This document shows, in pieces, positions 1 through 45,362 of a DNA stretch of 45,362 nucleotides. Source of the DNA: Candidatus Gastranaerophilales bacterium (GTDB lineage Bacteria; Cyanobacteriota; Vampirovibrionia; Gastranaerophilales; Gastranaerophilaceae). Location: the NCBI GenBank assembly GCA_947585605.1, contig CANPXC010000001.1, forward strand, positions 1 through 45,362, written 5' to 3'. The translations under genes and the position numbers were made by a program. The notes below the pieces were generated by a model, which was given only the letters and a program-made list of their open reading frames with translations, was not told the DNA's origin and ran no database searches. Each line of letters begins with the position of its first letter. Within the stretch, counting starts at the first letter, position 1.

Positions 1-285
<285 letters not shown>

Positions 286-320
286 AAAACAGAGAATTCA
301 ATTGAATTCTCTGTTTTTTG
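286..320. terminator. Bidirectional rho-independent terminator between convergent rpsG and the 342..803 gene
   Basis: Perfect 10-bp stem CAGAGAATTC (290-299) / GAATTCTCTG (304-313), 4-nt loop AATT, A-run on the left, T6 (314-319) on the right. Confidence 0.8.
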
Positions 321-341
321 TTATGTAAAAATATATCAATT

Positions 342-803
342 TTAGTGTTTCATCCCGGGTGGTTGATTGGGATTATTGCCCGGCTTTCCGGCGGGGCCGT
401 TATTCTGCGGCTTCGGAGGCGGCGGAGGTGGTTTGGGCGGATGATACTCGTGTCCCGGTTTAATAACTCTCCCGTCCGGCCCGTATTTTATTCCGGTTGA
501 AGAATACGTAAAGACGATTTGTCCTCCTCCCGAATAAGGGAACGGTCTGTAGTAATTATTATAAAAGGGTGTGTAATAAGGATATGGGTTGTAGTAATTG
601 TATGTAGGATGTTCAATAACAGTCGGAGCCTGATATTTTAATTCTTCCTGCGAAGGTGTTTCGGGTGTGTAGGTATATTCGGTAACATTTTCACCCGTAT
701 TTCCGTCAACACCCATAGTTACACTTTTTTCATATCCTTCTGAAAATGCTTGTAATTGTATTAATAATACTATTGCTATTGCTAAGTAAATATTTTTTTT
801 CAT
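342..803 (-). CDS. Exported Tyr/Pro/Asn-rich low-complexity protein, unknown function
   Basis: 153-aa ORF with N-terminal signal peptide (MKKNIYLAIAIVLLIQLQAFS). Middle is Tyr/Pro/Asn-rich; C-terminus is PPKPPPPPPKPQNNGPAGKPGNNPNQPPG. No family recognised. Confidence 0.6.
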   Translation of the reverse strand: MKKNIYLAIAIVLLIQLQAFSEGYEKSVTMGVDGNTGENVTEYTYTPETPSQEELKYQAPTVIEHPTYNYYNPYPYYTPFYNNYYRPFPYSGGGQIVFTYSSTGIKYGPDGRVIKPGHEYHPPKPPPPPPKPQNNGPAGKPGNNPNQPPGMKH

Positions 804-860
804 ACCTTTATTATATCATTTTATTGCCTAAAACTATAGTGTATGTTAAAAAATTCAAAC

Positions 861-1361
861 TTATCTGTAGTTTTGAAATTGAAGCGGTACGCTGTAGCTA
901 TCTTCATTTTCTCTTAATGTCTTTATAACGCTTTGTAAGTCGTCTTTATCTTTACCCGAAACTCTGACCCGGTCGCCTTGAATTGAGGCTTGAACTTTAA
1001 GCTTGGTATTTTTAATATCCGCTACTATTTTTTTAGCTAAGTCTTGGGTTAATCCTTTTTTTAAGTTAAATACCTGTCTTACATTTCCGCCGAGGGCATT
1101 TTCTATGGGCTGCGGGTCTAATATTTTAATGCTTAATGAACGCTTAATCATTTTGGATTGTAATATATCAAGAATGTTTTTCAGCTTCATTTCATCATTT
1201 GTTGTAATAGTAATTGTTTTATCGGTATCAAGAATTACGTCGGAATTAGAACCTTTTAAGTCAAATCTTGAGCCGATTTCCCTTTTCACCTGGTCAACCG
1301 CATTAACAAGTTCTTGTTTATCGAACTCTGAAACAATATCAAAACTGCAATCTTTAGCCAT
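861..1361 (-). CDS. yajQ: YajQ family (UPF0234) nucleotide-binding protein
   Basis: MAKDCSFDIVSEFDKQELVNAVDQVKREI...VQASIQGDRVRVSGKDKDDLQ...LQFQNYR is full-length YajQ-like. ATG at 1361 is preceded by GGAG (1371-1368) with 6-nt spacing. The ORF-track start at 1373 is a TTG overlapping that SD. Confidence 0.85.
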   Translation of the reverse strand: MAKDCSFDIVSEFDKQELVNAVDQVKREIGSRFDLKGSNSDVILDTDKTITITTNDEMKLKNILDILQSKMIKRSLSIKILDPQPIENALGGNVRQVFNLKKGLTQDLAKKIVADIKNTKLKVQASIQGDRVRVSGKDKDDLQSVIKTLRENEDSYSVPLQFQNYR

Positions 1362-1415
1362 AATAAACTCCAAATTATCTGATAATATTATCTATATTAA
1401 CAAATTTTTTTAAAC

Positions 1416-1444
1416 TTGACAATTTATAGACAAACGTCTATAAT
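1416..1444 (+). promoter_or_regulatory. Consensus sigma-70-type promoter of lexA
   Basis: TTGACA (1416-1421), exactly 17-nt spacer, TATAAT (1439-1444). Only 6 nt separate the -10 box from the lexA ATG (1451). Confidence 0.6.
1425..1442. promoter_or_regulatory. Palindromic operator candidate (possible SOS/LexA box)
   Basis: Perfect inverted repeat TATAGAC-AAAC-GTCTATA (1425-1431 / 1436-1442) inside the promoter spacer and overlapping the -10 box of lexA. Confidence 0.45.
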
Positions 1445-1450
1445 ATAAAT

Positions 1451-2026
1451 ATGCTTACGGAAAAACAAAAAACATTCTTTGAAAAATTAAAAGAATTATA
1501 CGGAAGAGAAATGTTACCCAGCTTTGAAATAATTGCCAAAGAATTCGGGTTTAAACATAAAAATTCCGTATGGCAGTATTTTAATAAATTAAAAGAAGAA
1601 AATTTAATACAAGAAAAAAATAACAGGTTTTATATAAGCAAAGATTTTTTTGGTGCGGTATTGTTTTCTTCAAGCGTAAAAGCGGGATTTGCTTCCGTCG
1701 CGGATGATTATGTGGAAAAGCGGATTTCACTTGATGAAAGCTTTAATATAAATAGTCCTTCAACATTTTTGTTTACCGTGTCAGGTGATTCTATGATTGA
1801 TTTGGGAATATTTGACGGAGATAAAGTAATCGTTCAAAAAACAAATACCGCAAGAAATGCGGATATAGTAGTCGCTTTTATAGACGGCGGCTACACCTTA
1901 AAAACATACCGTAATAAAAACGGAAAAGTATGGCTGGAACCTGCTAATTCAAAATACCCGAATTTATATCCAAAAGAAGAACTTATTATATTTGGTGTTG
2001 CCCAGGGTATTGTAAGAAAATTATAA
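1451..2026 (+). CDS. lexA: LexA repressor (wHTH + S24 self-cleaving peptidase)
   Basis: N-terminal HTH-like region. Ala78-Gly79 cleavage site in VKAGFASV. Ser114 in VSGDSM and Lys151 in YTLKTY are 37 residues apart, the spacing I recall for E. coli LexA S119/K156. Confidence 0.85.
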   Translation: MLTEKQKTFFEKLKELYGREMLPSFEIIAKEFGFKHKNSVWQYFNKLKEENLIQEKNNRFYISKDFFGAVLFSSSVKAGFASVADDYVEKRISLDESFNINSPSTFLFTVSGDSMIDLGIFDGDKVIVQKTNTARNADIVVAFIDGGYTLKTYRNKNGKVWLEPANSKYPNLYPKEELIIFGVAQGIVRKL

Positions 2027-2055
2027 ATTCATTCAAATAATTTTATTCTTCACAA

Positions 2056-2103
2056 GGCGGGCGGGTTACATTCCTCCCATTTCGCCCGCCGTAACTTTTT
2101 TTT
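2056..2103 (+). terminator. Possible terminator or attenuator hairpin after lexA
   Basis: GGCGGGCG (2056-2063) pairs with CGCCCGCC (2083-2090) around a 19-nt loop, followed 5 nt later by T9. The large loop makes it atypical. Confidence 0.4.
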
Positions 2104-2113
2104 AGGTTTGGTT

Positions 2114-3325
2114 ATGAAAGAAAAATTAATAATACATGTAGACGGAAATAATTTTTTTGCAGGCTGTGAACAGCTGATGAACCCGAGTTTAAGAAATAAG
2201 CCTGTCTGTGTTTTAAGTAATAATGACGGATGTGTTATCGCACGGTCAAACGAAGCTAAAAAAATGGGCGTTCCTATGGGTATTCCTTTATTTATGGCTA
2301 AAAAACAGTTTAACGGAATTGTTTATTTAAGTGCAAATTTTACTTTGTATAATGAAATATCAAACAGAGTAATGTCTTTACTGGCTTCTTATTCGGATAA
2401 AATTGAAGTTTATTCGATAGATGAAGCTTTTTTAGATATGACAGAGATGACAAAAATATTTAATTTATCTTATAATGAACTGGCCCGTAAAATAAAACAG
2501 AATATTGAAACGAATATAGGAATAACGGTTTCTGTCGGAATTGCGCCTACTAAAATGCTCGCAAAGCTTGCAACTCATAAAGCAAAGTCACTTAACGGAT
2601 TTTATGTTATAGAAAAAAATTTAGTTCCTTATGAATTAGAAAATATACCGGTGGAAGAAATTTGGGGGATAGGCAGAAATATTGCCCGAAGTCTTAGAAA
2701 ATACGGGATTTTTTATGCCCATGAAATTTTGCTTAAAGAAGATAATTTTTATAAATATACTTACGGTAAAAAGGGAATGGAATTAAAATATGAATTAAGC
2801 GGAATAAGTGTAATACCTTTTTTTGAGAATACAAAACCGAAGTCAATTCAAAGAACGAGGGCGTTTCCCGAATTTTCTTCCGACAAAGAATATATTAAAA
2901 CCGAGCTGAATATGCATTTGCATAATCTTTGCAAAAAGTTGAGAGAATATAACATGACATCTGGTTGTATATCCGTAATGCTGAGAACAAAAGATTTTAA
3001 AGTTTATTATCTTGATAAAAGGCTTGATTATAAAACAAATTCTGAAATATCACTGATAAAAGAAGCGGAAGAACTATTTTCTAAAATATATAAAGAAGGT
3101 GTAATTTACCGTTCGAGCGGAGTAATGGCATTCTCTCTTGAGGATTTAAGCACTATACAGTTAAATTTATTCGAAAATAAAAAAAATAATAAGAGTGAAA
3201 AATTATCATATTTAGTTGATAAACTGGAAAATAAATATGGTAAAGGTTCAATATCTTACGGCGAACCTGCCATAAAAACAATAAGAGAAAAACATAAAAG
3301 ACAGATAGGTTTTCGTTCATTTTAA
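2114..3325 (+). CDS. Y-family translesion DNA polymerase, UmuC-like
   Basis: IHVDGNNFFAGCEQL...KPVCVLSNNDGCVIARSNEAKKMGV...YSIDEAFLDMT closely follows the UmuC N-terminal pattern (VLSNNDGCVIAR, SIDEAF). ATG 2114 follows AGG at 2104-2106; the ORF track starts at TTG 2108. Confidence 0.85.
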   Translation: MKEKLIIHVDGNNFFAGCEQLMNPSLRNKPVCVLSNNDGCVIARSNEAKKMGVPMGIPLFMAKKQFNGIVYLSANFTLYNEISNRVMSLLASYSDKIEVYSIDEAFLDMTEMTKIFNLSYNELARKIKQNIETNIGITVSVGIAPTKMLAKLATHKAKSLNGFYVIEKNLVPYELENIPVEEIWGIGRNIARSLRKYGIFYAHEILLKEDNFYKYTYGKKGMELKYELSGISVIPFFENTKPKSIQRTRAFPEFSSDKEYIKTELNMHLHNLCKKLREYNMTSGCISVMLRTKDFKVYYLDKRLDYKTNSEISLIKEAEELFSKIYKEGVIYRSSGVMAFSLEDLSTIQLNLFENKKNNKSEKLSYLVDKLENKYGKGSISYGEPAIKTIREKHKRQIGFRSF

Positions 3326-3392
3326 GTTATTTAAACAAGAACAAATTTAAATTGGAAACAGCTTTATTTGTGTGATATAAAATTAATAAGTT

Positions 3393-4241
3393 GTGATAAA
3401 GAGAGAATTGTTAGTGAAGTATTTAATAATTGTATTTTCGATATATTTTTTATTATCTTGCAATACTGCATTTTCGGAGGTAATACGGCTTGAACCCGTT
3501 GAAAAAAATCAACTGCATTTAAATGAAAATAAAAATTTAAATAATAAAAATCTTGTAATAAAGGATAAAAGTGTAATAGAAGATTTAATTCATGCACAAA
3601 AAGAAGAAGAAGTTAAAGATATAGAAATTTTATGGCGTGCAACGATAGATAATAATTCATTAATAAAATTTACGATGAATAAATTAAATACGCCTGAATC
3701 GCAGAGGCGCTTGCATTCTTCAATAATGGCAAAAAGTTTGTCTTCATTAATATACGGAGCAAGTTTTATTCCGATGTTTACAGGTTCTAATGCAATGCTG
3801 CAATCGGCATCATTTTCCGCAGGACGGCTTGCCAATAACTTTTTAAATAAAGAAGCGGCAGCCGGTCAAAGCGCTCCTATTACAGATACAGAGCTTATTC
3901 AACTCGCGGGTACAATTGAAGAATTACAGGAAAAAATAATTTCCACATATTATCAGTACAAAGGTGCATTAAATAAGCTGAAAGACACACGTTCAAGAAT
4001 TATTTTATACAATAAAAATTATTCTGCGGCGTTAGAAAAAAATTCAGTAACCGAACTTGTAGTTTCTTCTGCATTGTATGAAGAAATGCAGCTGCAGGAA
4101 TTTAAACAAGAACAGGAAGCAAAAAAATATTATTTGGCTCTGGAACGGCTTGCAGGTAAAAAAGCGGTAGACAGTCTAATATTATCTCAATATGCTTTAA
4201 AAAATCAGTTAATTAATACGGAAAATATGAATATACAATGA
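3393..4241 (+). CDS. Exported coiled-coil protein, paralog 1 (possible lipoprotein), weak TolC/OEP-like C-terminal hairpin
   Basis: Hydrophobic leader ending FLLSC (lipobox-like). Alternative GTG start at 3414 follows AGAGAG. Shares ILW..A....S.IKF...KL..P, a Gly/Ser/Ala-rich segment and a C-terminal coiled coil with the next gene. Confidence 0.55.
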   Translation: MIKRELLVKYLIIVFSIYFLLSCNTAFSEVIRLEPVEKNQLHLNENKNLNNKNLVIKDKSVIEDLIHAQKEEEVKDIEILWRATIDNNSLIKFTMNKLNTPESQRRLHSSIMAKSLSSLIYGASFIPMFTGSNAMLQSASFSAGRLANNFLNKEAAAGQSAPITDTELIQLAGTIEELQEKIISTYYQYKGALNKLKDTRSRIILYNKNYSAALEKNSVTELVVSSALYEEMQLQEFKQEQEAKKYYLALERLAGKKAVDSLILSQYALKNQLINTENMNIQ

Positions 4242-5107
4242 AAAAATATTTATATACAGCGGTTATACTAATATTATCAATACAAGTGGTGCAAGCTCAG
4301 ACATTAAAGGAGTTGACAGCGCCTCAAAAACCTGCTTACAGGCTCGGTGTAACTTATGATATAGAAAAAGAATATAAAGTTACGGATATCGGAGCAAGAA
4401 AAACAGAAAAAACCGCTTCTTATGAAAAAGAATATATAAAAAATTCAACTTATGCAGACAGTTCGCTAAAAGATTTATCAAATGAAATATCAAAACTTCT
4501 TTCAATCGAAAAAGAAGAAATGCTTGAGCATGTTCAAATATTGTGGGCAGGTGCGGCTTTAAGAAGTGAAACAATAAAATTTGCGCTTTATAAGTTGTCA
4601 AATCCCGATGCTGATAAGCCTGATGAAACAATTATAAAAAAAATAATAAGACCCTTATCTACTGCGTCTTCAATAGCCGGTGCGGGTTTGGGTGACCCTT
4701 TCAGTGCTACTGCTGCACTTGTCAGCGGACATTTGCTTAATGCAATGTCTTATAATGATAAAGATTTGAACTATAAATATACAAAAGTTACCGACGCCGA
4801 TATGATTGTTCTGATTACAAAAGTGGACAATATGCAAAAAAAAGTTGTTGATATGTATTTTGATTATATGACGACTTATAAACTTTTAAAAATGTCGGAA
4901 GAAAATTTAAAAAAGCGTCAGGAAAGATACAATTCAGGCATATATAAAACTGAAGAACAATTGCTGGTTGCTGATGCCTATTATCGCAGTGCTGTTGATA
5001 ATAAAGCTAAATTGGAGCTTGATTTTTTGGAAAACCGTGCAGCACTTGAACAACTCGTTGGAATTGAAGCGTTAATTGAATTTGAAAAACTTTTGTACAA
5101 ACAATAG
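4238..5107 (+). CDS. Exported coiled-coil protein, paralog 2
   Basis: Signal peptide MKKYLYTAVILILSIQVVQA. Start overlaps the upstream stop (ATGA). Same architecture as 3393..4241. Confidence 0.55.
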   Translation: MKKYLYTAVILILSIQVVQAQTLKELTAPQKPAYRLGVTYDIEKEYKVTDIGARKTEKTASYEKEYIKNSTYADSSLKDLSNEISKLLSIEKEEMLEHVQILWAGAALRSETIKFALYKLSNPDADKPDETIIKKIIRPLSTASSIAGAGLGDPFSATAALVSGHLLNAMSYNDKDLNYKYTKVTDADMIVLITKVDNMQKKVVDMYFDYMTTYKLLKMSEENLKKRQERYNSGIYKTEEQLLVADAYYRSAVDNKAKLELDFLENRAALEQLVGIEALIEFEKLLYKQ

Positions 5108-7315
5108 TTATTTTTTTGCTTTCGGTTTACTTTTTTGTTTTGTTTTTGTGTCGGGAGATGTTTTTATTCTGGAATTCATTTGAATTCTTTTAACTGAATG
5201 AACATCCGGCAGCGATTGAAACGCATTAATAACGGCGTTTAAATTGTCAATCCCGTTAACTTCAACACCAAGTTCAATAATCCCTACTTTTTTGGTGTAA
5301 TTAGTTTTAACGTTTGCATAAGTAATGTTAGTTCCGCAGTCAGCTGCTTTGACAAGAACATCTTTAAGCATACCGATTTTATCAACGCAGTTAATTCTTA
5401 TTGATGTAACATAGGTCTTATTTGGAGCTTCATTATTTCTCCAGCTGATTTTCATTAATCTTTCTTCAGGAATAGTATCTAAAGAAGGGCAATCAATTCT
5501 GTGAACCGAAACGCCTTTTCCTCTTGTCACAACGCCGACAATATGTTCGCCGGGAACCGGACTGCAGCATTTTGCAAAGCTGTATAACATTCCTTCCAGC
5601 CCTACTATTTCATCTTTATAATGGCTTTTCTTTTTATTGGAAACATATTGTTCTTTTTCAGGTTCATCCGCTTTTTTAATTTTGCTTGTAACCTTGTTTA
5701 AAGTTGTTTCTCCGTTGCCTATAGCGGCAAAAAGGTCGTCAACGGAAATATAATTAAGGATTTTTGCAATTTCAGCGAGATGACCGTTTTTCATATTTTC
5801 ATCAAAAACAGCTTTAGTAATTTCGGTTTCAAGCATATTTCTGCCGGTGGCAATATGTTCTTCTCGGTTATGCTTTTTAAACCATTGGCGGATTTTAGTT
5901 TGGGCTTGTTTTGTTACGCAAAACTTAAGCCAGTGTAGTTTTGGTGTTCCCGTTTTTGAAGTGAAAAGTTCTACTATGTCGCCGTTATTTAATTTAGTAT
6001 CGAGCTGTGCAATTCTTCCGTTAATTAAAGCTCCCGTTGTTTTAAATCCGACTTCCGAGTGAATTCTGAATGCAAAATCAATCGGAGTTGCATTTTGCGG
6101 CAGGTCAATAATATCGCCCATAGGGGTAAAACAAAATACTTGATTGCCGAATAAGTCTAATTTTACTTTTTCGACAAATTCATTTGCGTTTGAGGCTTCT
6201 TTTTCAAGTTCTATCATTTGGTGCATCCAAGAAAACTTAATGTCGTCGTCGGAAACAGCTTTGACAGAACCTGATTCTTTGTATTTCCAGTGTGCGGCGA
6301 CCCCATATTCAGCTATTTTATGCATTTCAGCCGTGCGGATTTGTACTTCCAGCGGCTTTTGTTTCGGGCCTATAACTGATGTATGCAGAGATTTATATCC
6401 GTTTCCTTTGGGCATTGCTATATAGTCTTTAAATCTGCCAGGAATAGGTTTAAATAACGAGTGAATTATCCCTAATACTTCGTAACACTGCCTTTCCGTA
6501 TCAACGATAACTCTTACGGCAGTGATATCGTATAAATCATTAAATGCAACGTTAAGTCTTTGCATTTTTTTGTAGATACTGTAATAATGTTTGGCTCTGC
6601 CTGTAATTTCAGCATTGATTTCATTGCGTTTAAGACTTTCGGATATTTCATCGATAAGAAGTTGAACAGTATTTTCGCGTTCAACCCTTTTTTGCGCCAC
6701 CAGCTGTGCTATTTCAAAATATTTTTCCGGATTGATATATCTAAGTGATAAATCTTCCAGCTCCGCTTTTATTTTCCCGATACCTAAACGATTTGCGAGC
6801 GGTGCAAAAATATCTAAAGTTTCTTGTGCTATTCTCACTTGCTTATTTGGCGCCATGTAATTTAAAGTACGCATATTATGCAGTCTGTCTGCAAGTTTTA
6901 AAAATATTACCCTTACATCTTTCGCCATTGCAATAAACATTCGGCGAAAACTTTCCGCTTGGCGTTCTTCTTTTGATTTAAATTGATATTTATCTAATTT
7001 TGTTACGCCTAAAACAAGATTAAGAACGTCTTCTCCGAATTCAGCGCCTAACTGTTCGGGCGTAATACCTGTATCTTCAATTGTATCGTGCAATATAGCT
7101 GCCATTAATGTGTGTTTATCAACTTTTAATGTGGCTAATATTTTTGCAACTTCTACCGGATGTATTATGTATGGTTCTTCACTTACACGGTATTGTCCGG
7201 CGTGAAGCTTTTCCGCAAACTTAAATGCTTTGTATATTTCCTGTATATCTTCATCGGATCTGTTCTGTTCTCTTAATATTTTTTCAAGACCCGTAAATAT
7301 ATTTTCCTGTTCCAT
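5108..7315 (-). CDS. rel: Bifunctional (p)ppGpp synthetase/hydrolase, RelA/SpoT family
   Basis: HD hydrolase motif (HPVEVAKIL...AAILHDTIEDT), synthetase block (RVIVDT...GRFKDYIAMPKGNGYKSLHTSV), TGS- and ACT-like C-terminal regions; 735 aa. Confidence 0.92.
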   Translation of the reverse strand: MEQENIFTGLEKILREQNRSDEDIQEIYKAFKFAEKLHAGQYRVSEEPYIIHPVEVAKILATLKVDKHTLMAAILHDTIEDTGITPEQLGAEFGEDVLNLVLGVTKLDKYQFKSKEERQAESFRRMFIAMAKDVRVIFLKLADRLHNMRTLNYMAPNKQVRIAQETLDIFAPLANRLGIGKIKAELEDLSLRYINPEKYFEIAQLVAQKRVERENTVQLLIDEISESLKRNEINAEITGRAKHYYSIYKKMQRLNVAFNDLYDITAVRVIVDTERQCYEVLGIIHSLFKPIPGRFKDYIAMPKGNGYKSLHTSVIGPKQKPLEVQIRTAEMHKIAEYGVAAHWKYKESGSVKAVSDDDIKFSWMHQMIELEKEASNANEFVEKVKLDLFGNQVFCFTPMGDIIDLPQNATPIDFAFRIHSEVGFKTTGALINGRIAQLDTKLNNGDIVELFTSKTGTPKLHWLKFCVTKQAQTKIRQWFKKHNREEHIATGRNMLETEITKAVFDENMKNGHLAEIAKILNYISVDDLFAAIGNGETTLNKVTSKIKKADEPEKEQYVSNKKKSHYKDEIVGLEGMLYSFAKCCSPVPGEHIVGVVTRGKGVSVHRIDCPSLDTIPEERLMKISWRNNEAPNKTYVTSIRINCVDKIGMLKDVLVKAADCGTNITYANVKTNYTKKVGIIELGVEVNGIDNLNAVINAFQSLPDVHSVKRIQMNSRIKTSPDTKTKQKSKPKAKK

Positions 7316-7367
7316 TATTTATTCCTGCTATGCTTTATTTTACACTTTATTTTATAAAAATTCCACA

Positions 7368-7376
7368 TGTTATAAT
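7368..7376 (+). promoter_or_regulatory. Extended -10 promoter element (TGtTATAAT) for the DUF167 gene
   Basis: TGT (7368-7370) + TATAAT (7371-7376). 6 nt separate it from the ATG at 7383; no SD in between. Confidence 0.4.
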
Positions 7377-7382
7377 TATTAT

Positions 7383-7718
7383 ATGAGTGAAATAAAAAAT
7401 AATTATATTTTTAATACCCCAAACGGAATTATTATAATCATAAAATTAGTTCCTAATTCTTCTTTCAATAAAATTGTCGATTACACGGAAGAATTTATAA
7501 GAATTAAGATTTCGGCACCTCCTATTGAAAATCGCGCAAATAAAGAACTTATAGAGTTTATCAGTGATATTTCCGGAGTAAATAAATCAAATATAAGTAT
7601 AATATCGGGTGAAAAATCGAAATTAAAAAAAATTCTTATAAAAAATGGTGATTTTAATTTGATTACACAAAAAATTATGTTTGTGTTAAACTCATTAAAT
7701 AAAAACAAGAAAGTGTAA
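7383..7718 (+). CDS. DUF167 (YggU) family protein
   Basis: IIKLVPNSSFNKIV...FIRIKISAPPIENRANKELIEFISDISGVNKSNISIISGEKSKLKKILI fits the YggU pattern (V.P.A...APP..G.AN..L..F....V.I..G..S..K). The ORF-track N-terminal extension (7230-7382) overlaps rel and is discarded. Confidence 0.75.
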   Translation: MSEIKNNYIFNTPNGIIIIIKLVPNSSFNKIVDYTEEFIRIKISAPPIENRANKELIEFISDISGVNKSNISIISGEKSKLKKILIKNGDFNLITQKIMFVLNSLNKNKKV

Positions 7719-7728
7719 GGGATAAAAG

Positions 7729-7953
7729 ATGATAACCATAATATGGACAGTTCAAATAATTACGGCGGTATTATTAATATTATTAGTTCTATTGCATTCG
7801 CCCAAAGGTGACGGCTTAGGTGCTATAGGCGGCGCTGCAAATTTATTTTCATCACAAAAAAGTGCTGAAAAAGGCTTAAATCGTGTGACTTATGTTCTTT
7901 CAGCAATCTTTTTGGTCTGTTCTTTTATAACCGGATATCATTTATTCCATTAA
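7729..7953 (+). CDS. secG: Preprotein translocase subunit SecG
   Basis: 74 aa, two TM helices, LLHSPKGDGLGAIGG...F....AEKGLNRVTYVLSAIF is a typical SecG layout. Confidence 0.8.
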   Translation: MITIIWTVQIITAVLLILLVLLHSPKGDGLGAIGGAANLFSSQKSAEKGLNRVTYVLSAIFLVCSFITGYHLFH

Positions 7954-8384
7954 AAACCGGTTGAACCGAAACCGCCTTCGCCTCTTGCAGAAGCGGCAAG
8001 TTCTGTTGTAACTTCAATTTCCGCTTTTTCAACACGGGCTATTACCATTTGTGCTATGCGGTCATCAGGTTTTATTGTGTATTCTTCATTCGATAAGTTA
8101 ACAAGCCCTACACAAACTTCACCGCGATAATCTGCGTCTACAGTACCGACGGCATTTATTAATGTTATACCGTGTTTTACGGATAATCCAGAACGCGCTC
8201 TTATTTGTGCTTCATATTCTACTGGTATTTCTATTTTTATGCCCGTTGGCACTAATACTCTTTCAAGCGGCTTTAAAGTAATTTCTTTATCGATTGCGGC
8301 ATATAAATCCATTCCCGATGAACCTTCCGTTTTATATTCGGGTAAAAATTTATTATGTGCCATTTTTATAATTTTCATTTTCAT
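7950..8384 (-). CDS. dut: dUTP diphosphatase
   Basis: GSSGMDLYAA, RSGLSVKHGITL, GTVDADYRGEV, RGEGGFGSTGF motifs. Alternative Met starts lie 2-7 codons downstream. Confidence 0.9.
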   Translation of the reverse strand: MKMKIIKMAHNKFLPEYKTEGSSGMDLYAAIDKEITLKPLERVLVPTGIKIEIPVEYEAQIRARSGLSVKHGITLINAVGTVDADYRGEVCVGLVNLSNEEYTIKPDDRIAQMVIARVEKAEIEVTTELAASARGEGGFGSTGF

Positions 8385-9394
8385 TGCTTAATTTCCTCCT
8401 TCTTTTTATCGGTTATGGTAAATAGCGGTTGACGGTTTGTAACCGTAAGATTTTTTGATAAATTATATTCACCTTTTAAATGTAAATCATATTTGTGTAT
8501 GGCTTTATTATCGTATGTGACTTTAAACCTGTTAGTTACAATAATTTCATTTACAAAATTGAGCGAAATTATTGTGTCCATACAGTCTAATTCTTTTTCC
8601 AGCCCTTGTAAGTCGGTTAATGAACTTAATACATAACAAAACGAAACTGAAATTCCGTATTTTTTAAATTCCAGTATTATAGAATCAAGCGTTGGGCTTA
8701 GATAGTAGATGAAATCGTCGCAAAAATTAAAATCTTTATACACTAGAAATAAATTTTTCCTGTAGTAACCTTTTTGCATAGGTTTAGAAAAACTTATATT
8801 TTCAATTAGTTTTTTATTGACTCTTTGTTTCCAAATTTCCACTTCTTGGAATGTAAGTTCCAAATCTTCTTTTTTTCGCTTGATTTTATTTGTGTGAGGA
8901 AGAATAAGAAATATCAATTTGGAATTTTCAAAAGGCTGAGGAACGGATTGTATTTCACCGGGAACACCTCCAATTTGTGTTCTTGCGGCGGCAGCAGCCG
9001 CAGCGGCTGCTGCCGCCCTCTTTTTTTGCTGCTGTTTCATTCGGCGTTCTTTTATTCTTCTTTCTTCCGCCTCTTGCATATCTACGATATTTTTGTATAG
9101 TTTTTCTACAAAGAAGTTAAAACCCAGTCCTGCGAATAAGGTTATAGTGCCTATAATTGCCAATGAAAAGTCAACTGAAACTCCCTGCGGAGTGTAAAAA
9201 TTGCTTACTAATTTATAAGGAATAATAAATAACCAATCGAAAATGTATAGCCATTCTACTTCAAGACAGTTTAAAAACCAGAAAATAAAACATAAAAATG
9301 AATAGAAGAAAAAAATGAAACGACAAAATTTCACACCGTATAATATCTGTGCGAATGTTTCAAGTTGTGAAATTTTATTATTGTTATCTGCCAT
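8381..9394 (-). CDS. Membrane protein of unknown function with an Ala11 tract
   Basis: 337-aa ORF. Hydrophobic N-terminal third (about 3 TM), basic linker RRIKERRMKQQQKKR, then A11, then a about 190-aa soluble domain with no recognised motif. Tightly packed between panC and dut. Confidence 0.55.
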   Translation of the reverse strand: MADNNNKISQLETFAQILYGVKFCRFIFFFYSFLCFIFWFLNCLEVEWLYIFDWLFIIPYKLVSNFYTPQGVSVDFSLAIIGTITLFAGLGFNFFVEKLYKNIVDMQEAEERRIKERRMKQQQKKRAAAAAAAAAAARTQIGGVPGEIQSVPQPFENSKLIFLILPHTNKIKRKKEDLELTFQEVEIWKQRVNKKLIENISFSKPMQKGYYRKNLFLVYKDFNFCDDFIYYLSPTLDSIILEFKKYGISVSFCYVLSSLTDLQGLEKELDCMDTIISLNFVNEIIVTNRFKVTYDNKAIHKYDLHLKGEYNLSKNLTVTNRQPLFTITDKKKEEIKQ

Positions 9395-9399
9395 CTATC

Positions 9400-10275
9400 C
9401 TATAATATAATATTGTCAATTAACCTCGTTTTTCCTGATTTTGCAGCGATAGCTGCGAGTGTATTTTTTGAAACTTTATTTACTTTTTCAAATGTGTCGT
9501 AATCTCTGAACTCTAAGTATTCCAAATCCAATTCTTTGCTTAGAACTGCAATAGCGCTGTCGAAAAGGACGTCTGCACTTGTAATACCTTGTTCGTATAA
9601 GCGTTGTATTTCTTTTAATGCTTTTGATATTGTTAAAGCATTTTTTCTTTCATCTGCAGAAAGATATGTATTGCGTGAGCTTATTGCCAGTCCGTCCTGT
9701 TCTCTTACAATTGGGCAAGGAATAATCTCTACGTTAACATTTAAATCATTTACCATATTTTTGAGAATAAAGAGTTGTTGAGCATCTTTTAAACCAAAAC
9801 AAGCATAATTTGGAGTTACTATGTTAAAAAGCTTTAAAACAACTGTCGCAACACCGTCAAAATGTCCCGGACGCGATTTCCCGCACAAACAATCTACAAT
9901 ATTATATGGCGGACATACAAATGTAAGTTCCGTGTCTGACAATTTTTTCTCACCGTACATTTCTTTTGCATTTGGTGCAAAAACAACATCCGCTCCGAGT
10001 TCATCACATAATTTTTTGTCAGCTTCTAATGTTCTGGGATACTTATCATAATCTTCATTAGGTCCGAATTGAATAGGATTAACGAATACACTTACGACTA
10101 CTTTATCACTGATTTCTTTTGCTTTTTTTATCAAAGAAGCGTGACCTGAATGCAGTGCGCCCATTGTGGGAACAAGTGCTATCGTATGACCTTCTTTTCT
10201 CCATTCTTTTACGGTATTTTTTACATCATTTATTTTATTTAGTAATACTGTACTCAAGTTTTTCTCTCTCCTCAT
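9400..10275 (-). CDS. panC: Pantoate--beta-alanine ligase
   Basis: VPTMGALHSGHASLI signature and full-length collinearity with PanC. Confidence 0.92.
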   Translation of the reverse strand: MRREKNLSTVLLNKINDVKNTVKEWRKEGHTIALVPTMGALHSGHASLIKKAKEISDKVVVSVFVNPIQFGPNEDYDKYPRTLEADKKLCDELGADVVFAPNAKEMYGEKKLSDTELTFVCPPYNIVDCLCGKSRPGHFDGVATVVLKLFNIVTPNYACFGLKDAQQLFILKNMVNDLNVNVEIIPCPIVREQDGLAISSRNTYLSADERKNALTISKALKEIQRLYEQGITSADVLFDSAIAVLSKELDLEYLEFRDYDTFEKVNKVSKNTLAAIAAKSGKTRLIDNIIL

Positions 10276-11089
10276 CCGAAAGATTAAAAGTATTTTCTTT
10301 AAGCGGAAATACTTTTTCTTTTACTTCTTTATTATATGAAGAAGCCGCATTTTTTATTATATCTTTTATATTAGCATATTGTTTGACAAATTTAGGAATA
10401 TTCCCTGCAAATTTACCTAAAATATCATCTATAACAAGTACTTGTCCGTCGCAGAATACCCCTGCACCTATACCGATTGTAGGAATATTAATATTTTCAC
10501 TTATAAATTTTGCACTTTCTTCAGGCACCATTTCCAGTATAACACAGAACGCGCCGTTTTCCTCCAGTCTTTTTGCCGAGTCCAGTAATTTTAAAGTATT
10601 TTCATAAGATTTTCCTTGAATATAATAACCGCCGATTGTGTTTATATATTGCGGAGTAAATCCTATATGCCCTGCAACATTTATTCCCGACTGAGTTAAA
10701 TGAGATATTTCATCTAAAATAAAATCAGAAGCTCCTTCAAGTTTAACGGCTTGTGCGCCTGCCTGTATCAATTTACCTGCGTTAAGCGTTGCTTGTTCTT
10801 TTGATACCTGATAAGAAAGAAAAGGCATATCCGCAATGACTAAGGCTCTTTTTACTCCTTTTGAAACAGCTTTTGTAAATGTAAGCATGTCTTCAATCGT
10901 AACATTAAGCGTTGTATCATATCCGAGAATTGTCATTCCTAGCGAGTCGCCTATTAATATTGAATCAATTCCGCTTTCATCAATATACTTAGCTGTTGAA
11001 AAGTCGTAAGCAGTAAGCATTGATATTTTTTCTTTTCGTTCTTTCATTTGCCTGAATGTACGAATTGTTACAGGTTTATTTTCAGTCAT
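10235..11089 (-). CDS. panB: 3-methyl-2-oxobutanoate hydroxymethyltransferase
   Basis: MLTAYDFSTAK, ILIGDSLGM, KLEG, HIGFTPQ blocks typical of PanB. 3' end overlaps the panC start by 41 nt. Confidence 0.92.
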   Translation of the reverse strand: MTENKPVTIRTFRQMKERKEKISMLTAYDFSTAKYIDESGIDSILIGDSLGMTILGYDTTLNVTIEDMLTFTKAVSKGVKRALVIADMPFLSYQVSKEQATLNAGKLIQAGAQAVKLEGASDFILDEISHLTQSGINVAGHIGFTPQYINTIGGYYIQGKSYENTLKLLDSAKRLEENGAFCVILEMVPEESAKFISENINIPTIGIGAGVFCDGQVLVIDDILGKFAGNIPKFVKQYANIKDIIKNAASSYNKEVKEKVFPLKENTFNLSDEEREKLEYSITK

Positions 11090-12386
11090 TAATTTTTTTC
11101 CTTTTCCTTTTTGCGGTACCAGTAGTATATTATTCTTGCAAGTCTTCCGGGTGAGTGTCTTACAAAAGAAGAATGTCCGTCTTCAAAACGTTTGTCTTCT
11201 ATTAAGTTCTTTTGTATTATCTCAATTCCCATTTTGTTAATTTCGTCAAAGTCAACAACAACAGGCTCTGAACCTGCATTTTTATATGGTGCAATTAATT
11301 CTTCGGGTAATTTTGTATTAACCAATACCGCATTTATAATTTTTTGATATTTTGCGTGATTGATTAAGGTTTTAATATGATCAGATACTTTAAAACCGTC
11401 CGTTTCACCGGGCTGGGTCATAATATTGCATACGTATATTTTTTTTGCCTTGGAATTATTTACGGCTTTTGCGATGTCCTTTATTAATAAATTAGGCAAG
11501 ACACTTGTGTATAAGCTTCCAGGCCCCAGTATAATTAAATCAGCGTCAAGGATTGCCGAAATTGCTTCCTCCAGAGGCTTGCAATTATCGGGTTCCGTAA
11601 ATAATCTTTTTATTTTTTTGCCCGATTCGGGGATATTAGATTCTCCCTTTATTATGGAACCGTCTTCCATTTCGGCAACTAATCTCATATCATCTAATGT
11701 TGAAGGCAGTACTCTTCCACTGCTTTAACCATATTCCGCGTGATTGCACACATTGCAGTCAGAAATAAGTTTCCGAAGCTATGCCCTGAAAGTCCCGCGC
11801 AATCTTTAAATCTGAATTGAAACAGTTTTGCAACCAAGTCTTCATCATCAGCTAATGCCGCAATACAGCTTCTTATATCACCTGGAGGTAATACTCCGAG
11901 TTCTTCTCTTAATTTACCGGAGCTTCCGCCGTCATCACCAACCGTAACAACAGCTGTAATATTATTTGTAATTTTTTTAATACCTTTAAGCATTGTGGAT
12001 AATCCGGTTCCGCCGCCGATTGCAACAATTTTCGGCCCGTGATTTAATTTCCTTCTTCTGTATAAATCTTCCAAAACCGCATGCCTGTTTCTTTCATTAT
12101 TAACATCCAGTATGGAATAATTTGTTTTAAGCCAGCCCCAGCAGAAGAATAATGCCCCCGTAATGATTAAAAACCAGCCTAAAATTTCAGGCGGCAGCAT
12201 TCTGGTAAGTTTTAAAATCATATTTATTAAAACATATACGGGACGAAGGTTAGTGATGATGGATAATCCTATTGCAGCAAGGACTGCACCTGTAATAATA
12301 AGGATAAACCATCTTTTAACTTCCAAGCCGGGAAGCAGCCAGCCTGCATCTTTGGGCATTTTTAAAGAAAATTTATTTAATTTCAT
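11089..12386 (-). pseudogene. YvcK/CofD-like (UPF0052, gluconeogenesis factor family) gene split into two ORFs in different frames
   Basis: ORF 11694..12386 carries two N-terminal TM helices plus GGGTGLSTMLKG...TVGDDGGSSG...SGHSFGNLFL. ORF 11089..11688 carries AEMEDGSIIKGES...GPGSLYTSVLPNLL...NIMTQPGETDG. The frame changes at about 11710-11725. Confidence 0.7.
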
Positions 12387-12398
12387 AGTTATTTACCG

Positions 12399-13169
12399 TT
12401 AAATCCATCCTGACAGTTCTGCTTTGTTGTAATTAAAAGGGGTAGGTTTAATGATTTCGTTTGCTTTTTTAAGCAAGGTTAAAGCTATCGGATTCTTTGT
12501 ATCAAAATGGAGAGTGCTGCAATTAACAGCCATAAATAATCCGTTACCGAGTTTAATTTGAGATGAAAATAAAATTGTTCGTATTCTGTTAAGTGCGTCA
12601 TCTTCATTTATATATTTTTTATTTTCCCAGTCAGGAAGAAATTCTTGTGTGTAGTACTTGTCAGCAAAAACTTCTCTGTTAACAACAATACCTGCTTCAG
12701 CTTCGACCTTTGATAAAATTTCATTATCAAGACAGTTATACGCCAGCCACTTATCAAATTTTTTAATGGATTTTGCAATGGTTAATGCAAAATTAAAATC
12801 TTCACTTGCCTTTTTATACATTGCACCGTGAGGTCTTACGTGGTCAATAATTAATCCGTAAGATTTGGCAAAGGAAGCTAAGGCGCCTATTTGGTATAAA
12901 ACAACGGCTTCAATCTCATCTTCCGAAAGCTCCATATCCCTGTATCCGAGTCCTGCGATATCATTAAATCCTATATGTGCGCCTATTGTTAAATTTTTTT
13001 CTTTACATTTTAACAAATATTCTTTTATTAATAACGGATCTCCGGCATGGAATCCGCAAGATATATTTACCGTGCTGACGTAATCTAATAAATCGGTTTC
13101 TATGTTGTTTTTATAGATTCCGAAGCCTTGCGCAGCATCTATATTAAAATCGATGTGTTCTAATGGCAT
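12399..13169 (-). CDS. pxpA: LamB/YcsF family protein (5-oxoprolinase subunit A-like)
   Basis: IDFNIDAAQGFG...NISCGFHAGDP...GAHIGFND...YQIGAL...HVRPHGAMY matches the PxpA/LamB pattern. Confidence 0.8.
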   Translation of the reverse strand: MPLEHIDFNIDAAQGFGIYKNNIETDLLDYVSTVNISCGFHAGDPLLIKEYLLKCKEKNLTIGAHIGFNDIAGLGYRDMELSEDEIEAVVLYQIGALASFAKSYGLIIDHVRPHGAMYKKASEDFNFALTIAKSIKKFDKWLAYNCLDNEILSKVEAEAGIVVNREVFADKYYTQEFLPDWENKKYINEDDALNRIRTILFSSQIKLGNGLFMAVNCSTLHFDTKNPIALTLLKKANEIIKPTPFNYNKAELSGWI

Positions 13170-13362
13170 ATAATCCCCTTTTACCAGAATTTATAATTAT
13201 AACTTTCCTCTTATATTATATATCAATATTGTATATAGTCTAGTTTCTTACAATTGTGAATGTTGACTTTTTTTATAAAAACATTAAATCGTATAAAAAG
13301 AGGTATTTTTATTAAGAAAAAAGGTTAATAATTAAATTGTATAACTGTAAGAATGTAAATAT

Positions 13363-13824
13363 ATGCCGTTTAGATACAGATTACAAAAAGTACTCGATTT
13401 CAGAATAAAAAAGAAAGAAGAACAACTACAGCAAGTAATAAAAGCAAAAAATGAGGTTGACAGAATTCAAGGTTTAATCGATGACAATAACCGTGAAATT
13501 GCGGGCGTAATTCAAACAATGCACACAACTACCGATTTTAGAATGATGGATTCCTATGATAAATACTTAAAACATTTATACGAGAAAGGTGAAGAACTGG
13601 AAAAACAAAAGATTGAAGCGGAAAAAGCACTCGAAATCGAAAAACAGAAACTTGTTGAATGTGAAAAGGAAGTAAAAGTTCTTGAAAAACATAAAGAAAA
13701 GATGATTGAAGCTTATAATGAAGAACAAAAACAAATAGAAATAAAACAGTTATCAGAAGTTGCGGTTCAAAAGTATTTCCAAAAAACAAGAGAAAAAAAA
13801 GAAGACGAAGGCGAAGACATTTAA
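13363..13824 (+). CDS. fliJ: Flagellar export chaperone FliJ-like coiled-coil protein
   Basis: 153 aa. N-terminus MPFRYRLQKVLDFRIKKKEEQL resembles the FliJ start (F.F.L..VL..R). All-helical charged sequence; followed by fliK-like and flgE-like genes. Confidence 0.55.
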   Translation: MPFRYRLQKVLDFRIKKKEEQLQQVIKAKNEVDRIQGLIDDNNREIAGVIQTMHTTTDFRMMDSYDKYLKHLYEKGEELEKQKIEAEKALEIEKQKLVECEKEVKVLEKHKEKMIEAYNEEQKQIEIKQLSEVAVQKYFQKTREKKEDEGEDI

Positions 13825-13835
13825 AAGGGTTTAAT

Positions 13836-14456
13836 ATGAAAGTTGAAAATCAAATAAAACAAAATATTGAAAATAAAGAATTAAATGTTCCCATGACTGA
13901 AGAAGAAATGAATGTTTTAAATTCGCAAGGCGGCGCATTTATAGACGTATTAAATCAAAATATTCCTTCAGACGAAACTCAGGATTTTTCGGATTTAGAT
14001 ATTGATTACAATTATGATTCTTTGATGATGTCAATAGAAGACGCAATGTTTTTTGTAAATCTGGCAAGAGAAGGGCAATTCAGTATTGAAGTCAATCCGA
14101 ACGGCAGTTTTAGTAATATTATGCAGCTTGAAGTCGCGCAGACCTCGGTTACTCAAAAAAATGTTGAAATAACAAATAATTTAATTAATTTGATAGAAAA
14201 AGCACAAAATACTCAAAAGCCCGTACGTATTACCTTTGATAATGATGTATCCGTTATATTAAAAATAGATAAACACGGTAAAGTTACGGCAGAATTTATT
14301 CCCGGCAGTGCGGAAGTTGAAAATTATTTAAGGAATAATATAGCCTCATTAAAACAGCGTTTTGACGAGCAAAACCTTCCTTATAATGATTTATTGTACA
14401 GGCAGAATAACAGACAAAATAAAGGAAAAGATAAAAATAATAAAGGAGATAAATAA
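13836..14456 (+). CDS. Possible hook-length control protein (FliK C-terminal-domain-like)
   Basis: C-terminal VRITFDNDVSVILKIDKHGKVTAEFIPGSAEVENYLRNNIASLKQRFDEQNL resembles the Flg_hook domain pattern. Position between fliJ and a hook/rod gene fits; the protein is short (206 aa). Confidence 0.4.
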   Translation: MKVENQIKQNIENKELNVPMTEEEMNVLNSQGGAFIDVLNQNIPSDETQDFSDLDIDYNYDSLMMSIEDAMFFVNLAREGQFSIEVNPNGSFSNIMQLEVAQTSVTQKNVEITNNLINLIEKAQNTQKPVRITFDNDVSVILKIDKHGKVTAEFIPGSAEVENYLRNNIASLKQRFDEQNLPYNDLLYRQNNRQNKGKDKNNKGDK

Positions 14457-15292
14457 TGCGTGACGCATTTATAACTGCAGTTAATGCTCAAAAAGTTACA
14501 AATAACTGGATTCGTGATATATCAGAAAACTTAATTAATGCATATACCCCCGGATACCGCGAAAGACAATTTACGTTTAAGACCTTTTTAGACGGTGCTA
14601 TCGGGGATAATTCTTTAAGAAATATCGGGCAGGGTAAATCTTCTCCGGGTACTTCTGATGAAAATATATATCTGGAAGGCAGCGGTTATTTTGTATTAAG
14701 AAATGATAAAGGACGTCTTGTTTATACAAGGCTGGGTGAATTTAAATTTGACGGTGAAGGCGTTTACAGAAGCTCTGACGGTCAAGCTGTTCAAGGATAT
14801 ATTTTAAATGATAAAGGTGAAATAATGAACGGTGCAAAACCGGTTGACGCCGAATCATTTATTGATACGGCTTTTGACGGCGGTGCAGCTTCTGTTCCCA
14901 CAACTAATATTAAATTATGGATTGACCCATCTAATGGTAAATATTTAGGCAAATATGAAGAATTCGAGTTTAAGGATGACGGCATATTGTACGGAAAAGC
15001 CGATGGCGGAAAGATTAAGACTCCGTTATATAAAGTCGCAATAATAAATTTCCATAATCCGCAGCAGTTATTTCAAGTTGCGGAAGGACAATTTGTGGAA
15101 ACTGAGGCTTCCGGAAGACCTGTTGTAGGCAGAGGAGAAGTCAGAGGCGGATTGATAGAATTATCAAATGTTGATTTTGACGCTAACACAACGTATTATC
15201 AACAGGCTCAAACCCAACTGGATATGGCGAATGCTTTAATTAAATCTCACAGACAATTACTGCAAAACGCTATAGAACTTATGGAAGGTTAA
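14456..15292 (+). CDS. Flagellar hook / distal rod family protein (FlgE/FlgG-like, short form)
   Basis: N-terminal rod motif (ISENLINAYTPGYRE, cf. NIAN.NT.GFK) and C-terminal LIELSNVDFDANTTYYQQAQTQLDMANALIKSHRQLL (cf. LE.SNVD...E...MI..QR.YQAN). Start overlaps the upstream stop. Confidence 0.65.
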   Translation: MRDAFITAVNAQKVTNNWIRDISENLINAYTPGYRERQFTFKTFLDGAIGDNSLRNIGQGKSSPGTSDENIYLEGSGYFVLRNDKGRLVYTRLGEFKFDGEGVYRSSDGQAVQGYILNDKGEIMNGAKPVDAESFIDTAFDGGAASVPTTNIKLWIDPSNGKYLGKYEEFEFKDDGILYGKADGGKIKTPLYKVAIINFHNPQQLFQVAEGQFVETEASGRPVVGRGEVRGGLIELSNVDFDANTTYYQQAQTQLDMANALIKSHRQLLQNAIELMEG

Positions 15293-15333
15293 TTTGGCAT
15301 AAACAACTCGGAATGGGAGTGACAATGTCAGGC

Positions 15334-15362
15334 AGGCTTTACTTTTGTAAAGCCTTTTGTCT
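15334..15362 (+). terminator. Rho-independent terminator after the flagellar trio
   Basis: AGGCTTTA (15334-15341) / TAAAGCCT (15348-15355), 6-nt loop, followed by TTTGTCTTATT. Confidence 0.6.
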
Positions 15363-15422
15363 TATTATGGCAAAAAAAATTTTTTTTATATTTTATTCCT
15401 TGTGTAAAAGTAAGGATTATAA

Positions 15423-16163
15423 ATGAAAATTTCTTCCGTTAATTATAATAATCTTTCAGCCAATGTTTTAACAAAGAAAAATCAAGTTATACCTTCTGTA
15501 AAACCTGCTTTTAGCGAGTTAAAATCATCTGAAAAATCACATAATGATATAACTTCTGTTAATAATTTGCCTTCAAGCTGCGTTAAGGCAAATTTTTTGC
15601 CTTCATTCGGAAGATCGCAAAAAATTAGAAAAGTAAAGTTACTTGACCTTGCAAAAAAAGAAATGGTAAAGGGAACGATATATAGTGAAAAGATGGATGA
15701 TTTAACGAGATTTAATATTGAAGTAAGAGGGCAAGAATTAGGGTATATGTATGTAAAATTTGATGAGGCTATATTCCCCGAGGAAGATATGGTATTACCG
15801 GAGCCATATAATGATATACCTGAAATTGTATATTTGAGAACGCTTCTTGGGGATAAATATAAGGGAGTAGGCAGTGCGCTTATTGCTACAGCTATTGATT
15901 ATAGTGAAAAACAAGGTAAAAAAGGATGTTTATGGTTAAAAACAAAAAAAGGATATGCTAAAAGTTTATCTCCTTACAGAAGTGATGAAAATCCAATTCC
16001 GTTTTATTATAAAGTCGGATTTAAGTCGCTTGACGAACGTACGGACAGTTATATAAAAAGTTGTCTAAAATCATCAAATTATAAAAAATTGCCGGAAAAA
16101 ACAGTATTATTTCTTCCGGCAAAAAATGCACAAATTTTTAAACATAAAATATTAGAAACCTAA
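15423..16163 (+). CDS. GNAT-fold acetyltransferase-like protein with a about 75-aa low-complexity N-terminal extension
   Basis: C-terminal half has a GNAT-like core (IVYLRTLLGDKYKGVGSALIATAIDYSEKQGKKGCLWL...FYYKVGF). The N-terminus has no signal peptide. Confidence 0.5.
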   Translation: MKISSVNYNNLSANVLTKKNQVIPSVKPAFSELKSSEKSHNDITSVNNLPSSCVKANFLPSFGRSQKIRKVKLLDLAKKEMVKGTIYSEKMDDLTRFNIEVRGQELGYMYVKFDEAIFPEEDMVLPEPYNDIPEIVYLRTLLGDKYKGVGSALIATAIDYSEKQGKKGCLWLKTKKGYAKSLSPYRSDENPIPFYYKVGFKSLDERTDSYIKSCLKSSNYKKLPEKTVLFLPAKNAQIFKHKILET

Positions 16164-16808
16164 TCGTTCTCCTGTTAAAATTACCTTAATTCGTTTTGCG
16201 GGATTACATAGTCTTGTTATAGCGATATGAGAGCATATAGAGTCTTTTGATGTACAATCAAAACATTGCCCGCTGGAAAAACAAGGGGTTTGTCTTAGTC
16301 CGTTGCCGGCGACTCTTTGCATATTGGTAGGTGCCGCAAAATTCCTGGCACGGGTAATTGCATCTTGAAGAGTGGGAACAACTTTGTTCATGCCCGCAAT
16401 AATAATAACGCTTCTTGGTCCGTACATTAGCGCAGCGGTTCTGTTCCCCATGCAATCGATGTTTACGAGTTCTCCTGATAAGCTTATAGCATTAGTTCCC
16501 ATAAGATAGGTGTCACATAGTAATGAATTTCTTAAAATTTCATTTTTTTCTTCGGGAGTAGTCGCGGTATCGCGGTTGGTCAGTTTGTAATTTCCTTTTA
16601 AAACATGGTCTAAAAGACCTGATTCTATTATGGACATTGAACCGCCCCAAGCGATTGTTCCGTCGTGCGGAATAAGTTCAATTGCTTTTTCTGCTGCAGC
16701 GCTTGCCGTTTCGGTATAATATGCGTCAAAATATCTTTTCTTTAAATTATTAACAACCTGTTCTCCGAGCTTTCTGTTTCGTTGATTAATATAGGCATTT
16801 TCTCCCAT
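16152..16808 (-). CDS. LUD-domain (DUF162, LutC/YkgG-like) protein
   Basis: AWGGSMS...GTNAISLSGELVNID..GNR..A...GP..VIIIAGMNKVV block plus Cys-rich C-terminus, as in stand-alone LUD proteins. Confidence 0.7.
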   Translation of the reverse strand: MGENAYINQRNRKLGEQVVNNLKKRYFDAYYTETASAAAEKAIELIPHDGTIAWGGSMSIIESGLLDHVLKGNYKLTNRDTATTPEEKNEILRNSLLCDTYLMGTNAISLSGELVNIDCMGNRTAALMYGPRSVIIIAGMNKVVPTLQDAITRARNFAAPTNMQRVAGNGLRQTPCFSSGQCFDCTSKDSICSHIAITRLCNPAKRIKVILTGERLGF

Positions 16809-16904
16809 GATTTTCTCCTTACCAATATAGACTTTTTATATAGTATATAGGATATTGTTCAAAATGTGGTAATCCTTTACAATTCATTATATTTGAGGAT
16901 TTCT

Positions 16905-17522
16905 ATGTTAAAAGCGGCGTTAATTATATTTTTGTTGTTGATTTGTGCAATTCCGGCTAATTCAATAAACTTTGAAGGTGTTTATGATAATGAAAAAATT
17001 GTTTTTTCTCCTTCCGCAAATTATTGGACTTGTTCTGAAATGTTTTCTTCTGACGGAATTATATTAACTAAACATGTTTTAAATTCCGAAAAAAATTCTA
17101 ATTATACTTATAAATGCGGTGAATTTAACTTGACTTCGGATTTTGAATTTCTCTATGAAGGCAGATTGATTGGTGTTGATAATAATAATTTAAAATTTTA
17201 TGAGATTATTTATGTAAATAATAAATTTGAAGAAATTCCGCTTAGCTATAATCAATTGCAAATGTTATTTACAGATGTGGATGTTATTAAGATATCTGAT
17301 TTTTCATCGGGAACATACACTGTTATCAATAATAACGAGAAAAAGGAGATTATTTTATACAATGATACTGATGAAAAATTTAACAATTATGCATTTACAC
17401 CGGAATTAAGTATAATAAATAAAGATATCAAAGCAGATATTGTTTTGCCTAAAAGAGGTAAAGTTATATTTGCTGATATTTCGGATAAACAAAGTAAGTC
17501 TTATACAATAAAGGTGAAATAA
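16905..17522 (+). CDS. Exported protein of unknown function
   Basis: ATG 16905 is preceded by GAGG (16895-16898). Signal peptide MLKAALIIFLLLICAIPANS. No family recognised. Confidence 0.5.
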   Translation: MLKAALIIFLLLICAIPANSINFEGVYDNEKIVFSPSANYWTCSEMFSSDGIILTKHVLNSEKNSNYTYKCGEFNLTSDFEFLYEGRLIGVDNNNLKFYEIIYVNNKFEEIPLSYNQLQMLFTDVDVIKISDFSSGTYTVINNNEKKEIILYNDTDEKFNNYAFTPELSIINKDIKADIVLPKRGKVIFADISDKQSKSYTIKVK

Positions 17523-17523
17523 T

Positions 17524-18123
17524 TTGGAAATAAAACTGCCTGAGAATATTCCCGCAAGAGCGAGGGAAGAACTTTTAAAACTTTTACGGGGAAATCGTAA
17601 TTTTGTAAATTCTACACCAACCGCAAAAAATATGTGTTTGGAAACTTTAAGAAAGTATGCATTTCATCAGGAACCTTATGCAGTGGTATTAAGTTGTTCT
17701 GATTCAAGAGTTGTGCCTGAAATAATTTTTGATTGCGGAATAGGAGAGTTATTTGTTGTACGAGTTGCTGGTATTACTGCGGGTGATAATGTTATAGAAA
17801 GTATTGAGTACGGAGTAAAAAAATTAAAAGTACCTCTTTTAATTCTGCTTGGCCACGATGATTGCGGAGTTATGAAGTACGCAAAAGACCATTATCCCGT
17901 TATGACAGAGGATTTTAAATCGATTATGTCATGTGTATATCCTGTACTGGATAAAAATGAAGACATAACATGCCATAATTTTTTTGCAATGCAGCATACT
18001 TTATGGGTAGAAGATGTTCTTATGCAAAAGTCTAAAATTATAAGAAATGCTGTTAATAATTCGGAATTATACATAGCAAAGTGCCATTTCGACCATTCAA
18101 CCGGGCTTGTTGAACTGATTTAA
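17524..18123 (+). CDS. Beta-class carbonic anhydrase
   Basis: Zinc ligand motifs CSDSR and GHDDCG with correct spacing. TTG start follows AAGGTGA. Confidence 0.85.
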   Translation: MEIKLPENIPARAREELLKLLRGNRNFVNSTPTAKNMCLETLRKYAFHQEPYAVVLSCSDSRVVPEIIFDCGIGELFVVRVAGITAGDNVIESIEYGVKKLKVPLLILLGHDDCGVMKYAKDHYPVMTEDFKSIMSCVYPVLDKNEDITCHNFFAMQHTLWVEDVLMQKSKIIRNAVNNSELYIAKCHFDHSTGLVELI

Positions 18124-18193
18124 TATTTGTTAAAAAACGTGAAAATTTGTATTTATAAGTAAGTAAATATAACAAAAAATTTTTTTCTCATAA

Positions 18194-18214
18194 TTAATAT
18201 CTTTGAGATATTAA
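18194..18214 (+). promoter_or_regulatory. Perfect 9-bp inverted repeat abutting the SD of the giant gene
   Basis: TTAATATCT (18194-18202) TTG AGATATTAA (18206-18214). The SD-like AAAGGA starts at 18214; ATG is at 18226. Confidence 0.3.
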
Positions 18215-18225
18215 AAGGATATATT

Positions 18226-21200
18226 ATGAGAATTAATCAAATCGGTGTTAACAGAATAAATTTTAAGAGTACAAGAACGGATATAAACACTGTAAAGACT
18301 TTAAAAACAGGTACTTTACCAATAAGTGAAAATAAAAAGATAAATATTTATAATTCTTTGGCAAATATTTCAAAAGCACCCGACAGAGCCGGCATAGAAG
18401 TTTTGCTTGATGTAGCCGATAATTTAGCATATGGGCAGGGAGGAAACTCTGAATATAAAAGTCTTTTAAATGCAACGGGGAATACTCCCGAAGAAAGAGA
18501 AAATACTGATTGGACATTAATTCTTAAAAACACGATTGAACAGGCTTTAAATACTGTTGACGAACAAGAAAATCAAGATTTAAAAGCAAAATTTGAGCAA
18601 ATATTTAACGGAGGGAAAAAAGAATTAACTCCTGTTCAAAAGGAAATTTTGGATATCAGAAATAATTTATTAACCGAAGTTCTTAATTATGATAAATTTG
18701 AGGATGAAACATCCCTTCTGCATGCCGCAAATATAAGAAAAAATCTTGATTATTTTGCTGCGTCATCGGAAATAAGTGCGCAGCAGAAAAAAGAGTGTTT
18801 TGAAAAATTTGTTTATTTTTTAAGTGATGATTATAAAATCCAGCCGCAGCTTGAGGATAAAAAATTACAGGCACTTGATGAAATTTTAACTGATATGCTG
18901 GTAAAAACGCCGGAGAGTGAAATATTAACTACAAAAGATATTGACCAAAGGCAATCCGGAATATGTGCAGCGATTTCAATATGCCGAAAAGCTTTGGCTT
19001 ATGAAGATAAAGTCAGATATTTAGATGTTATAATGCAAGAATTAAGTGCTTCTCCGTATATGGAAGTTTTTGATATAACCGCATTAGGCAGCGGAAAGAA
19101 AGTCAATATAGAAAAAGCCGATATTAACTATGATTCTGCGTTATCAAGAGGATACAGAATTATCGACGCTTCTGCTCATACCTGGATGCAAAATGCACAC
19201 GCAAGCGGCGACGGAACAATCCTAACGGAAAAATATACTGCATTTGATGAGGATAATTACGGTATATATGATGATTCCAGCTGGTATGAAGGCTTGGGAG
19301 AAGAATATCAGACCTCTAAGAATTTTTTAAAAGCGTTGATAAAAGAGCGTGAAGAATTAAAACTTATTGATAAGAAAAAGAAAGAAATTAAAGCTTTAAC
19401 ACAAGGGTTGTATTCATCAAAAGAGAAGCTGCTTAATGAATTATCAAGTATATCAGCCTTAACTAATAAAATGCTGGGGTCAATTTTTCCGGATTATTCA
19501 AATGAACAAGTGACTGCTCTATATAAAAATATAATAAAATTTTATAAAGGAAACAGCGAAAATAATGAGGTAAATATCCCTCAAAAACTGGATAAAAGTT
19601 TAAAAGTTAATATTTTAAGTGATTATATAAAGTCGCAAGTCCCTGATATTACGGAAACACAAACGGAAAAATTAAGTGAATTATCGGAAAAAATATATAA
19701 TAGTGTTAGTGCGTATTGCGAAACGGAAAATAATTTAGATAAAGCAAAAAAATATTCTTCAAAAACTGCAAAATACAGATACAATCAAAATTTATACCGT
19801 GCCGCAGCCGCTCATCGTATAGCGATTGAAGCTGATTTAGACATGCCGGACGGAGAGATAAGATATGAAAAAGCACTCGGTTTAGAACCGGAGAATTATA
19901 GAGGTGCTGATTATCTCAGAAAAATATCCGCTTCTTTAGCTTCCGAAGATGTCAGAAAAAAATATGCACAAGAAACTTCTGAAATTCCTTCAAAGGAAGA
20001 ATTAGAAAAAGAATTAAATTTTGATATTCTCAAATTAGAAAGCCTTATACCCGCAAAATTTGACAGACTTTTGGATGATATGTTAGGTAAAAGTTTGGCG
20101 CAATTGTTGTCAGATATGTTTGCACAGGTAAAAACTTCAATTTTGGAAGAAGATGAAACCTCTTTACACACAATGGCGGCAAATTTGAGAATTAAACCCG
20201 ACAGTAAAGAAGTAATAAAAAAGATTGAAGATTGGCAGCAGAAACTGAGCGATAATGAAGATAAAGAATATAAAAACGTAAGTGAAGCTGCGAGAATATT
20301 AGGCTTTAAAAATATTACAATGGCTGTAAATGCTTTTGTAGCTTCATTTTATAAATCATTGCAAAGCGGGATATCGGAAGAAGAATTTGAAAGACTTTCT
20401 AATAAATACGGACAAGAAAATTTATCCGCAGTACTGGAAAATTTAAGAAATGAATTTTTTGAAATAAAAGAAGAATACGAAAATATATTTTCAAAATGGG
20501 ATATACCATCTTCAAAAAGCATAATAATTAAAAGATTTGAGAAAGAAAATCTTGTTTTATCGCGCAGCAAGCTAAATAAACTTAAACAAAAATTTGATTT
20601 TATAGCCAACAGAACCGCATATAATTCAATGTATATACAAAACATAAAAGCGAGAAAAAAAGCTAATGAAAAAGTAATGAATTTTTCAAACGAAGAACAA
20701 GCTATTTTTGAGCAAATAGAAAAATCGCTTCCGGAAATGAAGTCATATAGTAAACGCAGTTATAATTCAATGAATAATATGCTCTTTGACAAATTAGAGG
20801 AGCAGTATGCATATATCGGAAAATTAAACGGACAATTTTGGGTAAGGGAAGAAGGCTCATCAGGGCTTACGTCAAACGAGCAGTTGAGAATAATAGAACA
20901 AATAACCGGCAGACCGTATCACATAGAAAGCGATATAACTGAAGCTGTAAAGGTTATAAAGGAAGGTGAAGGAAGCGGAATAATATCAACAAGTGTTGAT
21001 GATACTGATTATGCATTCCATGCACAATATGTTCCTGCCGTAACGGAAGAAACGTTTACAAATCCGTTAACGGGCAAAAATAATAAAGAAGATGTTTTAT
21101 GGACTGATAATTCTTGGGGATATGCAGAAAAGGAACATTATTGGAACGGCCGTGACGGGCATGAATATACGGACTACGGTAACGGATGGGGCTGGAAGGA

Positions 21201-24051
21201 CGGATTTATAGTGGATAAATCTATGAAAATCGGTCAGCCTGTAAGAGTTATAAAAGGTGCTGTGGGCGTTGAGAAAGAAGAACAAGTAAAATTCGGATTA
21301 TATAATGACATGATATTGCCCGGGGCAGCGGTAAGGGGACATCAAAAAATATTTAATCTGATAAACAGTATGCTTAATACAAATAAATGCGCTCAAAGAT
21401 ATGAAGCATTAGAAAAAGCGATTGCTCAAGGATATAAATTATCTCCGGATTACTTGGAACACTTGGATGAAGGCGCTCAATTAAAGGCGGAACGCCTTGA
21501 AAAACGTTTGGAAAAAGAAATTAATTCAAAGGAAGATTTTGATAAACTTCAAGATAATGACGATTTAAAAATCATTATGGAAAAAATTTCTTTGTATATG
21601 TCTACTGATAATCCGATTTTAAAAAATATGGTTGCAGCTTGCAGTGATATGGAGGAATTAAGTGAAGTAAAAAAAGATTTTATGTATGATTATATTGATA
21701 CATTTAAGGAGATAATGGGAAAATCTGAAGAAACTCTTTCTAATATCAAAGCATACATAAAAAATGATTTTATAAATTTATATAAAGAAATTGTTGATAA
21801 ATATTCGGAAGAAGCCGATAAACAAAAAATGGAAGACGTATTGGATCAGTTATTTGACGGCTCAATATTAAATGATAATAAATTCAACGGAAATATAGAT
21901 GACTTAGAAAATATTCTTTTAAATCATGTTGTAAAAACTGCATTTGATAATTTAAATGATGAAGAAGCAGCAATTCATTTTATTGACGGTACTCAAAAGT
22001 TAATAAAAGAAGCAATAAATAAAGGAATAAGGATAAATTCGCTTGAAAGTCCTAATTTGGTTAATAATCCGCTAAGCGAATACTTTATAGCCGCTATAGA
22101 TAAATATTTAAATCCAAAATCCGATGAAGAACTGTTAAATATAATACAAAGCTTCCAAAAGGCTGATAATAAAACGGCGGAAGACTTTTTAAATGCCTTA
22201 ACGGAAGAAGATTTCGGGTTATTCTTTAAACCTGCTTATGACTATTTGGAAAGATATAAAGCTGAAGATTCAGCTGTTATAAGAGTATTTAACGAAATAG
22301 CAGGCATAGAGGAAATATATGATTTTATCCGCATGTCCGGTGAAGATGATGAGGATAAGGCATTACCGGATGAAATATACAGAGATTTATACGTAAAACT
22401 TACTAATATGGACGTACAGAAGTATGTTAAAAACTTCAAAGCCGAAGCATTTGAAAAATATAAGCTTAGACAAGCATTCCCTCAGCCCGTTGTAATTAGT
22501 GATGATGATATTATTACATCGGCAAATAATTTTATTACGGAAATAAGAGATACGGTTGGCAGTATATTTAATTATGATGAAACATTGGAATTGTTTTCAT
22601 TGTATACGGAATTTTGCGATAATCACAAGGATGATGAAATATATAAATCAATGCTTGAGGGTAAAAAAGTTGACGTAAATCAAGAATATATTGAGTCTTT
22701 AAAGTCGGAATTAACGCCAATTTATCAATATTTGTGTAAAGATGAAACATTTAAGGATATAACAAATCCTTTAGCTAATATGATAAGTTATTTGAGTGAT
22801 GAAAATTCATTACATAAAAATATGAAACGCTTTAATAAATGCTTAAAAACTTTCACAAGCAATTTTGATGATTTTCTTCAAGGCGGATTAACCATAGATA
22901 GAACTATAGGAAATAAGAATGATGAACTAAAAACATTCAAACAAAATATAAGCTTATACGTAAATTCAACAATTCAAGCGAAATATAGAAACGGCGCAAT
23001 AATCAGAGTAAAAAATCTGATAAATCTGTATAAAAATAATGCTCCTCAAGATGAGATAGACTATGCATATTATGATTTTATTGGATATACAATATTAAGG
23101 CATATTACAAAAAATCCCGTTGCATTGTTGAATGAGTGTGTAAAAGATGTACAAAAAGGCAAAAAGGACACGTTAGAATATAAATATAAAAAGGAATTTT
23201 TACAAGCAACGCTTCGGGTTGCGCAGCAGACAAATATTCAATATTCATTGGTTAAAAATCAGCATGAGGGAATTGATTCCAAGATAAAGGATGTATTACC
23301 TTATTTCGTTGTATATAAATCAGAAGGAAATTCTTCGGCAACTACCGTTGATGAATTAAATGAATCAAGCGGAATTAATTATTTAATCGCCCAATTAGAT
23401 AATGCCCAGGATAATCATACAACTTTAAATTTGTTTCTTGAACAGGCAGGATTATCCCGTGACGCCGTAAATGCTCTTATTGAAAATTTTAATATTGAAA
23501 AAATGAAAAAATTGACAAACGAAAAAGCAGCTGAAATTATTCAGGATTCTGCGGATTTAAAAGTATTAAAAGGTGTTCATGATGATTATTACAGAAAAGC
23601 TCATATAAGATATAAATCAATAGAAGACGCTTTTAATCAATTCGCCTCTTATGCGGAAAGAAAAACAAGAAAACATTCAAATTCTAAATTAATTCAGTCT
23701 TTTATATATAATTTAAGGAATACAAAAGTCCAAGAAAATACATTATCCCCGAATGGTTCATTATTTAAAGAATTTATGCAGATGATAACATTGGAATTGT
23801 TGGATTCTGAACTGGATAAAGTAAACGGGAAATTTAATTATATAGCGGAACTATATAATACTTCAGTCGAGTTTACTGATTTAATAAACGCAATAAAAGT
23901 TCCTCAAGATAGTAGTGAATACAAGGCTCGTGAAGAATTTGTCGAAAAAATAAATGAAGCAAAACAATACTGCAATCAAGTTCTTGGTAAATTATCACAA
24001 GTAGTGGAAGCAACTAACGGCATAAAATTTGATAGTAATGAAGAATTATAG
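18226..24051 (+). CDS. Giant (1941 aa) signal-less protein with a PepC/bleomycin-hydrolase-like (papain-clan) cysteine-peptidase signature
   Basis: Uninterrupted 5.8-kb ORF with SD. DQRQSGIC (Q241, C247), YAFHAQ (H932), WTDNSWG (N962) and GNGWGWKDGFIV. The rest is helical and D/E/K/N-rich, with no other motif recognised. Confidence 0.8.
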   Translation: MRINQIGVNRINFKSTRTDINTVKTLKTGTLPISENKKINIYNSLANISKAPDRAGIEVLLDVADNLAYGQGGNSEYKSLLNATGNTPEERENTDWTLILKNTIEQALNTVDEQENQDLKAKFEQIFNGGKKELTPVQKEILDIRNNLLTEVLNYDKFEDETSLLHAANIRKNLDYFAASSEISAQQKKECFEKFVYFLSDDYKIQPQLEDKKLQALDEILTDMLVKTPESEILTTKDIDQRQSGICAAISICRKALAYEDKVRYLDVIMQELSASPYMEVFDITALGSGKKVNIEKADINYDSALSRGYRIIDASAHTWMQNAHASGDGTILTEKYTAFDEDNYGIYDDSSWYEGLGEEYQTSKNFLKALIKEREELKLIDKKKKEIKALTQGLYSSKEKLLNELSSISALTNKMLGSIFPDYSNEQVTALYKNIIKFYKGNSENNEVNIPQKLDKSLKVNILSDYIKSQVPDITETQTEKLSELSEKIYNSVSAYCETENNLDKAKKYSSKTAKYRYNQNLYRAAAAHRIAIEADLDMPDGEIRYEKALGLEPENYRGADYLRKISASLASEDVRKKYAQETSEIPSKEELEKELNFDILKLESLIPAKFDRLLDDMLGKSLAQLLSDMFAQVKTSILEEDETSLHTMAANLRIKPDSKEVIKKIEDWQQKLSDNEDKEYKNVSEAARILGFKNITMAVNAFVASFYKSLQSGISEEEFERLSNKYGQENLSAVLENLRNEFFEIKEEYENIFSKWDIPSSKSIIIKRFEKENLVLSRSKLNKLKQKFDFIANRTAYNSMYIQNIKARKKANEKVMNFSNEEQAIFEQIEKSLPEMKSYSKRSYNSMNNMLFDKLEEQYAYIGKLNGQFWVREEGSSGLTSNEQLRIIEQITGRPYHIESDITEAVKVIKEGEGSGIISTSVDDTDYAFHAQYVPAVTEETFTNPLTGKNNKEDVLWTDNSWGYAEKEHYWNGRDGHEYTDYGNGWGWKDGFIVDKSMKIGQPVRVIKGAVGVEKEEQVKFGLYNDMILPGAAVRGHQKIFNLINSMLNTNKCAQRYEALEKAIAQGYKLSPDYLEHLDEGAQLKAERLEKRLEKEINSKEDFDKLQDNDDLKIIMEKISLYMSTDNPILKNMVAACSDMEELSEVKKDFMYDYIDTFKEIMGKSEETLSNIKAYIKNDFINLYKEIVDKYSEEADKQKMEDVLDQLFDGSILNDNKFNGNIDDLENILLNHVVKTAFDNLNDEEAAIHFIDGTQKLIKEAINKGIRINSLESPNLVNNPLSEYFIAAIDKYLNPKSDEELLNIIQSFQKADNKTAEDFLNALTEEDFGLFFKPAYDYLERYKAEDSAVIRVFNEIAGIEEIYDFIRMSGEDDEDKALPDEIYRDLYVKLTNMDVQKYVKNFKAEAFEKYKLRQAFPQPVVISDDDIITSANNFITEIRDTVGSIFNYDETLELFSLYTEFCDNHKDDEIYKSMLEGKKVDVNQEYIESLKSELTPIYQYLCKDETFKDITNPLANMISYLSDENSLHKNMKRFNKCLKTFTSNFDDFLQGGLTIDRTIGNKNDELKTFKQNISLYVNSTIQAKYRNGAIIRVKNLINLYKNNAPQDEIDYAYYDFIGYTILRHITKNPVALLNECVKDVQKGKKDTLEYKYKKEFLQATLRVAQQTNIQYSLVKNQHEGIDSKIKDVLPYFVVYKSEGNSSATTVDELNESSGINYLIAQLDNAQDNHTTLNLFLEQAGLSRDAVNALIENFNIEKMKKLTNEKAAEIIQDSADLKVLKGVHDDYYRKAHIRYKSIEDAFNQFASYAERKTRKHSNSKLIQSFIYNLRNTKVQENTLSPNGSLFKEFMQMITLELLDSELDKVNGKFNYIAELYNTSVEFTDLINAIKVPQDSSEYKAREEFVEKINEAKQYCNQVLGKLSQVVEATNGIKFDSNEEL

Positions 24052-24121
24052 TAAAATATTTATCAAAAGAAAATAAAATTTTAACAAAAATGTTAAGCAT
24101 GAAACAGAGGTAAAATTAAAT

Positions 24122-24397
24122 ATGAAAAAATTATTGGTTGCAATTTCATTAATTATATTAGTATTAGATATAGTTCCTCCGGTTTATGCTTTAAACGTAG
24201 GAACGTATAAAACCGAAACTGAATATGGTTTGTTAGACGGATTTAAAATTAATTGGAAAAGAAAAGATAAATCAAAACCGTTTATAGAACCGAGAGAAGG
24301 TTCTACGCAAAGAGATAAAGAAATAGAAATGCGTCAATATAAAGAAGATGAATACCAGCGTACAAAATATATGTATGACGGAATGGCAATAATATAA
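24122..24397 (+). CDS. Small exported protein, unknown function
   Basis: 91 aa, signal peptide MKKLLVAISLIILVLDIVPPVYA, SD AGAGG upstream. No terminator between it and the giant gene. Confidence 0.5.
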   Translation: MKKLLVAISLIILVLDIVPPVYALNVGTYKTETEYGLLDGFKINWKRKDKSKPFIEPREGSTQRDKEIEMRQYKEDEYQRTKYMYDGMAII

Positions 24398-24480
24398 TGC
24401 TAGTTTTATTGCTTTGCTGATACAGGAAAGTTGTCCGAGAAAATTTTGCGAAAGAATGTGAGCGAAATTTTTTGGAGCAT

Positions 24481-24516
24481 AAAAAAGAGGAAACATATTG
24501 TTCCCTCTTTTTTTGT
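24481..24516. terminator. Bidirectional terminator between the giant-gene operon and tpsB
   Basis: AAAAAAGAGG (24481-24490) pairs with CCTCTTTTTT (24504-24513) around a short loop or bulge. A-run and T-run flanks serve both convergent units. Confidence 0.55.
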
Positions 24517-24529
24517 ATATTTTCTGACT

Positions 24530-26308
24530 TTACAGAATGTTTGAAGTAAGTGTAAAGTGGAATCTTGCAGTATTTCTGTCCATATTGTTAGCATAATCCG
24601 CCCAGCGTCTGCCGATAGGGAAACCCCAATACATGTTAGCGGAGATGTATTTAGTAAGCTTAACAATAATACCCGGACCTGCACTCATTAAGTATTGAGT
24701 ATGACTTGAGTCAACATCAGACCATTGGAATCTGTTACCGACCCAGCCGATATCATAGAATGCAGCGAGTTGAATACTGTCGCTGATAAATTTGTATTTT
24801 TCAGGTAAAACAGCTCTGAACCCGGGGATTGGGAATCTGTATTCAAAGCTTGCATTCATACCGTAGTCACCAATGAAGAAGCCTTCATCATAACCTCTAA
24901 CAGAGGAAATACCACCGATTTGCATCGCTTCTGAACCCCAAAGGTGTCTGTTTGCGTATTGACCGTTAACTTGTAATAACATTAACTGATTTGCAGGTAA
25001 TACTTGTAAACGTGCAGCCCCTGCATTAACTTTAACGAAGTTATTGCTTGCCATATTGCGGGCTTTGTTATAATCGGAAGCATCGATAGGAATACCGCCG
25101 GAAACTGAACCGTTGAATAACCATCTTCCGTAGTAATCATCTTTAACATCAGTTAAGCTTGCTTTAAGAACTCTTGTTCTGTAGTCGGTTAATATGTCGT
25201 CTAAAATTTTGTGACCTGAAGATAAATCGGTATTACGTAAATCTAAAGTGATATCACCATATAATCTGTAATCTTCACCTTTTGCTAATCTTCTTGATAC
25301 ACCGATGAATACGTCATGAGATTCACCTTTGATATCCAAGTATTTTAAAGCTTTACCGAGTCTTACGTTAGAGTATGAATAGCCGACATTTAATCTGGTA
25401 TCATTTTTAGCAATCGGAATAGAATAAATACCGCCTGCACCTAATGAACGAGATGACAGAGCGACCGTACCCATTAAAGTATCGCCGTGGCCTGTAACAT
25501 CATGTAAACCGGCATATAAAACGCCTCTTTGAGTACCGATAGCTTCACGACCTTGGTTATCGTATCTTAAGTCTAAGTTAATCGGGAATCTGTCTTTAAC
25601 GTCAAGAGAAACATCCGAATATTCTTCTGATTCTTCGTTATCAGCGAAAGAAACAGAACCTTTCATATATTCTTCCGTAGACATTTCCGTTAATGCATTA
25701 CGAACATCTTTAACGTTTAATACTTTACCCGGTTGAATATTGTTATCTGATAAATAGTGTTTATTTAAGTATGAAGAACGCTCCCATTTACCGGGGTTAA
25801 TTTCAACATTACCATATTTACCTTCTAAGATTTTGATTTCAATAACTCCGTTTTGAACTTTTTGCGGAGGGAGGTAAGCCATTGTTGAAAGATAGCCTTT
25901 TCCTTGATAGTAGTCTGTAATTTCATTTGCAGACATAATTAAATCGTTAATTGTAACTTCTTGACCTATTTTAAAATCGACAAGTCTCATTAAAACATAA
26001 GTAGGGAAAACAGTGTTTCCGGTAATTTTAATGTCTTTTAATTTAAATGAAACTTGTTTTGTATTAAGTAAATCCATTTTCTTTTGGATTTCAGCTTCAA
26101 CAACAGCAGGGTTTTTAGTTTCCACATATTTTGTTTGTGCTTCATATTCTTTTCTTTGAATGAAGTTGCTGTTATCGATAAGACCTGCATCATAACCGCC
26201 GGTATTAGCCGGAATATTTGTCGGAATAACGGTGTCAGCTGCGAAAGCCGGCACACTGAGCATTAATGATGCACATAATAAAGTTGTTTTTAGTAATGTT
26301 TTTTTCAT
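24530..26308 (-). CDS. Two-partner-secretion outer-membrane transporter (TpsB; ShlB/FhaC/HecB family)
   Basis: Signal peptide MKKTLLKTTLLCASLMLSVPAFA. POTRA-like LKDIKITGNTVF...INDL...ITDYYQGKGYLSTMAYLPPQKVQNGVIEIKILEGKYG. Long beta-barrel-type C-terminal part. Adjacent to three TpsA-like genes. Confidence 0.85.
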   Translation of the reverse strand: MKKTLLKTTLLCASLMLSVPAFAADTVIPTNIPANTGGYDAGLIDNSNFIQRKEYEAQTKYVETKNPAVVEAEIQKKMDLLNTKQVSFKLKDIKITGNTVFPTYVLMRLVDFKIGQEVTINDLIMSANEITDYYQGKGYLSTMAYLPPQKVQNGVIEIKILEGKYGNVEINPGKWERSSYLNKHYLSDNNIQPGKVLNVKDVRNALTEMSTEEYMKGSVSFADNEESEEYSDVSLDVKDRFPINLDLRYDNQGREAIGTQRGVLYAGLHDVTGHGDTLMGTVALSSRSLGAGGIYSIPIAKNDTRLNVGYSYSNVRLGKALKYLDIKGESHDVFIGVSRRLAKGEDYRLYGDITLDLRNTDLSSGHKILDDILTDYRTRVLKASLTDVKDDYYGRWLFNGSVSGGIPIDASDYNKARNMASNNFVKVNAGAARLQVLPANQLMLLQVNGQYANRHLWGSEAMQIGGISSVRGYDEGFFIGDYGMNASFEYRFPIPGFRAVLPEKYKFISDSIQLAAFYDIGWVGNRFQWSDVDSSHTQYLMSAGPGIIVKLTKYISANMYWGFPIGRRWADYANNMDRNTARFHFTLTSNIL

Positions 26309-26671
26309 TTGTCCGCTCTCTATATTATAATATTATTTCTACTTATATTACATTCTATATAATACTACAGAAAAAATAAAATATGTAACAATATTAATTT
26401 TATTATAAATTATTATTTCCGAATATTGTATAAACCAATTATATGAAATATAAACAAATTATATTTTGCGTGAAATTAAAATATTTATAACATATCTTAA
26501 CAAAATAATTATTTATAAATTTATTTGTTATATATTAATTTTTATTAACATTAATTATTTATTTGACAAAAAAAATTATGTGTGGACTTTAAATCTTTTG
26601 TGTGAATTTTGATACAGATTAAGAGATGTATTTTTAGGCTAAAAAATATAAAGAGAATGGAGAGACTAAGA

Positions 26672-29173
26672 ATGAAAAAATTATTAGGGAGTGCAATTGC
26701 ATTAAGTGTTGTTTTTTCAACTTCACTTCTAAGTCCTGTATTCGCCGCAGGTGTTCTGGATCCAAATACTTTGCCTGATTTAAACAGAGCTGAAAACGGT
26801 AAAGTCGGTATCGGCGATAATCATGATATGAATGTTCAGGTACAAGGCGGGCAAGGTAGTGTAGGTCAATTCTGGTGGAATAATTTTAATGTCGGAAGTA
26901 ATGCTTCCGTAAATTTTGAATTTTCGGCACATAATCAAACCGCATTGAATAAAGTAGAACAAACAGGCGGTATGTCGCAAATATTCGGTCAAATAACAAA
27001 TTCGGGATGTGCGACTTGCGGTTATGAAGGAACGGGGAAAGTAATACTTATCAACCCAAACGGTGTATTGTTCGGCGACGGCGCAAATGTTAACTTAAAT
27101 TCTTTTACAGTTTCAACATTTAACGGTGATTATGATTCAAACTCAGGCGCATTGAAACTTCAAAGACAAGAAAACGCAGGCGATATTAATGTAATGGGTA
27201 ATGCCCGCATACATGGTGAAGAAGGCGTAAATTTTGCGGCTACAAATATAAATTTATATAACGGTTCTAAAATCTCAACAGGATTAGCTAATAATTTTAA
27301 TAATAATACCTCTGCAATGGGAAAAGTAAAATTGGTTACGGGTGATGGAGTTACATTTAATTATTACAACAGCGGTTCCGTAAAAGATGCGGATGTAAAA
27401 ACCTCAAAAGATAAAATGGTAATACAGGTTAACGGCGAAATAGAAGCCGGAAATATTGATATAAGAAATTATTCAAGCAATGAAGGAAGCCAAATAAATT
27501 TAAAGAATGCAAATTTAAAAGCTGTTAAGGCAGTAAAAGGCAATGACGGCAGTATTTGGCTGACAGCTGCAAATGATATTGTAATCGGAGAATCAAATAT
27601 TACAACATCTAATGCTGAAGGCGCCGAAAATCCAACGGGCGGTGATGTGTTAATCCAAGCGGGAAGAAAAGTTACATTACGTTCTTCCGAAGACGGAGAA
27701 GTTAAAACAATTGTTAATGCCGTTGGTAATGTTGATTTGATATCAACAAAATCCGATGTTCTTTTAAACGACTCAATAGTTAATGCCGCAGGCAAGGTTA
27801 ATGTAACAGCTGCTAATGTTGCTGCTCTTGAAAACGGAGCTAAAATTAAATCAGGAGCTGATATTACTTTGAACGGTAAAAACAGAACTCAAATTATTGA
27901 CGGCTCGGATGTAACAGCTGAAAACGGAAATATATTAATTCTTTCTGATAAACTGGTTTGGGCTGCAAATGGTGCAAAAGTTACGGCAAATAACGGTAAT
28001 GTTAATGTTGAATCTCAAAGCGGAGATATACAATTATCAGATACAACCTTAAGTGCTGACAACAATGATGTAACTTTAAAATCGGCAGGGTCTATAACAT
28101 CTGAAAAATTAAAAGGTTCAATTTTAGCAGGCAGAAATGTCGGCTTGGAATCAACTCAAAAGGATGTAATTCTTTCCTCCGTTTCTCAGTTTGAAACACC
28201 GCAAGACGGAGCATTTAATCTTAAAGCTGCTAATAACGTTGAAATTAACTCGGAAGCTGATTTAAACTTAAATGACAAAAATTACAACTTTGAAGCAGGC
28301 AATAATATATTTTTAACCTCTCAAGGAGATGTAAATATTGACAGGCACTCAGGTTTCATATCAGCTGAAAATATTTACGTAACTTCCGGTAATAATTTAA
28401 ATATAGATACGGATTTAAATAACATACAAACAAATTTATCTGCGGGAAATGATTTAACAGCAACGCTTAGTAATGCAGGAACCCGTGAAAAAGGTTTAAT
28501 AGCAACAGCAGTAAATGATATGACGATAAATTCGGACGGAACGCTATATTTATCAAAATTGGTATCGGGCAATAACATGACATTAAATGCCGATAAAATT
28601 GCAGCAGCTGCACCGTTTACGGAGGAATATTTAAAGGAAGAAGGTGACAGCACGGGCAGAGCATATATAGAAGCAGGCGGAATTTTTGAAACATCAGCCG
28701 ATTATACAATAACTGACTCTGCCGAAAAAGTTCAGACAAACGGTAAAATATACGGCGACAGACATCATCTGTATTTTGAAGGCGAAAACGGTGAAAATGA
28801 AAATTTCCTTCTTGTAAATAAAAAACAAATAGGGACCTCTCCTTCTACTGAAATACCGGAACCTGAAATACCGGAAATTCCGAGTACGGAAGATAAAGAA
28901 GTTGTAGATCCCGATAATTTAGGCGGAGATGTTGATCCTTCAATCCCAGGCGGCGGAGAAGTAAAACCCCCTGTTGATCCGGATAAAGAATGTGAAAAAG
29001 AACCAGAAAATCAAGAAATAAATCCGGAAGAACATCCGCAATTGCCCGAAGTTGATTATGGAGATTACGGCGACGGCGGTGACTCAAGAGTTGAAGACGG
29101 AGATTTAGACTTATCAAGTATATCAAACACCGTTTCATCATATATCTTTGAACAAGAAGTTAAAAAACATTAA
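26672..29173 (+). CDS. TpsA-like secreted beta-helix protein 1 (haemagglutination-activity/TPS domain), 833 aa
   Basis: ATG 26672 follows GGAGAG. Signal peptide. TPS-domain blocks FNVG..ASV.FEFS...ALN.VE..G.SQI.G and LINPNGVLFGDGANVNLNSFTVST. Repetitive beta-helix-type sequence, acidic Pro-rich tail. Confidence 0.85.
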   Translation: MKKLLGSAIALSVVFSTSLLSPVFAAGVLDPNTLPDLNRAENGKVGIGDNHDMNVQVQGGQGSVGQFWWNNFNVGSNASVNFEFSAHNQTALNKVEQTGGMSQIFGQITNSGCATCGYEGTGKVILINPNGVLFGDGANVNLNSFTVSTFNGDYDSNSGALKLQRQENAGDINVMGNARIHGEEGVNFAATNINLYNGSKISTGLANNFNNNTSAMGKVKLVTGDGVTFNYYNSGSVKDADVKTSKDKMVIQVNGEIEAGNIDIRNYSSNEGSQINLKNANLKAVKAVKGNDGSIWLTAANDIVIGESNITTSNAEGAENPTGGDVLIQAGRKVTLRSSEDGEVKTIVNAVGNVDLISTKSDVLLNDSIVNAAGKVNVTAANVAALENGAKIKSGADITLNGKNRTQIIDGSDVTAENGNILILSDKLVWAANGAKVTANNGNVNVESQSGDIQLSDTTLSADNNDVTLKSAGSITSEKLKGSILAGRNVGLESTQKDVILSSVSQFETPQDGAFNLKAANNVEINSEADLNLNDKNYNFEAGNNIFLTSQGDVNIDRHSGFISAENIYVTSGNNLNIDTDLNNIQTNLSAGNDLTATLSNAGTREKGLIATAVNDMTINSDGTLYLSKLVSGNNMTLNADKIAAAAPFTEEYLKEEGDSTGRAYIEAGGIFETSADYTITDSAEKVQTNGKIYGDRHHLYFEGENGENENFLLVNKKQIGTSPSTEIPEPEIPEIPSTEDKEVVDPDNLGGDVDPSIPGGGEVKPPVDPDKECEKEPENQEINPEEHPQLPEVDYGDYGDGGDSRVEDGDLDLSSISNTVSSYIFEQEVKKH
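26771..27625 (+). repeat. Conserved 855-nt TPS module, copy 1 (dispersed direct repeat)
   Basis: From LPDLNRAENG to NAEGA. Collinear without gaps with 29443..30297; long stretches are nearly identical at nucleotide level by eye. Confidence 0.75.
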
Positions 29174-29361
29174 TTATAAAACTTCGGAGGGATAATAAAT
29201 AAGCCGGTGTAAAGCCGCTCGCAAATATATTCCTCCGGAAAAGTTCAAAAAGTAATATATTAAATTTTATTAATTAGTCAAAAGAAAAGTGACAAAAAAA
29301 TTTATAAATTGTTTTTTGAGCAAAAGTGAAAAAGTGAGTAGTTTATAATGGAGAATAAATC

Positions 29362-32115
29362 GTGAAAAGACTATTAATTTCCGCAATGGCTGTTAGTGTG
29401 ATATCATTATCCGCTTTAGCTGCAGACCTTCCCGGAAATATACTTCCGGATTTTAACCGTGCAGAAAACGGAAGTGTTAATTACGGCGATAAAAATGATT
29501 TGAATGTAAAAGTAGAAGGGCAGCAAGGAACTGTAGGCTCTTTCTGGTGGAACAGTTTCAATGTAGGCAAAGACGCCTCGGTTAATTTTGAATTCTCGGG
29601 ACACAATCAAACCGCATTAAACCGAGTTGAACAAGGCGGCGGTATGTCGCAAATATACGGTCAAATAACAAATTCAGGATGTGCAACATGCGGTTATGCA
29701 GGCACGGGAAAAGTTATTTTGATTAATCCTAACGGTGTATTATTCGGCGACGGCGCTAATGTTAACTTAAATTCCTTTACAGTTTCTACATTTGACGGAA
29801 ATTATAATAATGACACGAAAACGTTAGACCTTACAAGAACACAAAAATCCGGTGATATTAATGTATTAAAAGGTGCAACCATATTTGGTGATGAAGGTGT
29901 AAATTTTGCGGCAAGCAATATTAATCTTTATAACGGTTCAAAAATTTCCACAAATATCGGAAACAATTTTAATAACGGTACCGCAGCAATGGGTAAAGTT
30001 AAAATTGTTACCGGTGACGGCGTAACATTTAAATACTATAACAGCGGTGCTATTGATAATGTAAAAGCACAAACCTCAAAAGACAAAATGGTTATTCAGG
30101 TAAACGGTGAAATAACCGCGGGGAATATTGATATAAGAAATTATTCTACTCATGGCGAAAGCCAAACGAACTTGTTAAGCTCTAAATTAAAAGCTGTTAA
30201 AGCCGTTCAAGGTAATGACGGTAATATTTGGTTAACTGCAACTAATAACGTAATTGTAGGTAATGCAAATATAAGTACGGAAAAAGCTGAAGGCGCGTCA
30301 GGTAATGGTGCTAACGTCTACTTCCAATCCGGAAAAAAACTTACATTAAGAGATTCTAAAGTTAATTCCGCAGGTGATGTAAATTTTGATTCTTCAAATT
30401 ACGATGTAGTACTTGATAATGCAAAAGTAACAGCTTCAGGTAACGTAAAAATTGACGCGGGAGCTATAGCTTCCGTTCAAAACGGCTCCGTAATTGATAC
30501 ATATAACGGACGCGGTAATGTTGAAATAACGGGAAGAAACGGCAGAGCGCAAGTTATCAAATCAACCGTTAATGCCGGAAAAGATTTTAAATTGGAATCT
30601 CAAAAGTCTGATATTTATGTACAAAAATCAAATGTTAAAACAGCCGGTGAAGCAAGTTACATTGCTAAAGAAGGTAAGGCCGATATAACAGATGACAGTC
30701 TTACTGCCGGAAAGGCTATTAATATTGAAACAAAAGATGACATTTTAGCTTCTAATTTAAGAAACACTATATTTATGAGTACTAATGATATTAATTTAAA
30801 ATCAGATGGTAATATAAAACTCCAGGGTACAAAAGAACTCAACGCAATAAGAGGCAAAATAACCCTTACCGCAGGTGAAAATATAGAGCTGGTTAATACT
30901 GCCCAAGCTGATGATAAAGGCAGCGCCGATTTGGAATTACGCTGGAGAGAATTGGACTTAAATGCCGGTAAAGATATTAAATTGGCGTCTGAACACGGTA
31001 ATGTTTACATGAACAGCAGCAGCTCTTCAAAAATTGATTTCCAAAAAGCAAACAACATTGAAGTTTCTGCCGATAAAGACATTACATTAAAAGATGTTGA
31101 TTTTAAAGACTATAATACAAATATAAAAGCGGGTAATACATTAAATTACTCAAGCAGCGCAAAGGCAAATGAAGACGGCTCTGCTAATATGGGAATTTTC
31201 GGTAAAGATAACGTAAATATTGAAGCAGCAAACGCAAAATTCTCATATAACCACGGTGATATTACTCTTACAGGTGACCAAATTAACTCCAAATTAAAAA
31301 ACGTAAGCAGCGGTATCGGTTTTGCCGCAAAAGAAGGTAATTTGACCATAACAGACGGTGATTTTACCGGAAAACAAGCTGATCTTGAAGCCGGTAAAAA
31401 TATGACGTTAACCAACTTAAAAGGCGTAACCGATAAAGAAAAAGGCTTAATCGCAAAAGCAGGGAATGAAATGACAATCTCAACCGCTGACAATACTGAT
31501 TTAGCAGTATCAAGCTTAGTATCCGGCGGAAAAATGAAACTTACATTAAGCGGTGAACAAGGTCAAACGGGTAAACTGATTGCAGGTCAACAACCAAAAG
31601 GTGAAGACGGTCACGGCTTGCATTCTTTCAATGAAACCGGAGATTCCGATAATAACGCATATATTGAAGCAGGTGGGGATTTATATGTATATACAGACTC
31701 CAGCGCTAAACATGGAAAAAGATATAACAATTCCGGAAGCTCCACAAGCAGTGATAAAATCCAAAAAGGAAAATTAGTCGGCGGTGAAGGTGAATTCTTA
31801 TATACAATAAAACCTGCACCTGCAGTTGATACGGAAGCACAACACTGGCATGACGCACCGGCTCAGGGCGTAAACTTTAAAGACTATGAAGACCACTACA
31901 CAGTAGAAGACAGTCATGGCAATGAATATACTGTATACGATGAAACTCAAACATATAACGAAGATGGGGAACCCCAATGGTCGTATAAAATTAAAAAAGT
32001 ACAGCCAAACGGTGACATTTATTTATATGAAGATGAAACACTGCAAAAATATTCATGGTACAGAAAAGAAATGGACGGTTGGTTTATCGGCAGTATGGAC
32101 GAAGAAATAGATTAA
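29362..32115 (+). CDS. TpsA-like secreted beta-helix protein 2, 917 aa
   Basis: GTG start follows GGAGA (29350-29354). Signal peptide. The TPS module is highly similar to protein 1. Longer repeat region, aromatic/acidic tail. Confidence 0.85.
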   Translation: MKRLLISAMAVSVISLSALAADLPGNILPDFNRAENGSVNYGDKNDLNVKVEGQQGTVGSFWWNSFNVGKDASVNFEFSGHNQTALNRVEQGGGMSQIYGQITNSGCATCGYAGTGKVILINPNGVLFGDGANVNLNSFTVSTFDGNYNNDTKTLDLTRTQKSGDINVLKGATIFGDEGVNFAASNINLYNGSKISTNIGNNFNNGTAAMGKVKIVTGDGVTFKYYNSGAIDNVKAQTSKDKMVIQVNGEITAGNIDIRNYSTHGESQTNLLSSKLKAVKAVQGNDGNIWLTATNNVIVGNANISTEKAEGASGNGANVYFQSGKKLTLRDSKVNSAGDVNFDSSNYDVVLDNAKVTASGNVKIDAGAIASVQNGSVIDTYNGRGNVEITGRNGRAQVIKSTVNAGKDFKLESQKSDIYVQKSNVKTAGEASYIAKEGKADITDDSLTAGKAINIETKDDILASNLRNTIFMSTNDINLKSDGNIKLQGTKELNAIRGKITLTAGENIELVNTAQADDKGSADLELRWRELDLNAGKDIKLASEHGNVYMNSSSSSKIDFQKANNIEVSADKDITLKDVDFKDYNTNIKAGNTLNYSSSAKANEDGSANMGIFGKDNVNIEAANAKFSYNHGDITLTGDQINSKLKNVSSGIGFAAKEGNLTITDGDFTGKQADLEAGKNMTLTNLKGVTDKEKGLIAKAGNEMTISTADNTDLAVSSLVSGGKMKLTLSGEQGQTGKLIAGQQPKGEDGHGLHSFNETGDSDNNAYIEAGGDLYVYTDSSAKHGKRYNNSGSSTSSDKIQKGKLVGGEGEFLYTIKPAPAVDTEAQHWHDAPAQGVNFKDYEDHYTVEDSHGNEYTVYDETQTYNEDGEPQWSYKIKKVQPNGDIYLYEDETLQKYSWYRKEMDGWFIGSMDEEID
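29443..30297 (+). repeat. Conserved 855-nt TPS module, copy 2
   Basis: From LPDFNRAENG to KAEGA; same length as copy 1. Confidence 0.75.
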
Positions 32116-32143
32116 TCTCTTCATAATATGAAAAATATAGTCA

Positions 32144-32170
32144 AAAGAGCAGTATTTACTGCTCTTTATG
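32144..32170 (+). terminator. Probable terminator after tpsA-like gene 2
   Basis: Perfect 10-bp stem AAAGAGCAGT (32144-32153) / ACTGCTCTTT (32158-32167), loop ATTT. The downstream U-tract is weak. Confidence 0.5.
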
Positions 32171-32400
32171 CTGTGTTAAGAAATTTTAACAAAATCGAAT
32201 AAAAATGTAAATTTTTCAGACAGAAAAGTTTTTATATAGTATATATAGAGTATATTATTTTTTTAAGAGAGATTTAAATTTAAAAAAATGTAACAATAAA
32301 AAAACAATATGTAAAAAATATAGCAATTTTTTTTTTCACAATATTTAAGTTATTTGTAACAAGTAAAATTATTAAGCAAAAAATATAAAGGAAGAAGAAC

Positions 32401-34353
32401 ATGAAAGACATGAAAAAATTATTAAGTACAACAATCGCTGTTGGTATCTTAGCGGTAACTTCATCTGCTCCGGCATTTGCACTTGCAGATAATGCATTAC
32501 CAAACATTGATTCATTCCAACATGGTAGTGTTACTAACGGACAAAATAATGATTTAAAAGTTAAAGTTGATGGTGCCGAAGGTACAGTTGGTGAATTTTT
32601 ATGGAACAGTTTCAATGTCGGTAAAAATGCATCAGTTGATTTTGAATTCAGCGCTCATAACCAAACAGCATTAAACAGAGTTAAAGAAACAGGCGGCTTA
32701 TCTGAAATCTACGGAAGCATTACAAACTCAGGTTGTGCAGGTTGTAACTATGCAGGAACGGGTAAAATTATATTAATCAACCCAAACGGTGTATTATTCG
32801 GTGACGGCGCAAATGTTAATGTAAACTCATTTACAGTATCTACATTTGATGGTCAATATAATAAAGATTCACAAGAATTAGTATTAAACAGAAACGGTAA
32901 AGTATCCGGTGATAAAGGCGGCATTACAATTGATAAAGGTGCTGTTCTTAAAGGCGATAAAGGCGTACATTTAGTTTCTGATAAAGTTAATATTCTTAAA
33001 GGTTCTCAAATTTCTACAAGTATTGTTCCGAATGCTAACAACAATACTGACGCATTAGGAAAAGTTAAAATCGTTACTTCAGACGGTGTTACATTCCAAT
33101 ATCACGTTAGCGGTGCAGTAGATAAAGTTAAAGATGTTAAAGCTTCTTCTCAAAAAATGGTATTAAATGTTAACGGTAATATAGATGCAGGTCATATTGA
33201 AATCGCTAACTATTCAACACATGCAGATAGTGAAGTTAACTTAAACGGTGCTAACTTAAAAGCTACTAAAGCTGTTAGAGGTAACGATGGTAATATTTGG
33301 TTAACTGCTAACAACAGAGTTGTAATCGATGACTCTCAATTAACAACAGTTAACGGCGGAAACATCGATATCCTTGCAGGTAATAAAGTTTCTGTAGGTT
33401 CAAGCACGCTTAACGCTTCCGGTAACTTAATAGCTAATTCTCAAAACGGTGATTTAGTTGTTGACGGTTCTAATCTTACATCTGCAAAAGATGTTAAACT
33501 TACGGCAAAGAAAATTGCTTCAGTTCAAAAGAAAGAACGTGGTAACTCTACAATCAAAGGTGATAATATAACAATCACAGGTTCAGACGCTTGGACTAAC
33601 GGTGCTACAATGACAGCTTCCAAGAACTTAACTCTTAAAGCTGAAACAGGTGATGTTGTTTCTAACTCTTCTACTTTAAAAGCAGATAAAATCACATTAG
33701 ACGCTAAAGGAAATGTTTCAGGAAACGCTGATGTAACTGAAAGCAATACAAACATCACAGCAGGTAAAGATATCAATGTTAAATTAAAAAATGTAGGCAA
33801 CAGAGAACACGGTTTAATTGCTGAAGCTGATCAATCAGTTACAGTTGAAACAGACGGTACATTATCAATATCAAGATTAGTTGCTAAAAATGGTGATATG
33901 AACATCAAAGCTAAAAACGTAATCGCCGGCAAACCTTATACAAATGAAGAAAAAGTTCAAAACGGTGATACAAGCGAAAGATCTTACATCTACGTTGAAC
34001 ACGGTAAATTCAATTCTCAAACATCTGAAGACAGCTATACAATCTCAGCTTCTGATAAACCTATCAACGGCGGTAAAGAAAACTTAAGACACCATATCGA
34101 ATATGGTAACGGCGAAGAAAAAATCTTATTAATCAACCCTCAACCAGCTCCGGCTGTTGAACCCGGTCCTTCAGCAGATGTTACAAGACCTGTAGTATCA
34201 GTAAACGATGATCAAGCTTCAATGTTAAACAAATTACCTCGTCAACCTGAAACAATTAAAGTTAACAACGCAATTAAAAATAACAAAACTCAATTAGTAG
34301 ATGTATATGCGGCAGCTAGCCAAATTGAAATCGAAGATGACGAAGAAGAATAA
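32401..34353 (+). CDS. TpsA-like secreted beta-helix protein 3, 650 aa
   Basis: SD AAGGAAG. Signal peptide ...SSAPAFA. Same TPS blocks (LINPNGVLFGDGANVNVNSFTVST). More diverged from 1 and 2 than they are from each other. Confidence 0.85.
   Translation: MKDMKKLLSTTIAVGILAVTSSAPAFALADNALPNIDSFQHGSVTNGQNNDLKVKVDGAEGTVGEFLWNSFNVGKNASVDFEFSAHNQTALNRVKETGGLSEIYGSITNSGCAGCNYAGTGKIILINPNGVLFGDGANVNVNSFTVSTFDGQYNKDSQELVLNRNGKVSGDKGGITIDKGAVLKGDKGVHLVSDKVNILKGSQISTSIVPNANNNTDALGKVKIVTSDGVTFQYHVSGAVDKVKDVKASSQKMVLNVNGNIDAGHIEIANYSTHADSEVNLNGANLKATKAVRGNDGNIWLTANNRVVIDDSQLTTVNGGNIDILAGNKVSVGSSTLNASGNLIANSQNGDLVVDGSNLTSAKDVKLTAKKIASVQKKERGNSTIKGDNITITGSDAWTNGATMTASKNLTLKAETGDVVSNSSTLKADKITLDAKGNVSGNADVTESNTNITAGKDINVKLKNVGNREHGLIAEADQSVTVETDGTLSISRLVAKNGDMNIKAKNVIAGKPYTNEEKVQNGDTSERSYIYVEHGKFNSQTSEDSYTISASDKPINGGKENLRHHIEYGNGEEKILLINPQPAPAVEPGPSADVTRPVVSVNDDQASMLNKLPRQPETIKVNNAIKNNKTQLVDVYAAASQIEIEDDEEE
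32497..33345 (+). repeat. Conserved TPS module, copy 3 (more diverged)
   Basis: From LPNIDSFQHG to DDSQLTT. Alignable with copies 1 and 2 at protein level, with different synonymous codon choices. Confidence 0.65.
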
Positions 34354-34370
34354 GAAGCAAAGATAAATTT

Positions 34371-34402
34371 AAAAAAGGAACCTCAAAAAGGTTCCTTTTT
34401 TA
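34371..34402 (+). terminator. Rho-independent terminator after tpsA-like gene 3
   Basis: GGAACC (34377-34382) / GGTTCC (34390-34395), 7-nt loop, A-run before and T6 after. Confidence 0.75.
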
Positions 34403-34460
34403 TTGACTTAATTTTTTCGTTTAAGTAACATATTATTGGGATATGAGGGAATTTGAATTT

Positions 34461-36194
34461 ATGAAAAAATTTATAATAGCTGTTTTAGTTTTAAATTCAA
34501 TGGCAATGGTTTCGTTTGCGCAGCCAATATATGATAATAAATATGGTTCGGCGAAATCTGCTATTCAGCCTTCATCCTTTAACTTGAATAATACTGTCAC
34601 GCAGGTTGGAAATATTGATTACAATGCCGCTATCAGTGAGCTGCAAAGTAAAATCTCTCAAAATCCGAATGATAATTCTTTATATATTTCTCTTGCTGAA
34701 CTTTATATCCGCAGTAAACAAACCGATAAAGCTTTTCAAGAGTTAATATATCTTGTAAATCAATCTAAAAAAAATAAATTAAGCAAGGAAGAGTTAAAAT
34801 CCGCAGATGATTTAGAGTATTCTTTAAACAGGCAATATAAAACAAAATCATCGGATTTATATTGTGAACTGGCTCTTTTAAACTTAATAGTACAGGATAA
34901 TGTAAAGGCTCAAGCAGCACTTTCTTATGGGACTAATTCTTCATTGTTTATTGAAACATATAAAGAAGTCTTTAATATAACCGGTGATTACAGAAGTGCT
35001 ATAGAGCTTGCTGATAACTTATTAATAAAAAATCCTAATTTAACGGAGTTGAGAAGATTAAAAGGTTTTTATCTGCTTCAATTAAATCAGGAAACTGCAG
35101 CTGCAGAGGAATTTTCAACACTTTTAATTGCAACACCGGATGATGAAGAAGTTAAATATAATCTTTATAAAATATTGAAAAAAAATAATATACCGGAAAA
35201 AGAAATTATAAAACAAGTATGTGTATCGGCTCAAGGAAACGAAGAAAAGGCGCTTAGCGAGCTTTCTGACTTGCTTTTAAAAAATAATGATTTCGCCTCA
35301 GCAAAAATTTATGCCGAAAAGCTCGTAAATAAATATCCCGAAAATGCAAACGGTTATATCGTTTTATCCGAAATATACAGACGTGAAGGCAATTTAAAAG
35401 ATTGTTATGACGTCTTAAAATTAGTCAGAGATAAAGCGGATAATAATGAAGCTATTGCAAAATATAATGTTATGCTTGCAAAACTTTCCGATGAACCTGT
35501 AAAAGAAGCTGATTTACTGATGAATAACGGTTTGTATCAGCAGGCTTTAAGTGTTCTTGAAAGTTCTAATCAAGAAAACCTTTATGTTATGCTTGGAATG
35601 GCGAGGGCTAATTATTTCCTTAACAATAAGCAAAAGACTTTTGAGCTTTTAAATAAAGCAATGTCATTGTATCCTGATAATCCTGATATGTTTTATTATT
35701 TTGCTTATATTTTTTATAAAGAAAATGATTTTGAAAGTGCAAGAAATTATATCAGTAAAGCTCTTGAGGTTTCTCCTTCTCATAAATTTTCACTTGATCT
35801 GCTTGATGTTATTAATAAAACAGAGGCTGATAAGTATTTAAATCAAATTAATTATTCTATAGACAACCAAAACTATAAAGAGGCAATGCGTTTAGTTGAT
35901 GAGGCATTAAAAATTGATTTAAAAAATTCTAATTTGTACTATTTAAAGGGTGTAATTTACATTTCATTAAATAATTATGCTGCCTCGACAGCCCCTTTAT
36001 ATAAGGCAATTGAACTCGATAAAAACAATTATTCGGCATATTACTACTTAGGTGTTGCTTTTGATAATTTATCAGAGCAAAAAAATGCACTTGAGTACTA
36101 TAAAAAATATTTGCAATATCTTCCCTCAGATGATTATGGTGAAAGCGAAAAGAAAGAATATGCTAACGTAAGAATAAAAAAACTTTCTCAATAA
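34461..36194 (+). CDS. Exported tetratricopeptide-repeat (TPR) protein
   Basis: Signal peptide MKKFIIAVLVLNSMAMVSFA (ATG 34461; the ORF track starts 6 codons earlier). Many TPR-like 34-aa units (A..Y..A...P.N...Y..LG.......A...Y.KAL). Confidence 0.7.
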   Translation: MKKFIIAVLVLNSMAMVSFAQPIYDNKYGSAKSAIQPSSFNLNNTVTQVGNIDYNAAISELQSKISQNPNDNSLYISLAELYIRSKQTDKAFQELIYLVNQSKKNKLSKEELKSADDLEYSLNRQYKTKSSDLYCELALLNLIVQDNVKAQAALSYGTNSSLFIETYKEVFNITGDYRSAIELADNLLIKNPNLTELRRLKGFYLLQLNQETAAAEEFSTLLIATPDDEEVKYNLYKILKKNNIPEKEIIKQVCVSAQGNEEKALSELSDLLLKNNDFASAKIYAEKLVNKYPENANGYIVLSEIYRREGNLKDCYDVLKLVRDKADNNEAIAKYNVMLAKLSDEPVKEADLLMNNGLYQQALSVLESSNQENLYVMLGMARANYFLNNKQKTFELLNKAMSLYPDNPDMFYYFAYIFYKENDFESARNYISKALEVSPSHKFSLDLLDVINKTEADKYLNQINYSIDNQNYKEAMRLVDEALKIDLKNSNLYYLKGVIYISLNNYAASTAPLYKAIELDKNNYSAYYYLGVAFDNLSEQKNALEYYKKYLQYLPSDDYGESEKKEYANVRIKKLSQ

Positions 36195-36465
36195 ATTTTA
36201 CAATATTTGATAATAGTACAAAAAATATTTTAATTTTGTTATCATATAAGAATGGATATCTTAAAAACATTTGAAATATTTTTATCGGCACCTATAAGTA
36301 TTATTCATAAGCGTAATATAAAAATTATGCATGTTGAAACAAATATTTTTGCGCAAAAATTGCCGATTGATATAAATTTGGATGATGATATTCAATTAAC
36401 CGTATATAATAATCAAAAAGTATATAGGCTGTTATCAACTGTAATATATAAAAAAAGATTAAAAA

Positions 36466-37056
36466 ATGAAAATAACAAAAGCAAAATTCATAACAAGCGC
36501 CCCGTCTCTTAAGGATTGTCCGGAATTAAATTTACCTGAATTCGCATTAGTCGGCCGCTCAAACGTTGGTAAATCATCTTTTATTAATGCTCTGGTTAAT
36601 ATTAAAGGACTTGCTAAAACAAGTAATACTCCGGGTAAAACAAAGTTAATTAATTTATTTGGTATTAATGACTCTTTTGTTTTTGCGGATTTGCCCGGCT
36701 ACGGTTATGCAAAAGTCAGCGGAAAAATACAAAATGACTGGCAAAAAAGTCTGGAAAATTATCTTTTAAAAAGAAATTCAATTGTCAGCTTAATTCAAAT
36801 AATTGACGCAAGACATCCTATTCAGCAAAATGATATGCAAATGGCGCAATGGATTAAATTTAATAAGTTACCTTGTTTTATTGTTGCTTCTAAAGTTGAC
36901 CAAATTTCCAAATCACAAATTTTTAATGTGTGTAAAAATTTTGAAAAAGAATTAAATCTGGAAGTCTTTCCTTTTTGCAAAACTGATAATTTCTATAATC
37001 AAAAGATAATTCAAAAAATTGAAGATATTATAAATCTCTCTGCTTCTAAAATTTAA
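36466..37056 (+). CDS. engB: Ribosome-biogenesis GTPase EngB/YsxC/YihA
   Basis: G1 GRSNVGKSS, TSNTPGKT, G3 DLPGYGYA, G4-like SKVD; length typical for the family. Confidence 0.88.
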   Translation: MKITKAKFITSAPSLKDCPELNLPEFALVGRSNVGKSSFINALVNIKGLAKTSNTPGKTKLINLFGINDSFVFADLPGYGYAKVSGKIQNDWQKSLENYLLKRNSIVSLIQIIDARHPIQQNDMQMAQWIKFNKLPCFIVASKVDQISKSQIFNVCKNFEKELNLEVFPFCKTDNFYNQKIIQKIEDIINLSASKI

Positions 37057-37472
37057 TTAATTCTTGTATTTTCCAAAAATAATCTTATACAATTTTTTAT
37101 ATTATCTGGAGTTGCATAGCTTTTTATTGCTTCAGCTTCGGAGTCTATAATTTGTGCCTGTATTTTATTATCCTTTTTTAAATTATCCGAGCTATTATAA
37201 GAAATTTGACTTTTTAATTTCTTAAAATACATAGCCGCAATAATAATCAAAACAACAGAAACTAATACAATTCCGCTGATTATTAAAATTCCGGAAGTTG
37301 TATTTATTGGTGTTACATCATTCGTGGTAACATCAACGGTGGTTTGTGTATTGACCTCCGGAGGTATTTGCGGCAAATTTAAATCCGATTGATTATTTTC
37401 AACCTCCGGTATTTCAAAATAGTTGTTGTCTTCATTATTAACAGTGTTATCTGCAATATAAATATTATACAT
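37053..37472 (-). CDS. Single-pass membrane protein, unknown function
   Basis: 139 aa with one TM helix (GILIISGIVLVSVVLIIIAAMYF). Start overlaps the RNase E/G stop by 8 nt. Confidence 0.45.
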   Translation of the reverse strand: MYNIYIADNTVNNEDNNYFEIPEVENNQSDLNLPQIPPEVNTQTTVDVTTNDVTPINTTSGILIISGIVLVSVVLIIIAAMYFKKLKSQISYNSSDNLKKDNKIQAQIIDSEAEAIKSYATPDNIKNCIRLFLENTRIN

Positions 37473-39276
37473 TTACCGCTTGTTCACTTTCTTTTATTTC
37501 ACTTTTTTTGTTTTTGGCGGGTTTTCTTCCCGGTTTTTTCTTTGATTTAACTTTATCGGTATTTGTTTCAGATGTTTTAAGTGTTAATTGAGAAGCTTCA
37601 TTTTCTTTTGATTTAGATGTTTTACGACCGCGTTTGGTTTGTTTTTGCTTGTTTTCTTCCGTCTTATTTTCAGTATTTTCAACATTTTCAGCTTTTTCAA
37701 CGATAACATTAACTTCCGATTGAGCTTCAACAGTTTCATTCTTTTCAATCGGTTGAGCTTCAATTATGTTTGAAATTTCTTCCAAAAGTTGTTCTTTTGA
37801 GTCAAATTCAATATTATTGTTTTCATTTTGTGGGTTTTGTTGTGAATTAAAATCAGATTTTTTATTGTTAAACTTAAAATTTTTCTTTTGCTGATTATAT
37901 TGATTATGCTGATTATTCTGATTTTGTTCATTATCATTCAGCGGGTTGTTATTCGGGTTGCTGAATACTTTATTTTGTTTGTAGTTGGGTGTTTTATTTT
38001 TAATTTGCTGAGCGGGAATTTTTAATTTTGCCGCTTTAGCTTTAATTTCTCCTTCAACAACGGGGGCAGATAATATTAAATCATCGGCAATATAGCCTGT
38101 ACCTTGGCAATGCGGGCATTTTTTACTGAATAATTCCGACAGGCTTTGTCCTTGTCTGTGTCTTGTTAATTCTACAAGCCCTAAATCAGATAATTGACCG
38201 ACTTGCGGTTTCGCTTTATCTTTTTCAAGCGCTATTTCAAGTTCTTCCATAATAGCAAGCTTATCTCTGCGATTATTCATATCAATAAAGTCAACAATAA
38301 CCATTCCGCCGATATTTCTTAATCTAAGCTGTCTTGCTATTTCATGAACCGCTTCAAGATTTGTTTTTACTATAGTTTCATCTTGTGTATTAGAACTTAC
38401 AAATTTACCGCTGTTTACGTCTATTACCGTTAATGCTTCCGTTGTTTGAATAAATAAATATCCGCCGCTTGGAAGATTAACTTTTGTTTGAAGCGCAGAT
38501 TTAATTTCTTTAATTATTCCTGAAGCCGTCAGAAGGTTTTCTGAGCCTTTATAAACATTGACTTCTATATTTTTATTCATATTCCAGTTTTGTAAAATTT
38601 GCTGGGTTCTGTGCATTCCGTAGGAGGTATCGAGAATTATTTCGTCAACATCTTCACTGCATGCTTCTCTCATAACTCTGTAAAGTAAATCTTGATCACG
38701 ATACAGCAAGCTGGGAGCCGGTCTTGTTTCTGCGGCTGTTACTATGGTATTCCATTTTTCGAGAAGAATTTCCATATCTTCTTGTATATCGGCATCTGAT
38801 TGACCTTCAGCTTCCGTTCTTACGATAACACCAACACCAACAGGCTTTAAAAGGCTTATTATAGATTTTAATCTTGCTCTTTCTTTTTGGGAAACTATTT
38901 TTCTTGAAACATTAATGCCGGTTTCCTGCGGCATGAGGACAAGAAAACGCCCCGGAAGACTTAATAGTGTTGATACTCTCGGCCCTTTGTGTCCTACAGG
39001 TTCTTTTACAACCTGAACGATTATTTTTTGTTTCGGTGATAATTTTTCTTTTAATGTGCCTTTTCCGATAGCGTCATGTGCGTGTAAAAAGCCCATTTTA
39101 TCATATCCGACATTTACAAACGCCGCATCTATACTTGGTAATATATTATCTACCGTTGCCAGGTAGACATCGTTTAACAGCATATCACCTCTTTGAACGT
39201 AAAATTCACATATTTTTCCGTCTTCAATAACTGCTGCTATATTATCTCTTTCCGCTACTACTATCGCTTTTGACAT
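37465..39276 (-). CDS. RNase E/G family endoribonuclease with low-complexity C-terminal tail
   Basis: S1 domain (VYLATVDNILPSIDAAFVNVG), catalytic core (IDVNSGKF, IVDFIDM), Zn-link CPHCQGTGY. The C-terminal about 180 aa are N/Q/K/E-rich. Confidence 0.88.
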   Translation of the reverse strand: MSKAIVVAERDNIAAVIEDGKICEFYVQRGDMLLNDVYLATVDNILPSIDAAFVNVGYDKMGFLHAHDAIGKGTLKEKLSPKQKIIVQVVKEPVGHKGPRVSTLLSLPGRFLVLMPQETGINVSRKIVSQKERARLKSIISLLKPVGVGVIVRTEAEGQSDADIQEDMEILLEKWNTIVTAAETRPAPSLLYRDQDLLYRVMREACSEDVDEIILDTSYGMHRTQQILQNWNMNKNIEVNVYKGSENLLTASGIIKEIKSALQTKVNLPSGGYLFIQTTEALTVIDVNSGKFVSSNTQDETIVKTNLEAVHEIARQLRLRNIGGMVIVDFIDMNNRRDKLAIMEELEIALEKDKAKPQVGQLSDLGLVELTRHRQGQSLSELFSKKCPHCQGTGYIADDLILSAPVVEGEIKAKAAKLKIPAQQIKNKTPNYKQNKVFSNPNNNPLNDNEQNQNNQHNQYNQQKKNFKFNNKKSDFNSQQNPQNENNNIEFDSKEQLLEEISNIIEAQPIEKNETVEAQSEVNVIVEKAENVENTENKTEENKQKQTKRGRKTSKSKENEASQLTLKTSETNTDKVKSKKKPGRKPAKNKKSEIKESEQAVNV

Positions 39277-39306
39277 CTTTTTTCCCTTTTCTGTACTAAA
39301 ACCTTT

Positions 39307-41808
39307 TTACAACTTGTTCATTTCTTTGTCATAAAATTCTAACCTTATAATTTGAAAATCTGTATTTGGTGCGTATATTTTTATTACATCTTCCGGTTTT
39401 ACTGAAGGAATTTCTTTTGATTGTCCTGTTTTAAGCACCAAATAAAGTATATCATCCGATATATTTATTGATTTTATTGACTGTTTTATGTTTACAAGTT
39501 TTTTTATACCTTTTTTATTTATCTTCTCTATGAATATTTCATCACTTGAAGATATTGTATTTTTAATATACAACAAATCTTCATTTTTTAAAATACCTTT
39601 TTTAAACGGTGTAAATGAATATAGCGCCCATTGTGCCGTAATATCAATGGCGGGAGTCGTTTTATCTATTTGTTCAGCTTTAACTATTCTTATATTTTTA
39701 GGTAAAACTTTATTTAATATTTCTACAAGTTTGCCACATTCAATATTATCTTGAATTTCTATATCTATAAGTTCACACCGGCTTTCCACAAATATGGGAA
39801 GTGCGATACCCAGTGAAAATTTGGGAGTGGGATTATAACCTTGTGAAAAACATAAATTTAATCCCGAACGATATAGCATTTTTACGATTGTATTTTGCCA
39901 ATCAAGATGTGAAATGTATCTCATTTCATTTTCTTTTGTAATTTGCAATCGGTATTTGTATGTAATTTGGTTCGTTTGAGGTTGTTTAATTTCTTCTTTT
40001 TGTTCGTATTTAAATGGTTTATCCGTGACTTTATGTGTTTTTAAATTTTTGCAAACACCGCAATTTACGCAGTTAAATTCACAGGGCGTTATATTTATTG
40101 CATTCATTGCGTTTTTATACTGTTCTATCAGCCAGTTTTTGTCAAGTCCGGTATCTATTATATCCCAGGGTAAAGTTTCATTTATATCATATTGTTTTTG
40201 CGCGTCTTCGTCTATATTAATCCCGCATTCGGCAGCTGTGTCCAGCCATAATTGTTTATCAATATTTTCATCCCAGCTTGAGAGATATACTCCTTTTTTG
40301 TGAAGCGAATATATAAATTTATTATATCTGTAGTCGCCTCTTGTCATTGCACATTCAAGCTTTGAGGTAAAACTGTTATGATAATTGATTTTAACCCCTT
40401 TGATTGATTTTACTTTTTCGAGAAGATACTTAATTCTGTTATAAACCTCATCTTGAGAACATTGTGCGCACCACTGAAACGGGGTAAACGGCTTGGGAAC
40501 AAATATTGATACGGTGCAGGTTAAATTAAGCCCCTCTTTTATTTCCAGTTCTTTTTTTAATATTTTTGAACGATATCTGATTTTTGAAAACAATTCTGCC
40601 ATTTCATCAATGTCTTCATAAGTTTCGGTCGGAAGCCCTATCATAAAATACAGTTTAACGTTTGAAAATCCGTTTTTATAGCAGTTTAAAATTGTATCAA
40701 TTATTTGTTCTTCCGTAAGATTTTTGTTTATAACATTTCTAAGTCTTTGGCTGCCTGCTTCCGGTGCAAGTGTTGCTGTTGTGGCTCTTACTCCTCGGAC
40801 AAGTTTTGCAAGCTTTTGGCTGTATCTGTCTATTCGCTGGCTCGGGAGTGAAACTGATACTTTCTTTTTATTCATTTTTTCTGATAAACATTCAATAACA
40901 CTTTCTATATTTACATAGTCATTTGATGACAGGGAAAGGAGTGAATATTCATCGTAACCTGTTTGCGATACGGATTTTTCCACCATTGAAATTATATCTT
41001 CAGCCTTGCGCTCTCTGACGGGGAGAGTAACGTGACCTGCTTGGCAGAATCGGCACATTCTTCCGCAACCGCGTCTTATTTCTATAATCGTTCTGTCATG
41101 CACGCTTGAAGAATATGGAACAGGTGCCTTTGTATTTTTATTACTCTTTGATATATCAAATATTCTTTTTTGTGTTTTATTCCCTAATTCCGGCGAGTAT
41201 ATTCCTTCTATTTGAGCTAATTTTAATATAATTTCTTCCCTTCTATGGGTATTTTTTAATTCTTCATATTTTTCAAGAACATCAATAATTAGTTCTTCAC
41301 CGTCGCCGACCATAAATAAATCAATGAAATCTTCAATCGGTTTTGGATTAAAACAACACGGGCCGCCCGCAATAATTAAAGGGTCTGTTTCTTTTCTTTT
41401 TTCTCTTTCCGCTGCAATATCAGACAGTCTTAGCATTTCTAATACCGTAGGGTAAGCTAATTCGTACTGAAGAGAAAAGCCGATAATATCAAATTCTTTA
41501 GCTCTTCTTTTACTCTCAAGTGCATATAATTCTTGTTTGGTTTCCGTTAAAATTTGCCTAAAATCGTTATCAGGAGCGTAAATTCTGTCGGCTAAAAACC
41601 TGTCATCACTATTTACTATGTCATATAATATTTTTTGCCCCAAATTGCTGATTGCAATCTCATATTTATCAGGAAAAGCTAATGCCATTTTAACTTTTGC
41701 CGTATCAAAATTTTTATCGTAACTTAAATATTCAGCCCCGATGTATTGGTAAGGCTTTTTTACTTTAAATAGGCTGCATTGATTTTCTACGGATAATATA
41801 TTTCCCAT
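39307..41808 (-). CDS. Radical SAM protein (B12-binding-like N-domain, TIGR03960-type) fused to a DUF2344-type C-terminal domain
   Basis: CxxxCxxC cluster motif in RGCGRMCRFCQAGH. 833 aa. The C-terminal about 230 aa (YRLQITKENEMRYISHLDWQN...) resemble DUF2344. As I recall, this gene type commonly sits next to rne/rng. Confidence 0.8.
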   Translation of the reverse strand: MGNILSVENQCSLFKVKKPYQYIGAEYLSYDKNFDTAKVKMALAFPDKYEIAISNLGQKILYDIVNSDDRFLADRIYAPDNDFRQILTETKQELYALESKRRAKEFDIIGFSLQYELAYPTVLEMLRLSDIAAEREKRKETDPLIIAGGPCCFNPKPIEDFIDLFMVGDGEELIIDVLEKYEELKNTHRREEIILKLAQIEGIYSPELGNKTQKRIFDISKSNKNTKAPVPYSSSVHDRTIIEIRRGCGRMCRFCQAGHVTLPVRERKAEDIISMVEKSVSQTGYDEYSLLSLSSNDYVNIESVIECLSEKMNKKKVSVSLPSQRIDRYSQKLAKLVRGVRATTATLAPEAGSQRLRNVINKNLTEEQIIDTILNCYKNGFSNVKLYFMIGLPTETYEDIDEMAELFSKIRYRSKILKKELEIKEGLNLTCTVSIFVPKPFTPFQWCAQCSQDEVYNRIKYLLEKVKSIKGVKINYHNSFTSKLECAMTRGDYRYNKFIYSLHKKGVYLSSWDENIDKQLWLDTAAECGINIDEDAQKQYDINETLPWDIIDTGLDKNWLIEQYKNAMNAINITPCEFNCVNCGVCKNLKTHKVTDKPFKYEQKEEIKQPQTNQITYKYRLQITKENEMRYISHLDWQNTIVKMLYRSGLNLCFSQGYNPTPKFSLGIALPIFVESRCELIDIEIQDNIECGKLVEILNKVLPKNIRIVKAEQIDKTTPAIDITAQWALYSFTPFKKGILKNEDLLYIKNTISSSDEIFIEKINKKGIKKLVNIKQSIKSINISDDILYLVLKTGQSKEIPSVKPEDVIKIYAPNTDFQIIRLEFYDKEMNKL

Positions 41809-42144
41809 TTAAGCTAAATCTTCCGGAATGTATCTTTCTATATCTATGATTTTTCCGTATTCATTCGAGGAATTAAAATTACTTAAAAATTCTAAAAGCG
41901 CCTCGTAAGGAATTTTATATTTGTAAAGTGCAGGTGTTATTCCGTTGGTCTTTAAAACAGTTACAACATAAAAACACTTTTTGGCATATTCCGTTAATAT
42001 ATCGGATTTAAAGGTATTTCCGTTTTCATCTTTTGTTAATTTAACATATTCAAAACCTTTAAATATACTGTTTTGTATATTTTCTTCCGATTTGTTGGAT
42101 TTTTTGGAAAAATCAATTATTTTATTTTCTTTATTTTCATCCAT
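41809..42144 (-). CDS. Hypothetical 111-aa protein
   Basis: ORF abutting the radical SAM start with no gap. No motif recognised. Confidence 0.4.
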   Translation of the reverse strand: MDENKENKIIDFSKKSNKSEENIQNSIFKGFEYVKLTKDENGNTFKSDILTEYAKKCFYVVTVLKTNGITPALYKYKIPYEALLEFLSNFNSSNEYGKIIDIERYIPEDLA

Positions 42145-42180
42145 TATTTTATTAAAGATAATTAATTGAAAATTGGCAAA

Positions 42181-43620
42181 TTATTTACAATTTTTGAATG
42201 CTAAATCCGGATGTCTTGCAGCAAGAGTTTCATCAACTTTTTTAACCGGTGTGTTAATCGGATGTTGAAGTACTTGCTGCGGATTGGATTTAATTTCATC
42301 AGCTATTTCAATCATTGTATTAATAAATTCATCCAGCCGTTCTTTTGTTTCTGATTCTGTAGGTTCAATCATTATTGCTTCATGCACGATAAGCGGAAAA
42401 TATACTGTCGGCGGATGGAAATTGGAATCCATTAGTCTTTTGGCTATTCCCAGCGTATTTACGCCTTGTTCTTTCTGCCATTCGCCTGATAAGACAAATT
42501 CATGCATACATTTTTGATTGTACGGCAGCAGGTAGTGTTTTTTTAGCTTATTCATCATATAATTTGCGTTTAAAACGGCATTGGAACTAACATCTTTTAA
42601 AGTATTTCCCATTAAAAGAATGTAAGCGTAAGCTTTTATAAGAACCGAGAAATTGCCGTAAAATGCCTTCATTTTTCCGATTGAATTTTTCAGATTATAA
42701 TTTCTGAAGTACTTGTTGCCGTCAAATTCAACTACGGGAACGGGAAGGAAGTCTTTTAATTTATCAATGGTCCCGACAGGCCCTGCTCCCGGGCCTCCGC
42801 CTCCGTGAGGTGTTGAAAATGTTTTATGCAAATTTATATGAACAATATCAAATCCCATAAGTTTTGGGTTTGTATGTCCCATAATTGCGTTCATATTCGC
42901 TCCGTCGTAGTATAACAAACCTCCGGCTTTATGAACCAATTCCGATATTTCTAAAATATTTTCTTCGAATAATCCTAATGTATTGGGATTAGTAAGCATA
43001 ATAGCTGCGGTATTATCATCTAAGGCGGATTTTAAAGCTTCAATATCAACCATGCCTTTTTCATTTGATTTGATTTCAACAATATTAAATCCGCACATTG
43101 CAGCACTCGCAGGATTTGTTCCGTGCGCGGAATCCGGAATAATGACATTCTTTCTTTTTTGTCCGATTGATTCAAAGTATTTTTTTACAATCATCATTCC
43201 GCATAATTCACCGTGCGCTCCGGCCGCAGGCTGCAGTGTTATTGCACTCATGCCCGTTATTTCTTTAAGCGCAAGCTGCAGATTGTACATTAATTTTAAA
43301 GCGCCCTGACAGTCTTCATCATCTTGCAGCGGATGGAGCATTGTAAATCCTTCTAATGATGCTAATAATTCATTAACTTTAGGATTGTATTTCATTGTGC
43401 AGGAGCCTAACGGGTAAAATCCTTTTTCTATGCAAAAGTTTTTATCCGACAGTTCTTTATAATGCCGCATTACTTCAAGTTCCGTTACTTCAGGTAAAAT
43501 TGATGAAGTAGTGTCATCAAGATATTTTTTATTAATAAAGCTGAAATCTATTGTTTCATCTGTTAAATTTATTCCTTCGGTACCTTTTTTTGATTTTTCA
43601 AATATTAGTTTAGTCATCAT
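42181..43620 (-). CDS. gcvPB: Glycine dehydrogenase (aminomethyl-transferring) subunit 2
   Basis: LIFEKSKKG start, PLP-lysine block NLHKTFSTPHGGGGPGAGPVG, full-length collinearity with GcvPB. Confidence 0.92.
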   Translation of the reverse strand: MMTKLIFEKSKKGTEGINLTDETIDFSFINKKYLDDTTSSILPEVTELEVMRHYKELSDKNFCIEKGFYPLGSCTMKYNPKVNELLASLEGFTMLHPLQDDEDCQGALKLMYNLQLALKEITGMSAITLQPAAGAHGELCGMMIVKKYFESIGQKRKNVIIPDSAHGTNPASAAMCGFNIVEIKSNEKGMVDIEALKSALDDNTAAIMLTNPNTLGLFEENILEISELVHKAGGLLYYDGANMNAIMGHTNPKLMGFDIVHINLHKTFSTPHGGGGPGAGPVGTIDKLKDFLPVPVVEFDGNKYFRNYNLKNSIGKMKAFYGNFSVLIKAYAYILLMGNTLKDVSSNAVLNANYMMNKLKKHYLLPYNQKCMHEFVLSGEWQKEQGVNTLGIAKRLMDSNFHPPTVYFPLIVHEAIMIEPTESETKERLDEFINTMIEIADEIKSNPQQVLQHPINTPVKKVDETLAARHPDLAFKNCK

Positions 43621-43638
43621 ATCCCCGTTTATATTTTA

Positions 43639-44247
43639 TTAATGAACTTTGCTGTATGCCAGTTTAGACCTTTGAGTTATTTCTTGTAATGAGGCATCTT
43701 TGTATAGCGCTCGTCCTAATCCGACGGCTTTAGCCCCGGCTTTTATATACGCCGGAATATCATCTATTTTAATACTCCCTGCTGCAATAACATTGATAAA
43801 ATTCATTGGTCTTAAAATATCTTCTATATATTCCGCCCCGCCCATAGGGTTAGCCGGTGATATTTTAATAAGCTGAGTGCGTGCTTTCCACGCAGAGTAT
43901 GCCTCATTTGGTGTAGTTGCCGTCATTATGAGCGGAATGCTTTTGCTTTTGCACAGTCTTACTAAATTCATTTGGAATACGGGAGAAACGATAACATCAG
44001 CTCCTGCTTCTATTGCTATTTGAGCTTGGCGCTGTGTAATTATACCTCCCGCCATAATCATCGGACGCTCGGTCTTTTTCGCTATTTTTTCAAGCTCTTT
44101 AACCATTTGAGGTGTTTGTATAACTATTTCAATAATATTTATACCGCCATCGGTTATTGCATTTACAATGCTTTCTGTTTCTTGGGCGTTTTGATTTCTG
44201 AGTACGGCAAATATTTTTTCATTTGAAATTTTTTCTATCGGCTTCAT
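43639..44247 (-). CDS. KDPG/KHG aldolase (Eda) family protein
   Basis: IIEIV..TP, GAGTV-like AGGIIT..QA..A.EAGA..IVSP, TP.EA..A, Lys in LIKISPAN, GG..Y; 202 aa. Confidence 0.7.
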   Translation of the reverse strand: MKPIEKISNEKIFAVLRNQNAQETESIVNAITDGGINIIEIVIQTPQMVKELEKIAKKTERPMIMAGGIITQRQAQIAIEAGADVIVSPVFQMNLVRLCKSKSIPLIMTATTPNEAYSAWKARTQLIKISPANPMGGAEYIEDILRPMNFINVIAAGSIKIDDIPAYIKAGAKAVGLGRALYKDASLQEITQRSKLAYSKVH

Positions 44248-45149
44248 TATTGTTTCTTTCTTAACTTTAAGAAATTTGTTAAAAATACATTTTCTATTTT
44301 TTCAGAATTATCATTAGCGAGTATTTTTTCCAAATCGTCTTTAAAAGTTGTTATATCTTCATATTTCCTTAAAATTCCGTCTATTGCGATTGAAATATCG
44401 CCGGTTTCTTCCGAAACAATAATGCAGGCAGAATCAGATATTTCACTTGCTCCTATTGCAGCTCTGTGTCTTGTTCCGTATCTCCAGCTGAGTTTTGGGT
44501 CTTCAGTAAGCGGTAAAAGTACACCTGCTGCAAGTATTTTATCATTATGAATTATCATTGCCCCGTCATGCAGCGGAGTATTGGGAAAAAATATTGTTAA
44601 TATTAATTCGGCAGATATATTTGCGTTAATTACTGTTCCGACTTCGTTATAAAATGACTGGTCATCAGTTTTTTGGATAACCATCAATGCGCCTCTTTTA
44701 ACTCTGCTGCAATATTTTACTGCTTCCGTAATTTCTTTTACTATATTAGTTTTTTGTTCTTTGTTATTTTGTTTAAAATTGAAAAAATTTTTTGCTACAA
44801 ATTTTGTTTGTCCTAAATGGACTAAAAGTCTTCTTAATTCAGGCTGGAATACAATTACCAATGAAAGAAGAATACCCGTTAATAAGTACTGAGCAAATTG
44901 TCCCAGTATTTGAAAATTTAATGCAATTAATACTGCAGAAAATATCCACGCAACAATAACGAAAAGTAAAATACCTCTAACCAGCTTTTCTGCCTGCGTA
45001 TTTCTAATGAATTTCCAGTATACGTATATTAAAAATAAGAATAATATTAAAACTTGTATAATGTCTTGCAGCGTAAAAGTTGCGGAACTCTTAACAAATT
45101 CTTGATTGTTTAAAAAATTTGAATAAAAATTTAATAAATTTTCGAACAT
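44247..45149 (-). CDS. cdaA: Diadenylate cyclase CdaA (DisA_N domain, three N-terminal TM helices)
   Basis: GALMVI, TPLHDGAMII and GTRHRAA motifs, membrane-anchored N-terminus. Confidence 0.88.
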   Translation of the reverse strand: MFENLLNFYSNFLNNQEFVKSSATFTLQDIIQVLILFLFLIYVYWKFIRNTQAEKLVRGILLFVIVAWIFSAVLIALNFQILGQFAQYLLTGILLSLVIVFQPELRRLLVHLGQTKFVAKNFFNFKQNNKEQKTNIVKEITEAVKYCSRVKRGALMVIQKTDDQSFYNEVGTVINANISAELILTIFFPNTPLHDGAMIIHNDKILAAGVLLPLTEDPKLSWRYGTRHRAAIGASEISDSACIIVSEETGDISIAIDGILRKYEDITTFKDDLEKILANDNSEKIENVFLTNFLKLRKKQ

Positions 45150-45362
45150 TAACTACCTAATTTACTTTCAGTTAATAATCTGTCGGGTATGACATCTGAT
45201 TCGCATAATTGTTCATAAGTCTGCCTATTAATTATAATATCAGATTTTCCATTATTTACAAGTACGGCAGCAGGTTTAAGTACTCGATTATAATTACTGG
45301 ACATGGAGTATCCGTATGCTCCCGTATTATAAAAACAAATGACATCCCCTTCTTCTATAACG
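45149..45362 (-). CDS. lysA: Diaminopimelate decarboxylase-like (group IV PLP decarboxylase) C-terminal fragment; 5' part outside window
   Basis: Own translation of the minus strand: VIEEGDVICFYNTGAYGYSMSSNYNRVLKPAAVLVNNGKSDIIINRQTYEQL...*. The GAY.YSM.SNYN...P..V.V block is typical. The stop TAA overlaps the cdaA ATG (TAATG). Not in the ORF track because it has no start in the window. Confidence 0.6.
   Translation of the reverse strand, partial: VIEEGDVICFYNTGAYGYSMSSNYNRVLKPAAVLVNNGKSDIIINRQTYEQLCESDVIPDRLLTESKLGS

What the first reader, a model, noticed from the sequence alone, without database searches (positions are those of the whole stretch)
18226..24051. 1941-aa signal-less giant protein with a PepC/bleomycin-hydrolase-like catalytic signature spread over about 720 residues
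Seen directly: D-Q241-R-Q-S-G-I-C247 (nt 18946-18966) places Gln exactly six residues before Cys. That is the oxyanion-Gln/nucleophile-Cys spacing of papain-clan enzymes. As I recall it, this is close to the C1B (PepC/bleomycin hydrolase) block Q-K-x-S-G-R-C-W. F-H932-A (nt 21019-21021) is followed 30 residues later by W-T-D-N962-S-W-G (nt 21109-21111 for Asn) and then G-N-G-W-G-W-K-D-G-F-I-V. These mirror the H...(V/E)NSWG...G.KGY(F/I) blocks. Cys and His are 685 residues apart, against roughly 300 in PepC as I remember it, so several hundred residues would be inserted inside the fold. A further about 980-aa helical, D/E/K/N-rich extension follows. That is incompatible with the classical C1B arrangement, in which the C-terminus sits in the active site. 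There is no Sec signal. I cannot place this architecture in any described family.
Basis: partly seen in the sequence, partly recalled or inferred. Interest (0 to 1): 0.8.

Follow-up and report, generated by a model that had tools for sequence, protein, structure and literature searches.

The report
Giant split papain-like protease, Gastranaerophilales-specific
This 1,941-residue gene encodes a previously unnamed family of gut-bacterial (Gastranaerophilales) proteins whose papain-type cysteine-protease domain is cut in two by a ~510-residue helical insertion; the catalytic residues are kept in every known relative, but what the enzyme cuts is unknown.

Summary
All four residues, plus W964 of the N-S-W-G motif, are invariant in 182 of 182 full-length relatives.

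No sequence profile (Pfam, NCBIfam, PDB) recognises any part of the protein, so the PepC/bleomycin-hydrolase assignment is not supported.

Joining the two conserved blocks (aa 225-352 and 862-1040) gives a confident AlphaFold model (pLDDT 83, pTM 0.83). Its nearest solved structures are almost all papain-fold (clan CA) cysteine peptidases, with falcipain-2 best (E 1.5e-4). C247 sits at a helix N-terminus, H932 in a beta-strand, and N962 just after the next strand, as in papain.

The 510-aa insert is all-helical. It leaves and returns on two long helices. It is never absent: Cys-His spacing is 461-777 in all members.

The family is found only in Gastranaerophilales/Melainabacteria-type genomes (136 species genomes). 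It has no signal peptide, no membrane segment and no conserved gene neighbour, and it is under purifying selection throughout.

Best reading: a new, isolated clan-CA peptidase family, probably an intracellular protease with restricted substrates. The substrate is unknown.

The parts
18214..18219 (+). AAAGGA ribosome-binding site, 6 nt before the ATG at 18226
   Evidence: Read directly from the sequence. M1 is invariant in homologues, so the start codon is correct.
18226..24051 (+). Complete ORF, 1,941 aa plus stop. Member of an unnamed family of roughly 1,820-2,480-aa proteins.
   Evidence: Purifying selection throughout.
18226..18270 (+). aa 1-15: N-terminal tail, modelled as disordered (pLDDT 25). 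It ends at the start of the conserved motif F13-K-x-x-R17-x-D19, which continues into the next part.
   Evidence: Its role is unknown (targeting signal, degron or pseudo-substrate are all speculation).
18271..18900 (+). aa 16-225: all-alpha N-terminal domain of about 10 helices
   Evidence: AF2 model of aa 1-1200, pLDDT mostly 85-94. No credible PDB neighbour.
18901..19287 (+). aa 226-354: first half of the papain-like domain (L-type subdomain). Oxyanion Gln241 is at nt 18946-18948 and nucleophile Cys247 at nt 18964-18966, immediately before helix 248-260.
   Evidence: This is among the most conserved stretches of the protein (aa 181-330). dN/dS is 0.01-0.09.
19288..20835 (+). aa 355-870: all-helical insertion inside the catalytic domain. 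It exits on a 62-residue helix (359-420) and returns on a 47-residue helix (822-868).
   Evidence: Present in every family member, with Cys-His spacing 461-777. Fast-evolving: 39% mean identity against 78% for flanking genes, dN/dS 0.09-0.20. No PDB neighbour.
20836..21333 (+). aa 871-1036: second half of the papain-like domain (beta-rich R-type subdomain). His932 is at nt 21019-21021, in strand 931-936. Asn962 is at nt 21109-21111, just after strand 952-960. Trp964 is at nt 21115-21117. The G-x-x-G-[YF]-I block is at aa 989-996.
   Evidence: Foldseek matches to falcipain-2/3 and CdiA-CT papain-like toxins cover about 150 columns even in the contiguous model.
21334..24048 (+). aa 1037-1941: C-terminal region. 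It is helical where modelled (1039-1193) and acidic. It has no invariant catalytic-type residues; only P1297, P1631 and G1742 are invariant.
   Evidence: No internal repeats. No Pfam, NCBIfam or PDB sequence match. Residues 1201-1941 were not modelled.

Best explanation
The gene encodes the type of a new, isolated family of papain-fold (clan CA) cysteine peptidases confined to Gastranaerophilales (non-photosynthetic relatives of cyanobacteria living in guts).

Proposed catalytic mechanism, inferred by analogy with papain:
- C247 is the nucleophile at the N-terminus of a helix.
- H932 is the general base, in a beta-strand of the second half of the domain.
- N962 orients the histidine, and W964 shields that pair.
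- Q241, six residues before the Cys, helps form the oxyanion hole.

The two halves of the domain lie 500 residues apart in sequence and come together in three dimensions. The ~510-residue all-helical insertion leaves and re-enters the domain on two long helices. Together with the all-helical N-terminal (aa 16-225) and C-terminal (~900 aa) regions, it most likely acts as a scaffold that restricts access to the active site or selects substrates.

The enzyme would therefore be an intracellular protease with restricted or regulated specificity rather than a bulk degradative one.

Shown: the intact ORF, conservation, purifying selection, fold similarity, secondary-structure positions of the catalytic residues, helical nature of the insert, and absence of export signals.

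Inferred: actual catalysis, cytoplasmic location, and the gating or substrate-selection role of the helical parts. The substrate is unknown.
For: - Q241, C247, H932, N962 and W964 are invariant in 182/182 full-length members and in 35 members down to 22% identity.
- The two conservation peaks, aa 181-330 and 871-1000, coincide with the two half-domains.
- The spliced half-domains fold confidently: pLDDT 83.4, pTM 0.83.
- In the Foldseek PDB search, about 30 of the 32 best matches are clan CA enzymes. These include falcipain-2 1yvb (E 1.5e-4, prob 1.0, 305 aligned columns covering both halves), staphopains, papain-like CdiA-CT toxins, phytochelatin-synthase-like Alr0975, cathepsin S, a C39-like peptidase and IdeS/Mac-1.
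- In the viral structure library the credible top matches are a phage 'Peptidase' (prob 1.0) and a phage C1A peptidase (prob 0.95).
- The contiguous aa 1-1200 model (pLDDT 84, pTM 0.73) keeps the same secondary structure in both halves and places C247 directly before helix 248-260, H932 in strand 931-936 and N962 after strand 952-960.
- The His-Asn spacing of 30, spanning a long beta-hairpin, equals that of falcipain-2 (His174/Asn204, which carries a beta-hairpin 'arm' exosite; PMC12617615).
- dN/dS is 0.01-0.09 in the protease halves and 0.09-0.21 in the helical parts.
- The family occurs in 136 species genomes, and every one that carries a lineage name, apart from six probably mislabelled 'uncultured Muribaculaceae' records, is Gastranaerophilales/Melainabacteria-type.
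- There is no signal peptide and no TM segment, and no conserved neighbouring gene across clades.
Against: - No sequence profile links the protein to any peptidase family. hhalign against C1A gives E 0.12, and in that forced alignment H932 does not pair with papain His159.
- Foldseek TM-scores are low (0.3-0.5) and rmsd is high for the full-length matches.
- The tools gave no coordinates or residue-level structural alignment, so the Cys-His-Asn distances were not measured.
- The loop carrying Q241-C247 has only moderate confidence: pLDDT about 58 in the contiguous model and about 72 in the spliced one.
- The spliced construct is artificial.
- There are no biochemical or expression data.
- Cytoplasmic location rests only on the absence of recognisable signals.
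Confidence: 0.62

Rival explanations
1. A papain-fold enzyme that is not a general endopeptidase. It might be an isopeptidase (deubiquitinase-like or Ubl-deconjugating), an amidase, or a transferase using the same Cys-His-Asn chemistry on a non-protein or modifier substrate.
For: - The Foldseek list also contains non-classical papain-fold enzymes: phytochelatin-synthase-like Alr0975, UfSP, a chlamydial DUB, and CdiA-CT toxins.
- Large insertions between the Cys and His boxes are typical of USP deubiquitinases (my own knowledge of that family).
- The many invariant charged residues around the active-site blocks (R254, K255, E260, K262, R311, D314, E968) suggest a very specific ligand.
Against: - The best matches are true endopeptidases (falcipains, staphopains).
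- Gln at -6 together with N-S-W-G is the C1/C47-type peptidase signature.
- No ubiquitin-like, E1 or E2 genes appear in any of the neighbourhoods examined.
- No USP/UCH/OTU Pfam match.
Confidence: 0.17
2. A secreted toxin or effector, for example exported with help of the adjacent two-partner secretion genes, that acts on host or competitor cells.
For: - TpsB lies 0.5 kb downstream on the opposite strand and is followed by three TPS-domain genes.
- The same neighbourhood occurs in about 30 related loci, and also in L001 (where the giant protein is 30% identical) and L078.
- In another clade an ADP-ribosyltransferase exotoxin-domain gene follows the gene.
- The helical parts evolve about three times faster than the flanking genes.
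- The conserved, disordered N-terminal tail could be an export signal.
Against: - There is no Sec signal, no TPS domain, no RTX or other export motif and no TM segment.
- No neighbour is shared between the two synteny groups, and other contexts are housekeeping genes.
- Length and architecture are nearly constant, and no second copy in one genome was noticed among the loci returned (copy number was not systematically tested). This is unlike polymorphic toxins.
- dN/dS is well below 1 everywhere.
Confidence: 0.1
3. One reading: a PepC/bleomycin-hydrolase (family C1B) aminopeptidase that has acquired an insertion and a C-terminal extension.
For: The motif Q-R-Q-S-G-I-C resembles the recalled C1B block Q-K-x-S-G-R-C-W, and the D-N-S-W-G and G-x-x-G-[YF]-I blocks resemble C1 blocks (the recalled motif itself is unverified).
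Against: - PF03051 and PF00112 give no match at E<=10 on the full protein, on 25 diverse members, or on the spliced domain.
- No C1B structure is among the 50 Foldseek matches listed.
- About 980 residues follow the catalytic Asn, so the C-terminus-in-active-site arrangement that defines C1B action cannot apply.
- An exhaustive phmmer search of 1.84 billion representatives finds no unsplit or intermediate relatives.
Confidence: 0.04
4. A catalytically inert helical scaffold protein in which the protease-like motifs are vestigial or due to chance.
For: - Most of the protein (about 85%) is helical with no enzymatic signature.
- Q-x5-C alone is expected by chance about 0.44 times.
Against: - All five active-site residues are invariant in 182/182 members across identities down to about 22%.
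- The protease halves are the most constrained part, with dN/dS 0.01-0.09.
- Pseudo-enzymes normally lose the nucleophile or the base.
Confidence: 0.04

Closest known systems
Falcipain-2/3 and other papain-family (MEROPS C1A) peptidases
   Same: - Best structural matches.
- Same order Gln, Cys, His, Asn, with Gln six residues before Cys.
- Cys at a helix N-terminus, and His and Asn on adjacent strands.
- N-S-W-G with the shielding Trp, and a G-x-x-G-Y/F-I strand after it.
- The His-Asn spacing of 30 over a long beta-hairpin equals falcipain-2 His174/Asn204 with its 'arm' exosite (PMC12617615).
   Different: - No significant sequence or profile similarity.
- No signal peptide, no I29-type propeptide, and no cysteines at the disulfide positions.
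- A ~510-aa helical insertion lies between the two subdomains.
- About 225 aa precede and about 900 aa follow the domain.
- TM-scores are only 0.3-0.4.
Staphopains (C47) and minimal papain-like toxins (CdiA-CT of Citrobacter rodentium 8ssk/8ssm; toxin 9l5u)
   Same: Structural matches with prob 0.94-0.99 over about 157 columns and rmsd 3.9-7 A. They are bacterial, and the G-x-C-A motif around the nucleophile resembles staphopain (my recollection).
   Different: Those are small (140-180 aa), contiguous, secreted or delivered domains with immunity or inhibitor partners. No such partner or delivery module is present here.
USP deubiquitinases (C19, clan CA) and giant protease scaffolds such as separase or the herpesvirus UL36 tegument protein
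   Same: This is an analogy in how it works, not a membership claim. USP catalytic domains tolerate insertions of hundreds of residues between the Cys and His boxes. Separase and UL36 are proteins of more than 2,000 aa, largely helical, that carry one cysteine-protease domain whose access is controlled by the scaffold (established knowledge, not tested here).
   Different: No sequence or structural match to USP, UL36 or separase (clan CD) was seen. The resemblance is architectural only.
PepC / bleomycin hydrolase (C1B)
   Same: Cytoplasmic location without a signal peptide, and an S-G before the nucleophile Cys (recalled motif).
   Different: No profile match, not among the structural neighbours, and the C-terminal arrangement is incompatible.

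Membership tests
Clan CA (papain fold) cysteine peptidases | Two-lobed alpha+beta domain, with the nucleophile Cys at the N-terminus of a helix in the first lobe and His and Asn/Asp on beta-strands of the second lobe | tested here: met
   AF2 models: C247 lies directly before helix 248-260, H932 in strand 931-936, and N962 after strand 952-960. This rests on a predicted, not an experimental, structure.
Clan CA (papain fold) cysteine peptidases | Structural similarity to solved clan CA members | tested here: met
   Foldseek PDB: about 30 of the 32 best matches are clan CA, best 1yvb at E 1.5e-4, prob 1.0. BFVD top credible matches are peptidases. TM-scores are modest (0.3-0.5).
Clan CA (papain fold) cysteine peptidases | Catalytic residues in the order Gln, Cys, His, Asn and conserved | tested here: met
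   Invariant in 182/182 full-length members.
Clan CA (papain fold) cysteine peptidases | Cys-His-Asn within bonding distance; peptidase activity | not testable with these tools
   No coordinates or residue-level structural alignment were returned, and no biochemistry was possible.
Family C1A (papain; Pfam PF00112) | Significant match to the family profile | tested here: not met
   No PF00112 hit at E<=10 on the full protein, the spliced domain, or 25 members.
Family C1A (papain; Pfam PF00112) | Secretory or lysosomal precursor with signal peptide, inhibitory propeptide and conserved disulfides | tested here: not met
   No hydrophobic N-terminus. Only C247 and C253 lie within the two catalytic half-domains (Cys positions).
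Family C1B (PepC / bleomycin hydrolase; Pfam PF03051) | Significant match to the family profile | tested here: not met
   No PF03051 hit at E<=10.
Family C1B (PepC / bleomycin hydrolase; Pfam PF03051) | C-terminus lies in the active-site cleft shortly after the catalytic Asn block | tested here: not met
   819-1,611 residues follow the Asn in all members.
Family C1B (PepC / bleomycin hydrolase; Pfam PF03051) | C1B structures are the closest structural neighbours | tested here: not met
   None among the 50 Foldseek PDB matches listed.
Two-partner secretion exoproteins (TpsA) | N-terminal Sec signal plus TPS domain (PF05860) | tested here: not met
   No PF05860 hit and no signal peptide. The true TpsA genes are the next three ORFs.
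USP deubiquitinases (C19; Pfam PF00443) | Match to the Cys-box/His-box profile, or structural match | tested here: not met
   No Pfam hit. No USP among the Foldseek matches.

The most novel reading that the evidence does not exclude
This is the founding member of a new MEROPS-level family in clan CA. It would be a roughly 1,900-2,500-residue, lineage-defining intracellular protease machine of Gastranaerophilales, in which an obligatory ~500-residue helical arm inserted between the two lobes of the papain fold, together with the flanking helical domains, gates the active site or recruits one specific substrate. That would make it a bacterial functional analogue of scaffold-controlled proteases such as separase or the large USPs.
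Probability: 0.45. Interest if true: 0.65.

Novelty: new variant of a known kind. Interest (0 to 1): 0.55.

Why it matters
Gastranaerophilales are widespread in human and animal guts, yet almost nothing is known of their cell biology. A 5.8-kb gene kept at full length, under purifying selection, in at least 136 species genomes is likely to do something important for the lineage.

For protease biology this would add a new clan CA family. It would be an extreme case of a papain fold split by an insertion larger than the domain itself, which is useful for understanding how access to papain-type active sites can be controlled.

For annotation it turns a set of about 180 'hypothetical proteins' with no Pfam or NCBIfam coverage into a testable enzyme, with four defined point mutants to make.

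Tried and rejected
- **Sequence and profile searches.** These returned only chance-level hits: Pfam on the full protein, PDB phmmer, the PDB profile of 35 homologues, Pfam and PDB on the spliced domain, NCBIfam, Pfam on distant members, and Pfam on 25 diverse members.
- **hhalign against papain.** The result is not significant, and it misplaces the His.
- **First attempt at the spliced model.** I got round this by aligning the spliced window sequence with full-length homologues.
- **Search for unsplit or intermediate relatives.** An exhaustive phmmer search of 1.84e9 representatives found none.
- **Internal repeats.** A search for repeats or duplicated helical modules found none.
- **Guilt by association.** There are two unrelated synteny groups and no shared neighbour. 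The TpsB/TpsA adjacency was therefore judged to be conserved gene order within one clade rather than a functional link.
- **Positive-selection idea.** This was prompted by the fast divergence and was rejected because dN/dS is 0.09-0.21 in the fast parts.
- **Foldseek on the contiguous aa 1-1200 model.** The helical parts gave only non-specific helical matches with prob below 0.2.
- **Literature searches.** These found no description of the family.
- **Names for distant members.** The cluster look-up of distant members gave no names.
- **Not done.** A second profile search of the 5.8-billion-protein set was not spent, because the exhaustive search had already shown that the family is isolated.
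Full report

The ORF 18226..24051 on the + strand is intact. It is 1,941 aa, starts at an ATG, and has an AAAGGA ribosome-binding site 6 nt upstream. Translation places D-Q-R-Q-S-G-I-C at aa 240-247, F-H-A at 931-933, W-T-D-N-S-W-G at 959-965 and G-N-G-W-G-W-K-D-G-F-I-V at 985-996.

From the protein's own composition, a Gln six residues before one of the 11 Cys is expected about 0.44 times by chance. An N-S-W-G tetrapeptide is expected only about 0.0025 times. The motifs alone are therefore suggestive. What makes them real is conservation.

**2. A large, closed family in which the four residues never change**

A search of 5.8 billion proteins found 146 relatives. Nearly all are 1,850-2,000 aa and align over 98-100% of the query. 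None has a Pfam domain. The only names given are 'hypothetical protein [Candidatus Gastranaerophilales bacterium]'.

In an alignment of 35 members at 22-46% identity to the query, Q241, C247, H932 and N962 are invariant. So are A248-S251, A933-Y935, D961, W964 and G965. Conservation along the protein peaks at aa 181-330 and 871-1000, the two blocks that carry the motifs.

An exhaustive phmmer search of 1.84 billion cluster representatives, using the two blocks joined together, found only 146 proteins. All belong to the same family. Every full-length one matches in two separate stretches, and the single-stretch hits are short fragments.

Aligning all 182 full-length sequences retrieved (1,800 aa or longer) to HMMs of the two blocks gave these results:

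| Feature | Result |
|---|---|
| Q241, C247, H932, N962, W964 | identical in 182/182 |
| Cys-His spacing | 461-777 (median 683) |
| His-Asn spacing | 17-40 (median 30) |
| Residues after the Asn | 819-1,611 |

The split is therefore an ancient and obligatory feature of the family.

**3. What fold is it?**

Sequence methods find nothing:
- Pfam on the full protein gives only sub-threshold noise, with no Peptidase_C1 or C1_2 hit even at E<=10.
- PDB phmmer gives nothing.
- A PDB search with the family profile returns only designed helical bundles.
- Pfam and PDB searches with the spliced domain from ten members give nothing.
- NCBIfam gives nothing.
- Across 25 diverse members, no Pfam family recurs in more than two.
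It is not significant (E 0.21 and 0.12) and it misplaces the His.

Structure prediction is informative. I joined aa 225-352 to aa 862-1040 and used 34 full-length homologues as the alignment. AlphaFold2 gave a confident single domain with mean pLDDT 83.4 and pTM 0.83.

Foldseek against the PDB returned about 30 papain-fold cysteine enzymes among the 32 best matches:
- Falcipain-2 and -3 were best (1yvb, E 1.5e-4, probability 1.0). The alignments were about 305 columns, so they cover both halves.
- Staphopains A and C.
- The papain-like CdiA-CT toxin of Citrobacter and another papain-like toxin.
- Phytochelatin-synthase-like Alr0975.
- Cathepsin S, a C39-like peptidase, IdeS/Mac-1, UfSP and a chlamydial DUB.

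No PepC or bleomycin-hydrolase structure appears. In the viral structure library the only high-probability matches are a phage 'Peptidase' (probability 1.0) and a Streptomyces-phage C1A peptidase (0.95).

TM-scores are modest (0.3-0.5). This is a very divergent papain fold, not a close relative of any solved one.

**4. The domain in its native context**

A second model covered the contiguous aa 1-1200, with mean pLDDT 84.1 and pTM 0.73. It shows these regions:

| Residues | Feature |
|---|---|
| 1-14 | disordered tail |
| 16-225 | all-alpha domain |
| 241-354 | first protease half, with the same helices and strands as in the spliced model; C247 lies directly before helix 248-260 |
| 359-868 | wholly helical insertion, which leaves on a 62-residue helix (359-420) and returns on a 47-residue helix (822-868) |
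| 883-1032 | second, beta-rich protease half, with H932 in strand 931-936 and N962 immediately after strand 952-960 |
| 1039-1193 | helices |

This is the canonical papain arrangement: the nucleophile at a helix N-terminus, and His and Asn on the two strands of a hairpin, followed by Ser-Trp.

The 30-residue His-Asn spacing over a long hairpin is the same as in falcipain-2 (His174/Asn204). That enzyme carries a beta-hairpin 'arm' exosite (PMC12617615). The shared feature probably explains why falcipains rank first.

Foldseek on this contiguous model again finds falcipains (probability up to 0.96) and CdiA-CT, on about 150 columns. Given that length, these matches must cover only one half of the domain, most likely the beta-rich second half. 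The helical regions give only non-specific, low-probability matches.

Caveats:
- The tools return no coordinates, so I could not measure the C247-H932-N962 distances.
- The Q241-C247 loop has only moderate confidence (pLDDT about 58-72).

**5. Other properties**

- There is no signal peptide and no transmembrane segment, and no internal repeats at sequence level or profile level.
- The protein is acidic, with net charge about -73.
- Outside the protease halves there are almost no invariant polar residues; in the C-terminal 900 aa only P1297, P1631 and G1742 are invariant. The protease centre is therefore the only recognisable enzymatic site.

**6. Distribution and genomic context**

A scan of one genome per GTDB species found relatives in 136 species genomes. 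All records that carry a lineage name are Gastranaerophilales, Melainabacteria, Vampirovibrio or 'Cyanobacteria bacterium' MAGs from guts and rumens. The exception is a few TPA records titled 'uncultured Muribaculaceae', which look mislabelled.

The window itself is such a genome. Its flanking proteins are 85-90% identical to those of rabbit-gut Gastranaerophilales MAGs.

In the window the gene sits between two sets of neighbours:
- Upstream: flagellar genes, a LUD-domain gene and a beta-carbonic anhydrase.
- Downstream: a small secreted protein, TpsB (opposite strand) and three TPS-domain genes.

This order recurs in about 30 loci of the same clade, and also in L001 (30% identical giant protein) and L078. 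In the more distant clade the neighbours are entirely different: FtsZ, a TSCPD-domain gene, and sometimes an ADP-ribosyltransferase exotoxin-domain gene. Other members sit among housekeeping or polysaccharide genes. Clustering all flanking ORFs of 84 loci found no gene family that accompanies the giant gene in both groups. It behaves as a stand-alone gene.

**7. Evolutionary rate**

Mean pairwise amino-acid identity across 18 syntenic genomes:

| Protein or region | Mean identity |
|---|---|
| TpsB (neighbour) | 78.7% |
| Beta-carbonic anhydrase (neighbour) | 77.3% |
| Giant protein, whole | 44.4% |
| N-terminal domain | 50% |
| Protease halves | 67% and 65% |
| Insert | 39% |
| C-terminal region | 39% |

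For the closest genome pairs, dN/dS is 0.01-0.09 in the protease halves, which is like the neighbours at 0.02-0.10. It is 0.09-0.21 in the helical parts. The whole protein is therefore under purifying selection. It is a real, functional gene with a tightly constrained catalytic core and more loosely constrained helical scaffolding. I found no sign of gene-wide positive selection.

**8. Most likely mechanism**

*Shown:* a conserved, intact gene under purifying selection. Its two most conserved segments, 500 residues apart, co-fold in the model into a papain-like domain carrying an invariant Gln/Cys/His/Asn/Trp set at the canonical secondary-structure positions. An obligatory helical insertion sits on a two-helix stalk. 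The flanks are helical. There are no export signals.

*Inferred:* a C247 thiolate / H932 imidazolium pair oriented by N962, with an oxyanion hole from Q241. Catalysis would occur on peptide (or possibly isopeptide) bonds. The location would be cytoplasmic. The helical insert, N-domain and C-region would act as a gate or a substrate-recruiting scaffold.

The closest architectural precedents are USP deubiquitinases, which tolerate very large insertions between their Cys and His boxes, and giant scaffold-controlled proteases such as separase or herpesvirus UL36. These rest on my own knowledge and are analogies only. No sequence or structural match to them was seen.

I put about 0.8 on 'an active papain-fold cysteine hydrolase' and about 0.6 on the full statement including the intracellular, restricted-substrate role. 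The substrate is unknown.

**9. Rivals**

- *A non-classical papain-fold enzyme (isopeptidase, amidase or transferase).* This cannot be excluded. I give it about 0.17.
- *A secreted toxin or effector.* The TPS neighbourhood and the fast-evolving helices suggest it. Against it: no signal or TPS domain, the constant architecture, no shared neighbours across clades, and low dN/dS. About 0.1.
About 0.04.
- *An inert scaffold.* This is contradicted by the perfect conservation of the active site. About 0.04.

**10. Comparison with known families, and novelty**

Membership of clan CA is supported at fold level, from a predicted structure. Membership of family C1 (A or B), C47, C19 or any other Pfam- or NCBIfam-defined family is not supported. 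The literature searches found no description of this protein.

I classify it as a new variant of a known kind. The catalytic fold is known. What is new is an isolated family with an unprecedentedly large, obligatory insertion in a giant helical protein restricted to one bacterial order.

Interest is moderate (0.55). The finding is solid and yields directly testable mutants in a poorly understood gut lineage. The chemistry is conventional, however, and the biological role remains open.

Noticed in passing
window 18226-24051 compared with 17524-18123 and 24530-26308; loci L006-L049: The giant protein diverges far faster than its syntenic neighbours. Mean pairwise identity is 44% against 77-79% for the beta-carbonic anhydrase and TpsB across 18 genomes. 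One example pair has TpsB at 98% identity but the giant protein at 71%. dN/dS nevertheless stays at 0.01-0.21, so this reflects relaxed constraint on the helical parts rather than positive selection.
   Followed up: yes
window 24530-26308 (-), 26609-29173, 29362-32115, 32401-34353 (+): A two-partner secretion locus: a ShlB/FhaC-type TpsB followed by three tandem genes that each begin with a TPS secretion domain. A TPR-repeat protein follows at 34443-36194. The cargo domains of the three TpsA proteins were not examined.
   Followed up: partly
window 24122-24397 (+): A 91-aa ORF with a clear signal peptide and no Pfam match, conserved at 64-83% identity in most of the 38 related loci that carry it (37-54% in three more distant ones). 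In the more distant locus L001 it stays next to TpsB rather than next to the giant gene.
   Followed up: partly
L003 16034-16741 (and 5 other loci of the distant clade): In the distant clade of the family, an ADP-ribosyltransferase exotoxin-domain gene (PF03496, 235 aa) lies immediately downstream of the giant gene. A TSCPD-domain gene and ftsZ lie upstream in 15-20 loci.
   Followed up: no
L005, L017, L021, L035, L043, L051 (genome contigs records): Six GTDB species-representative records titled 'uncultured Muribaculaceae bacterium' carry this Gastranaerophilales-specific gene. L005 and L017 also show Gastranaerophilales-like neighbours. These are probably mislabelled third-party MAG submissions.
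   Followed up: no
window 13363-15292 (+): Flagellar genes (FliJ-like, FliK-like hook-length control, and an FlgE/FlgD-type hook protein) lie 3 kb upstream. This is consistent with a flagellated Gastranaerophilales genome. The arrangement is syntenic in about 30 related loci.
   Followed up: partly
window 18226-18285 (aa 1-20): The extreme N-terminus is predicted to be disordered (pLDDT 25), yet it carries an invariant M1, F13 and R17 and a near-invariant D19 (F-K-x-x-R-x-D). A conserved motif in a disordered tail could be a targeting signal, a degron or a pseudo-substrate. This is unexplained.
   Followed up: no

Follow-up and report, generated by a model that had tools for sequence, protein, structure and literature searches.

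A type Vb secretion locus with one transporter and three short TpsA cargos in a Gastranaerophilales gut bacterium

A single TpsB transporter and three short exoproteins make up a genuine, essentially canonical two-partner (type Vb) secretion locus at positions 24530-34353 of the window, the whole 45,362-nucleotide stretch of DNA analysed here. The host, Candidatus Gastranaerophilales, is an uncultured gut relative of cyanobacteria. The best overall explanation, to which we give a probability of roughly 0.7, is a chromosomal, vertically inherited type Vb system with multiple surface-fibre or adhesin cargos. The initial annotation had described one TpsB divergent from three tandem TpsA paralogues; all four of its open reading frames lie where it placed them, and their coordinates and the Pfam and NCBIfam profiles agree with that layout. 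Profile searches for ShlB and TPS domains, chosen beforehand as the test that could overturn this description, were positive for TpsB and for all three TPS domains.

TpsB (592 aa; 24530-26308, minus strand) has a Sec-type leader, a POTRA region and an Omp85/ShlB barrel with the L6 motif GGISSVRGY. Its Pfam matches are ShlB (1.2e-22; 81 bits, cut-off 22.7), POTRA_2 (2.8e-18) and Omp85 (2.9e-09); TpsB passes the curated cut-offs, bearing out the proposed ShlB/FhaC-type transporter. A profile of the TpsB family matched CdiB (6wim, 8.7e-21, the best PDB match), the TpsB4 POTRA domain and FhaC, with the CdiB alignment spanning the SSVRG(Y/F) L6 loop. TpsB is thus of the FhaC/CdiB type and is encoded divergently from the three exoprotein genes.

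These genes, all on the plus strand, encode TpsA1 (26672-29173; 833 aa), TpsA2 (29362-32115; GTG start, 917 aa) and TpsA3 (32401-34353; 650 aa), with mature masses of ~85, ~96 and ~66 kDa, computed from leader cleavage sites assigned by visual inspection. The mechanical TpsA1 reading frame was over-extended (TTG at 26609, 854 aa); we take 833 aa as the length because the ATG at 26672 has a GGAGAG ribosome-binding site ahead of it and yields a paralogue-like MKKLL... leader. Each cargo has a Sec-type leader, and all three pass the Pfam TPS model PF05860 (44-55 bits, cut-off 33.5) and the NCBIfam model TIGR01901 'adhes_NPXG' (52-56 bits, cut-off 29.1), with E values of 1.4e-13 and 4.9e-14 for TpsA1, 1.4e-14 and 3.3e-15 for TpsA2, and 2.8e-11 and 5.8e-15 for TpsA3. 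The motif LINPNGVLFGDGANVN(L/V)NSFTVST is present and invariant in all three. The earlier description of three same-strand genes with a Sec signal and a TPS domain stands. Of the Pfam searches proposed at that stage, those for Haemagg_act/TPS (PF05860), POTRA_2 and ShlB were positive, and Fil_haemagg repeat families were undetected in the locus proteins at E <= 0.01.

AlphaFold2 (AF2) models of TpsA2 (pLDDT 86, residues ~25-820) and TpsA3 (pLDDT 86.7, pTM 0.83, residues ~30-585) are β-helices. The best PDB matches of the cargo models are EtpA, HxuA and HMW1, ahead of FHA and HpmA: TpsA2 matched HxuA (4rt6, 1.2e-9) and EtpA (8vbb, 5.8e-9), and Foldseek matches of TpsA3 to EtpA, HxuA and HMW1 ranged from 1e-9 to 8e-8. 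On these models, each cargo is predicted to combine its leader with a TPS domain of the HMW1/HxuA/EtpA type and a right-handed β-helix that runs without a break. Pfam, profile and motif searches recognised no catalytic, toxin, haemolysin-like, CdiA-like or other effector domain in any cargo, as had been claimed. The exoproteins had also been called unusually short; at 650-917 aa, their mature sizes lie at or under the '~100-650 kDa' that a review of these systems gives for TpsA proteins, in which HxuA (96 kDa) is termed 'relatively small' (PMC5422565). Short TpsAs are the norm over one large clade of Gastranaerophilales.

At least 80 species representatives carry this chromosomal locus. In total 165 loci were confirmed, all 80 retained genome loci are of Gastranaerophilales type, and those homologues that carry names come from Gastranaerophilales metagenome-assembled genomes. 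Gene order around it is conserved, with EngB, RNase E/G and a radical-SAM gene as neighbours. TpsB and EngB both have a median identity of 76% (in the near clade); the medians are 82% for RNase E/G, 54% for the S-class TpsA described below and 48% for a neighbouring TPR protein. Complete near-clade loci hold one TpsA copy in 6 cases, two in 18 and three in 5; every far-clade locus holds one.

Sequence comparison shows that the three cargos are separate orthologous classes conserved over related species, not recent variants. Identity beyond residue 330 groups TpsA1 (M class) with proteins of ~800-916 aa (L001_916, L002_804 and L005_820), TpsA2 (the sporadic X class; orthologues P0001-P0005) with L001_823 and L004_1103, and TpsA3 (S class) with proteins of 620-690 aa. 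The core cargo across the order is the S class, which always adjoins the TPR gene and is the sole TpsA in six close relatives. It aligns to both ends of the long far-clade TpsA, save one internal gap, and TpsA3 is a shortened orthologue, a deletion derivative, of the ancestral single 1030-1330-aa TpsA of distant Gastranaerophilales. TpsA1 and TpsA2 are accessory paralogues, with tails unlike that of TpsA3. The TpsA1 tail is rich in proline and acidic residues, has one cysteine and ends ...FEQEVKKH. TpsA2 ends in a Tyr/Asp/Glu-rich module of ~93 aa (residues 825-917; 31834-32112, plus strand), modelled as low-confidence β-strands (pLDDT 55-66) with a disordered end and present once in the window and in P0002, three times in P0001 and not at all in P0003-5. 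A word-index search found no homologue of this module; exhaustive phmmer gave six weak matches, and all three of those scanned with Pfam are Ig-like-repeat surface proteins.

In TpsA3, the ~550-aa β-helix is followed by a short Pro-rich linker and an acidic tail, ...MLNKLPRQPE...LVDVYAAASQIEIEDDEEE (34201-34350, plus strand), that is predicted to be disordered (pLDDT <50 over residues 590-602 and 611-650). Conservation within the S class peaks in the final 25 residues of this tail (0.78 versus 0.33-0.45 in mid-helix), and a version is recognisable in the far-clade single TpsAs too. Periplasmic C-terminal anchoring is described for HMW1 and HxuA (PMC5422565), and the proline-rich region (PRR) and extreme C-terminus (ECT) of FhaB offer a periplasmic C-terminal precedent for regulation (PMC4542190). 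By analogy, TpsA3 is probably tethered through its tail; the tail has no cysteine, and hence no Cys pair, so the disulfide-loop anchor of HMW1 and HxuA does not apply.

Directly downstream lies a gene for a 583-aa TPR-repeat protein with a signal peptide (34443-36194, plus strand; many TPR families, TPR_19 at 5.4e-29), a possible periplasmic partner that is transcribed on its own. TPR clamps bind EEVD-type C-termini, and the system could have three components, with the TPR protein acting as a dedicated periplasmic chaperone or anchor that binds the acidic TpsA3 C-terminus; this is a tentative idea, on balance doubtful. The TPR gene sits directly 3' of the tail-bearing TpsA in 48 loci, far-clade ones included, and the pairing persists amid different far-clade neighbours, such as a KdsB-like cytidylyltransferase in place of EngB. 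In both clades most TpsA-TPR spacers measure ~104-119 bp, every TPR protein carries a hydrophobic leader, and both TpsA3 (...EIEDDEEE) and TpsA2 (...MDEEID) have acidic ends. However, a strong terminator lies between the two genes in every locus, followed in the near clade by a -35-like box belonging to the TPR gene. In the window, a Rho-independent terminator hairpin (34370-34402, plus strand) is directly abutted by TTGACT at 34403-34408; a hairpin with a T-run lies 20-30 nt past the last TpsA stop codon in every related locus, with differing stem sequences, and most near-clade loci have a conserved (T)TTGACT(TAAT) just behind it. Moreover, one far subclade has the tail motif but no TPR gene at that position, and the TPR protein diverges rapidly, in contrast to the strongly conserved tail. 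Between clades, TPR similarity is low (27% identity over 401 collinear residues), and the adjacency may be inherited synteny only.

A further reading, which we judge unlikely, is that the paralogues are alternative coats, expressed differentially or stochastically and not working together; were it true, the surface would be varied in response to host immunity, phage or niche. Its appeal lies partly in transcription. Nearly all TpsA genes of related loci end in an intrinsic terminator of their own, with an AT-rich spacer of 230-330 bp behind it. This strengthens the earlier remark that each cargo has its own upstream region and, for the preferred reading too, points to the TpsA genes of relatives as separate transcription units. 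In the window, a terminator-like hairpin (32144-32167, plus strand; AAAGAGCAGTA/TACTGCTCTTT then TTAT...) lies 29 nt past the TpsA2 stop codon and is weaker than the terminators behind TpsA genes of related loci; no canonical terminator was found 3' of TpsA1, so that in the window one transcript may cover both TpsA1 and TpsA2. Closely related species also differ in copy number (1 to 3), evolution is much faster in the helix bodies than in TpsB, and the X-class C-terminal module occurs in 0, 1 or 3 copies. Against this, the classes are conserved sets of orthologues, each with its own kind of tail, rather than recent cassettes, the window holds no silent partial copies, and the locus has no simple-sequence tracts or invertible-promoter repeats above its AT-rich background, nor was any phase-variation element found in it. 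As for the suggestion that the set is multi-cargo or alternately expressed, a single TpsB serving several TpsAs is already known (PMC5422565), and these repeat searches gave no sign of alternating expression. The divergent tpsB/tpsA1 spacer (26309-26671) is, with the ATG start, the AT-rich 363 bp originally reported (17% GC) and presumably holds the promoters of both genes. It had no Rfam match and only AT-rich low-complexity inverted repeats; of 69 related loci in which this position was measured, nearly all have a spacer of 300-470 bp and ~20% GC.

That the cargos are effectors rather than fibres (HxuA-like nutrient capture, cytolysins or contact-dependent toxins) is very improbable: haemopexin-binding HxuA is the best full-length structural match and CdiB the best PDB match of the TpsB profile, but the HxuA likeness is that of a generic β-helix (14-15% identity), the HpmA/ShlA-type TPS domain matches less well than the HMW1/HxuA/EtpA type, and we found no TonB-dependent receptor in the locus, no VENN/pretoxin motif or C-terminal toxin domain, and no immunity-like ORF in the spacers.

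Under the preferred multi-cargo fibre reading, each cargo would be exported by Sec, dock through its TPS domain on the POTRA domains of the single TpsB, thread through the barrel and fold outside into a rod, ~12 nm long for TpsA3 by our own geometric estimate. In most relatives, gene conversion keeps the TPS-coding 5' ends similar inside each genome: paralogues of one locus have a median N-terminal identity of 83%, reaching 98%, compared with a median of 66% between S orthologues of different loci. Over the first 300 nt, paralogues share 93-95% identity in loci L002 and L005 versus 67-77% in the window, where homogenisation is weak, with 56-69% protein identity. Such homogenisation may keep every cargo compatible with one slowly evolving transporter; it could also be mere tandem-repeat gene conversion without selective meaning. 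The TpsA3 tail would remain periplasmic and tether the rod or control its release, by analogy with the HMW1 and HxuA C-termini and the FhaB PRR and ECT, with TpsB or, less likely, the neighbouring TPR protein as its partner. In the gut, the fast-evolving rods may then function as adhesins or surface fibres. The label 'adhesin' is given by default; HxuA, the closest full-length structure, is a nutrient-piracy protein.

Among known systems, HxuA/HxuB of Haemophilus influenzae, which serves haem-haemopexin utilisation, offers the closest full-length solved structure to TpsA2; HxuA is also among the best TpsA3 matches (4rt6/4rm6, 1e-8 to 1e-9 for the two cargos together), and its TPS domain is matched by profile at 7e-14. 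HxuA is similarly small, with TpsA3 a third smaller still, and its unstructured C-terminal ~66 aa are thought to be periplasmic and to anchor the protein (PMC5422565). That anchor uses a disulfide loop, whereas the TpsA3 tail is cysteine-free; here there are also three cargos instead of one, and no HxuC-like TonB receptor nearby.

HMW1 and EtpA are proteins of ~1500-1800 aa. The HMW1A/HMW1B/HMW1C and EtpA/EtpB/EtpC systems have the nearest TPS domains by profile (EtpA 1.6e-14, HMW1 1.9e-8) and by fold (8cpk 1.4e-9, 2odl 8e-8) and share a β-helical adhesin architecture with the present cargos. The HMW1 C-terminus is retained at its transporter (PMC5422565), with a C-terminal Cys pair that the TpsA3 tail lacks; in place of an HMW1C/EtpC-type glycosyltransferase gene, the third gene here encodes the signal-peptide TPR protein.

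FhaB, at ~3600 aa, is far larger, and the FHA-type TPS domain matches less well (1rwr, 1.4e-4). In FhaB, a proline-rich region precedes a strictly conserved extreme C-terminus, which is periplasmic and regulates processing (PMC4542190). TpsA3 mirrors this arrangement in miniature, a likeness of layout only, with a post-helix part of ~65 aa compared with the large FhaB prodomain (PMC4542190). Bordetella FhaC secretes more than one TpsA, namely FHA and FhaS (Julio and Cotter 2005, cited in PMC5422565). The multi-TpsA systems of Neisseria meningitidis likewise pair one TpsB with several cargos. The Neisseria TpsAs are large, resemble CdiA and carry toxin cassettes, whereas the cargos here are short and toxin-free, and their TPS domains are homogenised by gene conversion in most relatives.

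The window locus is a canonical type Vb secretion system. ORF calling across 24.5-34.4 kb recovered exactly the set of ORFs described in the initial annotation, and Pfam and NCBIfam matches above cut-offs bear out its identification as a two-partner secretion (TPS) locus in a window of ~33% GC. The transporter TpsB (24530-26308, minus strand, 592 aa) matches Pfam ShlB (1.2e-22, 81 bits; cut-off 22.7) and POTRA_2 (2.8e-18, 66 bits; cut-off 24), with an Omp85 match too, and its family profile matches the CdiB and FhaC structures. The (V/I)RG(Y/F) motif of the L6 loop is present as GGISSVRGY, invariant across the TpsB alignment and aligned with GGESSVRGF of CdiB (6wim). All three cargos, TpsA1 (26672..29173), TpsA2 (29362..32115) and TpsA3 (32401..34353; all plus strand), carry a hydrophobic Sec-type leader, read from the sequence, and a TPS domain above the curated cut-offs of both Pfam PF05860 and NCBIfam TIGR01901; the NPNG-containing motif quoted earlier recurs unchanged in each (NPNG at residues 128, 122 and 127, respectively). 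Of the Pfam families proposed at the outset, ShlB, POTRA_2 and TPS were thus recovered and the filamentous haemagglutinin repeats were not, with none of the three TpsAs matching Fil_haemagg or Fil_haemagg_2 at E <= 0.01. A DUF2345 match in TpsA1 is sub-threshold (20.6 bits; cut-off 30.7) and was taken as beta-helix repeat noise.

The mechanically called start of TpsA1 is too early: ATG 26672 lies behind a GGAGAG ribosome-binding site and opens the MKKLL leader common to the paralogues, giving a TpsA1 of 833 aa and a divergent spacer of 363 bp at 17% GC. With cleavage sites placed by eye, mature TpsA1, TpsA2 and TpsA3 are ~85, 96 and 66 kDa. A review gives ~100-650 kDa as the TpsA size range and terms HxuA (96 kDa) relatively small (PMC5422565), so the earlier description of these cargos as short relative to characterised TpsAs is fair. 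Linkage of tpsB and tpsA is kept in ~70 related loci that retain both genes.

AF2 models built on family alignments (TpsA3, pLDDT 86.7, pTM 0.83; TpsA2, pLDDT 86.0) show an uninterrupted beta-helix over residues ~30-585 of TpsA3 and ~25-820 of TpsA2. In the PDB they match most closely the secretion domains of EtpA, HxuA and HMW1 and the full-length structures of HxuA and EtpA (E 1e-9 to 1e-7), with FHA and HpmA ranking after these, and all matches of both models at E <= 0.001 are TpsA structures. Sequence-profile matches are to EtpA (1.6e-14), HxuA (7e-14) and HMW1 (2e-8). Immediately ahead of the NPNG strand, the TPS domain has an inserted loop bearing a family-specific Cys pair (residues 113/116 in TpsA1, 107/110 in TpsA2 and 112/115 in TpsA3), as CxxC in the near clade of related loci (TpsB at least 68% identical to the window's) and as Cx3-4C in most far-clade proteins (TpsB 45-53% identical) that keep NPNG. 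Mature TpsA2 and TpsA3 have no cysteines besides this pair; TpsA1 has one more. The organism is an anaerobe, and the pair could form a disulfide or bind metal.

Source-named homologues of the cargos and transporter come from Candidatus Gastranaerophilales or 'Cyanobacteria bacterium' gut MAGs. Melainabacteria/Gastranaerophilales are an uncultured, widespread gut lineage, sister to the photosynthetic cyanobacteria, and no description of TPS systems in them was found in the literature searched; this is a type Vb system in a lineage without prior discussion there. When one genome per GTDB species was scanned with a TpsB alignment, 165 relatives were confirmed, of which the best 80 were kept. Among these 80, informatively named loci are Gastranaerophilales-type, a few are labelled Muribaculaceae or just 'bacterium', and the nearest relatives, at 85-87% identity, are rabbit-gut MAGs. 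Loci L010, L016, L022, L028, L032 and L044 are Gastranaerophilales-type in MAGs titled 'uncultured Muribaculaceae bacterium', titles that probably reflect mislabelling or binning error.

We surveyed architecture by calling ORFs in 85 loci and classifying them with phmmer. In the near clade the block is conserved and chromosomal: a protein of ~1900-1950 aa and an ORF of ~90 aa converge on tpsB, and one to three tpsA genes diverge from it, followed by genes for a signal-peptide-bearing TPR-repeat protein (34443..36194, plus strand, 583 aa in the window), EngB, RNase E/G and a radical-SAM protein. Complete near-clade loci hold one (6 loci), two (18) or three (5, the window among them) tpsA genes. 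Far-clade loci always have a single TpsA of 1030-1330 aa, often followed by a TPR protein of ~690-720 aa, and their other neighbours differ. Median near-clade identity to the window is 76% for TpsB, 76% for EngB and 82% for RNase E/G, compared with 54% for the TpsA of the TpsA3 type, 48% for the TPR protein and 41% for the giant protein. Because TpsB identity equals that of EngB and approaches that of RNase E/G, the transporter evolves like a housekeeping gene and the cargos quickly.

The giant protein (18226-24051, plus strand, 1941 aa, convergent on tpsB) lacks a signal peptide, and searches against Pfam, NCBIfam and PDB sequences gave no match even at E = 10. Across 25 orthologues (~41% identical overall), only residues 200-350 and 851-1000 form well-conserved blocks, with invariant Q241, G245 and C247 in the first and F931-H932 and W959-x-D-N-x-W-G in the second. 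By eye, the residue spacing resembles that of a papain-type Cys/His/Asn-Ser-Trp-Gly set interrupted by an insertion of ~680 aa, a reading that drew no profile support. A 91-aa ORF (24122-24397, plus strand) with a clear signal peptide and no family match separates the giant ORF from the end of tpsB, and it is conserved in the same position in L002 and L005 (90-91 aa). About 10 kb upstream, at 13363-15292 (plus strand), are genes for FliJ-like, FliK-like hook-length control and FlgE/F/G-type rod or hook proteins; flagellar genes are reported from some Gastranaerophilales (PMC4040986), and the window's organism is probably one of the flagellated members.

Compared after residue 330, the TpsAs sort into classes that span genomes: an S class of 615-695 aa that includes TpsA3, an M class of ~800-916 aa that includes TpsA1, and a sporadic X class comprising TpsA2, L001_823 and L004_1103 (TpsAs of loci L001 and L004). 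The S gene is always the neighbour of the TPR gene and is the sole TpsA in six close relatives. S-class proteins align to both ends of the long far-clade TpsA with a central gap, so the S class is a shortened orthologue of the ancestral cargo, derived by internal deletion. In L013 (678 and 703 aa) and L027 (688 and 758 aa), two TpsAs each carry an S-type tail, so the core cargo itself is duplicated in some species.

C-termini are class-specific. The S class ends in MLNKLPRQPE, about 20 aa, VDV(F/Y)AAASQIEI and then an acidic run, and far-clade TpsAs have a recognisable version of this tail (LPRQLEP followed by GIVNAAARIEVD). M-class tails combine Pro/Gly-rich repeats, a single Cys and an acidic stretch with a basic end. 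Complete X-class proteins carry one to three C-terminal copies of a Tyr/Asp/Glu-rich module of ~95 aa (31834-32112, plus strand, in the window), whose copy number is 0, 1 or 3 between close orthologues (the TpsA2 orthologues P0001 and P0002 included). A word-index search found no homologues of the module; an exhaustive search returned six weak matches over ~30-aa stretches, three of which were Pfam-scanned and are Ig-like repeat proteins (HYR_4C/PKD/Big_1). AF2 gave the module low-confidence beta strands.

The first 330 residues, by contrast with the remainder, cluster by genome rather than by class. Same-locus paralogues share a median N-terminal identity of 83%, up to 97-98% (22 loci), against a 66% median for S orthologues between loci. 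Tandem tpsA paralogues in L002 (10065-10364 versus 12713-13012) and L005 (7309-7608 versus 10064-10363) share 93-95% identity over their first ~300 nt and diverge far more beyond, a pattern indicative of recent gene conversion restricted to the TPS-coding end. The homogenised 5' end recurs in most near-clade genomes and is least developed in the window, where paralogue N-termini are 56-69% identical in protein and 67-77% in DNA. In this family, concerted evolution of the secretion domain would keep several cargos compatible with a single transporter, making it a clear natural example.

In 17 loci examined, a hairpin and T-run lie within 20-30 nt of the end of nearly every TpsA gene, whether internal or last, and a 230-330-bp AT-rich spacer then precedes the next gene. 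In the window, the TpsA3 terminator (34370-34402) is strong and that of TpsA2 (32144-32167) weaker; none follows TpsA1, so TpsA1 and TpsA2 may be co-transcribed. A generic promoter and terminator scan stayed at background level overall, and it is solely the cross-locus comparison that makes these terminators convincing. Repeats upstream of the three genes, inverted or tandem, consist of AT-rich low-complexity sequence only and give no sign of phase variation, an Rfam scan of 24000-36600 returned no match at E <= 0.1, and alignment of the paralogues for a shared upstream motif was uninformative.

The last ~60 residues of TpsA3 are mostly predicted to be disordered (AF2 pLDDT < 50 at 590-602 and 611-650), yet the last 25 are the most conserved block of the S class, with a mean column identity of 0.78 over 32 proteins compared with 0.33-0.45 in the mid-helix and 0.75-0.77 in the TPS core. 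Such conservation in a disordered extreme C-terminus, set off by a short Pro-rich linker, suggests that a partner recognises a linear motif there. The tail occurs in every clade, including one without an adjacent TPR gene, and TpsB is always present and highly conserved; TpsB is therefore a more likely partner than the TPR protein. The TPR protein is the weaker candidate: its gene adjoins a tail-bearing TpsA in 48 loci, in differing contexts, but in every locus a covarying intrinsic terminator lies between the two, and in the near clade this is followed, before the TPR gene, by a conserved TTGACT box. The box, (T)TTGACT(TAAT), lies directly after the last tpsA's terminator (window 34403-34431; same place in near-clade loci) and resembles a -35 element that would drive the TPR gene independently, and perhaps EngB too. 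With terminator and promoter-like box separating it from TpsA3, operon membership of the TPR gene is rejected, and it is kept just as a possible functional neighbour.

The tail would act as a tether or in release control, by analogy with two precedents. In HMW1 and HxuA the C-terminus is thought to remain in the periplasm, where a disulfide loop locks each protein to its transporter (PMC5422565). In FhaB, a proline-rich region precedes a strictly conserved extreme C-terminus, which is retained in the periplasm and governs processing (PMC4542190). The HMW1/HxuA loop is formed by a C-terminal Cys pair, whereas the TpsA3 tail has no cysteine and is therefore not that anchor; a C-terminal pair is absent throughout, as the cysteines of TpsA2 and TpsA3 are only the CxxC of the TPS loop and TpsA1 has one extra. 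We infer that the TpsAs are adhesins or surface fibres, as we do the tether mechanism. A broader reading is doubtful, with perhaps a one-in-five chance: in Gastranaerophilales, TPS would be a core envelope structure rather than an accessory virulence factor, with a new form of tethering in which an order-wide conserved, Cys-free, disordered, acidic C-terminus holds a minimal ~66-kDa TpsA at the transporter, perhaps via the periplasmic TPR protein in a three-component system, and extra cargos are recruited by TPS gene conversion.

The present analysis adds the taxon, conservation of the locus throughout the order, a division of the cargos into one core and two accessory classes, the internal-deletion origin of the short core cargo, apparent TPS gene conversion, per-gene terminators and the conserved disordered tail. 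The locus is a conserved, probably surface-exposed marker set for the Gastranaerophilales lineage; its TpsAs, among the smallest noted (~66 kDa), are convenient minimal substrates for studies of type Vb translocation, and the tail is a testable handle on retention and release of short TpsAs.

Current understanding of type V secretion is not overturned, and three other readings were weighed for the cargos. An HMW1C-type reading fails on the defining feature of the HMW1/EtpA three-gene operons, a linked glycosyltransferase: in those operons it is of the HMW1C/EtpC type, and here no glycosyltransferase of any kind is encoded among the Pfam-scanned neighbours on either side (~13.4-18.1 kb and 34.4-41.8 kb). 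For contact-dependent inhibition (CDI), there is no VENN-like motif, no Pfam toxin family and no immunity gene in the spacers, which contain nothing beyond spurious ORFs of at most 47 aa; the cargos contain no toxin, enzyme or VENN motif, in agreement with the initial annotation, which saw no haemolysin- or CdiA-like effector domain. A haemolysin reading appears unsupported, and the TPS domain of HpmA matches more weakly (4e-4 and worse) than those of EtpA, HxuA and HMW1. The ShlA/HpmA cytolysins are pore-forming proteins of ~1600 aa, about twice the size of the window TpsAs, and the gene linked in HMW1/EtpA operons encodes a cytoplasmic glycosyltransferase, whereas the neighbour here encodes a secreted TPR protein.
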